Numbered from the stretch's first letter, positions 1 through 64,000 are shown. The stretch: 64,000 bases of DNA from Acholeplasmataceae bacterium (GCA_963675245.1 OY775910.1:1152001-1216000), one strand, 5' to 3'. The notes: generated from the sequence alone by a model not told the origin. Made by a program: numbers and translations.

Positions 1-789
1 CCTGTATTTCATTTAGAGGCTGGGAATAGATCGTTTGATGAAAATTTACCTGAGGAAATAAACAGAAGGATAATTGATCATGTCAGTGATGTGAATTTAT
101 GTTATTCAGAGCATGCTAGGAGATATTTGAATTTCGAAGGAACTCCCAAAGAAAGAACTTTTGTTGTTGGGTCTACCATGGCTGAAGTGTTAGATGCGAA
201 TATAGATAAGATAAATAATAGTTCTATTCTCACTAAGTTAGGATTAGAAAAAAAGAAATACATTTTGTTGTCTGCTCACAGAGAAGAGAATATTGACATA
301 GAAAGTAATTTTTTTGTTTTGATGAACGCAATAAATGCTATTGCCGAGAAGTATGATTATCCAGTAATTTATAGTGTTCATCCAAGAAGTAAAAAATATA
401 TAGAGAAAAGAAATTTTGAATTCCATAAAAATGTAAAAAGTTTAGCACCATTTGGATTTCATGATTATAATAAACTTCAACAAAATGCATTTTGTGTTGT
501 TTCTGATAGTGGAACTGTTTCTGAGGAGGCTAATTACTTTAAATATCCTGCTGTATCTATTAGAACAAGCACTGAAAGACCTGAGGGTATTGATAAAGGA
601 ACTTTTATAATAGGAAATATTACATCTCAAGAAGTATTGCAGGCTATAGAACTTGCGATTGAAATGGATTCAAATAATGATTTGAGTGTTGACATACCAG
701 ATTATATAGACAGAAATGTAAGTACAAAAGTAATAAAGATAATACAAAGTTATGTTGGGTTAGTGAATAAAACGGTTTGGAAAAAATAA
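1..789 (+). CDS. wecB: UDP-N-acetyl-sugar 2-epimerase (non-hydrolysing; WecB family, probably Cap5G/WbjD/FnlC-like), 5'-truncated by window edge
   Basis: Frame 1 is open from base 1 (PVFHLEAGNRSFDENLPEEINRRIIDHVSD). Motifs HREEN, SDSGTVSEE, RTSTERPEG. The C-terminus VNKTVWKK resembles the L-FucNAc-pathway epimerases. The ORF-track start at 91 is internal. Confidence 0.88.
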   Translation, partial: PVFHLEAGNRSFDENLPEEINRRIIDHVSDVNLCYSEHARRYLNFEGTPKERTFVVGSTMAEVLDANIDKINNSSILTKLGLEKKKYILLSAHREENIDIESNFFVLMNAINAIAEKYDYPVIYSVHPRSKKYIEKRNFEFHKNVKSLAPFGFHDYNKLQQNAFCVVSDSGTVSEEANYFKYPAVSIRTSTERPEGIDKGTFIIGNITSQEVLQAIELAIEMDSNNDLSVDIPDYIDRNVSTKVIKIIQSYVGLVNKTVWKK

Positions 790-893
790 AAATAGTGTAA
801 TCAATAAATTTATTTTGAAAAAATACCTAACAAAATTATTTAATTTAAAAATATGTATGTAATATAAGATGAATATATCACAAAGGAGAAGTT

Positions 894-2201
894 ATGAGTA
901 AAACTAAGAAAAATATCTATGTTGCTATGAGTGCAGATATAATACATGATGGTCACATAAAAATAATTAATGAAGCACACAAATATGGTGAGGTTATTAT
1001 TGGTTTATTAGATGATGAGGTTATTTCTTCATATAAAAGATACCCGTTATTAGGCTTAGAGCAACGTAAAGTGATTTTCTCATCAATTAATGGTGTTAGT
1101 CAAATAGTTGTACAAAAATCATTGGATTATTCAGATATATTACGAGAGTTAAGACCGAATTATGTAATTCACGGTGATGATTGGAAAGAAGGTACTCAAA
1201 AACCGATTAGAGAAAAAGTGTTGGAAGTTTTAGATGAAATAGGTGGAGAACTTATTGAAGTCCCTTACACTAGAGGAGTTTCGATCACTGCTTTAGAAGA
1301 AGCATTAACTGCACTAGGTACAACACCTGATGTAAGAAGAGCTAAGTTAAGGAGATTAATTAATTCAAAGGAATACGTTACAGTGCTTGAGGCACATAAT
1401 GGTTTAACAGGCTTAATTGTCGAAAAAACACAAGTTGAAGTAAACGGCAAACCTAAGTCTTTTGATGCGATGTGGATTAGTAGTCTTTGTGATTCAACAG
1501 CAAAAGGTAAACCAGATATTGAATTAGTAGACTTAACATCAAGATTGAACACAATAAATGAAGTTATTGAAGTAACTACTAAACCAATCATTTTAGATGG
1601 AGATACGGGTGGTAAAGTCGAGCACTTTGTGTACACAGTTAGAACGTTGGAAAGACTAGGTGTATCAGCCGTTATTATCGAAGATAAGGTGGGATTAAAA
1701 AAGAATTCATTATTTGGAACAGATGTTGAACAAACGCAAGATACCATTGAAAATTTTCAACATAAAATAAGAGAAGGCAAAAAAGCGCAAGTAACTAGTG
1801 AATTTATGATTATTGCTAGAGTTGAGAGTTTGATTTTAAAACAAGGTTTAAAAAATGCTTTGAAACGGGCTCATGCATACGTTGAAGCTGGTGCTGATGG
1901 TATTATGATTCATTCTAAAGAGAAAGACCCAAAAGAAATTCTTGATTTTATTGATTCATTTAGAAAAGATAATAAAAATACACCAATCGTAGTTGTTCCA
2001 TCATCATACAATACCATTACTGAACAAGAATTAAGCAAGCATGGCGCTAATATCGTTATTTATGCTAACCATTTAATTAGATCTGCATTCCCAGCGATGA
2101 AAAAAACTGCCGAAACCATTTTACAAGCCGGAAGGGCAAAGGAAGTAGATGAAATGTGTTTGCCAATTAAGCAAATTATCACATTGATTCCAGAAAGGTA
2201 G
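894..2201 (+). CDS. aepX: Phosphoenolpyruvate mutase with N-terminal cytidylyltransferase domain
   Basis: N-terminal HxGH motif (ADIIHDGHI) and HGDDW. PepM signature EDK-x5-NS (EDKVGLKKNS), EAHNGLTG, DGDTGG. SD AAGGAG upstream. Confidence 0.95.
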   Translation: MSKTKKNIYVAMSADIIHDGHIKIINEAHKYGEVIIGLLDDEVISSYKRYPLLGLEQRKVIFSSINGVSQIVVQKSLDYSDILRELRPNYVIHGDDWKEGTQKPIREKVLEVLDEIGGELIEVPYTRGVSITALEEALTALGTTPDVRRAKLRRLINSKEYVTVLEAHNGLTGLIVEKTQVEVNGKPKSFDAMWISSLCDSTAKGKPDIELVDLTSRLNTINEVIEVTTKPIILDGDTGGKVEHFVYTVRTLERLGVSAVIIEDKVGLKKNSLFGTDVEQTQDTIENFQHKIREGKKAQVTSEFMIIARVESLILKQGLKNALKRAHAYVEAGADGIMIHSKEKDPKEILDFIDSFRKDNKNTPIVVVPSSYNTITEQELSKHGANIVIYANHLIRSAFPAMKKTAETILQAGRAKEVDEMCLPIKQIITLIPER

Positions 2202-2207
2202 TACAAG

Positions 2208-3323
2208 ATGATAGATACCATTAAATTTTATGAATTTTTAAAATCTCAAGACGTAAACTTTTTCACTGGTGTACCAGATTCACTACTCAAACAAATTTGT
2301 TCATGCATTTCTGATAAAGAAAGCGATAATCACATTATCGCAGCTAATGAAGGAAATGCGGTTGGTTTAGCGACAGGTTATCATCTTGCGACTGGAAAAG
2401 TACCATTAGTATATTTACAAAACTCGGGTCTAGGTAACACTGTTAATCCTTTAATTTCACTTGCATCAGATACTGTATATTCTATTCCGATGTTGCTTAT
2501 GATTGGGTGGAGAGGTGAACCAGGAGTTAAAGATGAACCTCAGCATATTAATCAGGGTGCTGTGACAGAAGAATTATTAAAAACAATGGATGTCAATTAT
2601 GAAGTTTTATCTTTTGATTTAGAAGAAGCTATTGATCAAACTAAAAAACTTTTGGAATTGGCTACTATAAATAATAAACCAACAGCCATTCTAATCCGTA
2701 AAGACACTTTTAGTAATTATTCATTTAAAAATAATACTCAATATGAGAGCACAATAACAAGGGAAACGGTTTTAGAAGTAATTTTAAAAAACTCAAGTGA
2801 AAAAGCGTATATTTTTTCTACAACTGGTAAAACTTCTCGCGAAGTCTTTGAATTAAGAGAAAAACTTAAGCAATCACATAATAGAGATTTTCTTACTGTT
2901 GGTTCTATGGGACACACATCGAGTATTGCATTAGCATTTTCTAAATATAATTCAAGTAATGTAATATGTATTGATGGAGATGGTGCTTTACTCATGCACA
3001 TGGGATCACTTCCAATCAATTCTCAATATTCCAATACTAATTTTAAATATATTTTGATTAATAATTATGCACATGAGTCTGTTGGTGGTCAAAAAACAAT
3101 TGCCAATAAGATTGATTTTCTTAAATTATTTGACTCTGTTGGGTTTAAATATGTCAAAAGTGTATCTTCTTTAGAAGAACTTACAGATGTTCTGCAATCA
3201 AAAGAATTTAAAGATAATAATTTTGCTCTAGAAGTATTGGTTAAGTTGGGTTCTAGAAGTGACTTAGGCAGACCAACAATAAGTCCTCAGCAAGGTAAGA
3301 AAAATTTAATGGGGACTGTTTAG
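2208..3323 (+). CDS. aepY: Phosphonopyruvate decarboxylase (ThDP-dependent)
   Basis: FFTGVPDSLLK, AANEGNAVG, YLQNSGLGN, GWRGEPGVKDEPQH, GSMGH and the ThDP motif DGDGALLMHMG...NN. Directly follows pepM. Confidence 0.95.
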   Translation: MIDTIKFYEFLKSQDVNFFTGVPDSLLKQICSCISDKESDNHIIAANEGNAVGLATGYHLATGKVPLVYLQNSGLGNTVNPLISLASDTVYSIPMLLMIGWRGEPGVKDEPQHINQGAVTEELLKTMDVNYEVLSFDLEEAIDQTKKLLELATINNKPTAILIRKDTFSNYSFKNNTQYESTITRETVLEVILKNSSEKAYIFSTTGKTSREVFELREKLKQSHNRDFLTVGSMGHTSSIALAFSKYNSSNVICIDGDGALLMHMGSLPINSQYSNTNFKYILINNYAHESVGGQKTIANKIDFLKLFDSVGFKYVKSVSSLEELTDVLQSKEFKDNNFALEVLVKLGSRSDLGRPTISPQQGKKNLMGTV

Positions 3324-3324
3324 T

Positions 3325-5061
3325 ATGGATGCTTTAATCTTTAATTCTGGATTTGGTTCAAGGATTGCAGATTTAATTAAAGACTCACACAAGTCATTAA
3401 TTAATATACATGGTGAATCAGTATTATCAAGACAATTACGAATTCTAGCATCGTTTGATATTGATAAAGTGATCATTACAACGGGACCAAATACAGATAA
3501 ACTTCATTTAGAGACAGCATTAAAAAACTATCCTTTTGAGATAGTTTTTGTGCATAACTCAGTCTTTAATACAACTAATTATATCTATTCAATGCACTTA
3601 GCTAATCAGCATTTAAAAAATGACACTTTAATTCTACATGGAGACTTAGTTTTTAATGAAGGTGTAATTGAAAAGCTGATAGGTCATACTGGCGATTGTG
3701 TATTACTTGATGAAGATGTTGAATCATACCTTAAGGATTTTAAAGCAATTACAGATAATGGCTTAGTGAAGGAGATATCTACTAAATTTGAAAACTATGA
3801 TTTTGGACTTCAACCTGTCTATAAACTTTCAAAAAATTCTGTTATAAAATGGAAAAACAAAGTTAGTGAATATGTAGAAAAAGATGATATAAAAGTTTAT
3901 GCTGAAAATGCTTTAAATGAATTATTAATCAATCAAATCAAATTAAAAGGTGTTAAAATTGATACTGACTTTTGCAAGGAAATTGATACACCGGAAGACT
4001 ACCATAATATATTAAATGAAATTAATGATTATGATTATAAACAGGAAATATTGATTGGTGCATTCGAAGAACATATAAAACGAAATGTCAGCCAATCTGA
4101 TAGGGTTATTTTAGTGACATTCAGTATTATTTCTAGACAAGTCTTTGATAAACTCTCATTCATCACAAATAAAGAAGTTATTATTTATGATGATGCGAAT
4201 CCAGAAAAAGAAGACATTGTCAAATTTATAAAATTAATTGATGATTTTAATCCTGATTATGTCATTTCTGTCGGTGGTGGTAGTGTCATCGATTTTTCAA
4301 AATGTCTAATAGATTTCAGTAAAACTCTTGCAAAACACATTGCAATACCAACTACATGCGGAACAGGAAGTGAATCAACAAGATTTGCTGTTTATTATGA
4401 AAATGGTATCAAACAATCATTAAATAAAAATAAAGTTTTGCCAGATGTTGCTGTCTTAGATTCATCATTGTTACAAAGTCTTCCACGAAGTGTTTTAATA
4501 AGTAGTGTTTTAGATGCTTTCGCTCAATCCATAGAGTCATATTGGGCTAAAAAATCAACTGAGACTTCTAAGAAATATAGTTTGGAAGCATTTAAGATTA
4601 TATATCCAATTTTAAAAAAAGGGTTATCTAATGATAAAGAGACATTAGAAAAATTAGAGTATGCTTCTAATTTAGCGGGCAGAGCAATTAATATCACGAC
4701 AACGACATCTGCACATGCTTTATCATATAATATTACTAAATTATTTGGAATCCCACATGGATACGCTGTTTGTATGACATTGCCATTTATTTGGGAAGTT
4801 CATCAATCAAAAATTGAAATTTTTGATAAAATGATGGAAGAAATAGTAGATGCTTCAGAGGTACAAAATAATAGTGATTTAATTATCGAAATCTTCAACA
4901 TTCTAAATACTTATAAGGTTTGGAGAGGTGTTGAATACAATGATCAAGATTTAGACTTTCTTGTGAATAATGTTAATTTAGAGCGTCTTGGTAATAATCC
5001 ATACAAATTTAATAACTTTGAGATAAAAGAGATTTATAAAAAAGCTTTGAATATAAAATAA
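3325..5061 (+). CDS. Fusion: LicC/PntC-like NTP transferase plus iron-containing alcohol dehydrogenase (phosphonoacetaldehyde reductase-like)
   Basis: N-half has NSGFGSR, TNYIYS, HGDLVF, EIDTPED. C-half has GGGSVID, IPTTCGTGSE, DAFAQSIES, AGRAINITTTTSAHALSY, IPHG. Confidence 0.85.
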   Translation: MDALIFNSGFGSRIADLIKDSHKSLINIHGESVLSRQLRILASFDIDKVIITTGPNTDKLHLETALKNYPFEIVFVHNSVFNTTNYIYSMHLANQHLKNDTLILHGDLVFNEGVIEKLIGHTGDCVLLDEDVESYLKDFKAITDNGLVKEISTKFENYDFGLQPVYKLSKNSVIKWKNKVSEYVEKDDIKVYAENALNELLINQIKLKGVKIDTDFCKEIDTPEDYHNILNEINDYDYKQEILIGAFEEHIKRNVSQSDRVILVTFSIISRQVFDKLSFITNKEVIIYDDANPEKEDIVKFIKLIDDFNPDYVISVGGGSVIDFSKCLIDFSKTLAKHIAIPTTCGTGSESTRFAVYYENGIKQSLNKNKVLPDVAVLDSSLLQSLPRSVLISSVLDAFAQSIESYWAKKSTETSKKYSLEAFKIIYPILKKGLSNDKETLEKLEYASNLAGRAINITTTTSAHALSYNITKLFGIPHGYAVCMTLPFIWEVHQSKIEIFDKMMEEIVDASEVQNNSDLIIEIFNILNTYKVWRGVEYNDQDLDFLVNNVNLERLGNNPYKFNNFEIKEIYKKALNIK

Positions 5062-5140
5062 AAAACTTACGGTAACAAGCCTCTTCATATTTGTGATAAA
5101 ATATTAATACAATCAACCCAATTATTAGGAGGAGTTTCCT

Positions 5141-6013
5141 ATGTCAAACTATGTATTAGCTACTGATTCATGCTGTGACCTACCTTATGAATTAGTCAAA
5201 GAACTTAATCTTGAAGTCATTCCACTATCTGTAGAGATAAAAGGAAAAGTTTATCATAACTATCCAGATGAAAGATATATTAAAACAAAAGATTTTTATG
5301 AAATGATGAGAGAAAAAGAAGTTGCTACAACCTCACTCATTAATGTTGGTGAGTTCTTAGTTTTCTTTGAGCCATTCTTAAAAAAAGGAAAAGATATTTT
5401 ATATGTTGGTTTCTCATCAGCGCTATCTGGTACCGTTCAAAGTGCGCGTATCGCTGCTGAAGAGTTAAAGCTAACCTATCCTGATCGAAAGATTATGGTT
5501 GTAGATTCTCTATCTGCTTCGATGGGACAAGGTCTTCTTGTGTGGTATGTCGCGAAACGTGTGAAAGCCGGTAAACCGATTGAAGAAGTAGAAGCGTGGG
5601 TTGAAAACAACCGTCTAGAACTATGCCATCTATTTACAGTTGATGACCTAGGGACATTAAGACGTGGTGGACGTCTATCTGGTACAGCTGCTTTGTTAGG
5701 TTCTCTACTCAAGGTAAAACCAGTACTACACGTATCAGATGAAGGTAAACTCATTCCTGTTAAAAAGGCACGTGGTCGTAAGACCTCACTTCAAGTGATC
5801 GTTGATCTCATGAAGGAAAAGATAAAAGATCCTGAATCTCAAACCGTCTTTATATCTCACGGTGATGATTTAGAAGATGCGAATTATATTAAAGGCTTAA
5901 TTAGTGAGCAACTTGGCGTGAAAGAATTCGTAATTGGCCAAATTGGACCAGTCATTGGTGCACATTCAGGACCAGGAACAATCGCCGTATTCTTCTTAGG
6001 AAATCCAAGATAA
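5141..6013 (+). CDS. DegV family fatty-acid-binding protein
   Basis: TDSCCDLP, SSALSGT, VDSLSASMGQG, GGRLS, KVKPVL, IGPVIGAHSGPG. SD AGGAGG. Confidence 0.93.
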   Translation: MSNYVLATDSCCDLPYELVKELNLEVIPLSVEIKGKVYHNYPDERYIKTKDFYEMMREKEVATTSLINVGEFLVFFEPFLKKGKDILYVGFSSALSGTVQSARIAAEELKLTYPDRKIMVVDSLSASMGQGLLVWYVAKRVKAGKPIEEVEAWVENNRLELCHLFTVDDLGTLRRGGRLSGTAALLGSLLKVKPVLHVSDEGKLIPVKKARGRKTSLQVIVDLMKEKIKDPESQTVFISHGDDLEDANYIKGLISEQLGVKEFVIGQIGPVIGAHSGPGTIAVFFLGNPR

Positions 6014-6020
6014 CAAGTTA

Positions 6021-6067
6021 GAGCCACACACCTAGCAGGCCCCCCTAGCTATTTGTGTGGTTTTTTT
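6021..6067 (+). terminator. Rho-independent terminator after degV (three-segment stem, C-rich loop)
   Basis: CCACACA/TGTGTGG outer stem, TAGC/GCTA and AGG/CCT inner stems, then T7. Confidence 0.7.
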
Positions 6068-6141
6068 ATTTATTGATGCCAATTATTCTTGTTGGTGGTA
6101 AAATAATAATAGACAAACAATACACAATTGGGATGGAAAAT

Positions 6142-7248
6142 ATGAATAAAATATATGTTTCATTTGAGGAAATGAGAACGTTTATGGAAGACGCTTTTGT
6201 GCGTGTTGGCGTACCTTTTGATGATGCCAAAACATGTGCGAATGTGTTACTTGAAAGTGATTTAAGAGGCATTGATTCACATGGTGTGAATCGCTTTAAA
6301 GTCTTTTATATTGATCGGATTTTAAATGGTATTCAAGAAGCGGTCACTCATCTTGAGGTTGTTAAGGAAACCGCGACAACCGCCGTGATTGATGGTCATA
6401 ATGGGATGGGTATGGTAATTGCTACAAAGGCGATGACCATGGCGATAGAAAAAGCGAAAGTGTATGGTTTAGGCATGGTTGTTGTCAGACACTCCACCCA
6501 TTACGGCTTTGCAGGTTATTATCCTTTAATGGCTGTTAAAGAAGGTTTAATTGGGATGACGGGTACAAATGCCCGTCCAGCCATCGCACCGACATTTGGC
6601 GTCTCTAACATGCTTGGAACGAACCCCTTAACCTTCGCGATGCCAACGGATGAAGCATTCCCGTTTTTCTTTGATGCTGCAACCTCCATTGTGCAACGAG
6701 GTAAGATCGAATATTATATGAAAAACGGTTTAGATACACCAGAAGGCTTAGTGGTTGATAAAGCAGGTCAAACACTTACAGATAGCAAGAAAATTCTAGA
6801 ACGCTTAGTTAAAAATCAAGCAGCGCTTGCGCCACTTGGTGGGATTGGTGAAGCACATGGTGGCCATAAAGGTTATGGGTTCGCGACTGTTGTGGAAATT
6901 CTAAGTAGTGCTTTACAATCTGGTGCGTTTCTTCACATGTTATCCGGTGTGTCAGAAGATGGTGGTTCAAAACCAATTCCAGTCGGTCATTTCTTTTTAG
7001 CAATCAACCCTGACTTCTTTATGGGTTTAGAGGCGTTTAAGAAGACAGCGGGTGATATCCTAAGAAGTTTAAGATCATCTGAAGTAGCACCAGGTGAAGC
7101 GAAGATTTATACAGCTGGTGAAAAAGAGTATCTTCATTCATTAGAAAGAAAAGAAACGGGTATTCCATTAAACGATGTTTTAACAAAAGAATTAATAGAC
7201 GTTCGAGATCAACTCAAGATAAACCATATCTTTTCATTTGAAACATAA
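6142..7248 (+). CDS. Ldh_2 family (malate/L-lactate/L-sulfolactate dehydrogenase-like) oxidoreductase
   Basis: DLRGIDSHG, HSTHYG, LGTNP, GGHKGYG, GHFFLAINP. The ORF-track start at 6055 lies inside the degV terminator; ATG 6142 (or 6133) is more likely. Confidence 0.88.
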   Translation: MNKIYVSFEEMRTFMEDAFVRVGVPFDDAKTCANVLLESDLRGIDSHGVNRFKVFYIDRILNGIQEAVTHLEVVKETATTAVIDGHNGMGMVIATKAMTMAIEKAKVYGLGMVVVRHSTHYGFAGYYPLMAVKEGLIGMTGTNARPAIAPTFGVSNMLGTNPLTFAMPTDEAFPFFFDAATSIVQRGKIEYYMKNGLDTPEGLVVDKAGQTLTDSKKILERLVKNQAALAPLGGIGEAHGGHKGYGFATVVEILSSALQSGAFLHMLSGVSEDGGSKPIPVGHFFLAINPDFFMGLEAFKKTAGDILRSLRSSEVAPGEAKIYTAGEKEYLHSLERKETGIPLNDVLTKELIDVRDQLKINHIFSFET

Positions 7249-7272
7249 GATAGGCTTTTGCTTATCTTTTTT
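7247..7272 (+). terminator. Rho-independent terminator
   Basis: AAGATAGGC-TTTT-GCTTATCTT followed by a T run. Confidence 0.7.
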
Positions 7273-7279
7273 ATTTCAT

Positions 7280-7308
7280 TTGCAAAAAAAATAAATAAGC
7301 GATATATT
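7280..7308 (+). promoter_or_regulatory. sigmaA-type promoter of first EAL gene
   Basis: TTGCAA (7280-7285), 17-nt spacer, TATATT (7303-7308). Confidence 0.6.
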
Positions 7309-7314
7309 AGTAGT

Positions 7315-7382
7315 GTTAGGGACGATACCACTCGTCTATTTTCATCATATCTTAGTGAAAGCATATGCATTATGCTTTTTTT
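7315..7382 (+). promoter_or_regulatory. Candidate attenuator/leader RNA: small hairpin plus intrinsic terminator upstream of the EAL gene
   Basis: GACGA-TACCAC-TCGTC hairpin (7321-7336). AAAGCATA-TGCAT-TATGCTTT plus T run (7358-7382) lies between the promoter and the start codon. Confidence 0.5.
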
Positions 7383-7418
7383 GTTCGTCTAATAATGATA
7401 AATTGATGGTGAAGAGTG

Positions 7419-9992
7419 ATGGCTATGATAAAAAGAATTAAACACATATTAAAAGGTATGAAAGAAACGATCCTGCATTTCGGATTGATTTCTTTAATTA
7501 TCATACCTGTTTTTATACTATTGAACACATTACTCTATATTGGCATTAATATACAAGAAGATATTATCAATACAAGTCTACAAGCATCTGCGAATAGTGA
7601 ATTAAGTAATATTACCTTATTTGTTAATGCACGTATTGATGCCCTTCATGATGATGTTCACGTGATCGTCAACGCGAATGAAACAAATGAATATTTACAT
7701 GACCAATCTATCAATAATCTTAACCAATATCAAGCGATGTTATATCGCATTATGGAGAGTAAAGAATCTTTTATTCATATCAATATCATCGAACCTACTG
7801 GTGATATAGTTTATGAGATTGAAAGACAATCTCATGAGATATTAACGACGACATCTGGTTATTTAGGTAGTATTGCATCTGAAGCATATTATCAATCAGT
7901 TTTAACGATGGATGAAGGTCAGATCTTTGTATCAACATTATATTTAAATGAAGGTCAACCGATGATGACCTATATTAAACCGCTTTATATGGATGATACA
8001 TTAATAACGATATTATCAATTGAAGTATCAGCCCATCAAATCTTATCTGTGATAGAAAATTATGCAGATGAGCATATTGATTTCTTACATATTGGTCTGA
8101 TCAATCATCACACATTATGGTCTTTTGATATGAACCAACAACTCATCATATTCACTGATTTAGAAGAAATTAATGCGATATTAAACCGAATTGATACAAA
8201 TGATTATACCATTTCAGAGATTATAGATTTTAACGATGAACAAAATCATTTTGTGACACTTGATGATAATGAATTGAACTTCTATGTAGACATGCATTAT
8301 CAAGAAGCCGTGAACGCGTCTAGTTATTATTTACTTAGATTCCCTTGGTTAATTGCCATCATCAACCTCGTGTTATTGGGTTTTATCAGTGTGATTGCTA
8401 ATCTCGTTAAATCAAGAAACGATGATAAGATTTTAACGAATGCGAATATCTATTTATCTGAACAAAGTAGTGACGCTGTTGTTGTTACGTCTTTTGACTC
8501 AAAGATTACTTATACGAATCAAGCGTTCTTAAGAAACTACGAATATCATCATGATGAGGTGATTCATCAAAATCTAGATGAGTTAATTAGTATGCCAGCA
8601 TTATATCCAAACTATGACAAATCATCTCAAAAAGAATACATTTATTTCAATTGGACAAAAACGAGATCAAACATTTATTTATTGAGACATTTACGTATTA
8701 AAAGAGAAAGTGCGGTTAGAAAGTCACGCAGACATTACATCTATGTTTATTCTGAACCGAAAATAGAACTAGATGATTATCAAAAATATATAACAAAGAA
8801 AGAAGAGACTTTAATTACGTTTAGATCGTTATTAGGTCTTGAACCACTCATCATCAATCAAACGATCGCGATTATGTTTAAACTGGATGAAACAGATACG
8901 ATTAAGTTTGCAGAATATATTATGTTGCATTGTCATGATATCAATATCGTTGCACAAGTGAAACATAATTATTTGTTACTCTATTTAAATCATGCAACAA
9001 AGTCATTTGAACAAATCATTGATGAACTTGAACTCTTACTTGAACGATATCGTTACCTACCGTATGTCGGTCAAGATTTCTCTCATCTGTTTGTGGCATC
9101 AAAAGCAGATGAGCATATCAACACCATTGACAAGCTCATGGATAGTTTAATCTTATCCTTAGAAATCGCGCGATCTAACCCACAAAACCCCCATGTCATC
9201 TATGATGAGCGTATGCATGAACAAATTGAACGTGAAAGAGAGATTAGAAACGAATTATTTAATGCGTTTACAAATGATGAGTTTTATATGGTTTATCAGC
9301 CACAGATGCACTTAAGAACAAAACGATTCTTTGGTGTTGAATCACTCTTGAGATGGCAAAATGAAAAACTTGGATTTATCTCACCTGCGGAATTTATTCC
9401 AATCATTGAAAACAGTTATTTTGTTAATCAATTAACGGCGATGGTCTTAAAGAAAGTCATTCGTGATTTTGAACCATATCGCAATCAACTACCAAAGAAG
9501 TTTAGAATATCTATTAATATCACGGCATTTGATTTTAAAGATTATGATATGGTCATGCATTTAATTGAAATCATTGAAGAAAGCGAGTTGCCAAGTGATC
9601 GGTTTATCTTTGAGATTACAGAAAGTCATTATATTGATAACATCGAAAAAACCAATCACATGGTTGATTTACTTCATGCAAAAGGTATTTTAATCGCGAT
9701 TGATGACTTTGGTACAGGATATTCATCCATCAATTCACTTAAATCAATTAAAATCGATTTAGTCAAACTTGATCGTTCATTCATTAAAGATTATCCAAAC
9801 GCGGATAATGGGGATATGGTTAAAACCATCATTAACTTAATTCATGGGTTAAAGAAAACAGTTATTGTGGAAGGGACTGAGACACAAGCACATATGGACT
9901 TCTGTGATGAAAATCATTGTGAGTATGTACAAGGGTATTATGTGTCTAAACCGGTCTCCATTAGTGAGGTAATGAAGATTATCACATCATGA
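7419..9992 (+). CDS. Membrane c-di-GMP phosphodiesterase paralog 1 (TM - Cache-like sensor - TM - PAS - degenerate GGDEF-like - EAL)
   Basis: Two TM helices flank a ~270-aa extracellular region. PAS-like DAVVVT..ITYTNQAF. EAL residues ESLLRW, SINI, FEITES, DDFGTGYSS, KLDRSF, EGTET, QGY. Start GTG 7416 or ATG 7419/7425. Confidence 0.9.
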   Translation: MAMIKRIKHILKGMKETILHFGLISLIIIPVFILLNTLLYIGINIQEDIINTSLQASANSELSNITLFVNARIDALHDDVHVIVNANETNEYLHDQSINNLNQYQAMLYRIMESKESFIHINIIEPTGDIVYEIERQSHEILTTTSGYLGSIASEAYYQSVLTMDEGQIFVSTLYLNEGQPMMTYIKPLYMDDTLITILSIEVSAHQILSVIENYADEHIDFLHIGLINHHTLWSFDMNQQLIIFTDLEEINAILNRIDTNDYTISEIIDFNDEQNHFVTLDDNELNFYVDMHYQEAVNASSYYLLRFPWLIAIINLVLLGFISVIANLVKSRNDDKILTNANIYLSEQSSDAVVVTSFDSKITYTNQAFLRNYEYHHDEVIHQNLDELISMPALYPNYDKSSQKEYIYFNWTKTRSNIYLLRHLRIKRESAVRKSRRHYIYVYSEPKIELDDYQKYITKKEETLITFRSLLGLEPLIINQTIAIMFKLDETDTIKFAEYIMLHCHDINIVAQVKHNYLLLYLNHATKSFEQIIDELELLLERYRYLPYVGQDFSHLFVASKADEHINTIDKLMDSLILSLEIARSNPQNPHVIYDERMHEQIEREREIRNELFNAFTNDEFYMVYQPQMHLRTKRFFGVESLLRWQNEKLGFISPAEFIPIIENSYFVNQLTAMVLKKVIRDFEPYRNQLPKKFRISINITAFDFKDYDMVMHLIEIIEESELPSDRFIFEITESHYIDNIEKTNHMVDLLHAKGILIAIDDFGTGYSSINSLKSIKIDLVKLDRSFIKDYPNADNGDMVKTIINLIHGLKKTVIVEGTETQAHMDFCDENHCEYVQGYYVSKPVSISEVMKIITS

Positions 9993-10032
9993 CCATTTTG
10001 AAAACATTTACATGTTTGAAAGTGGTCTTTTT
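9991..10032 (+). terminator. Rho-independent terminator
   Basis: GACCATTTT..AAACAT/ATGTTT..AAAGTGGTC stem followed by T5. Confidence 0.7.
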
Positions 10033-10106
10033 CTTTTGTTAGTTCATCAAAAGTGGTATACTACTAGAGGTTAATACATATGATATATGTAAGGAGTTAA
10101 TATAAA

Positions 10107-11528
10107 ATGATTAGAAAAACAAAGATTATTTGTACAGTAGGTCCATCGATTGATACAAAAGAAATGTTAAGTAACATGATTGATGCAGGTATGAACGTTG
10201 CACGTTTAAACTTTAGCCATGCAGATCACGCGGAACATTTAGCACGTATTGAAAATATTAGAGAACTCAATGCAGAAAAAAACACGTATATTGGTATCTT
10301 AGCAGATACAAAAGGTCCGGAAATCAGAGTCGGACAAATGGATGGTGTTGTGCCATTTAAGACAGGTGATATTGTTGAAATTTCTAAGGAACCAGTTTTA
10401 GGAACCAACAAGAAATTCCACATTGATGTCCCTGAATTATTTGATGATTTACTCCCAGGACAATTCATCTTAGTTGATGATGGTAAAATCAAATTTGAAG
10501 TCTTAAGTGTCAATACAGATATCATCACTGTTAAAACGTTAAATCCAGGCGTTATTAAAACAAAGAAAGGCGTTAACGTACCAAACGTTAAATTATCCAT
10601 GCCTTTCGTTTCTGAAAAAGATAGAGCAGACATTTTATTCGTTGCTGAACAAAACGTCGATGTCATCGCTTTATCATTTGTTAGACGCGCTGAAGATGTC
10701 GTTGAAGTGCGTGAGATCTTAAAATCAGTTGGTAAAGATAAAATTGAACTCATCGCTAAAATTGAAAACCAAGAAGGCATGGATAATTTAGCAGCTATCT
10801 TAGAAGTCGCTGATGGTATTATGGTGGCTCGTGGTGATTTAGGCGTTGAAGTATCGACACAACTCGTTCCAATCTATCAAAAGAAGATGATTCGTCTTGC
10901 CAATGAAATTGGTAAACCAGTTATCACAGCCACACATATGTTAGAATCAATGATGGCTAATCCACGTCCAACACGTGCCGAAGCGAGTGATGTTGCTAAC
11001 GCGATTTTAGATGGTAGTGACGCCATTATGTTAAGTGGTGAATCAGCAGCTGGTGATTACCCAATTGAAGCGGTTCAAACCATGGATACGATCGCATTAG
11101 CGATTGAACCAACCCTTCCTTATGAATCACGTTTAAAAAGAGCACAACATATTGCTAATCCGACAATTAATGACGCGATTGGTATTGCCGTCTCACAAGC
11201 GGCGTTATCGTTACCTACAGCGGATGTCATCGTTGCCTTCACTGAAACAGGTGGAACGGCTAAACGTATTAGTCGCTTTAGACCAGCAGATCCAATTATC
11301 GCTGTAACAAACGATAAATCAACATGTACAAGATTATCATACTATTGGGGTGTCACAGCTTACTATTCTCCAAAAGTAAGTGACTTCACATCATATGATG
11401 ATGTTGCCATTAAAGTCGCTAAAGAATATGGTTATAAGCCAGGCACAACCGTTATTACAACATCAGGTTATGCACAAAAGCATGGGGCGACCAATACATT
11501 ACGTATTATTGAAATCCCACAACCATAA
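10107..11528 (+). CDS. pyk: Pyruvate kinase
   Basis: RKTKIICTVGP, ARLNFSH, DTKGPEIR, IAKIEN, DGIMVARGDLGVE, PRPTRAEASDV, MLSGESAAG. Confidence 0.97.
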   Translation: MIRKTKIICTVGPSIDTKEMLSNMIDAGMNVARLNFSHADHAEHLARIENIRELNAEKNTYIGILADTKGPEIRVGQMDGVVPFKTGDIVEISKEPVLGTNKKFHIDVPELFDDLLPGQFILVDDGKIKFEVLSVNTDIITVKTLNPGVIKTKKGVNVPNVKLSMPFVSEKDRADILFVAEQNVDVIALSFVRRAEDVVEVREILKSVGKDKIELIAKIENQEGMDNLAAILEVADGIMVARGDLGVEVSTQLVPIYQKKMIRLANEIGKPVITATHMLESMMANPRPTRAEASDVANAILDGSDAIMLSGESAAGDYPIEAVQTMDTIALAIEPTLPYESRLKRAQHIANPTINDAIGIAVSQAALSLPTADVIVAFTETGGTAKRISRFRPADPIIAVTNDKSTCTRLSYYWGVTAYYSPKVSDFTSYDDVAIKVAKEYGYKPGTTVITTSGYAQKHGATNTLRIIEIPQP

Positions 11529-11558
11529 ATCATTTAAATCAATTTTTTATAAACAGTC

Positions 11559-11591
11559 ATAGGACATGCTTTCACAGCATGTCCTATTTTT
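11559..11591 (+). terminator. pyk terminator
   Basis: Perfect 12-bp stem ATAGGACATGCT-TTCAC-AGCATGTCCTAT plus T run. Confidence 0.85.
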
Positions 11592-11599
11592 GGTATAAT
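11571..11599 (+). promoter_or_regulatory. Promoter of second EAL gene, overlapping the pyk terminator
   Basis: TTCACA (11571-11576), 17-nt spacer, extended -10 TGgTATAAT (11591-11599). Confidence 0.65.
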
Positions 11600-11629
11600 A
11601 CATATATAGATTGTTTCCTGGGGTTTGCT

Positions 11630-14218
11630 ATGAAACATAAAATCGTCAAATTTTTTATTAATCTAAAAATGCTATTTATCCAACTGGGATGGTTGCTCGC
11701 GATTGTCATTCCACTTTTTGTGTTTATCAACTGGGCGATTTTTACGATTGTTGATACACAAAAAGATACCATTAAAGAACGCTTATATATCTCTGCTGAA
11801 AAAGAACTTCAAAATATTGATTTATTTGTTAATACACGTTTAACATTTGTCCATGATGATATTCATGTCATTGAAAATGCCGATGAAACACATTTATATT
11901 TAGAAGATCCAACTCATGTAAACACGGAATCTTATCAACAATTGATTTATCGTATCGCTTTAAGCAAACCGTCATTTATCAATATGATGATGATGGATGT
12001 CAATGGTGATATTTTATATCAAGTTTCACGAGATGAAGATGAACAAGCTGTCGTTGTTACAGGAACGTTAGGAAGTTTATATAACGCGCTTCATTTTTCT
12101 GTCATTGAATCAATGGACACATCAAAAACCTACTTGTCAGAATTATATTTAAAAGACGGGAAACCCATCTTAACATTTGTCAAACCAATGGTTTATAATG
12201 ATGTGTTACAATCTTATCTCGTCATTGATTATGATGCCAATGACTTAACCTCAGTTTTAGAATTATACACCACAGATGAAGAAGATTACTTTGAATTTGG
12301 GTTTATGAATGACGCTGCAATTTGGCTTGTTAACGATACGTCTTTTTCATTAATGAGAAATGAAGATTTAGCCTATCGAGAAAATTTACTTGATAAAATA
12401 CTTCAAAATAGTGAAGTCGTTGTCAAATATTTTTCTTTTGACAATGAAGATCATCATTTCTTTGTGGAACAAACAAATTCACTCAGATTTTATATTATGC
12501 TTGATATTAACGCAGCCATTAATGATAGTGAATCTGTTTTTATTAGAAATGCACAATGGATTGCTGTATCAACCAATTTAATTGCAGGTGTATTAATCAG
12601 TTTTATTGCTTATATGCTTAGTGTCCGTAAAGATGATCGCTTACTCATTAATGCGAATATGTATCTTACTGTCCAAAATGAAGATAGTATCGTTATCATT
12701 GATAAAAGCTTAAGAATCATTTATATCAACCCTGCATTTGAGAAGATGTTTGGATATCATTTAAAAGATATATATCTCAAAAAGATTGTTCCAACCATCG
12801 GGGTACCTTACTTACCACTTAGATTTGATTTTAAGAAGATAAAAGAATATGACGATCATACGTGGCATATGACGAAATCAGGGATCTATTTATTACTGTA
12901 TTTAAGAGTGAAACAAGAAGCGTCAATTGTTGGTAGAAATAAACACTTCATTGGTATTCATTCCAATTCACAAATCGTCTTAGATGATTATAAACTATAT
13001 GCGAAAAACACGAGTTTCACCATGGATCCACTATTCCGGCTTTTTGAAACATTACCATTCGATGAACAACAATCCACGATGTTTTTCATTAAAACCATGG
13101 AAACAGATACCTATCATTTTGCTGATTTCATTAAAAAGCATGTCAAAAGTGATTATGTCATCACTGTTTTAAAATCTAACTTTGTGCTTATTTACGCGCG
13201 CATCAAACATGATCAGTTTATCCATGCAGTTACCCATATCGATAATCTGATTGAAACATATAGTTCATTACCTGATATAAGTAACAATTTCAGCCGAACA
13301 TTTGTCGTTGCACGTGCCAGTCATACGTTGAGTAGAATCAATCTTTTGATTGAAGCAGCACTGGTCAGTATGAGTTATGCAAAAGAACGTAAACATGTCA
13401 GATATTTCATTTACTCAGAAAAAATCAAACAACATGTGATTAGGGACTATCATATTGAAAAAGAATTATCAAAGGGTTTTAAAGAACATGAATTCTATTT
13501 AGAATACCAAGTCGTTAAAGATGTGAAACAAAACAGGTTCATTGGGGCAGAGGCATTACTCAGATGGCATAATAAACATTTAGGACAAGTATCACCAGCT
13601 GAATTTCTTCCTGTGATTGAGAACAGTATTTATATTAATAAATTATCACTGATGGTATTAAGTATTGCTATCTTTGATTTTGAACAGATGGTATCAGAAT
13701 TTAATGAAGATTTTAAAATCTCAATTAATCTTTCTCAATTTGATTTAAACAATGATTATATCATTGAACAAATGATGTTTAAAATTAATCAAAGTAATCT
13801 CACACCTGCACATTTCGTTTTTGAAATGACTGAAAATCAAATCATTAACAATCTGGAAAGAACGAAACAAACCATCGATGAATTACATCGACATGGTATA
13901 GAGGTAGCTGTGGATGACTTTGGTACTGGATACACATCCATTCATTTATTAAAGTCAATCAATGCCGATTATATTAAGATTGATAAACAATATATTAAAA
14001 ACTATCCTTCCGAAGATAATGGTCGGATGTTGGATACGTTCATTGATCTCATTCATCGCTTTGATAAACCGATTGTCATTGAAGGTGTTGAGACAAAAGC
14101 ACATATTGATTATTGTGTGAAACATCATTGTGAGTATGCACAAGGATACTATATTGCAAGACCGATGAATGCTGAGTCATTCAAAGAAAAGTTTAAACAA
14201 ACGAAAGGGGTTAAATGA
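11630..14218 (+). CDS. Membrane c-di-GMP phosphodiesterase paralog 2 (sensor-PAS-degenerate GGDEF-like-EAL)
   Basis: Same architecture as paralog 1. EALLRW, SINLS, FEMTE, DDFGTGY, KIDKQ, EGVET, QGY. ATG 11630 chosen because 11579 lies inside the terminator/promoter. Confidence 0.9.
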   Translation: MKHKIVKFFINLKMLFIQLGWLLAIVIPLFVFINWAIFTIVDTQKDTIKERLYISAEKELQNIDLFVNTRLTFVHDDIHVIENADETHLYLEDPTHVNTESYQQLIYRIALSKPSFINMMMMDVNGDILYQVSRDEDEQAVVVTGTLGSLYNALHFSVIESMDTSKTYLSELYLKDGKPILTFVKPMVYNDVLQSYLVIDYDANDLTSVLELYTTDEEDYFEFGFMNDAAIWLVNDTSFSLMRNEDLAYRENLLDKILQNSEVVVKYFSFDNEDHHFFVEQTNSLRFYIMLDINAAINDSESVFIRNAQWIAVSTNLIAGVLISFIAYMLSVRKDDRLLINANMYLTVQNEDSIVIIDKSLRIIYINPAFEKMFGYHLKDIYLKKIVPTIGVPYLPLRFDFKKIKEYDDHTWHMTKSGIYLLLYLRVKQEASIVGRNKHFIGIHSNSQIVLDDYKLYAKNTSFTMDPLFRLFETLPFDEQQSTMFFIKTMETDTYHFADFIKKHVKSDYVITVLKSNFVLIYARIKHDQFIHAVTHIDNLIETYSSLPDISNNFSRTFVVARASHTLSRINLLIEAALVSMSYAKERKHVRYFIYSEKIKQHVIRDYHIEKELSKGFKEHEFYLEYQVVKDVKQNRFIGAEALLRWHNKHLGQVSPAEFLPVIENSIYINKLSLMVLSIAIFDFEQMVSEFNEDFKISINLSQFDLNNDYIIEQMMFKINQSNLTPAHFVFEMTENQIINNLERTKQTIDELHRHGIEVAVDDFGTGYTSIHLLKSINADYIKIDKQYIKNYPSEDNGRMLDTFIDLIHRFDKPIVIEGVETKAHIDYCVKHHCEYAQGYYIARPMNAESFKEKFKQTKGVK

Positions 14219-14234
14219 TAACCCCTTTTTGTTT
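14204..14234 (+). terminator. Rho-independent terminator overlapping the stop codon
   Basis: AAAGGGGTTA-AATGA-TAACCCCTTT plus TT. Confidence 0.75.
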
Positions 14235-14282
14235 GAAATTCAAAATAAATGTGCTATTATAGGTTTAATGGAGGAAATACAT

Positions 14283-15011
14283 ATGCAAAAATTAAGAGAA
14301 AACAGCACATTTTTACCCCTATCTTTAATCGCTATTTTTACATTATTAATGATTTTTGATCGTATTGGATTAAATTCAACAGAAGGTTATATTTATCAGT
14401 TAGTACTGGCGTTATTCGCGTTAACCTACATTACAGGACATGGGAAGAAACCACGTCATGTTGTCAGTATTATGCTAGGTTTTTTATTTTGCTTTATAGG
14501 TGATTTATTCTTAGCAGGTGCATTCAAAGACTTTATTGATAGTGGTTTAAGAATGCCTTTAGGGATGGCAGGATTCTTTTTAGGTCACATCTGGTGGTTT
14601 ATATCACTCTTGCAATACAAAGAGAAATATGAGCTAAAAAGAACGCTTATTGTCTTTGTTGTTGTATATGTTCTGATTTTTATCGTTTGGTTATTGTTAG
14701 TGAATAATCCAGATAACAGTTTCTTATCAATATTGGCATTGCTTTACTCTTGGGGGATTGCTGCACCATTCGCGTTAAGCGTGTCTATGGTAAAGACAGT
14801 CAAACCATATGCCTATTTGATTATTGGTTATGCGAATCTCATCTTCAGTGATACTTTAATCGCTGTCAGAGATATCAAAGGTTTAGATCCATTTGGTGGT
14901 TGGCATGATGATATCGTTTGGTGGACTTATTTAGTAGGAATTTCAGCGATAACATATTTCTTTGTGATTTATAAAAAAGCGTTTGATAGTGATATGCAAA
15001 TTAAATCTTAA
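14283..15011 (+). CDS. YhhN/lysoplasmalogenase family membrane protein
   Basis: Multi-TM protein with GFLFCFIGDLFL, GMAGFFLGHIW, FSDTLIA, WWTY. SD GGAGG precedes ATG 14283. Confidence 0.75.
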   Translation: MQKLRENSTFLPLSLIAIFTLLMIFDRIGLNSTEGYIYQLVLALFALTYITGHGKKPRHVVSIMLGFLFCFIGDLFLAGAFKDFIDSGLRMPLGMAGFFLGHIWWFISLLQYKEKYELKRTLIVFVVVYVLIFIVWLLLVNNPDNSFLSILALLYSWGIAAPFALSVSMVKTVKPYAYLIIGYANLIFSDTLIAVRDIKGLDPFGGWHDDIVWWTYLVGISAITYFFVIYKKAFDSDMQIKS

Positions 15012-15016
15012 TGATC

Positions 15017-15049
15017 AAAAGAACTCATTCAATCATGAGTTCTTTTTTT
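15017..15049 (+). terminator. Rho-independent terminator
   Basis: AAAAGAACTCAT-TCAATC-ATGAGTTCTTTT plus T run. Confidence 0.8.
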
Positions 15050-15094
15050 CTCTCGATTATGATACAATATGTTTATGGTTTTTAAAGGAGGAAT

Positions 15095-16333
15095 ATGATG
15101 CCAAAACAAGAACTTATTAAAGAGTTAGCAAAACTAGCCGTTAAGGTTGGTGTGAATGTCCAAAAAGGACAAACGTTAGTTGTAAGATCAACAACTGATA
15201 CAGCAGACATGGCGCGTGCAGTTGCACATGAAGCATACGCTGCTGGTGCAGGTGAAGTACGTATGATCTGGCAAGATCCATATATTTCACATGACGCACT
15301 TATTTATAGAAGTGCTGAAGATTTAGCAAACATTCATGATTCATTTGTTGAGATGTATCATGAGATTATCGATGCAGGTGCATGCTTAGTCGCGATTGTC
15401 TCACCAGTCCCAGGACTCAATAGTGATACAGATCCAGAAAAGTCACATGCCATCATGAAAGCGACACAAGAAAAATTAGGCTTTTATCGAGAATACACCA
15501 TGGGTAGTAAAGGTCAATGGACCATTATTGGAGCACCTAACGTGCATTGGGCAGAAAAAGTATTTCCTAATCTAAAAGGTGATGAAGCAGTAGAAGCTTT
15601 ATATCAAGCGATTTTTGAAACATCACGTGTTCGTGAAGGTGAATCAGCTGTTGCTAATTGGGATAGACATAATGCGCAATTACTCGCACATAATGAGATT
15701 TTAAATAACCATAACTTTAAAGAACTACATTTTAAAAATAACTTAGGTACAGATTTAGTTGTTGGTTTAGTCAAAAATCACCGTTGGGCTGGTGGTGGTG
15801 AAAATACCACAACTGGTGTTTACTACAATCCTAATATCCCAACTGAAGAAAACTTCACGATGCCATCAACCACCAATGTCCACGGTAAAGTCGTCGCGAC
15901 CAAACCACTTGATTATCAAGGTCGTTTAATCGATGGATTCTGGTTAGAATTTAAAGATGGTAAAGTCATAGATTTTGATGCGAAAGCAGAAAAAGAAACC
16001 TTACAAAAATTACTTGATACTGATGAAGGTTCAAGACGCATTGGTGAAATTGCGTTAATTAGTGATGATTCACCTATCTCAAATACAGGCTTACTCTTCT
16101 ATAACACCCTTTATGATGAAAATGCCTCTTGTCATATGGCATTAGGTCGTGCCTATCCGATGAATGTTAAAGGTGGTCTAGATATGAGCCAAGAAGAATT
16201 AAACGCAGCAGGTGCGAATCATTCAATGGTTCACGTGGATTTCATGTTTGGTTCTCCAGATATGGAAATTACAGGGATTACCCAAGATGGTCAAGCTGTC
16301 GCGGTATTTAAAAAAGGAAATTTTGTAATCTAA
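15095..16333 (+). CDS. ampS: M29 family aminopeptidase (AmpS/AmpT-like)
   Basis: VGVNVQKGQ, NIPTEENFT, GEIAL, LYDENASCHMALGRAY, HSMVHVDFMFG. Confidence 0.92.
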   Translation: MMPKQELIKELAKLAVKVGVNVQKGQTLVVRSTTDTADMARAVAHEAYAAGAGEVRMIWQDPYISHDALIYRSAEDLANIHDSFVEMYHEIIDAGACLVAIVSPVPGLNSDTDPEKSHAIMKATQEKLGFYREYTMGSKGQWTIIGAPNVHWAEKVFPNLKGDEAVEALYQAIFETSRVREGESAVANWDRHNAQLLAHNEILNNHNFKELHFKNNLGTDLVVGLVKNHRWAGGGENTTTGVYYNPNIPTEENFTMPSTTNVHGKVVATKPLDYQGRLIDGFWLEFKDGKVIDFDAKAEKETLQKLLDTDEGSRRIGEIALISDDSPISNTGLLFYNTLYDENASCHMALGRAYPMNVKGGLDMSQEELNAAGANHSMVHVDFMFGSPDMEITGITQDGQAVAVFKKGNFVI

Positions 16334-16371
16334 AAAATAAGGACTAACAGTCTAACTGTCAGTCCTTTTTC
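16334..16371. terminator. Probable bidirectional terminator between ampS and EAL paralog 3
   Basis: AAGGACT-A-ACAG..CTGT-C-AGTCCTT stem flanked by A and T runs, between convergent genes. Confidence 0.65.
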
Positions 16372-18944
16372 TTTGGAATGTTAAAGAATTCTTCCATCAT
16401 ATCATCAATTGCTTTCGGTTTAGATATGACATAACCTTGTATATATGTGACATGATGTTTTTTACAATAATCGATTTGTTCTTGGGTTTCAGTGCCTTCC
16501 ACTACAACCGGTTTATGCATGTCATGGATAATACTGATCATACGTTGTAATGTAAGTCCATCATCCTTATCCGGATAACCCATCATAAATTGTTTATCGA
16601 TTTTAACATAATCGACTTCAATGGACTTTAATGAGCTAATGGATGAATAACCTGTACCAAAGTCATCAATCGCGATTTTGATATCATATTGATGAAGCAT
16701 GTTGATAATTTTATTAGTACGTTCGATATGATCAATGTAGATACTTTCCAATATTTCAAACGTGAATGTAGATGAAGGAATCTGACTCTCTTCTATCACT
16801 TTGATGAGCTGGCTGATGACATAATCATTACCAAAATCAAAACCCGATAAGTTAATTGAAATTCTAAAATTCTCTGGTAATAAAGCCAAATAAGGCTTGA
16901 TATCATGAATCACAAGGTTTAATACCATCAGTGATAAGTGATTTATATAAAAACTACTTTCTATGATAGGAATGAATTCATCCGGATAGATTTGTCCTAA
17001 CGTATCGTTATGCCATCTAAGCAGTGCTTCGGCACCTTCAAAGTGATCATTTTCAAGATTTTTTTGAATTTGATAATTTACATAGAATTCATTGTTTTGA
17101 AAGCCGTCATCTAACGCTTTATAAATTTGATGTCTGCGTTTAATATTCATCTTCATGTCAGGATGATAAAAATGATGTCTCGTGTGTTTATGATGATCCA
17201 AACATGACATCGTGATGATTAAGGCATCAATTAGTGATGTTAAATGATCAACATCATCATTAGCCTGAGCAAGGGATAGTGTATATGTAAATTCATTGTT
17301 CGTCTCTGGCAAAAAGCGATAGAAATCGACTAAATTATCGATTTGTTCAATCATCTGATTAAATTCATCTGGCTTCACATTAACGTATAGCATGATCTGA
17401 TTAAGCTTCGGTATCATGATCTCAAATTGAGGTGAAAGCTTTTGACGTAAGAAGTTAGCAAAATCATAAGAATCGGCATGATTAATGGTTAACATCATGA
17501 GTGTACTTTCACTTACAATAAATTCAAAAAGATTTAATAATAACTTGATATCATGAATTTCTTCATCGATATTTTCAACATAGTTTAAATAATTATTAAA
17601 CGATATTTTTGGTTCTGAAAAAATACCAATATAATGTTTATCTCGTTTTCCAAATGCGAGTTGTTCCTTGATTCTAATGTATTTTAATATGTAAATACCT
17701 GATTTAGAAATATCCCAATTATGACCACTAAAATCGACAGTTTGAGTTGGATCAATGTCTGGCGTTAATTGAGGGACTTGTAATACAAATTGAACATTTT
17801 TTAAAAAGACATCATCAAGATTGTAACCATAAATACGGGTAAAGGCATCATTGACATAAGTGAATCTAAGTTTACCATCAGAAATAATGACGGCATTTTC
17901 ATTTTGGGCAGTAAGATAACTATTCGCGTTTAATTGTAGTTTTGTTTCATTGTTAGCCCGCATCATATAACTAATGACACCAATAAACGTTAATAAGACA
18001 AAATTAATCGTAATCATGACCCAAAGGTGGTTTAAAATATAATAACCACTTTGATTCATAGCGGCGTTTAAATCATATAAAATGAAAATCTCAATATACG
18101 TATCAGCATCAATAATATAATCTTCTTGATATGCTCTAATATCGAATTCTCTAGATATGGCTTCTTGATTTTCAACCAGATCTGAAATGATTTCTTCAGA
18201 TAAAGAATTATCCGAAATAGGCTGAATTTGATTTAATTCACGATCAGCAATCCACACAGAACCACTACTAATTAACCCAAGTCTTAGATAATCAATATCT
18301 GTTTCAGAATACATCGAGAAAACAGATAAAAAAGATTCTGCATCATAATCAACAATTAAATAACTAATGACCACATCATCTTGAATCAGTGGCAGAATAA
18401 AGGTTAAGATAGGTGTATCTTCAACCATCTTCAGTTTTGAAATATGAATCAATTGCATGTCTAAATTCATGATGGATGTGTAATATGATTCATGAGTCAC
18501 ATCCCCAAGATTATCATTTAATACTAATAAGGTGTCATCGCTTCTTGTTAATTGATAGAAGATATCACCATTTGGATTAACTAGTTTCACATGGATAAAA
18601 TTTTCTTGGTTGGTGGATATGCGGTATAACAGCATTTCAAATTCATTTAAATTGGTATTGGATTGATCTGCTAAATAAGCTTGTGTCTCGTTCGCGTCTT
18701 TAATAACAAAAAGATCATTGTGAAGAGCTTCCATACGCGTATTGATAAATAAATCAATACCTCTGATTTCACTTAACGCGTTACTTTCTAATCCAGTTAC
18801 AATGGCGTCCCTCTGTGCATTTTGAATGATGATGTAAGCACCGTTCATAACCACAAAAAGAGGGATAATAAAAATTAAAAACCATCCCACATGTAAAAAG
18901 GTCTCTTTGATATTTCTGATGATTTTAAGTACGGCAGACCTCAT
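16359..18944 (-). CDS. Membrane c-di-GMP phosphodiesterase paralog 3 (sensor-PAS-degenerate GGDEF-like-EAL)
   Basis: Same architecture. EALLRW, SINLS, FEILES, DDFGTGYSS, KIDKQF, EGTET, QGY. SD GGAG. Confidence 0.9.
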   Translation of the reverse strand: MRSAVLKIIRNIKETFLHVGWFLIFIIPLFVVMNGAYIIIQNAQRDAIVTGLESNALSEIRGIDLFINTRMEALHNDLFVIKDANETQAYLADQSNTNLNEFEMLLYRISTNQENFIHVKLVNPNGDIFYQLTRSDDTLLVLNDNLGDVTHESYYTSIMNLDMQLIHISKLKMVEDTPILTFILPLIQDDVVISYLIVDYDAESFLSVFSMYSETDIDYLRLGLISSGSVWIADRELNQIQPISDNSLSEEIISDLVENQEAISREFDIRAYQEDYIIDADTYIEIFILYDLNAAMNQSGYYILNHLWVMITINFVLLTFIGVISYMMRANNETKLQLNANSYLTAQNENAVIISDGKLRFTYVNDAFTRIYGYNLDDVFLKNVQFVLQVPQLTPDIDPTQTVDFSGHNWDISKSGIYILKYIRIKEQLAFGKRDKHYIGIFSEPKISFNNYLNYVENIDEEIHDIKLLLNLFEFIVSESTLMMLTINHADSYDFANFLRQKLSPQFEIMIPKLNQIMLYVNVKPDEFNQMIEQIDNLVDFYRFLPETNNEFTYTLSLAQANDDVDHLTSLIDALIITMSCLDHHKHTRHHFYHPDMKMNIKRRHQIYKALDDGFQNNEFYVNYQIQKNLENDHFEGAEALLRWHNDTLGQIYPDEFIPIIESSFYINHLSLMVLNLVIHDIKPYLALLPENFRISINLSGFDFGNDYVISQLIKVIEESQIPSSTFTFEILESIYIDHIERTNKIINMLHQYDIKIAIDDFGTGYSSISSLKSIEVDYVKIDKQFMMGYPDKDDGLTLQRMISIIHDMHKPVVVEGTETQEQIDYCKKHHVTYIQGYVISKPKAIDDMMEEFFNIPKKKD

Positions 18945-19063
18945 CGTTTACTCCCATGGATAAAAAAATTTCAAAGGACTGTTTATATGTTTAATAGATG
19001 ATGACAACGTCACTTGTTAATCTCATTATATACTAATGTATGTGTTGTATTCAATTTATATGG

Positions 19064-19098
19064 AAAAAGCTGATTATCTCATTGATTGAGATATCAGC
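19064..19098 (-). terminator. Terminator of the flavoprotein gene
   Basis: GCTGA-(T)-TATCTCA/TGAGATA-TCAGC stem. The A5 on + gives the U-tail on -. Confidence 0.7.
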
Positions 19099-19126
19099 CC
19101 TTGTTATGCTATTTTTAAGCAATTAT

Positions 19127-19969
19127 TTAGTCAAGATCGTTTTGCGTATCAAGCCAGTCATGGAAATTACGATGATGATTGAATAGTTGACCATCATTCG
19201 TTTTTAAATCGTATTGTGCACGTAATGAACTTCTTAGTAACACACCCACGATTCTACCCATGAAACGTTTTAAATAGTGTCTTTTAATTTTGTAAAAATA
19301 ATGTTTTTTATCTTTATAGTATGCATAATCAGCAGGGAAGTAAGATCGATACACAGGACTGCTTGATAAGGTTTTAAAAGTATAAAACCAACCCCAATCA
19401 TAAAGAGAAGGTGTTTTTCGCTTAAGGGATCTTAATTGACGATAGAACGTAATAGAGGTACGATTAATGCGTCTTTGTGAATGATCTTTTCTTTTAACAG
19501 GGACTGGTGCGTGTTTTAAATGAAATGTGCCAACAAACTTACCAGCTGATACAATATGACTCAATTGTTTTTCAGCCATTTTATGACCAGATAAACCATC
19601 GGTAATCACATTCAAAAATGTCTTATCAAAATTGGTTGGACGATGTGTTAAATAAGCAAGCCTATCAATAAACATTTTAAAGATGGCTGGGACACCTTGT
19701 GCATAAACAGGAGATGCTAAAATAATACCATCTGCTTGGTCCATTTTCATGTTTATCTCATCCATATCATCTGAAACAGGACAAAAGTCAACACCATGTG
19801 TTAAACATTTTTGACAACCAATACACTCTTTAAATGATTTTTCAGCTAAAAAGATATATTCACATTCAATGAGTGGATCAAACGCGATTAAATTAGAGAC
19901 GATTCTCGTCACGATATTATATGTATTTCCTTGAGATCTTGGACTACCGATAATCGCTAAAATTTTCAT
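19127..19969 (-). CDS. Flavodoxin-fold NADPH-dependent FMN reductase / iron-sulfur flavoprotein-like
   Basis: GSPRSQGNT FMN loop, C-x2-C-x2-C-x7-C (CIGCQKCLTHGVDFC), ILASPVY, FIDRL. Confidence 0.85.
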   Translation of the reverse strand: MKILAIIGSPRSQGNTYNIVTRIVSNLIAFDPLIECEYIFLAEKSFKECIGCQKCLTHGVDFCPVSDDMDEINMKMDQADGIILASPVYAQGVPAIFKMFIDRLAYLTHRPTNFDKTFLNVITDGLSGHKMAEKQLSHIVSAGKFVGTFHLKHAPVPVKRKDHSQRRINRTSITFYRQLRSLKRKTPSLYDWGWFYTFKTLSSSPVYRSYFPADYAYYKDKKHYFYKIKRHYLKRFMGRIVGVLLRSSLRAQYDLKTNDGQLFNHHRNFHDWLDTQNDLD

Positions 19970-19993
19970 GATATCTCCTCATTGTAAAAAAAT

Positions 19994-20045
19994 AAAAAAA
20001 GACTACCTCTACGAGCGGTATCTGGGTGTTATTTATCTTTACACA
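19994..20045 (-). promoter_or_regulatory. Candidate attenuator in the flavoprotein leader
   Basis: On - strand: TGtTATAAT (20057-20049), then AGATACC-GCTCGTAGA-GGTAGTCT plus T run, ending ~25 nt before the ATG. Confidence 0.5.
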
Positions 20046-20210
20046 TTTATTATAACAAACCTTCACCTTTTAATACTATGACAAATTTGGCAATTTTCTG
20101 AAAAATTTCATGAAAATATCCATAAAAGTCAGTGATTTGTCGTTTTTTGGTATAGACTTATGTATATGAATAAATTATAATAGTAATAATATATGATTGG
20201 AGGGATTTAC

Positions 20211-22175
20211 ATGAATCAAATACCACTTGATCATTTCTTGCACTATAAGTTCGTATCAAATTTAAAAACAAGTCCAAATCGTAAGAGATTGGTCTTTATG
20301 GCGAGTTATGCTGACCTAGAAAAAAACGATTATAAAGGTATTCTTTATCACATTGAGAAAGGGAAAGCGATGCGTTTGATTCGCTTAAAAGATGCAGATT
20401 CATTTGTTTTTGAAACAGAAGATACGATTCTTATCCCTCTAACCAAAAATAAAAAAGAAGAAAAATTAAAAAAAGATAAAAAAACGGTATATTACAGATA
20501 TAATTTTGTGAGTAAAAAAGTCGAACAAGCTTACGTCTTTAATGCCCCATTATCAGTTGAGAAAGTATTACCAGATGGTAAGTTATTATTAAACGGTATG
20601 TTAACAGATGATGAGATGGCGTTACTTTCAGTTGAAGATAAAAAAAGAAAAGGGCTTCTTGAATCACTGAAAAAAGAAAAAGCTTATGAAGAAATCGATC
20701 AAATTCCTTTCTATTTTAATGGACCAGGATTTATCGCAAACAAAAAGAGTCGATTATTCATTTATGATCCAAAAGATAAATCAATTAATCAAATTTTTGA
20801 TGAATCATTTCATGTCGAGGGATTTAGAGCAAATAACGATTCAATCTATGTGCATGGTTATGAACTACAAGATGTGATGCCACTATATAATGATTTTTAT
20901 CGTTATGATCTAAAAACAGGAGATGTTGAAGCACTTCTGAAGAATGATTCATTTATGATAAATGGATTAGAACTTGTCGGGGATCGTGTCGTCGTTCTAG
21001 CAAGCCAAGGTGAAAAATATGGCTTAAATCAAGACCCGGATTTTTATGTCTTGAAAAATCATCAACTAGAGCTTTTATCATCGTTTGGTTATAATGTTGG
21101 AAATTCGATTGGATCTGATGTAAGATACGGAAAGAATTCACAGACCATGGTCGTTGATGAAGAGTTATATTTTGTTGAAACAGTTGATGATCATACGGTC
21201 ATTAATAAAGTTGAACTCGATGGTAATATCATCCATGTCTGTGATATGCATGGTGCAGTAGATGGTCTTGCTTATTTTGAGAATGAATTATATTTGGTGG
21301 GTCAATATAGACAAAAACTACAGGAAGTTTATCGCATTTATGAAGATAAACTGACACAAGTATCCAGTTTGAATTCATCAGTGCTTAGAGGTTATTATGT
21401 TGCTAAACCAAAACGCATTGATGTCAGACGTGATGATTATGATGTGACTGGGTTTGTCTTACTCCCTGAAGATTACGATCCAGATAAATCTTATCCAGCC
21501 ATTTTAGATATTCATGGTGGTCCTAAAACAGCATATGGTCAAGTTTACTATCATGAGATGCAATATTGGGTTAATGAAGGATACATTGTCTTTTATTGTA
21601 ACCCTACAGGGTCTGATGGTAAAGGTGGTGAATTTGCCGATATAAGAGGCAAATACGGTACGGTAGACTATGAAGATATCATGGCGTTTACCGAAAAAGT
21701 ATTAAGAAAAATTAAAAACATCGATAAAGAAAGATTATATGTCACTGGTGGTTCATATGGTGGCTATATGACAAACTGGATTGTTGGACACACAAATATT
21801 TTTAAGGCAGCTGCGACACAACGTTCGATATCTAATTGGATCTCATTTCACGCAACATCTGATATCGGATATTATTTCGCAAGTGATCAAAATGCAGCAC
21901 ACCCATTTGATAATTTGGAAAAGCTTTGGGATCATTCTCCACTAAAATTTGTTAAAGAGATTGAAACACCACTATTATTCATTCATTCTGATGAGGACTA
22001 TAGATGTCCGATAGAACAAGCAATGCAACTATTTGTCCCATTAAAAGAACGTGGTATAGACACGAAGTTCATCTGGTTTAAAGGTGAGACACATGAGTTA
22101 TCAAGAAGTGGTAAACCACAAGCAAGGATTAAACGATTAAAAGAAATTACTGAGTGGTTTGAAACCCACTTATAA
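20211..22175 (+). CDS. S9 family (S9C acylaminoacyl/dipeptidyl) peptidase
   Basis: IHGGP, nucleophile GGSYGG, HSDEDYRC (Asp), ETHELSRSG (His). Promoter TAGACT-17-TATAAT and SD GGAGG before ATG 20211. Confidence 0.92.
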   Translation: MNQIPLDHFLHYKFVSNLKTSPNRKRLVFMASYADLEKNDYKGILYHIEKGKAMRLIRLKDADSFVFETEDTILIPLTKNKKEEKLKKDKKTVYYRYNFVSKKVEQAYVFNAPLSVEKVLPDGKLLLNGMLTDDEMALLSVEDKKRKGLLESLKKEKAYEEIDQIPFYFNGPGFIANKKSRLFIYDPKDKSINQIFDESFHVEGFRANNDSIYVHGYELQDVMPLYNDFYRYDLKTGDVEALLKNDSFMINGLELVGDRVVVLASQGEKYGLNQDPDFYVLKNHQLELLSSFGYNVGNSIGSDVRYGKNSQTMVVDEELYFVETVDDHTVINKVELDGNIIHVCDMHGAVDGLAYFENELYLVGQYRQKLQEVYRIYEDKLTQVSSLNSSVLRGYYVAKPKRIDVRRDDYDVTGFVLLPEDYDPDKSYPAILDIHGGPKTAYGQVYYHEMQYWVNEGYIVFYCNPTGSDGKGGEFADIRGKYGTVDYEDIMAFTEKVLRKIKNIDKERLYVTGGSYGGYMTNWIVGHTNIFKAAATQRSISNWISFHATSDIGYYFASDQNAAHPFDNLEKLWDHSPLKFVKEIETPLLFIHSDEDYRCPIEQAMQLFVPLKERGIDTKFIWFKGETHELSRSGKPQARIKRLKEITEWFETHL

Positions 22176-22180
22176 TGGAT

Positions 22181-22205
22181 AAGGAAGCTTCCACGCTTCC
22201 TTTTT
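22181..22205 (+). terminator. Rho-independent terminator
   Basis: AAGGAAGC-TTCCAC-GCTTCCTT plus T run. Confidence 0.75.
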
Positions 22206-22264
22206 CTTTGCGTATTATTATTGTTGATATTATGATAGAATATTAACAGACTATAAATATTAGA

Positions 22265-23278
22265 TTGGAATTATTCATGGACGCATTTATATTCGCGATA
22301 AACGCGATATTGCCGATTCTCTTATTGTTTTTATTTGGTTATGGTTTAAAGTATTTTAAAATCTTTGATCGATCCTTTTTTATCCAATTAAATAAATATG
22401 TTTTCAGAATTGGATTACCGGCATTACTCTTTTATAAGATCTACACGATCGAAGACTTAGGACAAATTAAATGGGAACTCATTGCTTTCGCGATTATAGC
22501 GATTCTTGTGATGTTCACATTAGGGTTAATATCGGTTTTACTCTTTGTTAAAGATGACCACAAAAAGGGTGTTATTTTACAAGCTGTATTTAGATCAAAT
22601 TTCGCTTTAATAGGACTCCCGTTAGCTGACGCATTAGGTGGACCAGAAACGGGTCAATATATCGCTTTACTCTTCGCCTTCGCTATTCCATTAACCAATA
22701 TATTAGGTGTCGTTTCACTCACCATGTTTCAAAAGGATGAGCTTGGTCGAATCAATGTTGGTTTTATGTTTAAAAACATTGTCACAAATCCGCTGATTAT
22801 AGCGGTAGTGATGGGGATTATATCACTTTCGATAAGAGGTTTTATGCCAGTTATTGATGGTGAAATTGTCTTTTCAATTCAACGGGATTTACCGATTATT
22901 TTTAAACCGTTAAACTGGATTGCCAATACAGCTACACCAATGGCACTCATCGCCTTAGGTGGACAGTTTGAAATGAATGTCGTTAAAAGTTTAGCGAAAG
23001 ATATTATTCATGGCACCATATGGCGAATTATTTTAGTCCCTAGTATTGTTTTAACGACAGCTTATTTTTTAAGAAATATATTTCCAGCATTACATGATGC
23101 CTTTCCTGCACTCATCGCGTTATTTAGTGCACCAGTCGCTGTTTCATCAGTGATTATGGCACATGAAATGAAAGGTGATGATCAGCTTGCAGGACAACTT
23201 GTCGTTTGGACATCCATTGGATCAGTATTTACGGTATTTATTATTGTTGTTGTCTTTCGAAGTTTAGGTATGCTATAA
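22265..23278 (+). CDS. AEC (auxin efflux carrier) family permease
   Basis: About 10 TM helices. VFRIGLPALLF, RSNFALIGLP, TNPLIIA, PMALIALG, PVAVSS. Start may be ATG 22277. Confidence 0.88.
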   Translation: MELFMDAFIFAINAILPILLLFLFGYGLKYFKIFDRSFFIQLNKYVFRIGLPALLFYKIYTIEDLGQIKWELIAFAIIAILVMFTLGLISVLLFVKDDHKKGVILQAVFRSNFALIGLPLADALGGPETGQYIALLFAFAIPLTNILGVVSLTMFQKDELGRINVGFMFKNIVTNPLIIAVVMGIISLSIRGFMPVIDGEIVFSIQRDLPIIFKPLNWIANTATPMALIALGGQFEMNVVKSLAKDIIHGTIWRIILVPSIVLTTAYFLRNIFPALHDAFPALIALFSAPVAVSSVIMAHEMKGDDQLAGQLVVWTSIGSVFTVFIIVVVFRSLGML

Positions 23279-23302
23279 AAACACCATTCAGGTGTTTTTT
23301 TT
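23277..23302 (+). terminator. Rho-independent terminator
   Basis: AAAAACACC-ATTCA-GGTGTTTTT plus TTT. Confidence 0.75.
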
Positions 23303-23369
23303 ATGATTGAAAGTGCGAAAATGGCTTATCTGCCCAATTGCTAAAACTGTTAAAATATTCCAAAAATTT

Positions 23370-23412
23370 AACCCCTTATAGTCGCTTGACAAAGCGGTTA
23401 TAGGGGGTTTTT
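23370..23412 (+). other. Orphan 18-bp RNA hairpin (three G-U pairs) upstream of the pot promoter
   Basis: AACCCCTTATAGTCGCTT-GACA-AAGCGGTTATAGGGGGTT plus TTT. Confidence 0.6.
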
Positions 23413-23432
23413 ATAAAAAGTAATTTTATATG

Positions 23433-23460
23433 TTGACATCTGAAAAAAATAGTGTATAAT
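23433..23460 (+). promoter_or_regulatory. sigmaA promoter of potABCD
   Basis: TTGACA, 16-nt spacer, TATAAT. Confidence 0.75.
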
Positions 23461-23494
23461 TCTATCATGGAAATATGAATGGAGGAATGATGCG

Positions 23495-24607
23495 TTGGAG
23501 AAAAAACCGCTCATTGAGTTAATCCACATAAGCAAGTCTTTTGATGATGAGCTTGCTGTTGTTAAAGACATGAATTTAACCATTTATGAAAATGAATTCA
23601 TCACACTTTTAGGTCCTTCTGGTTGTGGTAAATCGACCACATTAAGAATGATTGGTGGTTTTGAAACACCTAATGAGGGACAAATTGTCATCGATGGTAA
23701 GGTCGTCAACGATCTTCCCCCTTATGCACGACCGATCAATACGGTTTTTCAACGTTACGCTTTATTCCCACATCTTAACGTGACTGAAAATGTCGCCTTT
23801 TCACTGAACAATCGGACGAAAGATTATCTGGTTCTTTTTTTTGGACTGAATAAAGATGATAAGAATCTTAAAAAACAGATCAAAGATAGTATTGATAAAG
23901 CTGTTAAAGAAGCGTTAGCACTTGTTAAACTCGTCGGTTATGAAAACAGAAAAATTACTCAGCTATCTGGTGGTCAACAACAACGTGTTGCACTTGCAAG
24001 AGCACTCATAAATAAACCTGAAATATTACTTTTGGATGAGCCACTCGCTGCACTGGATTTAAAGCTTAGACAAAATATGCAATATGAATTAAAAGAAATG
24101 CAACGAAAATTAGGTATTACCTTCATCTTTGTGACCCACGATCAAGAAGAAGCAATGACGATGTCAGATCGTATCGCCGTCATGAAAGATGGCGTCATTC
24201 AACAACTTGGTACACCAAAACATATTTATAATGAACCAATCAATCGCTATGTCGCAAATTTCATTGGTGAATCAAATATGTTTGAAGGTGTCTTCACAAG
24301 AAAAGATCGTGTATCTTTTTTGGATACAGAGTGGGCATGCACAGGATATCAATTTAAGGATAATGAATTAGTTGATGTCGTCATCCGTCCTGAAGACTGG
24401 GATGTTGTAAAACCAGCACTTGGTAAACTAGTTGGCACAGTTACATCCGCTATCTTTAAAGGTGTACATAACGAATATACTGTTGAAGTAGATGGTAAGT
24501 TTATTGATATCAACGATTATGAGTCATATCAAGTTGGTGATCAAATCGGTTTAAAAATCGATCCATATGAAATCCATCTCATGAAAAAGGATTTGACACA
24601 TGGATAA
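23495..24607 (+). CDS. potA: Spermidine/putrescine ABC transporter ATPase
   Basis: GPSGCGKST, VFQRYALFPHL, LSGGQQQRVALARA, LLLDEP, FVTHDQEEA. TTG start with SD GGAGG. Confidence 0.93.
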   Translation: MEKKPLIELIHISKSFDDELAVVKDMNLTIYENEFITLLGPSGCGKSTTLRMIGGFETPNEGQIVIDGKVVNDLPPYARPINTVFQRYALFPHLNVTENVAFSLNNRTKDYLVLFFGLNKDDKNLKKQIKDSIDKAVKEALALVKLVGYENRKITQLSGGQQQRVALARALINKPEILLLDEPLAALDLKLRQNMQYELKEMQRKLGITFIFVTHDQEEAMTMSDRIAVMKDGVIQQLGTPKHIYNEPINRYVANFIGESNMFEGVFTRKDRVSFLDTEWACTGYQFKDNELVDVVIRPEDWDVVKPALGKLVGTVTSAIFKGVHNEYTVEVDGKFIDINDYESYQVGDQIGLKIDPYEIHLMKKDLTHG

Positions 24608-25445
24608 AAGCTTCAAGAAGATGGGTTTACCATATGTCGGATGGCTCTTCTTATTTGCGTTACTACCGATTCTTGTCATGTTTGTCTTATCTTTTATGAA
24701 TACATTCCAAGCGGACTTTTCAAGACCGTTTAGTTTTACACTACAGCATTTTGATAATCTCTTTTCCGTATCAACAGGACTCGCTTTAGGTACGTCCTTT
24801 CTTTATGCTTTCTTAACAACAATGATTACATTTGTTTTAGGGTATATGATTGCTTATACGATTTTTAGATCAAAGATTAAAAATAAGTTCATGGTATTAA
24901 CCATCTTCATTATGCCAATGTGGTCTAATATGTTACTTAGAATGACAATGTTAAGAAGTTTAATGCTTGAACACAATATGTTTACATCGATCATTAACCA
25001 ATTGTTTGGTACAGATATTAGCTTTGTTAAATTAACGGGAACAAGTATTGGTGTCATTATTGGGCTAGTGCTTATGTATTTACCATTCATGATTCTACCC
25101 ATTTATACTGCTTTAGAAAAGATTGATGTTGCGTTAGAAGAAGCCGCTCTAGATTTAGGATTAACAGAGTTTAAAAAGTTTTGGAAGGTCATCTTTCCAT
25201 TATCACTCAAAGGTGTAGCAACCGGTTCAATTCTTGTTTTCTTACCGTCAATGAGTGGGTTTGCTATTCCAGAAATTATCGGTGATGGCAACATCGTTTT
25301 AATTGGTTCTAAAATTCAAGTCGCTTTCTTTAATAATAATAACTACAATTTAGTATCTTTATATTCCATTGTCTTGCTCATTGTTATATTAGGCGCACTC
25401 TTTGCCATATCAAAGGTTGATAAGGAAGGAGAGATGTTATTATGA
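24600..25445 (+). CDS. potB: Spermidine/putrescine ABC permease
   Basis: PMWSNMLLR, YLPFMILPIY, EAA loop LEEAALDLG. Confidence 0.9.
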   Translation: MDKSFKKMGLPYVGWLFLFALLPILVMFVLSFMNTFQADFSRPFSFTLQHFDNLFSVSTGLALGTSFLYAFLTTMITFVLGYMIAYTIFRSKIKNKFMVLTIFIMPMWSNMLLRMTMLRSLMLEHNMFTSIINQLFGTDISFVKLTGTSIGVIIGLVLMYLPFMILPIYTALEKIDVALEEAALDLGLTEFKKFWKVIFPLSLKGVATGSILVFLPSMSGFAIPEIIGDGNIVLIGSKIQVAFFNNNNYNLVSLYSIVLLIVILGALFAISKVDKEGEMLL

Positions 25446-26317
25446 CCGAACACAAACAATATCAAGTAGCCAAAATCACAGATTATGGTTATCGCGATTA
25501 CCGGGTATTTAAGAAAGTTCAGCATATCGTCTTTAAAGTCCTTGTTGGTATTCTGATTTTATCTTTATATATTCCAGTGATTATGCTTGCCATTCAATCT
25601 GTTAATTCGATTGATAATGCCTTATCGATTGATTATGGACATATCACGTTTAAATGGTACTTAACGATGTTTGAAGAGGATAATTTGACAGACGCGATTG
25701 TGGTGACATTGATCACGAGTGGTATCTCAACATTATTATCCGTTGTCATTGGTACACTCGCAGCAATTGGGATTTACAGTTTTGAAAAAAAGACACGTCA
25801 ACGTTTCATGTTGTTAAACAATATACCCATTTTAAATGCAGATATCGTGACAGGTATTTCTGTCATGATGATTAGTTCATTAATTATAAGACCAATCATT
25901 CCAACCATATTTGGCTTACCAACGCTTGTCATTGCACATCTATTTTTCTCTATTCCTTATGTCATTTTAAATGTCATGCCAAAATTAAAGGAAATGGATC
26001 CTAATTTAATGGATGCTGCACTTGATTTAGGCGTTAAACCTTATAAAGCATTATATAAGGTGATTGTACCAGCAATTACAGCTGGTATATTTGCAGGGAT
26101 GCTTCTAGCATTCACAATGTCAATTGATGATTTCGTCATTAGTTTATTCAATAGTGGTAGTACATCAAATCTATCAAAATGGGTGTATGCCCAATATAAA
26201 AGGTCACCTACACAAAGGGTGTCCGCGTTTTCTACACTTTTAACCGTGATGACCATTGTTTTAATGTTCATCTATGGACTCATCAATAATTATAAAAAAA
26301 GGAGAAATGAAAAATGA
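25442..26317 (+). CDS. potC: Spermidine/putrescine ABC permease
   Basis: NADIVTG, IAHLFFSIPY, DAALDLG, AFTMSIDDF. Confidence 0.9.
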   Translation: MTEHKQYQVAKITDYGYRDYRVFKKVQHIVFKVLVGILILSLYIPVIMLAIQSVNSIDNALSIDYGHITFKWYLTMFEEDNLTDAIVVTLITSGISTLLSVVIGTLAAIGIYSFEKKTRQRFMLLNNIPILNADIVTGISVMMISSLIIRPIIPTIFGLPTLVIAHLFFSIPYVILNVMPKLKEMDPNLMDAALDLGVKPYKALYKVIVPAITAGIFAGMLLAFTMSIDDFVISLFNSGSTSNLSKWVYAQYKRSPTQRVSAFSTLLTVMTIVLMFIYGLINNYKKRRNEK

Positions 26318-27462
26318 AGAAAAGTTTAGTTTTATTTGTTGTTTTATTTGCTTCGTTCCTTCTTAGCGCATGTGGCGAACCGAGTTTAAAAGTACTCAAT
26401 TGGGGCGAATATATTAATGAGGATGTGGTTGCTGCATTTGAAGAAGCAACCGGCATCAATGTAGATATAGATGAAATGGGATCTAATGAGGAATTCTATC
26501 AAGCAATCACCGCTGATACAACTGCTTATGATATCGTGATTCCATCTGATTATATGATTGAAAAATTAGTTGAAGAATCATTGGTTCAACCAATTCAATT
26601 CAATCTATTAACAAATTATACAGATAATGATGCAGCCATGTATACAGACGCAGTTGCACAAATTCAAGCAACTATGAATCCTGCTACCGCTGGTTATTAT
26701 GTTCCTTATTTCTGGGGATCATTTGGATTAATGTATAATGTGAGAACGGCAGGTTTAGAAACTGCACTTGAAGCGTCAACAGCAGGCGGATGGGATGTTT
26801 ATTTTGATCCTGAATTACGCCCTTCAGGCACAAGAGTTGGTATGTATGATGTCGCACAATATGCTTATTCAACATCATTATTATACTTAGGGTATTCAGA
26901 TTTCAATTTAACACCAACAACGGCGTTAATCAGTGAAGCACAAGGTGCATTAACTGATGCAGGGTTTGTTTCATATGGCGATGATGGTTTAAAACGTGAT
27001 ATTAAAGATGATAATTTAGATCTTGCTTACGTCTGGACAGGGGATTTCTTGGATATGTTATATTCTGATTTAGCATCTAATCCTGAATCTGACGGTGCAT
27101 ATACATATGATGAGATCATTGCTCGTTACAACATTTTCATTCCAACACCTACGATGGCATTTATGGACGCAATGGTGATTCCATCTAACGCCGTCAATGT
27201 CGGTTGGGCACATCAATTTATTGATTGGTTCTTGAATGCCGGAAATGCGATGGATAACGCATCTATCGTTGGTTATGCAACACCTATTCAAGCGGCTTAT
27301 GATGAAATCACAGGATACAGCGGCAATAATCAGTGGTTAACAGATTGGGCAAGAGCATATGCAGATTATTATGCAGAATTAAATGGTCAACCTTATGCAA
27401 ACTTATCAGAAGATGATTTACAATTGTTATCTGATATGTTTGATACCGTTAAACAATCATAA
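26314..27462 (+). CDS. potD: Polyamine-binding lipoprotein
   Basis: Lipobox LSAC. LNWGEYI, SNEE, YDIVIPSDYM, PYFWG. Confidence 0.88.
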   Translation: MKKSLVLFVVLFASFLLSACGEPSLKVLNWGEYINEDVVAAFEEATGINVDIDEMGSNEEFYQAITADTTAYDIVIPSDYMIEKLVEESLVQPIQFNLLTNYTDNDAAMYTDAVAQIQATMNPATAGYYVPYFWGSFGLMYNVRTAGLETALEASTAGGWDVYFDPELRPSGTRVGMYDVAQYAYSTSLLYLGYSDFNLTPTTALISEAQGALTDAGFVSYGDDGLKRDIKDDNLDLAYVWTGDFLDMLYSDLASNPESDGAYTYDEIIARYNIFIPTPTMAFMDAMVIPSNAVNVGWAHQFIDWFLNAGNAMDNASIVGYATPIQAAYDEITGYSGNNQWLTDWARAYADYYAELNGQPYANLSEDDLQLLSDMFDTVKQS

Positions 27463-27466
27463 AACA

Positions 27467-27494
27467 AAAAAACTCAGTGAAAACTGAGTTTTTT
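27467..27494. terminator. Bidirectional terminator between potD and clpB
   Basis: AAAAAACTCAGT-GAAA-ACTGAGTTTTTT. Confidence 0.85.
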
Positions 27495-27496
27495 CT

Positions 27497-29626
27497 TTAT
27501 AACATCTCTCTAATGCTTAACTGATCATCTCTTACAACCATACGATAATGATGATGAGGGATGAGCGTACCTTCTATCATATGTGTCGCGATTGTCGTTT
27601 CGACGTGACGCTGAATAAATCGTTTTAAAGGTCTTGCACCATACTCGTCGTTAAAACCATATTTCATAACATGTTTTTCAACAGATTCATCAAACGTGAT
27701 ATAGATATGATTCGTTTCTAGTCGTGTCTTTAAATCAGAAATCATTTTTTGAGCAATCTGAACTTGAACAGCTAATCCTAATGGATTAAAGATAATTTGT
27801 TCATCAATACGATTTAAGAATTCAGGTTTGAAAGTCATTTTAACGAGTTTTTCAACTTGTGCTTTCGCATCGCTATCACTAGAAAGTAAATACTCACTAC
27901 CAATGTTGGATGTCAAAATGATAATCGTATTTTTAAAATCAACCGTGCGCCCTTGGTTATCGGTAAGTCTACCATCATCTAATATTTGGAGTAAAACATT
28001 AAACACTTCAGGATGTGCTTTTTCGATTTCATCAAATAAAATGATGGCATATGGTTTTCTTCTAACCGCTTCAGTAAGCTGTCCACCTTCATCATATCCA
28101 ACGTATCCAGGAGGAGAACCAATCAATCTAGAGACACTATGCGATTCCATGTACTCACTCATATCAATTCTAATGATTTGATGTTCACTGTCAAATAAAC
28201 TTTCTGCTAAAGCTCTCGCGACTTCGGTTTTACCGACACCTGTAGGACCCAAAAAGAGGAAGGAACCTATCGGTCTATTTTCATCTTTGATCCCTGCACG
28301 TTGTCTGATAATCGCGTCCGCGATTAAGCGTAGAGCGTGATCTTGACCAATGACTCTTCGTTTTAAGGTTTCTTCAAGGTGTAAGAGTTTTTCCTTATCA
28401 CCTGCCATAAGCTTACTAATTGGGATATGTGTCCACTTAGAAACGATATCTGCGATACTTTCTTCGGTCACCACCTCGGTTAATAAACGTCCTTCTGATT
28501 TCGTTTCTTCTGATAAATTTTCGATATCTTTCTCTAAAGCAGGTATGTTAGAATACTGTAATTCAGCAGCTTTAGAGTAATCATTATTGTTTAAGGCATT
28601 TTGTAAATCATTTTTTAGATCTTCTAATGTACTTTTCTTTTTCTTAATGACATTCAGATGTTCTTTTTCTCTTTCCCACTGATCTCTTAACGCTTTATCT
28701 TTTTCTTTAAGTTCTTTTATATCGACTTTAAGTTTTGTCAAACGTTCTTTAGAAACAGGATCTTTTTCCTTATCTAAAGCTGTCTTTTCTATTTCTAACT
28801 GCATCAACTTTCTAGTCACGTCATCTAATTCAGATGGCATAGAATCTATTTCCATACGAATAGACGCACACGCTTCATCAATTAAATCAATCGCTTTATC
28901 AGGTAAGAAGCGATCTGAAATATATCGATTTGAAAGGGTGGCTGCTGCGATAATTGCAGGGTCACTAATATGCACACCATGATGTGCTTCAAAACGTGAT
29001 TTTAAACCTCTCAAGATACTGATGGTATCTTCAACTGTTGGTTCACTGATAAGTACTTTTTGAAAACGTCTTTCAAGCGCAGTATCTTTTTCAATGTATT
29101 TACGATATTCATTTAACGTCGTCGCTCCTACACAGTGGAGCTCACCACGCGCAAGCATCGGTTTTAACATATTACCCGCATCCATCGCACCATCAACGCG
29201 ACCAGCACCAACAATGGCGTGAATTTCATCAATAAATAAAATAATATCTCCATCGGATGATTTAATCTTATTTAAAACCGCTTTAAGGCGTTCTTCAAAT
29301 TCACCTCTGAATTTAGCACCAGCAACTAAGGCTGCTAAATCAAGTTCATAAATGGTTTTATCTTGTAAACCAAGAGGTACGTCTTTATCAACGATTCTAC
29401 GTGCTAAACCCTCGACAATTGCTGTCTTACCAACGCCTGGTTCACCGATTAAAACGGGGTTGTTCTTTGTTTTGCGAGAAAGAATTTTAATGACGCGTCT
29501 AATTTCATCTTCGCGCCCTATCACTGGGTCAATTCTACCTTTTTTAACTTCTTCGACAATATCTCTACCGAATTTTTCCAATATTTTAGGATCATTTTGA
29601 TAATCATCCATTTGTGTCATGTTCAT
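27497..29626 (-). CDS. clpB: ClpB chaperone (short form lacking the N-terminal Clp-repeat domain)
   Basis: Two AAA modules ([17 protein letters not shown]), [14 protein letters not shown]-domain coiled coil, [18 protein letters not shown] precedes ATG 29626. Confidence 0.95.
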
Positions 29627-29638
29627 AAATATACCTCC

Positions 29639-29665
29639 TTGGCAGTCTAACATCTTAAATGCCAA
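29639..29665 (-). promoter_or_regulatory. Degenerate CIRCE (HrcA operator) in the clpB leader
   Basis: TTGGCATTT-N9-GACTGCCAA on -, versus consensus TTAGCACTC-N9-GAGTGCTAA. Abuts the SD. Confidence 0.65.
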
Positions 29666-29669
29666 TACT

Positions 29670-29698
29670 ATTATAAATCAACGTTTTGGCACTGTCAA
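29670..29698 (-). promoter_or_regulatory. clpB promoter
   Basis: TTGACA (29698-29693), 17-nt spacer, TATAAT (29675-29670). Confidence 0.85.
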
Positions 29699-29712
29699 CA
29701 ATTAAGTGCTAA
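29686..29712 (-). promoter_or_regulatory. CIRCE (HrcA operator) overlapping the clpB -35
   Basis: TTAGCACTT-N9-CAGTGCCAA on - strand. Confidence 0.88.
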
Positions 29713-29772
29713 AAAGTGATAAATTCATCAATTTTATGCTATAATATGATAGGGATTCAGAGGAGGATAAGT

Positions 29773-30249
29773 ATGCTTAATGTATTATTTGTTTGTTTAG
29801 GAAATATTTGTAGATCGCCCATGGCTGAAGGTCTTTTTAGGAAAAGGATCGCGTCATCAGAATTTGCTGATCAAATTCATGTTGAGTCACGTGCCTTAGG
29901 TCAATGGGAACAAGGGAACCCAGTCCACCGCGGTACGAAGCAATATCTTGATATGCATGGTATTGATTCATCAAAAATGAGATCAGAGTTAATTATGGCG
30001 AGTGATTTTGATCAATATGACTTTATTATTGGTATGGATCAATCAAATATCAAACAATTGAAAAAACTTGCCGGTAAAAAGAACAGAAATAAGGTTTATA
30101 TGTATTTAGATGTTCATCCTGATTTTATGGGAGAAGATGTACCAGATCCATATTATGATGGTAACTTTGAACTCACATATAAGCTCATTTCAAGCGCAAT
30201 CGAGTTTTGGATGGAACGATTTTCTAATGCTTTAAATCTGCAAAAGTAA
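29773..30249 (+). CDS. Low-molecular-weight protein tyrosine phosphatase
   Basis: FVCLGNICRSPMAE, DVPDPYY. SD AGGAGG precedes ATG 29773. Confidence 0.93.
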   Translation: MLNVLFVCLGNICRSPMAEGLFRKRIASSEFADQIHVESRALGQWEQGNPVHRGTKQYLDMHGIDSSKMRSELIMASDFDQYDFIIGMDQSNIKQLKKLAGKKNRNKVYMYLDVHPDFMGEDVPDPYYDGNFELTYKLISSAIEFWMERFSNALNLQK

Positions 30250-30278
30250 TTGACATTTTTAACTGGCTCATTTATAAT
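30250..30278 (+). promoter_or_regulatory. Consensus promoter of tRNA-Cys
   Basis: TTGACA, 17-nt spacer, TATAAT. Confidence 0.85.
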
Positions 30279-30296
30279 GATAGAGCACGTTAAATC

Positions 30297-30370
30297 GGCC
30301 TCATAGCCAAGTGGTAAGGCATGGCACTGCAACTGCCGGATCGCCGGTTCAAATCCGACTGAGGCCTCCA
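30297..30370 (+). tRNA. tRNA-Cys (GCA)
   Basis: Acceptor stem GGCCTCA/TGAGGCC, D-arm GCC/GGC, anticodon stem TGGCA/TGCCG with loop CTGCAAC, T-loop TTCAAAT, discriminator U, encoded CCA. Confidence 0.96.
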
Positions 30371-30382
30371 ATTATACACATG

Positions 30383-30409
30383 AAGAAGCTCAATGATGAG
30401 CTTCTTTTT
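30383..30409 (+). terminator. tRNA-Cys terminator
   Basis: AAGAAGCTCA-ATGA-TGAGCTTCTT plus T run. Confidence 0.85.
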
Positions 30410-30481
30410 CTTTTTTATAAAAAAATAAGAAACTTAATAAGTTTCTTTGTAAAGTTGAAACGATAAAAGCGACTAAAAGAG

Positions 30482-30528
30482 TTGACATTTTATAGATACA
30501 TGTATATACTGTATATGTACGATATACA
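30482..30528 (+). promoter_or_regulatory. Promoter with overlapping inverted repeat (probable YtrA/GntR operator)
   Basis: TTGACA-17-TATACT. TGTATAT-N14-ATATACA (30501-30528) covers the -10 and +1. Confidence 0.75.
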
Positions 30529-30542
30529 CAGGAGGTACTTTC

Positions 30543-31394
30543 GTGAATAGTTTAGACATTAAAAATTTAAGTAAAAGATATAATACCTTTCTTTTAGATA
30601 ACGTTAGTTTTTCTATTCCTAAAGGATTTATTATGGGATTTATTGGTGAAAATGGCGCAGGCAAAACAACGACGATTAAGTCAATGCTAAACGTTGTTAA
30701 AAGAGATGGTGGAGACGTTAAGATTTTAGGTAAAGATATTGATCAAGAAGAACTCGCAATTAAATCGAATATTGGTTATGTATCTGGTGATTTGTATTAT
30801 CCTAAAAAGACGATAGATGAGATAACAAAAGTCTATCAGAGATTTTTTGACAAATGGGATAATGACCTTTATCATGAATTACTACAACGATTTAGCTTGA
30901 GTCCTTTAAAAAGAGTTGATCAACTATCTAAGGGAATGCAGCTTAAATATCAAATCGCACTCGCTTTATCTCATCATGCCGATCTGCTTATCTTAGATGA
31001 ACCAACGAGTGGACTTGATCCAGTGGCTCGTGATGATTTATTAGAAGTGTTTCAATCCATCGTTGAAAATGAAGAATCAAGCATTTTATTTTCGACACAT
31101 ATTACAAGCGATCTAGATAAGTGTGCAGATTATATTACATTTATCAAAAATGGTAAAATCGTTGAGTCATGTTCGAAAGATGATTTAATTGATAAATATC
31201 GTTTAGTCAATGGTACAAAAGAAGAACTAAGTGGTGTGAAAGAGCGTTTAATATCTTATAAAGAGAATGCGTTTGGATTTAATGGTTTAATTGCATCTGA
31301 ACTAGTTGAAAAAAAAGATACAGTAAAAATTGGTCAACCAAGTTTAGATGATATTATGATTTATTATGCAAATAAGGAGGTATTATCATCATGA
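30543..31394 (+). CDS. ABC exporter ATP-binding protein (YtrB-like)
   Basis: GENGAGKTT, LSKGM, ILDEPTSGLD, FSTH. Confidence 0.9.
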   Translation: MNSLDIKNLSKRYNTFLLDNVSFSIPKGFIMGFIGENGAGKTTTIKSMLNVVKRDGGDVKILGKDIDQEELAIKSNIGYVSGDLYYPKKTIDEITKVYQRFFDKWDNDLYHELLQRFSLSPLKRVDQLSKGMQLKYQIALALSHHADLLILDEPTSGLDPVARDDLLEVFQSIVENEESSILFSTHITSDLDKCADYITFIKNGKIVESCSKDDLIDKYRLVNGTKEELSGVKERLISYKENAFGFNGLIASELVEKKDTVKIGQPSLDDIMIYYANKEVLSS

Positions 31395-32032
31395 AACATT
31401 TAGTGTTAAAAGAACTAACTTTATCAATTAATAAATTCTATTATATCCTCCCAATCTTATTAGGTGCTTTAATGCTCATTCCAGGATGGATTTATTTACT
31501 CGTATTTATGTATTTCTTCTGGATTTCTGTGCCACAGATATTTGCAGCTTACAATACAAATGCAGATTATAATTTCATCTCAACATTACCTGTAAGAAGA
31601 AAAGATATTGTCACAGCAAAAGCATTGACCATCTTCATCTTGGAAGCGATACATATCTTGTTTGCATTACTATTTGGTTTGCTTCATAATGTAATTTATC
31701 AGTCATCTTGGAATTTATTCTTTGATATTAATCTTGCATTCTTTGGTGTTGGTATTCTCATGTATGGACTCTTTAATGTCGTTTTCTTACCTGTTTATTT
31801 TAAAACAGCACACTTTTTTGGTAAGGCTACGATTTATGGCGCTATCGCAACTTTAATCTATGGATTTATCTTTGAATATGGCGTTTTTCAATTTCAATTG
31901 ATGAGAGATATTTTTGAAGGTAGTATGATCTCACAAATGATACCATTCGCAATCACATGTATTCTAGGCATTGGACTAAGCTGGTATGCTGTTAAACGGT
32001 CTCAAGCCAACTTTATAAAAATAGATTTATGA
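31391..32032 (+). CDS. ABC-2 type permease
   Basis: Six TM helices and the TLPVRRKDIV motif; overlaps the ATPase stop. Confidence 0.82.
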   Translation: MKHLVLKELTLSINKFYYILPILLGALMLIPGWIYLLVFMYFFWISVPQIFAAYNTNADYNFISTLPVRRKDIVTAKALTIFILEAIHILFALLFGLLHNVIYQSSWNLFFDINLAFFGVGILMYGLFNVVFLPVYFKTAHFFGKATIYGAIATLIYGFIFEYGVFQFQLMRDIFEGSMISQMIPFAITCILGIGLSWYAVKRSQANFIKIDL

Positions 32033-32412
32033 AAAATATCGTTGTAAGGAATACCTCGCAAACACCTATTTACCAACAGCTCTTTGATCAAATATCATCA
32101 CAGATTATCAATGGTGATCTTCAATCTGATGAATTACTTCCTTCCATTAGAACAACCGCGAAAGAACTAAGAGTCAGTGTGATTACCATTAAAAAGACAT
32201 GGGAGTTATTAGAAGCGAATGGTTTTATTTATACAGTGAAAGGAAAAGGGTCATACGTGAAAGGCAATACCCATATGAGTCTCATGATGAAAAAAAGTGA
32301 AGCTGTAAAAAATATCTTAAGAGATTCATTAATCAATTGCCGGGAGTATGAGCTCACAAAAGAAGAATTAATTGATATCGTTAAAGCATTGTATGAGGAA
32401 ATCAATCAATAA
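32029..32412 (+). CDS. GntR (YtrA subfamily) transcriptional regulator
   Basis: PIYQQL, LPSIR..AKEL.VSVITI, KGKGSYV, short C-terminal helix. Confidence 0.92.
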   Translation: MKNIVVRNTSQTPIYQQLFDQISSQIINGDLQSDELLPSIRTTAKELRVSVITIKKTWELLEANGFIYTVKGKGSYVKGNTHMSLMMKKSEAVKNILRDSLINCREYELTKEELIDIVKALYEEINQ

Positions 32413-32439
32413 AAGAAACTCGGATGAGTTTCTTTTTTT
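32411..32439 (+). terminator. Rho-independent terminator
   Basis: AAAAGAAACTC-GGAT-GAGTTTCTTTT plus T run. Confidence 0.8.
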
Positions 32440-32539
32440 CATATTTCACGATGGATCATCATTACTAGTGTGTTATACACAGTAATGAATGAATAAATGA
32501 TGGTATAATGACATTAATCAAATTAAAGGTGGTCTTTAT

Positions 32540-32878
32540 ATGGATATATTAGTAAATATCGTTATCAATGTTTTAGCATGGTCAGGTATCTGGTTTAGTG
32601 AGTATGAAGATCCAAAGAAACAATCAGTGCAAAGTGTGTTGTGGGTGATCACATATACCATCATTCTTATTCTCATTCAAGTGTTAGCACTAAATGCAGA
32701 AGCCATTCATCTATATTATATATTCGGTGGTATTTGGTTAGGATTACATATCATGCCATCATCGCTACTCGTATTAACATCACCACGCGCTTCCTATAAA
32801 AAAGCGTATGGTGCGACAATGGGTATTATCGCTTTAGTCACGGTTGTTATAACACTCATTACTATCTTTATCAGTTAG
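32540..32878 (+). CDS. Small hypothetical membrane protein
   Basis: 112 aa with 3-4 hydrophobic segments. SD AAGGTGG; TGgTATAAT upstream. Confidence 0.7.
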   Translation: MDILVNIVINVLAWSGIWFSEYEDPKKQSVQSVLWVITYTIILILIQVLALNAEAIHLYYIFGGIWLGLHIMPSSLLVLTSPRASYKKAYGATMGIIALVTVVITLITIFIS

Positions 32879-32937
32879 CACTATTCATTCTATTTACATT
32901 GAAATGTGCTATGATGTGGGTGTAAGGAGGTCTTAAT

Positions 32938-33432
32938 ATGAACGAAACAGATCAGATCCAAGAGACACTTCATTCATTTACAGAATCATTTCAATCATTG
33001 ATGATTTCATCGCTTACTGAACATGGTGAACCTTATGCATCATATGCACCATTTGTGAAAGTAAAAGATGCTTATTACATCATCATTAGCAAAATCGCGA
33101 AACACTATAAGAACATGCTTAATCATCCTAAAATCACGATCTTGTTTCTAGAAGATGAAGCTCAGGCAGAACATATCTTTTTTCGGAAACGATTATCGTA
33201 TCTTGTTCAAACCATGTTTAGTGAAAATGAATTGATTAAACAAGCGTTTATTAATAAGTTTGGTGACTTCGTTTCCCGTCTTTTTAAAATGGACTTCGTA
33301 GTCGTAAAATGTGAGGTCATTAAAGGTCAATTTATTATTGGTGCTGGTAAGGCATATGAAATAAATCAACACCAAGAAATTATTAGGCAAATGACTGGAA
33401 ATCAGGGAAAAGGACATTCTGTCCATAAGTAG
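32938..33432 (+). CDS. Pyridoxamine 5'-phosphate oxidase-like split-barrel protein (HugZ/HutZ-like)
   Basis: GEPYASYAPF, IISKIAKHYKNM, FLEDE, IFFRKRL, GAGKAY. Confidence 0.75.
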   Translation: MNETDQIQETLHSFTESFQSLMISSLTEHGEPYASYAPFVKVKDAYYIIISKIAKHYKNMLNHPKITILFLEDEAQAEHIFFRKRLSYLVQTMFSENELIKQAFINKFGDFVSRLFKMDFVVVKCEVIKGQFIIGAGKAYEINQHQEIIRQMTGNQGKGHSVHK

Positions 33433-33533
33433 GTTACAAAAATCACGAAAAATTAAGTAAAATCAGATTTTTCCATTGCACAATCAACACTAAAACGATA
33501 CAATAATAGTGCATTAAAAAAGAGGGTTGATTT

Positions 33534-34160
33534 ATGGCTAAAAACATTATTTTTGATTTTGATGGTACAATTGCAAATACAGAAGAACTAGCATACCATA
33601 TTTATGAGCAAATTGTTTCTGAATACGAAATCTTAAAATTAACAAAAGAAGAATTTGAAGAGCTAAAAAAAGTATCGATGTATGAGAAATTTAAACGGCA
33701 TAAAGTGTCTATCTTTAAATTACCAAAATTAGCGAGAAAAACGATGCGTATTATTGGCCACGTGATGGATGACATTAATCCATATGATGGCATGATTGAA
33801 ACATTACAAATGCTTCATGACAAGGGATTTAACCTTTTCATCGTATCATCAAATTCAAAAAAGAATATCACAAAATTTCTTAGAAGATATCACTTAAACG
33901 TATTTACTGCAATCTTTGGTAAAGCACGCTATTTCGGAAAAGAAAAAATATTATTAAAAGTCTTAAAAAAGTATGATCTAGAAGGACATAACACCATCTA
34001 TATTGGTGATGAAGTCAGAGATATCGTCTCTTGTAAGAATGTGGGTATGCCCATTCTATCAGTGAGTTGGGGATTTGATGATCCAGCATTCTTGAAACAA
34101 GAAAACGAAGGAAACGTTGTTGATACAGTTGAACAACTTAAAACATTATTACTTACGTAA
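33534..34160 (+). CDS. HAD-superfamily hydrolase (phosphoglycolate phosphatase-like)
   Basis: FDFDGTIAN, IVSSN, YIGDEVRD, VSWGF. Confidence 0.88.
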   Translation: MAKNIIFDFDGTIANTEELAYHIYEQIVSEYEILKLTKEEFEELKKVSMYEKFKRHKVSIFKLPKLARKTMRIIGHVMDDINPYDGMIETLQMLHDKGFNLFIVSSNSKKNITKFLRRYHLNVFTAIFGKARYFGKEKILLKVLKKYDLEGHNTIYIGDEVRDIVSCKNVGMPILSVSWGFDDPAFLKQENEGNVVDTVEQLKTLLLT

Positions 34161-34187
34161 GCACGGGAACCCGTGCTTTTTTCTTTT
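34159..34187 (+). terminator. Rho-independent terminator
   Basis: AAGCACGG-GAAC-CCGTGCTT plus T run. Confidence 0.8.
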
Positions 34188-34235
34188 TGTTGTGCTATCA
34201 TAAATATATGATTATACGTCATAAGGGGAGATAGC

Positions 34236-35084
34236 ATGACAATTGAAGAGATTAACCAAAAGAAACAAGCCTATGAAAGTCTAAGTATTATTGGTATTAC
34301 ATTGCTGATTCTTGGAATAATCATTGGCATGGCTATGTCACAAAATTCAAATGAAGGGTTGACAATAGTCATCGTTATGATGATTGCGATATCAGGATTT
34401 CTGATTTTATTGTATGCATCATATAAATTCACAAAATTAAAAAAGTATTTTAAGAATCAGTTTGTTAAAGATACATTTGAAAAAGAATTTCCTCATCTAA
34501 CCTATACACCGAATAAAGGATTTGATGAAGATGAAGTCTTTGATTCTGGTGTCTTACAAAAAGCGACAAAGTACACGAGTGAAGACTACATTGAGGGTAG
34601 CGTATCTGGTTATCCATTTGAATCTGCTGATGTACATATACAACAACTCGTATCAACTGGAAAATCTGCTCACTATGTGACTGTATTCCAAGGTAGGTTT
34701 TACAAAATTCATATGCAAAAAGAATTTCCAGCAAATGTATATATCTTACCTAAAACGTATAACTATTTTAAACTCATTCAATCCTATAAGAATTTTGATA
34801 CAGAATCAATTGAATTTTCAAAAGCGTATAAGGTGTATTCAAGTGATCACCTTGAAGCATTAAAAATCGTTAAACCAGTTGTGATGGATCGCTTGTTATC
34901 TTTCAAAGATGATGACGTTAAAAAACTCATGTTTGGTTTTATAGGAAGTACATTATATATGGCTATTGATAATCGAAAAGATAATTTCGATATTAAATTA
35001 TTTAGTGATATTGACGTGGATATTAAAATGAATATCGAAAGCGAAATGGCGTTAACATCCGATTTAATTGAATTAGTGACATAA
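34236..35084 (+). CDS. DUF3137-like membrane-anchored protein
   Basis: Two N-terminal TM helices. SEDYIEG, VTVFQG, ESIEFSK.YKVYS.D. Confidence 0.7.
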   Translation: MTIEEINQKKQAYESLSIIGITLLILGIIIGMAMSQNSNEGLTIVIVMMIAISGFLILLYASYKFTKLKKYFKNQFVKDTFEKEFPHLTYTPNKGFDEDEVFDSGVLQKATKYTSEDYIEGSVSGYPFESADVHIQQLVSTGKSAHYVTVFQGRFYKIHMQKEFPANVYILPKTYNYFKLIQSYKNFDTESIEFSKAYKVYSSDHLEALKIVKPVVMDRLLSFKDDDVKKLMFGFIGSTLYMAIDNRKDNFDIKLFSDIDVDIKMNIESEMALTSDLIELVT

Positions 35085-35111
35085 AAAAGAGGGCAATTAC
35101 CCTCTTTTTTT
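35083..35111. terminator. Bidirectional terminator overlapping the ATPase stop
   Basis: AAAAAAGAGGG-CAATTA-CCCTCTTTTTT. Confidence 0.75.
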
Positions 35112-37766
35112 AATGACTTTATATATTTCTACAAATATGAGTGGTAAGATGGATAATCCGATAATGATTAACCAGTTTATACCCGTTAATTGAACAAGAC
35201 CAAATATGTTTCTACCGAATGGTAATAAGACAACCATTAATTGTAGGAATACACTCACTAAGAATGCATAATAAATGTATTTATTGGATTGTAATGAGAA
35301 CACAGAAGCTGTTTGACTTCTCACGTTAAATGCGTGTACTAATTGTGATAAGGCTAAGACCATAAATGTCATCGCTTCTGCAGTGACTTCTTCAAAACCA
35401 GTTGGCGCGATTTGCCAACCGATAAAATAGGCACTAAACGCAATTAAACCAATCATCACACCTTGAATAGCAATCATCTTACCTAAGCCGTTAGCAAAAA
35501 TGGATTTAGAAGGATCTCTTGGTTTGTTGTCCATGACATTTTTTTCACGTGGCTCTAAGCCTAACGCGATTGCCATCAGTGAATCGGTGACTAAGTTGAC
35601 CCATAAGATTTGAACAGCAGTCAGTGTTGTTACTTGACTACCAAAGATAAAAATACCTAATGACGTGCCTAAGAAGATCGCGACAATTTCACCAATATTA
35701 CATGAGAGTAAGAAGTGAATCGCTTTTTTAATGTTAGAGAAGATAGTACGTCCTTCACCAACAGCAGTAACAATGGTTGTGAAGTTATCATCAGTTAAGA
35801 TCATATCTGCGGCACCCTTAGCGACTTCTGTACCTGTAATGCCCATCGCAATCCCGATATCGGCTCTTTTTATGGAAGGGGCATCATTGACACCATCTCC
35901 AGTCATCGCGACAATTTGACCGGCTTTTTGCCACGCCTCAACGATTCTCACTTTGTTTTCTGGACTGACACGTGCATAAACTCTGATGGATGGTAGTTTA
36001 GACATAAACGTATCATCGTCCATATGATCTAAATCTTTACCAGTGATAGCGAGTTCACCTTCACTTAAGATCTTTAAATCTTTTGCGATGGCGATGGCGG
36101 TATTAATATGATCACCTGTAATCATGATCGTTTTAATACCTGCATTGACACAAACGTGAATCGCGTCTTTAACCTCCGGTCTTGCAGGATCTATCATACC
36201 GACTAAACCTACTAAAGTTAAGTCTGTTTCCAGATCAGCATGTTTTAAATCTTCAAGCTTTCTGTTTTTATCGATCTTTTTATAAGCGACTGCTAAGACA
36301 CGTAACGCTTGATTAGCCATATCTTGATTCGCTTTTTCATAGGTTGATAAGTTTTTGATATCATCTTTATCAATTGCTTTTGTCCGAGAGAAGATGACAT
36401 CTGGTGCACCTTTAATGACGGCGTATCTGCCATCTTTAAAATCATGTACCGTCGTCATGAGTTTTCTTTCGGAATCAAAAGGAAGTTCATAAATTCTCGG
36501 GTTTTGTTTAAACGTTTCAATCGGTGGTTGTTTTAAGATAATCGCTAAATCAATAAATGCGATTTCTGTCGGATCACCAATTTTCACAAACGATTTATTT
36601 TTCATCGATACTTTTGTATCATTACATAACACACCAAATTTAGCAAGTTCATTCAATGTTTCATTTGATGTCGTACTTTGATTAATATCTGTTTCACCTA
36701 AATGAGTAAACACTTTTGTGACAGTCATTAAGTTTTGCGTTAATGTACCAGTTTTATCTGAACAAATAATCGCTGTAGAACCTAATGTTTCAACTGCTGG
36801 TAATGTTCTAATAATTGCTTGTTTTTTCACAAGGTTTTGCATACCTAAAGCTAAGACAATCGTAATAATCGCAGGTAACCCTTCAGGGATAGCTGCAACA
36901 GCTAACGCAATTGATGTAAGAAGTGCTTCTCTAAAGACATCGAATGCGAGTTCACCTGTTGTAATATAGGCTTCAATCATCGTTATCGCAAAAATAACAA
37001 TAACAATACCTAACGCGATAAAAGCGAGCGTTTTACCGAGACTTGCCATACTCTTTTGAAGCGGGGTTTGACTATCTTTCGTTTCTGTTAACATGGTTGC
37101 TATTTTACCGAGCTCAGTGTTCATACCAGTTGATACAACAACCGCACGACCTCTACCATAAGTCACAACCGTACCCATATATCCAAGATTGGTTCGATCA
37201 CCTAAGGCAACCTCATCTGCATCAATCGCATCAGTCGATTTTTGGACAGGGACTGCTTCACCAGTTAATGTCGATTCATCGACTTTTAAATTAATAGATT
37301 CTATGAGTCTTACATCTGCAGGCATATAATCACCTGCATCAAGTATGACGATATCACCTACGGTTATGTATTTGACATCAATCAATTGTTCTCTACCATC
37401 TCTCAAGACTTTCGTTTGAGGTGAGGAAAGTGCTTTAATAGAAGCTAATGCCTTTTCAGCACGTGATTCTTGAACTAAACCTAACACAGCGTTAATTAAC
37501 ACGATTGCGATAATTAAAAACCCCTCCGCCACTTCATGTGTTATAAAGGAGATAATACTCGCCGCGAGAAGAATATAAATCATAAAGTCATTGATTTGAT
37601 CAAAGAACTTTAAGATTAAAGGTCTTTTCTTTCCTTCATCAAGTTGATTGATACCATGTGTTTCAAGTCTTTGTTTTGCTTCCTTATCACTTAAACCATG
37701 CTGATTATTGGCTTGATAGTGTTTAATACTTTCTTCAATTGTCATCTGGTGATTAAATTTTGCCAT
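35097..37766 (-). CDS. Cation-translocating P-type ATPase (type IIA, Ca2+-like)
   Basis: TGE, IPEGLP, DKTGTLT, KGAPD, DPAR, TGDGVNDAP, QILWVNLVTD. Confidence 0.94.
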   Translation of the reverse strand: MAKFNHQMTIEESIKHYQANNQHGLSDKEAKQRLETHGINQLDEGKKRPLILKFFDQINDFMIYILLAASIISFITHEVAEGFLIIAIVLINAVLGLVQESRAEKALASIKALSSPQTKVLRDGREQLIDVKYITVGDIVILDAGDYMPADVRLIESINLKVDESTLTGEAVPVQKSTDAIDADEVALGDRTNLGYMGTVVTYGRGRAVVVSTGMNTELGKIATMLTETKDSQTPLQKSMASLGKTLAFIALGIVIVIFAITMIEAYITTGELAFDVFREALLTSIALAVAAIPEGLPAIITIVLALGMQNLVKKQAIIRTLPAVETLGSTAIICSDKTGTLTQNLMTVTKVFTHLGETDINQSTTSNETLNELAKFGVLCNDTKVSMKNKSFVKIGDPTEIAFIDLAIILKQPPIETFKQNPRIYELPFDSERKLMTTVHDFKDGRYAVIKGAPDVIFSRTKAIDKDDIKNLSTYEKANQDMANQALRVLAVAYKKIDKNRKLEDLKHADLETDLTLVGLVGMIDPARPEVKDAIHVCVNAGIKTIMITGDHINTAIAIAKDLKILSEGELAITGKDLDHMDDDTFMSKLPSIRVYARVSPENKVRIVEAWQKAGQIVAMTGDGVNDAPSIKRADIGIAMGITGTEVAKGAADMILTDDNFTTIVTAVGEGRTIFSNIKKAIHFLLSCNIGEIVAIFLGTSLGIFIFGSQVTTLTAVQILWVNLVTDSLMAIALGLEPREKNVMDNKPRDPSKSIFANGLGKMIAIQGVMIGLIAFSAYFIGWQIAPTGFEEVTAEAMTFMVLALSQLVHAFNVRSQTASVFSLQSNKYIYYAFLVSVFLQLMVVLLPFGRNIFGLVQLTGINWLIIIGLSILPLIFVEIYKVIKKRG

Positions 37767-37853
37767 TGTAGACTCCTAAAATGTATTGATCATACTCTAT
37801 TATTCTATCATATTGATGATAGGCACTCAAACAAAAAAGGGTTGTCAACAACC

Positions 37854-38639
37854 CTAAATATTTGTATATTTGTTTTTGATATCGTATAGTATAGAAATCA
37901 ATAATGCAGTAGAGACTAAACCAATAAGTCCTAGTAACAGACTAGCTTGGTTAACGATTTGATAAAGTGCCTGAGGTATATAACCATTTTGTGTGCCTTG
38001 ATCAAATAGACTCATTAACAGGGATATGCCAGCAAGCACAAGCGATATCCAACTAAGCACAATGACTTTAGAAGGATTTGCTTTCTTATAGATGTTCTCT
38101 GCCTCTAGGTTTTCTTTTAATTCTCTTAAAAACGAAATGGTTATCAACATGAGCCACACGACTAACGCAGTAAGTCCACCAAACAATAACATGAGGAATA
38201 ATCCCAAACCAGGCATCACAAACAACACACCAACCATACCGATAAATCCAAACAGTAGTGCAATAATTGCGATAACCAATGCTATTTTCATATAAACTTT
38301 CGCATAACCAAACCATTTTGCTGTGTTCGTCGCATTAATTTTACGTGCACTTAAATAGACACCTAAATAAAACAATGGTACTAGTGCACTTAAGATCAAA
38401 GCTATATAAAAAATAAAATTAAAATCTGATAAATTAACCGTTTGATTTTCAACTGTGACTACAATATCTGCTGAAATAAATTGAATCATGATGAATGCAG
38501 ATATGCCAAATGATATCACTGATAAAATCATTAACAGTAACGCTTTAGTATCACCCAAAATCGTCATTAAAGCATGTTTAGATTTTGCTGAATACTCTTT
38601 TAAAAGAACAGACTCGTCTTGCTTAAACTCATCGAACAT
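37854..38639 (-). CDS. Hypothetical multi-pass membrane protein
   Basis: 261 aa with ~6 TM segments. SD GAGGGG upstream. Confidence 0.75.
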   Translation of the reverse strand: MFDEFKQDESVLLKEYSAKSKHALMTILGDTKALLLMILSVISFGISAFIMIQFISADIVVTVENQTVNLSDFNFIFYIALILSALVPLFYLGVYLSARKINATNTAKWFGYAKVYMKIALVIAIIALLFGFIGMVGVLFVMPGLGLFLMLLFGGLTALVVWLMLITISFLRELKENLEAENIYKKANPSKVIVLSWISLVLAGISLLMSLFDQGTQNGYIPQALYQIVNQASLLLGLIGLVSTALLISILYDIKNKYTNI

Positions 38640-38679
38640 ATAAATACCCCTCTATTTTGTGTTTTCTTATATTATAGCA

Positions 38680-39885
38680 TTATTTTTCTCTTAGTAAAGG
38701 CATTGTCATACATCTTGGTCCGCCACGTCCTCTTGATAGTTCAGATGACTTAATCGTAATGGTCTTAATACCATGTTCTTTTAATAACTTATTTGTTATT
38801 ACATTTCGTTCGTAAACGACAACGAGACCCGGTTTAATCGAAAGAGCGTTCGCTGCATCACTCCATTGTTCTCTATCAGATGAGATTTTAGAATCGCCAC
38901 CACAGGGAATCATCGTGACTTTTTCCCCTAAATATCTAGAGAATACTTGCGCGAGTGTCGCATGTCTTTCATTAATATATAATCGACCAGGTTTGCCATC
39001 TTTTTTAATTTCATAGATATTTAAAGGTTTTAAAAAAGCGTGATGAATTAAAAATTTAGCGTGATCAACCTGCGTAAGAATTGTATCTAAATGCATAAAT
39101 GTTCTCTTTTTAGGAAGATCAATTGCGAGTATTGTTTTCGCCTCAGTTTGCTCAAATAAACGGTTAGCAAGTATTTCGATTGCTTCCGGTTCAGTGCGTT
39201 CACTCAAACCTATAGCGATTGTATCAGCATTTAATAACAATATATCGCCACCTTCTAAAGCAAACTCATCGGCTCTTTCATACACATGTTTAGTCTCTTT
39301 ATAATCAGGATGATAATTAAAGATATATTCACCATAAATGGATTCACGTTGTCTCGCTTGTTTAAACATATGATGCAAAGATACCGTATCAAAAATGATA
39401 CTAAATGGGTCTCTTGTAAAATACAAATTAGGCATTGGTGCAGTAATAAAAGGATAATCTCTAATATAATCTTTTAACCCGTGTTTTCTAAAGGGTTTAA
39501 ATTGTTCTTTAACGATGCCTGACATCGTGCGTTTAACCATATCTTTTGTAGGTAACGTATTTAAATAATTAAAGATTTTTTTCATCGCTTGTGGATGACG
39601 AATATTAGATTCTAATATAAATTGATGAATGAATTTCTTCTTAATTTGTGGATCCACTAAACTCTCTACAACCAAATCAATGAGATAAACGACTTCAACG
39701 CCCTCTCTTTGCAATTGGGCGACAAAAAAATCATGCTCTTCCTGAGCATTTTTAAGCCAAGGGATGTCATCAAAGAGAAGTTCATTCAACCATGTTGGTG
39801 TCAAGTTTGTTAGTTCATCACCAGGGCGATGAACTAAGACACGTTTAAGTGATTTAATTTCTGAGTTAACATAAAGTTGTTTCAT
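38680..39885 (-). CDS. arcA: Arginine deiminase
   Basis: HRPG, LLFDDIP, PMPNLYFTRD, LEGGD, FMHLDT, SELSRGRGGPRCMTMP. SD GGAGG precedes ATG 39885. Confidence 0.94.
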   Translation of the reverse strand: MKQLYVNSEIKSLKRVLVHRPGDELTNLTPTWLNELLFDDIPWLKNAQEEHDFFVAQLQREGVEVVYLIDLVVESLVDPQIKKKFIHQFILESNIRHPQAMKKIFNYLNTLPTKDMVKRTMSGIVKEQFKPFRKHGLKDYIRDYPFITAPMPNLYFTRDPFSIIFDTVSLHHMFKQARQRESIYGEYIFNYHPDYKETKHVYERADEFALEGGDILLLNADTIAIGLSERTEPEAIEILANRLFEQTEAKTILAIDLPKKRTFMHLDTILTQVDHAKFLIHHAFLKPLNIYEIKKDGKPGRLYINERHATLAQVFSRYLGEKVTMIPCGGDSKISSDREQWSDAANALSIKPGLVVVYERNVITNKLLKEHGIKTITIKSSELSRGRGGPRCMTMPLLREK

Positions 39886-39987
39886 ATTGACCTCCAAGAT
39901 AAGTATAACACATAAAAAAGCACCCTAAAAATCGGTTATCTATCTTGCATATTTGATATAATAAATATAAGTTAGGTGGAGATAAAC

Positions 39988-41154
39988 ATGAAGAAATTAA
40001 AAATCGGTTTATTCATAGATACATATTTTCCTATGGTAGACGGTGTCGTCATCGTTGTTCATAACTATGCATTAAGGCTGAGCAAAGTTGCAGATGTCAC
40101 AGTGTTCGCCCCAAAACCTAGAGATAAAGACTATAACATCGATCTTCCATATAAAGTCGTTAGATGTCATCGGATGAAAGTCCCATTTACTGATTATGAT
40201 TTAGGAACACCTGTATTTGACCATCAATTTAGAAAAACATTAAAACAGTCTGAACTTGATATTGTCCATATTCATTCACCATTTGAGGTGGGTAAAATCG
40301 GCGTAAAATATGCGAAAAAACATCACCTACCTATAGTTGCGTCTTTGCATAGTCAATACAAGAAAGATTTTTTAGACCGTACGAATTCTAAACTTATCAC
40401 GCATATCGCTTTAAAACAACTCATTAGTCTACTCAATAAAGCGGATTATTTTTGGGCGGTTAATCAAAAGGTTGCAGATATATTTTTAACTTATGGGTTA
40501 AAAGAATTACCTGATGTTAGTTATAATGCGACAGATATGGTGTTCAATGACGATGATAATGCTGTTGAAGCGCTACGTAAAGCGATTAAAAAGAATGAGG
40601 ATGACCATATATTCTTGTTCGTTGGACGGATTGACTTTATCAAGAATCTTGATTTTCTGATGCGTAGCCTTCACGTCTTGCATCAACAAGATTTTCCATT
40701 CCAAATGGTATTTATTGGTAGTGGCCCACATGAAAAAGCAATACAAAAGATTGCTGAAAAATCAGGCATGTCAAAACGTGTAAGATTTGAAGGTCGTATT
40801 ACAGACAGAGTCAAACTCTCGCTATATTATCGAGCTGCTGATCTCTTTGTATTCCCATCTACTTATGATACCAATTCACTGGTTCAAATTGAGGCAGCCA
40901 GTCAAAAGACACCATCCATTTTTGTTGAACATAGTGCCACCTCATATATGATAAAAAATGATGTCAATGGTTATATTGCTGCTGCTGATATCCACGCTTT
41001 TGCAAATAAGATAATTAACATATTCAAAGATCAAGATACCTATCAGAAAGTATGTGAAAATGCTTATCAAACTGTCTATCATTCATGGGATGAAGTGGTT
41101 GGAAAAGCATATGAAAGATATCAGTTAATGGCTGACAAAACGAAGGGCGATTAA
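39988..41154 (+). CDS. GT4 family glycosyltransferase (possible glycolipid synthase)
   Basis: KIGLFIDTYFPMVDGV, HIHSPF, FVGRI..IKN, ADLFVFPS.YDT.SLV.IEAA. Confidence 0.85.
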   Translation: MKKLKIGLFIDTYFPMVDGVVIVVHNYALRLSKVADVTVFAPKPRDKDYNIDLPYKVVRCHRMKVPFTDYDLGTPVFDHQFRKTLKQSELDIVHIHSPFEVGKIGVKYAKKHHLPIVASLHSQYKKDFLDRTNSKLITHIALKQLISLLNKADYFWAVNQKVADIFLTYGLKELPDVSYNATDMVFNDDDNAVEALRKAIKKNEDDHIFLFVGRIDFIKNLDFLMRSLHVLHQQDFPFQMVFIGSGPHEKAIQKIAEKSGMSKRVRFEGRITDRVKLSLYYRAADLFVFPSTYDTNSLVQIEAASQKTPSIFVEHSATSYMIKNDVNGYIAAADIHAFANKIINIFKDQDTYQKVCENAYQTVYHSWDEVVGKAYERYQLMADKTKGD

Positions 41155-41226
41155 GCCCTTTCTTTTTACTTGCATATCACATTTAAAAGCGTATAATTGA
41201 AATACACCCTAAAAGGAGATGATCAG

Positions 41227-41736
41227 ATGGCAGATTTAAATCCATCTTTAAAAAAAGAAACACTGTTTCAAATCAGTATTGATCGACTGATTGAACGTGG
41301 TGTCAACATGCAAGATATTGCAGAAATTACATATGATTTACAAAAGAAGTATATCCCTGATTTGACGATCGAGTTATGTTTAGAACATGTCGAAAAAGTA
41401 CTCATGAAACGAGAAGTGCAACATGCTTTAATTACAGGGATTGAACTTGATGTTTTAGCTGAAAAAAACTTACTTAGTGAACCACTATTAACGATGCTTA
41501 AAACAGACTATAGTTTATATGGAATTGATGAAATTATGGCACTATCGATTGTTAACGTATATGGGTCAATTGGTTTTACCAATTTCGGTTTTGTTGATAA
41601 AATGAAGTACGGAATTATTAAAAAGCTTGATGATGAGGGCAAACAAACAGATAAATGTCACACATTTTTAGATGATATCGTAGGCGGGATTGCTGCTGCT
41701 GCAGCAAGCTCTTTAGCGCATCGGTTTGGGAAGTGA
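41227..41736 (+). CDS. Phosphatidylglycerophosphatase A family (YutG-like)
   Basis: [45 protein letters not shown]. Confidence 0.85.
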
Positions 41737-41740
41737 TGAT

Positions 41741-42166
41741 ATGGATAAAAAAGAGTTAAAGAAGAAATTGACACCACTACAATTTCATGTGACACAAGAA
41801 AACGGAACAGAACACCCTTTTAAGAACGAATACTGGGATCATTTTAAAGAAGGTATTTATGTCGATATTGTATCTGGAGAACCACTCTTTTCAAGTTTAG
41901 ATAAGTTTGATAGCAGTTGTGGTTGGCCAAGCTTTGCAAAACCACTCCAAACAGTGAATACCAAGTTAGATAAATCACATGGCATGCATCGTACCGAGGT
42001 AAGAAGTAAAGAAGCAGATAGTCATTTAGGTCATTTATTTCCTGATGGGCCACTAGAACTTGGTGGATACAGATATTGTATCAACTCAGCATCTCTTCGT
42101 TTCATTCCAAAAGAAGATTTAGAAAAAGAAGGGTATGCTAAATATTTAGCACTATTTAAAAAGTGA
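41741..42166 (+). CDS. msrB: Peptide-methionine (R)-S-oxide reductase
   Basis: [36 protein letters not shown]. Confidence 0.95.
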
Positions 42167-42284
42167 GCGTATAGCTCATTTTTTTGTAACCAAAAAGTAA
42201 AAATGAAAGACATTAAAAATAATCTCTAAAAGTCATGCTATAATGTAACCAGTTATTTGCAAAAAAAGGTCATAGGGAGAAAAT

Positions 42285-43892
42285 ATGAAACTAGATTATA
42301 AAAAGACGATATATATCGGACTCGCATTTTTTATTATCACGATTTTCTGGCAAACATATGATAACATCATTGCTAAAATCATGATTGATAAGTTTGGTCT
42401 AAACCAAACTGCATCAGGCGTCATTATGGCACTTGATAATGTCTTGGCATTGTTTATGTTACCTTTATTTGGAGCGTTATCTGATCGCTCTAATCGTAAA
42501 AAAGGTAGAAGAACACCGTTCATTATTGTGGGTACAATCATTGCCGCATTTGCGTTTATGGGACTTTCCTTTATGGATAGTTATCAAACGAAGCTCGTTG
42601 AAGACTCAAATGCGAATATTATCTCATTATATGATAATTATCGTGATGATGAAGATAGAAGATTAGAGTCTTTCTGGGTCGATATTCTTGATGACATGGA
42701 CATAGAAAGAACCGCACAGCTTAATAGTGATAACATTTCACAAGCAACTTATGATCGTTGGAAAACCAACACATACGATCAAATTAACGCGATTTTAGTT
42801 GAAAATACATCGACAGAATTATCTGTTGGTGATATGGCGTATTTAAGTGATTATTATCAAACGTACCTATCAACGCTTGCGTGGGAAGAAACAGTCGCGA
42901 ATCCTGTTAATTTCGGAGTGTTTGTCACGGTTTTACTTGTTGCATTAGTCGCGATGAGTACATTTAGATCACCGGCGGTATCTTTAATGCCTGATGTGAC
43001 GATTAAACCACTCAGAAGTAAAGCGAATGCTGTCATCAATTTAATGGGCGCAGCTGCTGGGACGATTTCACTTGTTTTACTAACAGTTTTAGGGTTATCA
43101 GGCAGATCTTATGTACACTATACACTGGCATTTGTGTTAGTAGGTGTTATCATGTTAATTACCCTCTTGATTTTCTTATGGAAAGTCAAAGAACCTAAAC
43201 TGGTACAAGAAAAAATTGATCTAGAAAAAGCATTAGATTTAGAAGAAGATGAAGATGATTCGCATGATATTCATCAGCTTCCTAGAGATAAGAAGATATC
43301 ACTCATTCTTATTCTTTCATCAGTATTCCTTTGGTTTATGGGATATAATGCAATTATTTCTAAAGTATCAGATTATGTGCCTCACGTCTTACAATTATCA
43401 TCGTTTACATTACCGTTATTAGTCGCGAATGTGACGGCGATTATCGCATTTATTCCAATTGGTATTATCTCAACTAAGATTGGACGTAAAAAATCTATTC
43501 TTATCGGTATCGTATTACTTGCAATTTGTTTTGGATCAGCAACTTTCGTTAACGAAGATACAGGTTGGATAATGTATATTGTCTTCGGTTTAACTGGTAT
43601 TGGATGGGCAACCATTAATGTTAACTCATATCCGATGGTCGTAGAACTCGCAAGAGGGTCTAATGTCGGTAAATATACAGGATATTATTATGCATTCTCT
43701 ATGGCGGCACAAATCTTAACACCAATCTTATCAGGTGTCTTTATGGATTACGTCTTTAGAACAAGACTCGTCTTATTCCCATACGCAGCAATCTTTGTCG
43801 CGTTAAGCTTTATCACGATGTATTTCACTAAACACGGTGATGCAGTGATTCCTAAGAAATCATTACTAGAAAGTTTTGATGTAGAAGATTAA
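42285..43892 (+). CDS. MFS transporter (MalT/SLC45-like) with a large loop insertion
   Basis: PLFGALSDR, GRRTPFI, FRSPAVSLMPD, RSKANAVINLMG, GKYTGYYY. Confidence 0.85.
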   Translation: MKLDYKKTIYIGLAFFIITIFWQTYDNIIAKIMIDKFGLNQTASGVIMALDNVLALFMLPLFGALSDRSNRKKGRRTPFIIVGTIIAAFAFMGLSFMDSYQTKLVEDSNANIISLYDNYRDDEDRRLESFWVDILDDMDIERTAQLNSDNISQATYDRWKTNTYDQINAILVENTSTELSVGDMAYLSDYYQTYLSTLAWEETVANPVNFGVFVTVLLVALVAMSTFRSPAVSLMPDVTIKPLRSKANAVINLMGAAAGTISLVLLTVLGLSGRSYVHYTLAFVLVGVIMLITLLIFLWKVKEPKLVQEKIDLEKALDLEEDEDDSHDIHQLPRDKKISLILILSSVFLWFMGYNAIISKVSDYVPHVLQLSSFTLPLLVANVTAIIAFIPIGIISTKIGRKKSILIGIVLLAICFGSATFVNEDTGWIMYIVFGLTGIGWATINVNSYPMVVELARGSNVGKYTGYYYAFSMAAQILTPILSGVFMDYVFRTRLVLFPYAAIFVALSFITMYFTKHGDAVIPKKSLLESFDVED

Positions 43893-43902
43893 AAAAAACG
43901 CA

Positions 43903-44646
43903 TTAAGCGTTTTTTCTAGGTATGAAGTATTCAAAGACGACATTATCATAATGTGACTTCACAAAATCAAATTCATCTTGAGATCGAGCGGCGTAACTGA
44001 TTACAGTTAGGCCCTTTTTCTTTTGTTTATCTACGTGCTTATTTGGTAGGTTGTGTATATAATAACTGATAAAATCGGGTTTAGTGACACGATTGAAAAG
44101 GAGTCGTTTCATCAAAAACTTCATCGGTCTTTTTAAGTTTGTATCATCTTCAAAATAGGCCGAGATTTGTCCGCGAATCACGTTTGGATAGTTTTTCTTA
44201 AACCACAAGACGGCAGCGGGATGAAACGAAAACATTGCCCAAGTACCTTGGTAGTGCTTCATGATACTCATAAATAATTCACAAAGTTTTTTGATATTAC
44301 CCATAGGTTTTAATTCAATAAGAAGAGGTACTTTTTTGTCAACTAAAGTTAATAAATCGATAAGTCTTGGAATTTTCTCTTCAGATATCAGTAATTTTAA
44401 ATCCTTAATTTCATCATAAGTGACTTGAGATAATTCTTTATTTAATCCGGTTAAACGTTTCAGATTATGGTCATGAAAAACAACAATCTCATTATCTTTC
44501 GTCAAATTTAAGTCACATTCAATGGCATATCCTTGGTCTATAGCTAATTTAAATGCAGCTAAAGAATTTTCCGGAATTGCACCATTTTCTTTATATAAAC
44601 CACGATGAGCTATCAATGCATCTTTAAGCCATGTTAGATCTTTCAT
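43903..44646 (-). CDS. Glycerophosphodiester phosphodiesterase
   Basis: IAHRG, PENSLAAF, IECD, VVFHD, LIELK, SFHP. Confidence 0.9.
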   Translation of the reverse strand: MKDLTWLKDALIAHRGLYKENGAIPENSLAAFKLAIDQGYAIECDLNLTKDNEIVVFHDHNLKRLTGLNKELSQVTYDEIKDLKLLISEEKIPRLIDLLTLVDKKVPLLIELKPMGNIKKLCELFMSIMKHYQGTWAMFSFHPAAVLWFKKNYPNVIRGQISAYFEDDTNLKRPMKFLMKRLLFNRVTKPDFISYYIHNLPNKHVDKQKKKGLTVISYAARSQDEFDFVKSHYDNVVFEYFIPRKNA

Positions 44647-44656
44647 ATATTAACCT

Positions 44657-45238
44657 CTAGAATATGTAGTAAACAGCAATACCTAAAACAGCAGATAATC
44701 CAACTATAAGTGCGGGAGAAGATTTTTTCTTAAACAATAAAATAAAGCCAACAACAAATACCAATATAATAAGGTTTCGCCATTCAAACAGACTAAAGTC
44801 AAACATGAAATCAGATAAGTGAATGCCAGGCAATATAAGTCTTAAACCAAGGGCGATTGCAACACTGATAATCAAACCAATCACTGCAGGTTTCAATCCC
44901 ATAAAAGCATGTTCAGCAATTTCTGATTGTAAGAATTTACCGCCTAACCAAGCGATTAAAAGAATAATGATAAACGATGGAAGAATGACACCTAAAGTCG
45001 CTGCTAAAGCACCTAAAATACCTAATTGATGCGTACCAATAAACGTCGCCATGTTCACTGCTATCGGGCCAGGTGTCGATTCAGCAACGCCAATCATATC
45101 ATATAGCATATTGACATCAAGGTAACCGCCACCGACAAGTGATTCTTCAATGAGTGGAATCATCGCATACCCACCACCAAAGGTGAATAAACCTATTTTA
45201 AAGAACATCCAGAATAAGTTCAGTAACTCAAGAAACAT
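44657..45238 (-). CDS. Short-chain chromate transporter (CHR) subunit 2
   Basis: FFKIGLFTFGGGY, ESTPGP. SD GGAGG precedes ATG 45238. Confidence 0.88.
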   Translation of the reverse strand: MFLELLNLFWMFFKIGLFTFGGGYAMIPLIEESLVGGGYLDVNMLYDMIGVAESTPGPIAVNMATFIGTHQLGILGALAATLGVILPSFIIILLIAWLGGKFLQSEIAEHAFMGLKPAVIGLIISVAIALGLRLILPGIHLSDFMFDFSLFEWRNLIILVFVVGFILLFKKKSSPALIVGLSAVLGIAVYYIF

Positions 45239-45797
45239 CTTCAGATACCTCCTTATTTGTAAAGAATACACCAACAATTATACCAATCACTGCGGATACT
45301 AATAAAATATATATCACAGATATATTTGTGAAAAAGGCAATCCCAAAAGCTGTAACCAATATGATATAGGATAACGCATTAAAGTGGATTTTCTTACCTA
45401 GCTTAATGGCCGCTTTAAAGATTAATACGGCAACACCAACTTGAATACCATAGAAAGCATACATGACTGCTTCAATTTCCTTAAACTGATAAAACACTAA
45501 CGAAATTAAAGAGATAATGATAAAAGAAGGAATCGTCACTGCTAGAGTTGCGACTAAAGATCCCCAAAACTTCCCGATTTTATAGCCGATAAAGGTCGCT
45601 GAATTGATAGCGAATACGCCAGGTGTCGATTCCGATATGACGAGCATTTTTAAGACATCATCGTCACTAACCCACCCTTTTTTATCAACGACTTCTTTAT
45701 GCATAATAGGCATCATGGCAAGTCCACCCCCAAAAGTGAGTGCACCAATTTTTAAAAATGCCCAAAAGAGTTGTAATAATTTATGTTTATCTTCCAT
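45228..45797 (-). CDS. Short-chain chromate transporter (CHR) subunit 1
   Basis: FLKIGALTFGGG, ESTPGV, IPSF. Confidence 0.88.
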   Translation of the reverse strand: MEDKHKLLQLFWAFLKIGALTFGGGLAMMPIMHKEVVDKKGWVSDDDVLKMLVISESTPGVFAINSATFIGYKIGKFWGSLVATLAVTIPSFIIISLISLVFYQFKEIEAVMYAFYGIQVGVAVLIFKAAIKLGKKIHFNALSYIILVTAFGIAFFTNISVIYILLVSAVIGIIVGVFFTNKEVSEDVS

Positions 45798-45887
45798 GTT
45801 TAAACCTCTCTAGGGTTTATTATAGCATGAAAAAAGCAAGTTAATAACGAGCTATGCTATAATGTTTATGGAAAAGGACGGATACGT

Positions 45888-47897
45888 ATGGGACATAAAA
45901 AATTATTCATATTAATACTCGTATTAATGCTTGTTTTAACAGGTTGTACAGGATTAGAAGAATCAGGTAAACCAATATTTGGCGATATGTCTAATATCGC
46001 TTATACAATAGGTGATGATCAACCTAATTATTTAAATGACATTACAGCAACTGACAAAGAAGACGGAGATATATCAAGCGCTATTTATTTTGATGATAGT
46101 GATGTTGACTATGATATAGCAGGTGAATACACGGTCACTTATTATGTTGTCGATAGTGATGGTCATCTTGTGAGTACCTCTATCACAGTGATAGTCAGTG
46201 ATGAAAGCCAACAAGGTGATACAATACACCCACAAATTTTTGGTGCATCAGATATCACATACACGATTGGTGATCCAACGCCCAATTATTTAAGTGGGAT
46301 TGCTGCAAGTGATAATGTTGATGGTGATGTCACATCTTCCATCGTTATTGATGATTCTGCAGTAGATTACACTAAAGCTGGCACTTATGCAGTTATTTAC
46401 AGTGTATCAGATGTTGCCGGTAACGAAAGAACTGTCAGTATTTATATCGAAGTGGTAGATGTCGCTCAAAATACAACATATGACATTTTTTATTTAAATG
46501 ACTTTCATGGATCAATCTTACCAGATGGAGATCAATTGGGTTTTGCTACCATAGCAAATCTCATTATGACTAAAAAAGAAGCGTCTCCGACATCAACGAT
46601 TTTCATTGTTGGTGGGGATATGCTCCAAGGATCATTACTATCTAATTATTATCAAGGTGCTTCCACCATTGAGATGTTAAATCTTATGGGATTAGATGCA
46701 TTTGTTCTAGGTAATCATGAGTTTGACTGGGGATTAGATGTTTTACTCCAATATTTCGATCAAAATTCAGATGCACCTGTTCACGCGAACTTTCCACTTT
46801 TAGCTGCAAATGTGATTGAAAAAACATCTGGTGAAAGACCAGATGGTATTGAACCTTATACGATTTTACAAAGACAAGGTTATAAAATAGGCATTGTAGG
46901 TACGATTGGTTATGGTTTAGAAAGCAGTATTGCTGCTAGCCGTGTTGCTGATTATGAGTTTTTAGACCCAGTTGAGTGGACTGAATTTTATGCAAGATAT
47001 CTTCGCACTGTTGAAGGTGTTGATATCGTGCTTGCAGTATCTCATGGTGATAGTGATTATTTTAACGATTCAGTTGCTGCACTAACTGGAGATGCGCGAA
47101 TTGATATGATTTATAATGGACACTCCCATCAAGCGTATATTGAACAATACAATCGTGATGGTATGGATACAGTTGCCATACAATCAAGTAGTAATGGTAA
47201 AGCAGTTGGCTATGTAAAATTAGAGATGGTTGAAGGTGTTTTAGGGGGATGGCAAGTGAATAATCTAACAGCCTTCAATGAAACACTCCTGACGGGGTCT
47301 AATGCTGACATGCAAGACTTAATTGATTATTATTTAACGGAAGTACAAGACTTAATTGAAAACAATATAATCACTGCCGGTGAATATTTATCCACATCAG
47401 CATTAACCACATATATGGCTAAAATCATGCGTTTAAAAACAGATAGTGATATTGCATTCCATAATTATGGTGGCACAAGAACATCTGTTCAACATGGTAC
47501 TCATATGACGGTTGCGCTTGCTTATCAAATATTCCCATTTGATAACGTCGTTAAAACAACTGAATTATTAGGTTCAACGATCAAGAGTTTAATGGGTAAC
47601 TCGTCCATGGGTTATGATACTAATATCAATTCATTTGATGATAATACGTATTATAAAGTCGCTACAAATGACTACATTTATGATGGAAATCCTAATACAT
47701 TTAATAATGGTCAAAATCCTGTGAATACAGGTTTGCTATTAAGAGATTTATTTATTGACGTACTAGAAGACTTAAGAGACGCTGGAAATGATACCTTTTA
47801 TTTGAACCTAGATATTCCGGAACCGCTTTCAATCGACACTTACACGCAGCTACAAGCGTTTAATAGAGAACCCTTTCATGTTATAATAAACGCATAG
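45888..47897 (+). CDS. Lipoprotein 5'-nucleotidase/metallophosphatase with two N-terminal Ig-like (DUF5011-like) repeats
   Basis: Lipobox LTGC. Two ~85-aa repeats (YTIGD..PNYL..I.A.D..DGD...GxYxVxYxVxD). NDFHG, GD, GNHEFD, GHSH, NYGGTR, FPFDN. Confidence 0.88.
   Translation: MGHKKLFILILVLMLVLTGCTGLEESGKPIFGDMSNIAYTIGDDQPNYLNDITATDKEDGDISSAIYFDDSDVDYDIAGEYTVTYYVVDSDGHLVSTSITVIVSDESQQGDTIHPQIFGASDITYTIGDPTPNYLSGIAASDNVDGDVTSSIVIDDSAVDYTKAGTYAVIYSVSDVAGNERTVSIYIEVVDVAQNTTYDIFYLNDFHGSILPDGDQLGFATIANLIMTKKEASPTSTIFIVGGDMLQGSLLSNYYQGASTIEMLNLMGLDAFVLGNHEFDWGLDVLLQYFDQNSDAPVHANFPLLAANVIEKTSGERPDGIEPYTILQRQGYKIGIVGTIGYGLESSIAASRVADYEFLDPVEWTEFYARYLRTVEGVDIVLAVSHGDSDYFNDSVAALTGDARIDMIYNGHSHQAYIEQYNRDGMDTVAIQSSSNGKAVGYVKLEMVEGVLGGWQVNNLTAFNETLLTGSNADMQDLIDYYLTEVQDLIENNIITAGEYLSTSALTTYMAKIMRLKTDSDIAFHNYGGTRTSVQHGTHMTVALAYQIFPFDNVVKTTELLGSTIKSLMGNSSMGYDTNINSFDDNTYYKVATNDYIYDGNPNTFNNGQNPVNTGLLLRDLFIDVLEDLRDAGNDTFYLNLDIPEPLSIDTYTQLQAFNREPFHVIINA
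47818..47887 (+). promoter_or_regulatory. Internal promoter for RDD-amylase-malA with LacI/cre-like boxes, embedded in the nucleotidase 3' end
   Basis: TGtTATAAT at 47879-47887. Boxes CGGAACCGCTTTCA, TACAAGCGTTTAAT, AGAGAACCCTTTCA. Confidence 0.45.
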
Positions 47898-47912
47898 AAA
47901 GGGAGTCTTACT

Positions 47913-48371
47913 ATGGTACCTTCATTTGAGAAACGTGTTAGAGCATTCGCGATGGACACATCACCAGTAGCTATTGTTGCTATTGTGTCGTTTTGGCTTC
48001 CAGTGGAACAACCATGGATTCCTTATGTGATTGTCGCTGCTGCGTTTTTTGGTTTTTATTTATTTCCATATTTTTTAAAAAGTTCACAAGGACAATCATT
48101 CGGTAAACGAATTCAAAAAATTAGAATCGTTAATCTTGATGACACACCCGTTCAGTTATGGAAAGTGTTATTAAGAGAAGTGTTTAAGCTAGCGTTAAGC
48201 ATTGGTACATTCAGTGTTTATTTAATCGTTAGTTTTTTTGTCATGAATGAGAAAACCGGGAGAACCATTCATGACTATATCTTTAAAACCAAAATTATTG
48301 ATTTGGAAAAACCAAAAGGAAAAGAACGCATATTAGGAACCTCTGAATCACTAAGGAAAAGAGGGCTTTAA
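47913..48371 (+). CDS. RDD family membrane protein
   Basis: KRVRAFAMD, GQSFGKR, LLRE, TIHD. Confidence 0.85.
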   Translation: MVPSFEKRVRAFAMDTSPVAIVAIVSFWLPVEQPWIPYVIVAAAFFGFYLFPYFLKSSQGQSFGKRIQKIRIVNLDDTPVQLWKVLLREVFKLALSIGTFSVYLIVSFFVMNEKTGRTIHDYIFKTKIIDLEKPKGKERILGTSESLRKRGL

Positions 48372-50122
48372 TGAAAAAGGGAGTTATCTTAAGTTTTATC
48401 CTTATATTAGTATTTTTACTTGTGGGTTGTAATCGTGGTCCAGGAGTTACCTTTGATTACATGGACTTAGCAAAAAATGTCAATGTTAATGCAGTAGATG
48501 GCGTTGTAGAAAAACCTAGTGATGTATCCGTTGACGGTTATATATTTATTGGCTGGTTTAATGAAGAGACATTTGAAACACCCTTTGACTTTGATCAGAC
48601 CATTACTGAAAGACTAACTGCGTATGGTTATTTCGTAACCGAACAAGCATATATGACACAAGTGCTTCCTATGAATCATCCAAGTCAAGATGTTTATTAT
48701 GAAATATTTGTGAGAAGTTTTGCAGATAGTGATGATGATGGTGTGGGTGATTTAAATGGTATCACTGATAATTTGGATTATTTGGAATCACTAGGCATTA
48801 CTGCTTTATGGCTCATGCCAATCAATCCATCACCGTCATATCATGGCTATGATGTCACGAATTATTATGGTATTAATTCTGATTATGGCACAATGGCTGA
48901 CTTTGAAAACCTTATCTCAGAAGCTAATGCGAGAGGTATTGATATTATTATCGATTTAGTCGTGAATCACACATCAGATCAACATCCATGGTATCAATCA
49001 GCTGTTTCGTCAGAAAGTTCACCATATAGAGATTGGTATATATTCCCTGATGGATCAAATGTGGGTTATGAAACATTTGTTGGTGGTATGAAAGATTTAA
49101 ATTATGATCATCCGGATGTCCAACAAGAGATGAAAGACATTTTACAGTTTTGGATTGAAAAAGGCGTTCATGGTTTTAGACTAGATGCAGTCCTATATCT
49201 ATATGAGTATTCATCTGCACATCGTACGGTTGATTATGATAATGCTTTACTCATTAGAGAGTGGGATACATTTATTAAAACATTCAATCCAGATGCGTAT
49301 ATTGTATCTGAAGCGTGGTATGGATCATATGAGGATTATGCGACATATTATTTAGGATCAGAATCGTTATTTGATTTTAGTGCGAGATCAGAAATCTTAA
49401 CAAGACTGGGTACTGGTACTGGCACATATTTACTGATTGACAAACTCGTTGATATGTATGATGAATACCGAATTTATAATCCTGAATTTATGGATGCACT
49501 CATGATTGGTAATCACGATACAGATCGTATCGCCTCTATTTCTGGTTTCAATTCCTATAACAGCTTAGAAAAGCTAAAGTTAGCAGCGTCAATTCAAATG
49601 ACATTACCAGGTAATCCATTTATTTATTATGGTGATGAGATTGGAACAAAAGGTTGGCGTGATTATTCTCAAGATGGATTTAATATGCCGGGTTATGGTA
49701 TTGTTTATGATGAAGTAAGAAGAGTACCGTTTTTGTGGGGATCAGATGATTATCAAACCAGTTGGTATCCAGATAATCAAAATGACGATACAGTAGATGT
49801 CGACACACAAATGGCTAATCCAGATTCATTGTGGTCACATTATCAAGATGTGATTACATTAAGAAGAGTTAATCCCGCATTAATGTATGGTAATACAATC
49901 ATGGCATACCGTGAAAATAATAATGCGATTCAAGGTTTTATTAGAGTCTATGAAGATGATTATTATACACAAGCTGTTTTAGTCATTCATAATGTCTCAC
50001 CAGTTGAACAAACCATTACTCTGTCAGGGGACTACACAATCCTTTATGGAAATACAACGATGCCGATGTATTCAACGCTTGTTGTTCAAATCAATCCAGA
50101 TCAAATTGAGGACTATAGCTAA
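48371..50122 (+). CDS. Lipoprotein GH13 alpha-amylase with an N-terminal InlB B-repeat-like domain
   Basis: Lipobox LVGC. GYIFIGWF...FDF repeat-like module. YEIFVRSFADS, SYHGYD, DLVVNH, GFRLDA, SEAW, NHDTDR. Confidence 0.9.
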   Translation: MKKGVILSFILILVFLLVGCNRGPGVTFDYMDLAKNVNVNAVDGVVEKPSDVSVDGYIFIGWFNEETFETPFDFDQTITERLTAYGYFVTEQAYMTQVLPMNHPSQDVYYEIFVRSFADSDDDGVGDLNGITDNLDYLESLGITALWLMPINPSPSYHGYDVTNYYGINSDYGTMADFENLISEANARGIDIIIDLVVNHTSDQHPWYQSAVSSESSPYRDWYIFPDGSNVGYETFVGGMKDLNYDHPDVQQEMKDILQFWIEKGVHGFRLDAVLYLYEYSSAHRTVDYDNALLIREWDTFIKTFNPDAYIVSEAWYGSYEDYATYYLGSESLFDFSARSEILTRLGTGTGTYLLIDKLVDMYDEYRIYNPEFMDALMIGNHDTDRIASISGFNSYNSLEKLKLAASIQMTLPGNPFIYYGDEIGTKGWRDYSQDGFNMPGYGIVYDEVRRVPFLWGSDDYQTSWYPDNQNDDTVDVDTQMANPDSLWSHYQDVITLRRVNPALMYGNTIMAYRENNNAIQGFIRVYEDDYYTQAVLVIHNVSPVEQTITLSGDYTILYGNTTMPMYSTLVVQINPDQIEDYS

Positions 50123-50928
50123 TGTTTTTAATTCGTTTTTTTAGATATGGATTTAATCCAAGCACATTAATACCAAATGCGAGTCAAAAGTTGTGGCAAG
50201 CCATCATCTATTTTCTCATCATCAGTTTAATTACGTTATTCCCATTAAATTTCTTGATTGTTCAAGCAAACGGTTGGGATCTTGACTTCATTAAAGCCAA
50301 CATCAGTGAAAACACTCCAGATTGGGTTTTACCAGAAGATATGAGAATATATGCGTATAAGCTAGATACAGATAGTGATCAGTCATATACATTTGTGAAT
50401 GGTGAACTTACTTATATCTTCAACGCGACTGGCAATGAAGATATTACATCTAGAACCGTTAGTTTTTATGAAGATCGTATGATTTATAGTGATGGTGAAG
50501 GTCATCAAATGATTGCGTATGATTATAATGGATTTAATGATGAGGTGAGTTTTAGAGCACTAAACCTAGCAACAGGTACAGAACGGACTGAGATGTATAA
50601 CGATTTTGGAGAGATGATTGAAGCGTCGTTTGGCAATTATGTGGTTCTCTATTCACTCTTAATGAATACAATTGTTAATATCAGTGTGAGTGTTGTCTTC
50701 ATTATTATGTTATCGTTGATCATGCAACTCTTTAGATTTGGTTATCAAAAATTCTTTACGTATAAAGAATCCGTGATCTTTGTCATTCTATCCATGACTA
50801 TCCCGGCAGTCATAAGCTTTATTGTTGGTTTTATTGCCCCATCGATTGCCTCAGTCATCTATCAGTTTGGCGTAGGTATTGTGGTAATGGCAGTTATGTT
50901 AAAATACGGTAAGAAAAATTTCGTATAA
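50122..50928 (+). CDS. Maltodextrin utilisation protein MalA/YvdJ-like (DUF1189)
   Basis: One N-terminal TM, an extracellular domain and three C-terminal TMs. YKES...L.MTIP. Located in the maltodextrin locus. Confidence 0.7.
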   Translation: MFLIRFFRYGFNPSTLIPNASQKLWQAIIYFLIISLITLFPLNFLIVQANGWDLDFIKANISENTPDWVLPEDMRIYAYKLDTDSDQSYTFVNGELTYIFNATGNEDITSRTVSFYEDRMIYSDGEGHQMIAYDYNGFNDEVSFRALNLATGTERTEMYNDFGEMIEASFGNYVVLYSLLMNTIVNISVSVVFIIMLSLIMQLFRFGYQKFFTYKESVIFVILSMTIPAVISFIVGFIAPSIASVIYQFGVGIVVMAVMLKYGKKNFV

Positions 50929-50959
50929 AAAAAAGCCTTCATCGCTGAAGGCTTTTTTT
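50927..50959. terminator. Bidirectional terminator
   Basis: A7-GCCTTCA-TCGC-TGAAGGC-T7. Confidence 0.88.
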
Positions 50960-50960
50960 G

Positions 50961-51347
50961 TTACTCAAATATTAATTCGTTTGTTTTTAGTGATAATCCA
51001 GGGTTATCAAGTGAATCATTGACCATGAATACAATCATGCCATAATCTGAATCTTCGTTATCAAAGCTAGCTTGTGTAGTGTAGAAATAAAATGATAACG
51101 TGTAACGGTTTGTTCCTATAAGATCAAAATCTTGTTCATAAGATTGACTAGCAACGTTATAAGCAATTTCTTCTAACGCTTCTAAATCATCTATTTCGGC
51201 ATTAACGATCACATGATAACTAGAACTATTCCAAGTAGATGTTTGATTTGCCATGAAGACATCAAGTGTTTCAGCTTCTTTATTACCACATCCTACTAAT
51301 GTAAAGATTGCTGTTATTAAGAGCAATAAGATAAATACTTTTCTCAT
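50961..51347 (-). CDS. Small hypothetical lipoprotein translationally coupled to pullulanase
   Basis: Lipobox LVGC. Its start overlaps the pullulanase stop at 51347. Confidence 0.8.
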   Translation of the reverse strand: MRKVFILLLLITAIFTLVGCGNKEAETLDVFMANQTSTWNSSSYHVIVNAEIDDLEALEEIAYNVASQSYEQDFDLIGTNRYTLSFYFYTTQASFDNEDSDYGMIVFMVNDSLDNPGLSLKTNELIFE

Positions 51348-54268
51348 TATAGTGCCCTCCCAATATTAATATTAAACATATTGCCATCGACATAAAGTGT
51401 GTAGTAATCGATATGTTGTAAACCATATGATTCAACCGTTAAGACTGCAATTGTATATCTACCAGGGACATCAATATCATAATAAGCAGATGTGTAAACA
51501 GAAGCGTTATTATTCGTGATGGTGACATTTGACATAGGATCAAATGATTCACCTTTTTTAATATGTACTTCTGAGGATTTGATGCTTGATGATGCGTCTG
51601 TTGTTTCAACTAAGATCATCGTTGATGAAGAAACGACATAGGCCATATTAGAAATTTTTTCAACACCATACAAGTCAGCAGTAAGTGGGTTTGATAGAAT
51701 ACGATATGTTTTTCCAGCGGTGAGTTGAACCGATACGATACCTGAGTTAGGATGACCACTGTGAATGACGATCACCTCTGGTTCACCTGTTTCACCAGCA
51801 ATCTTATAAGCAATACCTTCAATATTATCTGATGTGTCTAGGAATGAAAGTCTCGCTTGAATACCCGCTGCAGTATCTATTCTAAAGTGAGAATAGGCTT
51901 TTCTGATTGCGATTAACGTTTTATAATACTCAAAGACTTGAACATAATCAGCCTTGCGGTCCCATCTCAATTGATTCACACTATCCGGTGATTCATAAGA
52001 GTTTTCATCATAACCACCAGCACCATCAGGTTTAGAACGCATGAATTCAGCACCAGCATGTAAGAACGGAATACCTTCAGAAGTTAAGATAATCGCGTTC
52101 GCTTGGATTTGTTCAGCGATAAGTTCATCGCCTCTAACATGGGTTAAACGCAATTTATCGTGTAAGGTATTATTATCATGAGCAGACACATAATTAATGG
52201 TCTTAGTAGGTGATAAATGCCAAGCATCAACATTTAAACCATTATAGTCTATACCACCTACGATGCCATACTTAACATTATTTGTGAAAGAAGATTGTCC
52301 AACACCTTGAACCCATCCTTCATCACCAACATTAAATACTGAACCTTTAATACCATCTCTAACGTTATCGTTGAATGCACCGACTTCATTGAGTTCGCTA
52401 ATATTATCTTTATTGGCTGCGATGGTGTTTGATAATGGTGTTGAACCACCATTCCAAGGTTCACCATAAATAACGATTGTGTCATCAATAGCGTGTAGTG
52501 CTTCAGAGATCGCATTCATGGTTTCTACATCATGAAGCGCCATCAGATCAAATCTAAATCCTGAAAGGTTGTATTCAGTTGCCCAAAAGACAGTAGAATC
52601 AACCATGAACTTACGCATCATTGATCTGTCGGATGCTGTTTCATTTCCTGTACCAGATCCATTTGAGAATGTGCCATCATTATTTAATCTATGATAATAA
52701 CCTGGAACGATTTCATTAAAATTAGATGTATCGGATTCACCTGTATGGTTGTAAACAACATCCATAATGATTCTAATATCACGTTCAGTGAATGCCATCA
52801 CAGCTTCCTTAAATTCAGTAATTCGTTTTGCGCCATCAAATGGATTTGTTGAATAAGAACCTTCTAAGGTATTAAAGTTGTATGGCATATATCCCCAATT
52901 AAAGGTATTATCGTAATTTGGATCAAGTGCCATCTCAACTTCATCAACATAACCAAAATCAAAGATAGGTAGTAATTGAACAGCGTTAACGCCTAATTCA
53001 TCTAAATGATCTAGTCCTGTCGTAACAGTGACATCTTCATCGTTGGTATAAGTTGTACCACCGACAGTGAGTCCCATAAATGTACCACGATATGCATCTG
53101 GTCCATCCCATGAACTGTGTGTGGTTAAATCTCTAACGTGTAATTCATATATGATATAATCGGTCATACTCATAATCGTATCTGGACGATCGTCATATGT
53201 CCATCCAGCTGGGTTTGTGTCTTCAAAATTAACAATCATACCCCGCATACCATTCGCACCAGTCGAATAAGCATATGGATCAACGACTTCATTGATGACA
53301 CCAGCATTATTCACCGTGAATGTATAATACATAGCGTCATAATCTTCAGTCACCGTAACTTCCCAAGCACCGTTACCAATGCGTTCCATAGGTTCAACAG
53401 CAAGTGGTGTTAAGTCTTCATGTTCATTGCCTTGATCATCATATTCAGGATGACCTTGTGCATAAATATTTACCGCTACTGCATCAGATAATGGTGCCCA
53501 TAATCTAAATGTTGTATTTGAACCTTCTTTGATGACACCTAATTCACCATCATAAGTGAATTGATTTTCAAAGTCTTCAGTATCGTAAAGTCTGGATAAT
53601 GAAACTGTACGTGAAGGTTGCCACTCAGTATCAAATTTGATTTTAACGGAATAACTCTTTGTCAAATCAACTGTAAGACCTGAAATGGTGAAAGATGTTG
53701 AAGTGACAGCACCACTCTTAATCATCGTATTATTTTCATAAAGTTCGTAACCAAGATCAGGGATGTGTGTCAAATTAACATCGATTGTATAATCTGTATC
53801 AAACGATGCAGATAAAACTTTTGCACGATAATCTGGGATGTCATTATCAAGATCAGCTTGGGATGTCCCGATGTTTAAATCACCTTGGACAAGATAAGCA
53901 TGAACTGTGCCATTTATTTCTTCGGCAGTCGTTAATACGATATAACGATCTCCACCTGGTTCTCTATAGCCATCCCATCCACCTTCTTTGACGATAATGC
54001 CTAAAGTGGTAGCAGTAGGATAATCAGCGGTTAGATCAATCTCGATGTATGCACCATGTTCATCGACATCGGTATTGTTGAAATCATGTTGTATACCACC
54101 AAGTGACGATGGTTGATATTCCCATAACCATATATTAAAACCTGCATAGTCGCCATCATATCGGTAGTAATGGACAACTAAGTTTGTCGGTGCATCAGCA
54201 GCATACGCAATAAGACTTGTATACATAATGCCGACAAGTAATATAATTAGTATCATTATTTTTTTCAT
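51347..54268 (-). CDS. pulA: Secreted type I pullulanase (CBM41 - CBM48 - GH13 - C-terminal Ig-like)
   Basis: Signal peptide AYA-A. CBM41 VHYYRYDGDY..FNIWLW. FRLWAP, YELHVRD, NWGYMP, MDVVYNH, GFRFDLM, YGEPW, YVSAHDN. Confidence 0.93.
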   Translation of the reverse strand: MKKIMILIILLVGIMYTSLIAYAADAPTNLVVHYYRYDGDYAGFNIWLWEYQPSSLGGIQHDFNNTDVDEHGAYIEIDLTADYPTATTLGIIVKEGGWDGYREPGGDRYIVLTTAEEINGTVHAYLVQGDLNIGTSQADLDNDIPDYRAKVLSASFDTDYTIDVNLTHIPDLGYELYENNTMIKSGAVTSTSFTISGLTVDLTKSYSVKIKFDTEWQPSRTVSLSRLYDTEDFENQFTYDGELGVIKEGSNTTFRLWAPLSDAVAVNIYAQGHPEYDDQGNEHEDLTPLAVEPMERIGNGAWEVTVTEDYDAMYYTFTVNNAGVINEVVDPYAYSTGANGMRGMIVNFEDTNPAGWTYDDRPDTIMSMTDYIIYELHVRDLTTHSSWDGPDAYRGTFMGLTVGGTTYTNDEDVTVTTGLDHLDELGVNAVQLLPIFDFGYVDEVEMALDPNYDNTFNWGYMPYNFNTLEGSYSTNPFDGAKRITEFKEAVMAFTERDIRIIMDVVYNHTGESDTSNFNEIVPGYYHRLNNDGTFSNGSGTGNETASDRSMMRKFMVDSTVFWATEYNLSGFRFDLMALHDVETMNAISEALHAIDDTIVIYGEPWNGGSTPLSNTIAANKDNISELNEVGAFNDNVRDGIKGSVFNVGDEGWVQGVGQSSFTNNVKYGIVGGIDYNGLNVDAWHLSPTKTINYVSAHDNNTLHDKLRLTHVRGDELIAEQIQANAIILTSEGIPFLHAGAEFMRSKPDGAGGYDENSYESPDSVNQLRWDRKADYVQVFEYYKTLIAIRKAYSHFRIDTAAGIQARLSFLDTSDNIEGIAYKIAGETGEPEVIVIHSGHPNSGIVSVQLTAGKTYRILSNPLTADLYGVEKISNMAYVVSSSTMILVETTDASSSIKSSEVHIKKGESFDPMSNVTITNNNASVYTSAYYDIDVPGRYTIAVLTVESYGLQHIDYYTLYVDGNMFNINIGRAL

Positions 54269-54326
54269 ATGTAAAAAACCTCCTCATCATCACTATATCA
54301 AAAGTATGCAAAATTCTAGTAAAAAA

Positions 54327-54408
54327 TGATAGCGATTACAAAAAGAGAACGGTTGCACAATGCAATCTATGTAAAAGCGTTTACATTTTACATCATTAAA
54401 TGTATGAT
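54327..54408. promoter_or_regulatory. Divergent promoter region with three LacI/cre-type boxes
   Basis: TGATAGCGATTACA (54327-54340, fits cre TGWNANCGNTNWCA), AGAGAACGGTTGCA (54344-54357), TAAAAGCGTTTACA (54372-54385). The last overlaps the -35 of TTTACA-17-TATGAT. Confidence 0.65.
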
Positions 54409-54454
54409 GAGATTGCTAGAATGAATACATTCTTAAATTAATAAGGAGGAAAAA

Positions 54455-56329
54455 ATGAAAAAGGTATTACTAGTATTTTTCATAGCTGTCAGTGCATTAA
54501 TGTTGTTCGCAACAACATCATTCGCAGCTGGCACTGGTAATGTCGTAGTCCACTTTCATGCGTGGGATGACGATTATAGTGATTTAGGAAATTGGGGCTG
54601 GTCTGGCCTAACTTCTAAAGCAACTTATGATGGTCTCGATGACTTCGGGGCATATTTTGAATTTAATGATGTACCAATTGACGGCGCATCACCAATGGGA
54701 TTTGTCGCAGTTAAATATGTTGGCGCAAGCCCAGACTGGGATAACGGTAAACTCACAAATGATGTTAGAATAGATAGTTCAGTCGTCATTGAAAATGAAA
54801 CAGTTCATATTTATGTATTCCAAGGTGCTTCATCAACAGAAGCTGAACCAGGCGCATATTATGCAGCTAGCAACGAATACTATAATATGTTGCTTGTTTA
54901 TTTTGATCCAACAGACTCTTATGAAGAAACGTTAGGCGTTCATGCATGGGGTGGCTGGGTTGATACTGAAGATTATAATGAAAATGAGGATATGACAGAA
55001 GATCTTCCAGCTCAATGGGGTACACCTACACAAGTATTCTCCGATGCAGGTACGGCACCTGATGGTACAACGATTAAAGCAGCAATGCTTCATTCAGATG
55101 ACACGGGTGCAGAACTATTAATTTATGCTGGCGAAGATGCTAATAAGAAGACCGGAAATTTCGGTTTATCATCAGCACTTTCCGAAACACCAGTTCTTGG
55201 TGACACAGGTATTGCTTATGTCTTAAGTAAAGGTGATGCTTATACAGCTGGTGACAATATTTATTTTAATGATCCAGTATCATTTAATGAATTTGCCTTC
55301 CAATTTAGATTAATTGAATTTGATCCAGCAGAAATGTCTGGTACATATGCTGTTGATCCAAATACAATTATTGTTAAATTAAGCACATTAGTAGAAAATC
55401 CTTATGCAAAAGCCGTAACTGAAGCTGAACAAGCACAAGCTGAAGCATATATTAAGAGTTGGTTTACCGTTCGTGAAAGATTGGGAGAAGATAGTTATCG
55501 ATTCCCTGAAACAATCGAACGTGTCGACTTTGCGAAAACAAATGCAACACTTGATTCATTCGTTCTTATCTTAGCTGGTGACGGTTTGGATAACACAAGT
55601 GATTATGAACTTTCATTTGACTTAGGTGTTGAAAAAGCTGTTACAGCTAAAGATATTACAATCACGTTAAATGTAACAGTTCCTGCAGATAACGCTGAAG
55701 CAGTTATCTCAATTGGTAGTAGTGCAAATGGATGGAATCCAGCTGCAGAAGGTTATTCAGCAACACAAATTGGTGATACAGATGTTTGGACATTAACATT
55801 CACAGTTAGCGTAACTGATCCATTTACAACAATCCAATACAAATGGACAAATGGTACTTGGGATACGGTTGAAAATGTTTCTGATAACAGAATTATCGTC
55901 GTTCCTTTCTATCTTGATTCATTAGAATATAATGATGTCATTGAATGGACTGGTGATCAATACGCTGCTACAGAAAGAGGTTCATCTCCTGTTAATTTAA
56001 TGGCAACTATTGATGTTGATATGGATAGAGAAGCACCTGTATTAAATTTCATTTCTCCTGCAGCAATCGTTGGTCAACCAGCAGCTAGCAGAATTATTGA
56101 AGTGGCATGGGGTCAACCATTCGACCAAAACTTGTTCCCAAGTTATCGTGTTGATGATGACCGTGATGGCGACTTAACACCATTTGTTTATGTACCAGCT
56201 GGCATGTATTCAACATTGGATACAGCTACTGAAGGCGACTATACAATTATGTTAAGAGTCGTAGATGATTGGGGTAACGTCACTGAAGAAACATTTATCT
56301 TCAGAGTTGTTATGCCAGTTGCAGACTAA
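54455..56329 (+). CDS. Secreted non-catalytic starch-binding protein (two CBM41-like, one CBM20-like, C-terminal Ig-like)
   Basis: Signal peptide SFA-A. VHFHAWDDDY..GNWGW..DDFGAYF, GVHAWGGW, TLNVTVP..IGSSANGWNP..W..IQYKWTNGTW..VE, DDDRDGDLT..GDYTIMLRVVD. No GH13 conserved regions recognised. Confidence 0.7.
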   Translation: MKKVLLVFFIAVSALMLFATTSFAAGTGNVVVHFHAWDDDYSDLGNWGWSGLTSKATYDGLDDFGAYFEFNDVPIDGASPMGFVAVKYVGASPDWDNGKLTNDVRIDSSVVIENETVHIYVFQGASSTEAEPGAYYAASNEYYNMLLVYFDPTDSYEETLGVHAWGGWVDTEDYNENEDMTEDLPAQWGTPTQVFSDAGTAPDGTTIKAAMLHSDDTGAELLIYAGEDANKKTGNFGLSSALSETPVLGDTGIAYVLSKGDAYTAGDNIYFNDPVSFNEFAFQFRLIEFDPAEMSGTYAVDPNTIIVKLSTLVENPYAKAVTEAEQAQAEAYIKSWFTVRERLGEDSYRFPETIERVDFAKTNATLDSFVLILAGDGLDNTSDYELSFDLGVEKAVTAKDITITLNVTVPADNAEAVISIGSSANGWNPAAEGYSATQIGDTDVWTLTFTVSVTDPFTTIQYKWTNGTWDTVENVSDNRIIVVPFYLDSLEYNDVIEWTGDQYAATERGSSPVNLMATIDVDMDREAPVLNFISPAAIVGQPAASRIIEVAWGQPFDQNLFPSYRVDDDRDGDLTPFVYVPAGMYSTLDTATEGDYTIMLRVVDDWGNVTEETFIFRVVMPVAD

Positions 56330-56340
56330 GGAGGCCAATC

Positions 56341-57705
56341 ATGAAAAAATTATGGACATTAATTATCGTATTAGTAGGCGCACTTACATTAGTCGCTTGT
56401 CAAGATGGTGAAGAAGAACCAGAACCAACTGTAAACAATGGTGAATCGATCGATTTTTCTGAAACATATACACAAAAAGAAAGTATTACTGTTTGGATGG
56501 ATGACGATTCTGGCGATTATATGGCAGAACTTATAACTGAGTTCAACAAATTATATCCAAATATCGTTGTTAATTTTGAACATAAAGGTTCAGTTGAATC
56601 ACGTGAATTATTAAAGACTTTTGGTCCTTCAGGTAATGGTGCCGACGTCTTCCAGTTCCCACATGACCACTTGGCTCAAGCGGTTCTTGAAGACTTAGTT
56701 TATCCACTTCCAGAATCAACACAAACGTTATTAGCAACACGTACTGCGCAAATCGCGTTAGATATTGCTACATTATCTTATGACGAAAATGCACATTCAT
56801 TTGATCCTAATAGTCCAAACGCTGTTGAAAGATTATATGCAGTGCCTCTATCATTAGAATCAGTAGGCTTATATTACAATACTGATATGATCGATACACC
56901 TGCTACAACAATGGAAGCATTATTAGCTGATGCAGCTACATGGAATGCAGCGCAAGCTTCTGATAATTCAGGCTTAACAAACGCTGAAAAAGGTTGGTAT
57001 TATTTAGCAACTTCATCACACTGGTCAGACAGTTACTTCATGCAACCTGTCTATTCAGCATTTGGATTCTATCCATTTGGTGCAAACCTAGATGATCCAT
57101 CTTCAGTAGGTTTCACAACAACTGAAGCTCTCGCAGCATTAAATTGGATTAATGATTCATTAAGACCTCAAGTAACTGGTAATGGTAACCATGACTCAGT
57201 AACTGGTGGTGCAAACTTTGAAAATGGTCTTATTCCTTATATTATTGCTGGTCCTTGGAACATTGAAGCTTATAGCAATGCAGATATTAACTTTGCTATC
57301 GCACCAATGCCAACCATCAATGGTCAAGCAATGAGAACATTCGCTGGTGCACAAATGGCTGCAGTTTATAAATATTCAGATCATAAAGAAGCAGCAATTA
57401 AATGGGTTGAATTCTTAAACTCAGATACTGCTATGGAACTTATGTATGAATACAAGACTAAACTTCCTGCATTGAAGACTGATTTATTAGATAGTATCGC
57501 TGGTGTAAGTGATGATACATTACTACTTGCTATGTCAGCACAATTACAAACTTCAGTACCTATGCCTACAATTCCACAAGTTACATGGTATTGGGGACCA
57601 GGTGAATCAATGATCACAGCTATTTGGGATAACGATACAGCTGTAGCTACTGCAGCTCAAGAAGCTGAAGAAGGCTATGCAAGTGCAGTTAATCTCGCTG
57701 GCTAA
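56341..57705 (+). CDS. malE: Maltodextrin ABC transporter substrate-binding lipoprotein
   Basis: Lipobox LVAC. GPSGNGADVFQFPHD, YAVP..ESVGLYYN, IAGPW, PMPTIPQV..YW. Confidence 0.88.
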   Translation: MKKLWTLIIVLVGALTLVACQDGEEEPEPTVNNGESIDFSETYTQKESITVWMDDDSGDYMAELITEFNKLYPNIVVNFEHKGSVESRELLKTFGPSGNGADVFQFPHDHLAQAVLEDLVYPLPESTQTLLATRTAQIALDIATLSYDENAHSFDPNSPNAVERLYAVPLSLESVGLYYNTDMIDTPATTMEALLADAATWNAAQASDNSGLTNAEKGWYYLATSSHWSDSYFMQPVYSAFGFYPFGANLDDPSSVGFTTTEALAALNWINDSLRPQVTGNGNHDSVTGGANFENGLIPYIIAGPWNIEAYSNADINFAIAPMPTINGQAMRTFAGAQMAAVYKYSDHKEAAIKWVEFLNSDTAMELMYEYKTKLPALKTDLLDSIAGVSDDTLLLAMSAQLQTSVPMPTIPQVTWYWGPGESMITAIWDNDTAVATAAQEAEEGYASAVNLAG

Positions 57706-57749
57706 AATCAATCACACTATATTTAAAATTATCTGTTAATAAACAATTA

Positions 57750-57795
57750 AAACAAATGAGTGGCGGTAACTCTCCTTGCCGCCCTCGTTTGGTTT
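57750..57795 (+). other. Intercistronic stem-loop between malE and malF
   Basis: CAAATGAG(T)GGCGGTAA-CTCTCC-TTGCCGCCCTCGTTTG long stem with G-U pairs and an interrupted T tail. Confidence 0.7.
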
Positions 57796-57819
57796 ATTTT
57801 AAGAAAGGGATTGGGAATC

Positions 57820-60342
57820 ATGAAAGATAAACTATATCAAATATTAAACTATATTAAAAAGGGGTTAAGCTATGCCTTTAAGGGAATAGGCATCGCTTTT
57901 AAAATTATCTTTTATCCATTCACGTGGTTTTGGGGATGGTTCTCAAATATACCTTTAGTTCATAAAGTCATTTTTAGTAAACCGATGAGCTTTATCAAAG
58001 CGATTTTATCTGGTTTTGTATGGGGATTAGGACAACTCCTTAACAAACAGGTTTTTAAAGCGCTATTCTTTTTTGTTTTTTTCGCAGGTTTAATTGGTTT
58101 AGAGCTAGGAACAAGCCATTATTTTGATGATTTAAATGCATATGATAAGATTCCTGGTGTTGATTTTGAAGATACATGGGTTCAAAACAGATTTATGGCA
58201 AACTATTTATATAATAAATTTGATGATGGTGGTTATCCGGCATTTGAAGATTATTTAGTAGAAATTGGTGGTGCTGAAAATCTAACTGAAGATTTATTGA
58301 TTAAATTTATTGGTCAAGATCTTGCAGAAAACAACCCTATTACATATACGAATTTGACGACTAACCAAGAAAACTTATTAACTGACTTCGATGATAGTGG
58401 TCGTGTTCATATTATTAGAAAACAATCATTGTTTACCGATGGTTCTGGTACATTTTATCTCGAAACAAACGTTAAACAAAATGACGGAAGCACCAAAAAA
58501 GAATATGTAGAAACCACCTTACTAACAGGAGAATTAAATGAAGATAATATCTTGTATAGTACAGATGGTTTAATTTCATTTGTTAAAACGGGCACAATTA
58601 CCCAAATAGATGATAGATTTTATGTAAGGGCGTCACAAGAAACTACTAATTTGTTGATCGATATATTAACAAATACAATATATTCGGTTTCTGAGTTTCC
58701 AATTGCAGATCATGATATTGAAGATCTTGATTTGATTGGTCCTGCGTATTTAATTGATGATCAATTATATGAATATTTTGAACCGGGATTAATATATAAT
58801 TCCGTTAGACTACAGTATAAGACAAATATGTTGATGGATACGTTTAGACAAGCGATGGTTTATACGTATTCACTCGATTTTAATAAATACAATAATACTG
58901 ACTACACACGTCTCATGATTAAAGTTTATTATGAACTTAATCCAGAAATTAGAGATGCTTTTGTTAGTGATTACAATAATTTCTTCTATGATCAAGCAGG
59001 TATGTTTGTTAGAGGTTATTGGTCAGTCATTACGTTAGGTACTGCTAAAAAAGTTGACATTAAAGCACATATGAGTTTGATGGACGCAATGGTTGGTACA
59101 GTGGATGATGACTATAATTTGATTGGTGAAGTCGTCCCACTTGACTCAGTACCTATTCAAGGACATGTCACGTTATTAATCTTAATTGAAGGGTTAATTG
59201 CTGTGATTCTATCTATCTTCTTTATGATCTTTGGATTATGGAGTATTCGTGATGCGTATAAGGTAAGCGAACAACGAAGACTAGGTCAAAAAATATTAAA
59301 ACAAAGGGAATATGCGAAGACAGTTTATGAGGAATCTTTTGAATATATCATTTTATCTCCAGCACTTTTCGTACTCGCATTTATTTCAATTATGCCGATT
59401 GCATTTGGCTTTATTATCGCATTTACGAGTATTCAAGGATCTGAATCACAAATTGATACATTCGATTGGATTGGGTTCACTAACTTCATGGCACTCTTTA
59501 ACTTCACATCTGGGCTTGGCACATCCTTTGGACTTGCGTTTTGGCGTGTATTAGGATGGACAATTGTATGGGCAATCTTCTCAACGTTCACCGTATTCTT
59601 TGGTGGATTCATCCAAGCACTTATTTTAAATAGTGAAAAAGTCGTCTTTAGAAAATTTTGGCGTACAGTCTTTATTCTTCCTTGGGCGATTCCAGCGTTA
59701 TTATCACAAATGGTTTTCTCAGTTATTTTTAATGAACATGGGTTTGTTAATAATTTCTTGAGTTCAATTGGTATTTACGATATTTTAGAAAACATGCAAA
59801 TGTTAGGTGTTGAATTTGATTCATTAGAAGGTATTAAACAATTGTTTTATTTAGGTCGAGAAAATATACAGTGGTTCAGTAACCCTAAGAACCCAACATT
59901 TGTTAGAACTACTTTAATTGTCGTCAACATTTGGTTAGGTTTCCCATACTTTATGGCACTCATGACAGGGGTTATGACAGCCATCGACCGTACGTTATAT
60001 GAAGCAGCTGATATTGATGGTGCTAGTGGTTTCCAAAAGATCACTAAGATTACGATGCCACTCGTGCTCTACTCAACTGCACCAATTCTCATTATGACAT
60101 TCTCAGGTAACTTTAATAACTTCGGGGTCATTTACTTTATCACCGGAGGAGGACCGAACGCCGGCCTTGTCTCAAGGGGATATGCCGGTGATACGGATAT
60201 CCTCATATCCTGGATGTATAAGTTAACTGTTGATTATCAACAATATAATATGGCGTCTGTTTTCTCAGTCTTGATCTTCTTATTTGTAGGGTCTTTGACA
60301 GCTTGGAACTTATCGCGGACACGCGCATTTACGGAGGACTAA
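57820..60342 (+). CDS. malF: Maltodextrin ABC permease MalF/MdxF-like with a large extracellular insertion
   Basis: GLGQLLNKQ, RTVFILPWAIP, NIWLGFPY, LYEAADIDGA, NFNNF, TDILISW. GTG 57760 lies in the hairpin; ATG 57820 is more likely. Confidence 0.9.
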   Translation: MKDKLYQILNYIKKGLSYAFKGIGIAFKIIFYPFTWFWGWFSNIPLVHKVIFSKPMSFIKAILSGFVWGLGQLLNKQVFKALFFFVFFAGLIGLELGTSHYFDDLNAYDKIPGVDFEDTWVQNRFMANYLYNKFDDGGYPAFEDYLVEIGGAENLTEDLLIKFIGQDLAENNPITYTNLTTNQENLLTDFDDSGRVHIIRKQSLFTDGSGTFYLETNVKQNDGSTKKEYVETTLLTGELNEDNILYSTDGLISFVKTGTITQIDDRFYVRASQETTNLLIDILTNTIYSVSEFPIADHDIEDLDLIGPAYLIDDQLYEYFEPGLIYNSVRLQYKTNMLMDTFRQAMVYTYSLDFNKYNNTDYTRLMIKVYYELNPEIRDAFVSDYNNFFYDQAGMFVRGYWSVITLGTAKKVDIKAHMSLMDAMVGTVDDDYNLIGEVVPLDSVPIQGHVTLLILIEGLIAVILSIFFMIFGLWSIRDAYKVSEQRRLGQKILKQREYAKTVYEESFEYIILSPALFVLAFISIMPIAFGFIIAFTSIQGSESQIDTFDWIGFTNFMALFNFTSGLGTSFGLAFWRVLGWTIVWAIFSTFTVFFGGFIQALILNSEKVVFRKFWRTVFILPWAIPALLSQMVFSVIFNEHGFVNNFLSSIGIYDILENMQMLGVEFDSLEGIKQLFYLGRENIQWFSNPKNPTFVRTTLIVVNIWLGFPYFMALMTGVMTAIDRTLYEAADIDGASGFQKITKITMPLVLYSTAPILIMTFSGNFNNFGVIYFITGGGPNAGLVSRGYAGDTDILISWMYKLTVDYQQYNMASVFSVLIFLFVGSLTAWNLSRTRAFTED

Positions 60343-60346
60343 GACT

Positions 60347-61732
60347 ATGTTAGGATATATTATATTAGCATTATATGTCGTATCAGTCGTGCTCACTGTA
60401 AACTGGGGTACCGTATATGACCTTGCACAGAAAAAAGGATATGATGGTAAAACATACAGAAGAATATCAATGATTCCATTTTATGGGTATATGAAGGTTA
60501 AGGCATTAAAGACAAAATCTCATATTACCGATGAAGAGATTAAACATCTTTTCAGTTTTAGAATGATTATCACAAGAATTGGATTCTTCGCGTTACTTAA
60601 CTTCTTGATTTTCTTAGTATTAATTCCTGTATCAGTGATTTTCTACCTTGGTGTAGGTAATTGGTCATTAACCCAATTACTCATCATCTATATGGCGATG
60701 GTTATCTTGTTATTCCATCAAGGTATTGTTGTTGAATACGCAAGAAAGAAAGGCTATGAAGGTCTAAAAGTCGGTTTATTTGGTTTGGTACCGATTGTTA
60801 GTTTCATGTATTATGTAAGAGCACCTAAGAAGAGAAATATCTCTAAAGCAGGATTAAAAGCCATCTTTAGTTTTGGTAATATTATTAGCAGACTAGCTAT
60901 TATGATGGAAATTGTCTTATTAGCGATTGTCGTTATAGTACCTGTGGTTTACATCTTTGGTATGGCATTTGCAAATCTACAATCAGCAATTCCAAATACC
61001 ATATGGCCAGAAAATCCATCATTTGAAGCATTCACATATCTCTTTAGAGAAACAAGCTTCTTAAAATGGTATTGGAATACTTTACAAATCGCGTTAATTA
61101 ATATGGTTGTTGGTACACTATTAATAACTGGTGCATCTTATGTCTTTGCTCGCTTTAGTTTTAAAGGTAAAAAAGCAGGTTTATTAACCATTCTAGTGTT
61201 ACAAGCATTCCCTTCATTTATGGGACTCATAGCGATGTATGTCTTATTCTGGAAGTTCGGCTTACTTGGTAAGCCAACGGCATTAACGATTCTATATATT
61301 GGTGGTAGTATTCCAGGTAATCTTTGGTTAGTTAAAGGATTCTTAAGTCAAATCCCTAAGGATCTTGATGAATCAGCCATGATTGATGGGGCTAACAAAC
61401 TCCAAATTTTCTTCAAGGTTTTATTACCTCTTGCAGTACCAATCTTAACATTCGTTGCAGTTGGTATGTTCATGGCACCATGGATGGACTATATGCTACC
61501 AGGTTATTTGTTACAATTTGAACCAACTGGTGCACCCACAGATTATGACATCACACAACAGTGGACGTTGGCCGTCGGTATCTTTAAATTCTTAGAGACA
61601 ACTTCTGATAGTCTACACTACTCCGCATTCGCTGCAGCTGTTATATTTGTAGGACTTCCTATTACAGCACTTTATATGACATTCCAGAAATACCTCATCG
61701 AAGGTATTATGGCTGGGGCAACCAAAGGGTAA
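60347..61732 (+). CDS. malG: Maltodextrin ABC permease MalG/MdxG-like with a duplicated N-terminal extension
   Basis: WYWNT, YVFARFSFKGK, LQAFP, IPKDLDESAMIDGA, FQKYLIEG..AGATKG. Confidence 0.9.
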   Translation: MLGYIILALYVVSVVLTVNWGTVYDLAQKKGYDGKTYRRISMIPFYGYMKVKALKTKSHITDEEIKHLFSFRMIITRIGFFALLNFLIFLVLIPVSVIFYLGVGNWSLTQLLIIYMAMVILLFHQGIVVEYARKKGYEGLKVGLFGLVPIVSFMYYVRAPKKRNISKAGLKAIFSFGNIISRLAIMMEIVLLAIVVIVPVVYIFGMAFANLQSAIPNTIWPENPSFEAFTYLFRETSFLKWYWNTLQIALINMVVGTLLITGASYVFARFSFKGKKAGLLTILVLQAFPSFMGLIAMYVLFWKFGLLGKPTALTILYIGGSIPGNLWLVKGFLSQIPKDLDESAMIDGANKLQIFFKVLLPLAVPILTFVAVGMFMAPWMDYMLPGYLLQFEPTGAPTDYDITQQWTLAVGIFKFLETTSDSLHYSAFAAAVIFVGLPITALYMTFQKYLIEGIMAGATKG

Positions 61733-61747
61733 TCTATTACCCTTTTT
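61724..61747 (+). terminator. Terminator overlapping the malG stop
   Basis: AAAGGGTAA-TCTA-TTACCCTTT plus TT. Confidence 0.75.
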
Positions 61748-61759
61748 GCCATCACATTG

Positions 61760-61815
61760 TGGAAACGTTATGAGAACGTTTTATTAAAACGTTTTCTAAA
61801 GCAACATGATACAAT
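61760..61815 (+). promoter_or_regulatory. Phosphorylase promoter with three AACGTT-centred LacI-type boxes
   Basis: AACGTT at 61764, 61775 and 61788. Extended -10 TGaTACAAT at 61807-61815. Confidence 0.65.
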
Positions 61816-61845
61816 ATGATTGGCATAAAATGAAGGAGTTTGATT

Positions 61846-64000
61846 ATGAAAACAGTATTTGAAAATAAGGCATCATTTATAGATGCTTACACATCATATT
61901 TTAAAAATGAATTAGGTACAACGTTAGAAAAGTCATCAATCTATGAACGTTACACTGCGCTTGCAGCGCTTCTAAATAAAGAACTTGATGAAAAACTAGC
62001 ACACACCGAAAACTACATGAAAGAAAACAATCTCAAGAAAACCATTTATTTTTCCATGGAATTTTTGATGGGAAGACTCATTTCCAACAATTTACAAAAC
62101 AGCAATCATTGTCAAGTCGTGATGGCTGCATTTGAAGAATTAGGGATTGATTTAAATGAAGTTGAACATGCAGAAGCTGATGCGGGACTTGGCAACGGTG
62201 GATTAGGTCGACTCGCTGCATGTTTCTTAGACTCAGCAGCATCAATGGGATTACCACTTTATGGAAATAGTCTACGTTATCAACATGGTTTCTTTAAACA
62301 AGAACTCGTCAATCATAAGCAAGTTGAAAAAGCTGAACGTTGGTTAGATCAACCCTTTATTTGGGAAACAAAACATCCGGAAGAAGCGATTGACATTCCG
62401 TTTTTTGGATTTGTTGATTATACAACATTAAAACACCCAACATGGGTTAAAGCTGTCCCATATGATGTTAAAGTTGTTGGTGATAGTAATGATATTGTAA
62501 CCACATTGAGATTATGGGCAACTGAACCATCTGATCTTCAAAAGATTCAGGATGAAGGGTACTTAAATTTAGTCGCTAGAATCGATAATCAGTTATATCC
62601 TGATGATTCAACGGTTGATGGAAAAACGTTACGATTGCAGCAACAATATCTCTTTAGTGCAGCAGGAATTCAACATGCTCTTCGTGAGCATAAAGCGCAA
62701 GGTAGAGATATTAGAGCGCTTGCTGATTACTACACATTCCAAATTAATGACACACATCCAACATTAATTATTCCTGAACTCATGAGAATACTGATGGATG
62801 TCGAAGGTTTAGGGTATGATGAAGCATGGCATATCGTCACACGTTCTGTGGCGTTTACGAACCACACCATCTTATCAGAAGCACTCGAAAAATGGGATAT
62901 TGGAATTTTTAGACGCGTCCTTCCAAGAATCTTTACGATTGTTAAGGAAATGGATCGTCGTTTCCATGAAATACTTGTTACGAATGGTAGATACAACAAC
63001 GAACAAATTTATTTAATGGGTCTTGTTGGTAACCATCATATTAGAATGGCACATATTTGTATTTATGGTGCATTTAGTATTAATGGTGTTGCTGAACTAC
63101 ATACTGAGATTTTGAAGCATAATGAAATGCATAATTTTTATCAATTATATCCAAATAAATTTAATAATAAAACAAATGGTATAACACATCGTAGATGGCT
63201 CATTCATACCAATCACGAACTGATTAAAATCTTAGATGATAAAATTGGTACAGCTTGGCGAAAAGACTTAACAAAACTTGAAGATTTTGACAAGTTTGCT
63301 GATGATCCAGAAACGCAACAAGCGATTTTTGAGATGAAACAAGCGAAGAAAAAAGCGTTAGCTGATAAAATCTTTAAAGATCGTGGTGTTTACTTAGATA
63401 CAAACATGATATTTGATATTCAAGCAAAACGTCTTCATGAATATAAACGTCAAGTGATGAATATACTTCATATCATCTATGTTTATCAAAGATTAAAAGA
63501 GGATGTAGAATTTAAAAAGAATTATCATCCACACGCCTTTATATTTGGTGCAAAATCAGCACCATCATATCATATGGCTAAAGCGATTATTGAACTGATT
63601 GATACCGCTGCTGAAGTCATTAATAATGATCCGGAAACCAAAGATTTACTTAAAGTTGTATTTGTTACTAACTATAATGTCACTTATGCAGAATATATTA
63701 TGCCAGCTGCAGACTTATCTGAACAAATTTCAACAGCGACAAAAGAAGCGTCGGGTACCGGAAACATGAAGTTCATGATGAATGGCGCAATCACCATCGG
63801 TACGATGGATGGTGCGAACGTTGAAATTGTGAAAGAAGCAGGTATTGATAATGAAATCATTTTTGGTATGACTGCTGATGAAGTGATGGAACACTATCGC
63901 CACAACGGTTATCGTCCAAGAGATATCTTTGATAATGATCCAAGATTACAAGACGTATTTAGATTTATTCGTCACTTAAATCCAAATCCAGGTTATTTTG
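61846..64000 (+). CDS. glgP: Glycogen/maltodextrin phosphorylase (3'-truncated by window edge; absent from the ORF track)
   Basis: SD AAGGAG, then ATG 61846 (MKTVFENK). YFSMEFLMGR, DAGLGNGGLGRLAACFLDS, LYPDD, QINDTHP, KRLHEYKRQ and the PLP motif EASGTGNMKF. Confidence 0.96.
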   Translation, partial: MKTVFENKASFIDAYTSYFKNELGTTLEKSSIYERYTALAALLNKELDEKLAHTENYMKENNLKKTIYFSMEFLMGRLISNNLQNSNHCQVVMAAFEELGIDLNEVEHAEADAGLGNGGLGRLAACFLDSAASMGLPLYGNSLRYQHGFFKQELVNHKQVEKAERWLDQPFIWETKHPEEAIDIPFFGFVDYTTLKHPTWVKAVPYDVKVVGDSNDIVTTLRLWATEPSDLQKIQDEGYLNLVARIDNQLYPDDSTVDGKTLRLQQQYLFSAAGIQHALREHKAQGRDIRALADYYTFQINDTHPTLIIPELMRILMDVEGLGYDEAWHIVTRSVAFTNHTILSEALEKWDIGIFRRVLPRIFTIVKEMDRRFHEILVTNGRYNNEQIYLMGLVGNHHIRMAHICIYGAFSINGVAELHTEILKHNEMHNFYQLYPNKFNNKTNGITHRRWLIHTNHELIKILDDKIGTAWRKDLTKLEDFDKFADDPETQQAIFEMKQAKKKALADKIFKDRGVYLDTNMIFDIQAKRLHEYKRQVMNILHIIYVYQRLKEDVEFKKNYHPHAFIFGAKSAPSYHMAKAIIELIDTAAEVINNDPETKDLLKVVFVTNYNVTYAEYIMPAADLSEQISTATKEASGTGNMKFMMNGAITIGTMDGANVEIVKEAGIDNEIIFGMTADEVMEHYRHNGYRPRDIFDNDPRLQDVFRFIRHLNPNPGYF

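Follow-up and report, generated by a model that had tools for sequence, protein, structure and literature searches.

The window, the whole stretch of DNA analysed here, comprises 64,000 nt of an Acholeplasmataceae bacterium (GCA_963675245.1 OY775910.1:1152001-1216000). Close to its beginning, at 894-5061, a cassette of three genes is encoded on the plus strand, with intergenic gaps of only 6 and 1 bases (Table 1). A pepM gene fused to a cytidylyltransferase, then ppd, then an NTP-transferase/Fe-ADH gene, tightly packed and co-oriented behind a UDP-sugar epimerase and followed by no aminotransferase, had been noticed in an earlier note on this DNA, and profile searches bore out this description in each of its parts.

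Table 1. Features of the cassette and its upstream flank (positions in the window)
Feature	Position (nt)	Strand	Basis or remark
UDP-GlcNAc 2-epimerase gene (non-hydrolysing), 3' part, C-terminal 262 aa	1..789	+	PF02350; window edge cuts 5' end
AT-rich spacer, 104 bases, with ribosome-binding site (AAAGGAG) just upstream of the gene 1 ATG (894)	790..893	+	sequence inspection
Gene 1 (435 aa), bifunctional Fom1-like cytidylyltransferase and PEP mutase	894..2201	+	Pfam, NCBIfam, PDB matches
Gene 1, cytidylyltransferase part, residues 7-137	912-1304	+	Fom1 CyTase domain 5x3d
Gene 1, HDGH, residues 18-21	945-956	+	HxGH signature
Gene 1, SSYKR	1026-1040	+	substrate loop
Gene 1, PEP mutase part, residues 148-434	1335-2195	+	PEP mutase 5unc
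Gene 1, EDKVGLKKNS, residues 263-272	1680-1709	+	PepM motif
Gene 2 (371 aa), phosphonopyruvate decarboxylase, thiamine-diphosphate enzyme	2208..3323	+	TIGR03297; TPP_enzyme_N and TPP_enzyme_C domains
Gene 2, GDG-x25-NN, residues 257-286	2976-3065	+	thiamine-diphosphate motif
Gene 3 (578 aa)	3325-5061	+
Gene 3, N-terminal LicC/PntC-like nucleotidyltransferase, His-type clade	3325..4044	+	PF12804, PDB matches
Gene 3, GFGSR	3349-3363	+	GxGxR signature
Gene 3, His105	3637-3639	+	amine-contact column
Gene 3, C-terminal group III (iron-type) alcohol dehydrogenase, presumed phosphonoacetaldehyde reductase	4072..5061	+	PF00465, PF25137
Gene 3, GGGS	4273-4284	+	conserved

Surroundings of the cassette

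The partial epimerase matched PF02350 with an E value of 5.7e-63 (profile positions 93-346 of 347) and TIGR00236 (wecB) with 161.8 bits. The GC content of this gene piece is 30.3%, low like that of the cassette. Within the window, the truncated epimerase gene is the sole gene upstream of the cassette and all that can be seen of the presumed glycan locus. Scans detected no plus-strand promoter-like site in the spacer and no plus-strand terminator-like site between 600 and 6200. Downstream, Pfam identified DegV, Ldh_2 and a PAS-EAL protein, in this order, the DegV/FakB-type fatty-acid-binding gene lying 79 bases after the cassette on the same strand. An HMM of 34 AEP aminotransferases from related loci had no match with E <= 1 when the entire window was translated in all six frames. 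Homologues of LicD and of CDP-glycerol-type, sulfatase-type and DUF6564 proteins were likewise absent across the 64 kb, and Pfam scans of 42 further, larger ORFs showed housekeeping genes.

The ClpB protein of the window is 80-84% identical to the 120 relatives listed, and 12 of the 14 organism-named ones among them are assigned to Acholeplasmataceae, Mariniplasma, Tenericutes or Mycoplasmatota. By its ClpB sequence the window is Acholeplasmataceae-like, and the taxonomy, named beforehand as a point on which only the novelty depends, fits. The organism is presumably wall-less, as judged solely from this placement.

Domain assignments in the three genes

Gene 1 belongs to the PEP mutase family, its TIGR02320 score of 419.2 bits exceeding the curated equivalog cut-off of 319.55, and its mutase domain matched 5unc with an E value of 1.5e-44. 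It carries the EDK-x5-NS motif, which sets PepM apart from other isocitrate-lyase superfamily members (Rice 2019). The CyTase domain scored 40 bits against PF01467 (cut-off 21) and 150.9 bits against the Fom1 domain 5x3d (E 1.6e-43); in the Pfam scan, CTP_transf_like covers residues 14-112 and PEP_mutase residues 152-410. The substrate loop has its S-Y-K-R part in common with the A-S-Y-K-R of Fom1, whose domain is cited as a HEP (2-hydroxyethylphosphonate) cytidylyltransferase (Rice 2019). By domain content, homology and signature, gene 1 is a Fom1-type CyTase-PepM fusion, and HEP cytidylylation is its predicted activity.

Gene 2 is a member of the Ppd/AepY/Fom2 family (TIGR03297, 432.5 bits, cut-off 312.5). 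It contains GDG and NN separated by 25 residues, in agreement with GDG-x(24-27)-NN, which we take to define the thiamine-diphosphate motif. Chance is not an issue for the cassette, because three adjacent genes match above curated cut-offs.

The N-terminal domain of gene 3 matched NTP_transf_3 (PF12804) at residues 4-121 with 33.9 bits (cut-off 27), the Treponema PntC/AEPT structure 6pd1 with an E value of 7.2e-07 over about 120 residues, and LicC (1jyk) with 4.3e-04. Against an HMM made from 42 nucleotidyltransferases of such clusters (40 loci), it scored 198.8 bits.

In the C-terminal part, Pfam located Fe-ADH at residues 250-379 and ADH_Fe_C at 392-575, and the domain reached 312.2 bits against an HMM of 24 ADHs from related pepM loci. 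Residues D397, Q401, H464 and H478 presumably occupy the metal-ligand positions. The D/H/H set is conserved. Glutamine in place of the canonical second ligand, histidine, is a point against the HEP reading, but it is usual in this family, being present in 112 of the 119 fused homologues and in 13 of the 24 ADHs from the loci. The fold and the nucleotide and metal sites are those of a group III alcohol dehydrogenase, and the gene clusters with pepM and ppd, as expected of a PhpC/FomC/PsrA-type reductase. The best NCBIfam family was TIGR03405 (Phn_Fe-ADH), the only curated model of phosphonate Fe-ADHs, but the score of 136.3 bits lies under the equivalog cut-off of 423.7 and AdhE scored nearly as high (121.8 bits); the substrate of the dehydrogenase therefore rests on context. 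The designation "PhpC/FomC type" in the earlier note stands for the role and falls for family membership, because the protein is under the PhpC/PsrA equivalog cut-off. PhpC-type enzymes diverge strongly in sequence, with identities as low as 26.8% (PMC13576164).

Related loci and a proposed route to CMP-HEP

Relatives numbered 383 in species-representative genomes, and both fusions are widespread. The cassette is common and horizontally mobile, and the surprise voiced earlier was overstated, also in view of CyTase-PepM fusions making up 23.6% of all PepM (Rice 2019). In the 80 related loci compared, the position behind Ppd is taken by an Fe-ADH in 24 and by an Aminotran_5 enzyme in 34, including 1 locus that has the two together, so that ADH and AEP aminotransferase are close to mutually exclusive. 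Of the 23 loci with an ADH only, 19 also encode a PntC-like domain: standalone in 10, fused before CyTase-PepM in 7, and fused to the ADH, as in the window, in 2. In 8 of these 23 loci, a LicD gene lies no more than 6 kb away. One locus (L002), grouped at 88% support with Mycoplasmatota bacterium WC30 and the window, has a LicD gene directly 3' of the fused ADH.

The nucleotidyltransferases of the two kinds of loci differ at defined positions. Position 48 of the CyTase domain, in the loop that reads A-S-Y-K-R in Fom1, is lysine or arginine in 24/24 ADH-type and 0/33 aminotransferase-type proteins, a signature that represents only 2 independent contrasts. In the PntC-like domain, G9, G11, R13 and K23 of the GxGxR + Lys signature are invariant in 20/20 ADH-type domains. 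The amine of AEP is contacted by an acidic residue in this family, Glu104 of Tde-PntC or Asp105 of LicC (Rice 2019). His105 of gene 3 aligns with Glu104, and this column is histidine in 20/20 ADH-type and glutamate in 27/28 aminotransferase-type domains. Lacking the acidic residue, the domain is PntC-like but not an AEP-type PntC. The His/Glu split corresponds to a single clade division: the ADH-type domains make up a single starred clade (21 rows), the tree shows one change of label, and 24 alignment columns divide the two types equally well.

The nearest named relative, WC30 (77% identity in gene 1), carries the same three genes where a Wzx/Wzy polysaccharide locus ends. The order directly before the cassette is GT4, GT4, acetyltransferase, Wzy-like, sulfatase-family, Wzx, LicD-like (hhalign 97.1%, E 4.8e-11), TviB-like and TviC-like. 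Within 10 kb upstream of the WC30 cassette there is no aminotransferase, dioxygenase or radical-SAM gene, and no DegV gene follows it.

We consider it probable that the three genes form a self-contained module making CMP-activated HEP, which would be passed to a surface glycan or glycolipid by a transferase encoded elsewhere. The PEP mutase domain would convert PEP to phosphonopyruvate, and the decarboxylase would turn this into phosphonoacetaldehyde, drawing the unfavourable mutase step forward. Reduction by the Fe-ADH domain of gene 3 would yield HEP, to be activated, presumably with CTP, to CMP-HEP by the fused PntC-like domain, the Fom1-like domain on the mutase, or both. Finally, transfer of HEP to the surface acceptor may fall to a phosphotransferase, of LicD type or similar, whose gene lies beyond the window. 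Because no LicD, CDP-glycerol-type, sulfatase-type or DUF6564 homologue was found in the 64 kb, this last step is unsupported for this genome itself. The module has two nucleotidyltransferase domains, and the route gives no reason for the second, which counts against it.

HEP rather than AEP, as had been proposed before, is supported by an Fe-ADH without aminotransferase in the post-decarboxylase slot, by ADH-type residues in both nucleotidyltransferases and by the homology to Fom1. We regard it as rather improbable that AEP or another phosphonate is the end product, with a different aldehyde or alcohol as substrate of the Fe-ADH, and with the head group set by tailoring enzymes encoded upstream or by an unlinked aminotransferase. 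The ADH score near those of generic aldehyde/alcohol dehydrogenases and the region upstream, which lies beyond the window, would fit that alternative, and two nucleotidyltransferases could mean that cytidylylation is transient and other reactions follow it, as they do in the fosfomycin pathway (Rice 2019). The single locus of 80 with both ADH and aminotransferase, the ADH-type residues of both nucleotidyltransferase domains and the gene content upstream of the WC30 cassette argue against it.

An antibiotic pathway of the fosfomycin kind deserved attention because homologues of Fom1, Fom2 and FomC are the first three fosfomycin enzymes; the two domains of gene 1 are both closely homologous to Fom1, and the reactions leading to CMP-HEP come in the same order (Rice 2019). 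Yet the genes next to the cassette include no methyltransferase, epoxidase, CMP-hydrolase, resistance or export gene, and within the window Pfam identified no Fom3 methyltransferase, Fom4 epoxidase or FomD hydrolase among the neighbours and 42 further ORFs, which are housekeeping genes. The relatives have glycosyltransferases, LicD, Wzx and Wzy instead, and a small-molecule product is close to refuted. Hardly credible at all is catabolism, in which the PhpC-like dehydrogenase would give access to phosphorus by oxidising HEP from the environment to phosphonoacetaldehyde. PhpC-type enzymes do act in HEP degradation in some bacteria, but the degradative clusters join the dehydrogenase with PhnX or PhnY-PhnA (PMC13576164); here it is fused to a nucleotidyltransferase alongside PepM and Ppd, with no hydrolase or transporter gene beside it.

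For the acceptor of HEP, a glycan is best supported, by analogy with WC30. The same HEP/CMP-HEP chemistry could also serve a membrane glycolipid or diacylglycerol-type lipid, giving a phosphono-glycolipid or phosphonolipid and no decorated polysaccharide or capsule; we think this unlikely. The surface of Acholeplasmataceae, which the organism resembles, is dominated by glycolipids and lipoglycans, and the DegV/FakB-type gene close behind the cassette would suit a lipid. The phosphocholine-bearing glycoglycerolipids of Mycoplasma fermentans, with a LicD-like enzyme, would be a precedent. Against a lipid acceptor stand the UDP-GlcNAc 2-epimerase gene before the cassette, the WC30 cassette at the end of a Wzx/Wzy-type polymer locus without DegV behind it, and the lack of a CDP-alcohol phosphatidyltransferase gene adjoining the cassette in the window.

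The putative surface-decoration module is widespread but was previously unreported in the Acholeplasma group: our literature search found no publication on phosphonate biosynthesis in Mollicutes, in line with the earlier note, whose author knew of no characterised phosphonoglycan there, and no chemistry for cassettes of this type. We propose tentatively, at somewhat less than even confidence, that a presumably wall-less Acholeplasmataceae-like bacterium carries HEP on a surface glycoconjugate, made via an uncharacterised bifunctional CMP-HEP synthase (phosphonoacetaldehyde reductase and His-type PntC), that the histidine marks a HEP-specific clade, and that two nucleotidyl activations are needed. 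If true, an entire clade of HEP-specific phosphonate cytidylyltransferases could be recognised by its histidine for glutamate where the amine is contacted, and HEP- and AEP-decorated microbes could be separated from sequence alone. The constant second, Fom1-like cytidylyltransferase would then imply that nucleotidyl activation takes place twice, for which nobody has offered a reason.

Comparison with known systems

Bifunctional CDP-ribitol synthases of capsule and teichoic acid synthesis likewise join an alcohol-making reductase to the cytidylyltransferase that activates its product; they differ from gene 3 in belonging to unrelated enzyme families and in acting on a phosphate ester, not a phosphonate.

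The PepM-Ppd-Fe-ADH branch to HEP is common to the cassette and to Stackebrandtia nassauensis, where HEP is attached to an exopolysaccharide. This branch accounts for 8.5% of 434 neighbourhoods, and a product was obtained for only two of ten PhpC-type cluster families (Li and Horsman 2022). The window cassette differs in phylum and fusions, and is known from its genes alone.

Fom1-Fom2-FomC, which lead from PEP to CMP-HEP in the fosfomycin pathway of Streptomyces, resemble the cassette in the bifunctional CyTase-PepM, the decarboxylase and the group III alcohol dehydrogenase, with HEP the expected intermediate and CMP-HEP the expected activated form in both (Rice 2019). The cassette differs by lacking the later fosfomycin enzymes, by the extra PntC-like nucleotidyltransferase fused to the dehydrogenase, and by its context, a sugar-nucleotide/glycan locus in a low-GC Acholeplasmataceae-like genome.

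In the Pnt pathway, Tde1415 of Treponema denticola (PntC-AEPT, 6pd1) is only weakly similar to gene 3 in sequence (the E value of 7.2e-07 over about 120 residues given above), and the partner of gene 3 is an alcohol dehydrogenase, not an aminotransferase, with histidine for Glu104 and HEP instead of AEP as the predicted substrate. The logic is nevertheless the same: a LicC-like cytidylyltransferase is followed, in one protein, by the enzyme that forms its phosphonate substrate from phosphonoacetaldehyde, PepM carries another nucleotidyltransferase, as in the window, and the proposed use is surface decoration via LicD-like transferases (Rice et al. 2019), as we propose here.

The three-gene cassette and its surroundings

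The earlier note had proposed a three-gene phosphonate cassette, and open reading frames of exactly the extent it named, together with domain and equivalog matches, bear this out. Gene 1 combines a cytidylyltransferase-like (CyTase) domain (PF01467, residues 14-112, with H-D-G-H at residues 18-21) and a PEP mutase (PepM) domain (PF13714, residues 152-410, with EDKVGLKKNS at residues 263-272), and its score against the curated PEP mutase equivalog was 419.2 bits (cut-off 319.55). Gene 2 (Ppd), which carries a GDG-x25-NN motif, scored 432.5 bits against the phosphonopyruvate decarboxylase equivalog, above its cut-off of 312.5. The N-terminal part of gene 3 matched PF12804 (33.9 bits, cut-off 27), and its C-terminal part the iron-type alcohol dehydrogenase (ADH) families PF00465 and PF25137. 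Among solved structures, the CyTase domain of Fom1 (5x3d) is a close homologue of the gene 1 N-terminus (150.9 bits, E 1.6e-43), and the mutase domain matched solved PEP mutases (5unc, E 1.5e-44). The match between the gene 3 N-terminus and the PntC domain of Treponema denticola Tde1415 (6pd1) was distant but specific (E 7.2e-07); LicC (1jyk) was also matched (E 4.3e-04).

The note's further statement that the cassette is not followed by an aminotransferase also holds, and no AEP-type aminotransferase was found anywhere in the 64-kb window. The genes on the 3' side encode a DegV protein, an Ldh_2 dehydrogenase and a PAS-EAL protein. In a scan of positions 600-6200, promoter-like sites were uninformative (26 seen, 28.5 expected), and no terminator-like site was found on the + strand.

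Features of the window and of the corresponding locus in Mycoplasmatota bacterium WC30 (L004)
Feature	Coordinates	Strand	Remark
UDP-GlcNAc 2-epimerase gene, 3' part	1-789	+	precedes cassette by 104 bases
Gene 1 (CyTase-PepM)	894-2201	+	6 bases before gene 2
Gene 2 (Ppd)	2208-3323	+	1 base before gene 3
Gene 3	3325-5061	+	NTP_transf_3 and iron-type alcohol dehydrogenase
Ldh_2 gene	6055-7248	+	two genes past cassette
PAS-EAL paralogue	7416-9992	+
PAS-EAL paralogue	11579-14218	+
PAS-EAL paralogue	16359-18944	-
ORF	32540-32878	+	112 aa, no Pfam match
ORF	37854-38639	-	261 aa, no Pfam match, also when re-scanned at E <= 0.05
GT4 glycosyltransferase (392 aa), then PgpA-like phosphatidylglycerophosphatase	39976-41736	+
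Starch/maltodextrin block	45888-63999		large; glycogen phosphorylase cut at window end
ORF	50961-51347	-	128 aa, no Pfam match
L004, sulfatase/alkaline-phosphatase family	4305-5513	+	402 aa, between Wzy-like and Wzx genes
L004, GGDEF gene	14262-15380	-	directly 3' of cassette

The Ldh_2 gene was considered as a source of a phosphonopyruvate/phosphonolactate enzyme and dropped; none of the 80 loci compared below, WC30 included, has a homologue close to the cassette. Its best NCBIfam match, L-sulfolactate dehydrogenase (253.5 bits, cut-off 500), is suggestive of a 2-oxo-acid reductase that would act on the sulfonate analogue of phosphonopyruvate. In each of the three PAS-EAL paralogues (860-880 aa) a PAS domain is found around residue 350-400 and the EAL domain is C-terminal (E 1e-56 to 1e-66); none matched GGDEF at E <= 0.05, so that several genes of the c-di-GMP phosphodiesterase type lie just downstream of the cassette.

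Alternative enzymes after the decarboxylase and their residue signatures

A genome scan identified 383 relatives of gene 1, and the loci around the best 80 were kept for comparison. ORFs were called up to 6 kb from each match and clustered, and the clusters were named with Pfam; three loci without a called gene 1 ORF were omitted from trees. Most of the best 80 belong to Bacillota; the remainder come from Methanosphaera, a nanoarchaeon, Vibrio, Bacteroides, Chloroflexota and others, with only a single Mycoplasmatota locus. In this set, ADH and aminotransferase are alternatives for one slot after Ppd. Ppd was present in 69 loci, an Aminotran_5 enzyme of the AEP transaminase type in 34 and an Fe-ADH in 24; the two latter enzymes occurred together only in L033, where the ADH is 4 kb away. 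Stand-alone PntC-like nucleotidyltransferases were found in 40 loci and LicD in 18.

An HMM of the locus nucleotidyltransferases matched the N-terminal domain of gene 3 with 199 bits. A PntC-like domain was present in 19 of the 23 loci with ADH only, either alone beside gene 1 (10 loci), before CyTase-PepM in a protein of about 669 aa (7 loci), or fused to the ADH as in the window (WC30 and L002, a Bacillota MAG). This variable joining of the same domains indicates that PntC-like domain, CyTase-PepM, Ppd and ADH form a recurrent unit with varying fusions. Two nucleotidyltransferase domains are retained in nearly every locus. According to Rice et al. (2019), 23.6% of PepM enzymes are fused to PF01467, 33.0% to PF12804 and 2.9% to both, and more than one nucleotidyltransferase is often present per pepM cluster.

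The triple fusions of PntC-like domain, CyTase and PepM (L016, L019, L022, L023, L029, L030, L034 and L060) comprise the same domain set as the window, joined differently, and are followed by a stand-alone Fe-ADH, except that in L022 the contig ends first. A third locus type (L025, L045, L048, L065, L068, L072, L076 and the cut locus L053) has neither AEP aminotransferase nor Fe-ADH. Its order is metallophosphoesterase, NAD epimerase, DUF6564, saccharopine-dehydrogenase-like protein, CyTase-PepM and Ppd, and it may represent an undescribed branch point downstream of phosphonoacetaldehyde. The CyTase loop in these loci is of the aminotransferase type, with N or D at position 48.

The dehydrogenase domain of gene 3 scored 312 bits against an HMM of the 24 locus ADHs, and its nearest solved structures are generic iron ADHs (1vhd, E 2.9e-30). 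The top NCBIfam match was the phosphonate-linked Fe-ADH TIGR03405, but the score of 136.3 bits is below the cut-off of 423.7 and AdhE follows closely (121.8 bits). We therefore do not file the domain under this equivalog. D397, Q401, H464 and H478 occupy positions that we take to be the metal ligands of the iron-type ADH family. GGGS, D397, H464 and H478 are invariant or nearly so among 119 fused homologues and the 24 ADHs from the loci. At the remaining presumed ligand position, the window shares Gln with 112 of the 119 and with 13 of the 24, the others having His, which argues that Gln is a family trait and not a sign of decay. PMC13576164 describes PhpC-type enzymes as very divergent and zinc-dependent.

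The choice between the two enzymes is mirrored in both nucleotidyltransferase domains. In Tde-PntC, Glu104 and Glu196 contact the amine of AEP (Rice 2019, section 8), and HMMER alignment places His105 of gene 3 opposite Glu104. Across 53 aligned PntC-like domains, all 20 from ADH-type loci had His in this column, and 27 of the 28 from aminotransferase-type loci had Glu; a very divergent second copy in L035 was the one exception. The sole locus with both enzymes had Asn, and the four incomplete loci had Glu (three) or His (one). A second column, at Asn195 of the window and possibly that of Glu196, is acidic (D/E) in 23 of 26 domains of the aminotransferase type; in 15 of 20 domains of the ADH type it is N. 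Position 48 of the CyTase domain was K or R in all 24 ADH-type proteins and in none of 33 aminotransferase-type proteins, which had N, D, W or G instead. The surrounding loop reads S-S-Y-K-R in the window versus A-S-Y-K-R in Fom1, an enzyme that Rice (2019) cites as acting on HEP.

These counts have to be read against phylogeny. In the tree, a single well-supported clade (21 rows) holds the ADH-type PntC-like domains, so that the His/Glu split amounts to one evolutionary event, and 24 columns part the two types equally well. For the K/R signature, two independent contrasts were both as expected, a number with which significance is unreachable (sign test p 0.5). The signatures are thus clade markers with a structural rationale, not statistics; their meaning derives from location in the protein and not from counts.

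Genomic context, spread and host

The three genes recur in WC30 (431, 371 and 578 aa), where they end a Wzx/Wzy polysaccharide locus. On their 5' side are two GT4 glycosyltransferases, a hexapeptide acyltransferase, a Wzy-like protein, the sulfatase-family protein, a Wzx flippase, a 247-aa protein and TviB-like and TviC-like sugar-nucleotide enzymes, directly followed by the cassette. Pfam LicD missed the 247-aa protein (E 0.083); a custom LicD HMM matched it (E 3.8e-09), and hhalign aligned it with LicD at 97.1% (E 4.8e-11), with GTLLG...D-T-D-I-D in register. Bigger sulfatase-domain proteins (570-899 aa) occur in five further loci. Neighbourhoods with pepM, aepY and phpC also include LicD-type choline phosphotransferase and arylsulfatase genes, as stated by Lockwood (2022).

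In a quick-method tree of gene 1 proteins, the window and WC30 were sisters (support 97), joined by L002 (support 88), in which the ADH is fused in the same way and LicD lies immediately 3'. The three belong to a clade of 19 rows with Lachnospiraceae, Paenibacillus, Clostridium, Methanosphaera, Vibrio and others; as the tree is unrooted, it is compatible with both acquisition and inheritance by Mycoplasmatota. The GC content of the cassette is 30.7%, compared to 34.6% (sd 1.3) in 110 downstream windows of equal length, none of which was as low; that of the epimerase gene is 30.3%. Taken together, the WC30 context, the tree and the low GC content point to a mobile surface-glycan module. The nesting of archaeal, Vibrio and Bacteroides cassettes among Bacillota in the tree suggests wide horizontal spread. 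ADH-type cassettes from Archaea, Pseudomonadota and Bacteroidota (L014 and L063, Methanosphaera stadtmanae MAG; L047, Nanoarchaeia MAG; L059, Vibrio; L060, Bacteroides MAG) show 59-62% identity to gene 1.

All 120 gene 1 relatives listed in the homology search are CyTase-PepM fusions, three with an additional PF12804 domain. The closest among them are four unnamed proteins (82-86% identity), followed by WC30 (77%) and then Clostridia and others (at most 72%). Likewise, the 120 relatives listed for gene 3 all join nucleotidyltransferase and ADH in a full-length fusion (35-64% identity, coverage of 96% or more), and the four named ones are annotated merely as "iron-containing alcohol dehydrogenase". 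The HEP branch accounts for 8.5% of 434 pepM neighbourhoods according to Li and Horsman (2022).

Pfam scans of 7 and then 42 ORFs identified no transferase in the window. Custom HMMs for LicD, sulfatase-type, YidC-glycerophosphotransferase, glycerophosphotransferase, DUF6564 and AEP aminotransferase proteins found nothing there at E <= 1; in the same search, the ADH and nucleotidyltransferase (NTP3) HMMs matched gene 3. The GT4 and PgpA-like pair could serve membrane glycolipid synthesis typical of Acholeplasma and be a possible source of an acceptor lipid. The starch block encodes a surface nucleotidase-like protein with Ig-like domains, an alpha-amylase, a pullulanase-type enzyme (973 aa), a PUD-domain protein and an ABC sugar transporter with unusually long permeases (860 and 461 aa).

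The "Acholeplasma-like" host that the note had suggested is supported by ClpB. Organism names are given for 14 of its 120 closest relatives listed, and 12 of the 14 belong to Acholeplasmataceae (8), Mariniplasma anaerobium, "Tenericutes bacterium" (2) or "Mycoplasmatota bacterium" (80-84% identity); the remaining two carry generic Bacillota/Firmicutes MAG labels. Arginine deiminase, a match to an MG045-type lipoprotein, the GT4 gene beside PgpA and the starch-use genes agree with this picture. PMC10868615 predicts that the family Acholeplasmataceae lacks peptidoglycan, and that the GTDB order Acholeplasmatales comprises thin-walled as well as wall-less species. A stretch of 64 kb that holds no wall genes is not proof of a missing wall.

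Proposed pathway and relation to known systems

We propose that the mutase would convert PEP to phosphonopyruvate and the decarboxylase phosphonopyruvate to phosphonoacetaldehyde, two steps based on the equivalog-level matches. The ADH domain would then reduce phosphonoacetaldehyde to HEP, as context and mutual exclusivity with the aminotransferase suggest. Activation of HEP to CMP-HEP is attributed to the PntC-like and/or the Fom1-like domain; the arguments here are the residue pattern and the homology to two characterised phosphonate cytidylyltransferases. Finally, by analogy only, HEP may be transferred to a glycan or glycolipid by an enzyme encoded outside the window. Fosfomycin-type and catabolic readings of the cassette were rejected.

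Phosphonate head groups are phosphatase-resistant and alter surface charge, and they have been proposed to influence host, phage and immune recognition. The putative module in Mycoplasmatota would widen phosphonate surface chemistry to presumed membrane-only envelopes with their glycolipids and lipoglycans. No report of phosphonate biosynthesis in Mollicutes was found by title in the literature; some supplements may still list genomes of this group. Neither PMC9381506 nor bioRxiv 2020.11.04.368217 uses the words Tenericutes, Mollicutes, Mycoplasm- or Acholeplasma in its main text, and all four are missing from the searchable supplements of PMC6697681 and PMC8942020. Tenericutes is absent from the main texts of the latter two, Mollicutes from that of PMC8942020, and the phrase "alcohol dehydrogenase" from PMC6697681.

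All of the enzyme families and the pathway logic are already described, in Fom1, the PntC/Pnt pathway, the PhpC branch and HEP on actinomycete exopolysaccharide, and the cassette is therefore not a new kind of biology. To these known systems, the comparison of 80 loci would add a modest, testable annotation rule, in which candidate marks of HEP-type activation are His in the PntC-like domain and K/R in the CyTase loop, and those of AEP-type activation are Glu and N/D/W at the respective sites. It also points to a widespread and apparently unstudied reductase-cytidylyltransferase fusion, and rule and fusion together could improve the annotation of many pepM clusters of gut and environmental Bacillota.
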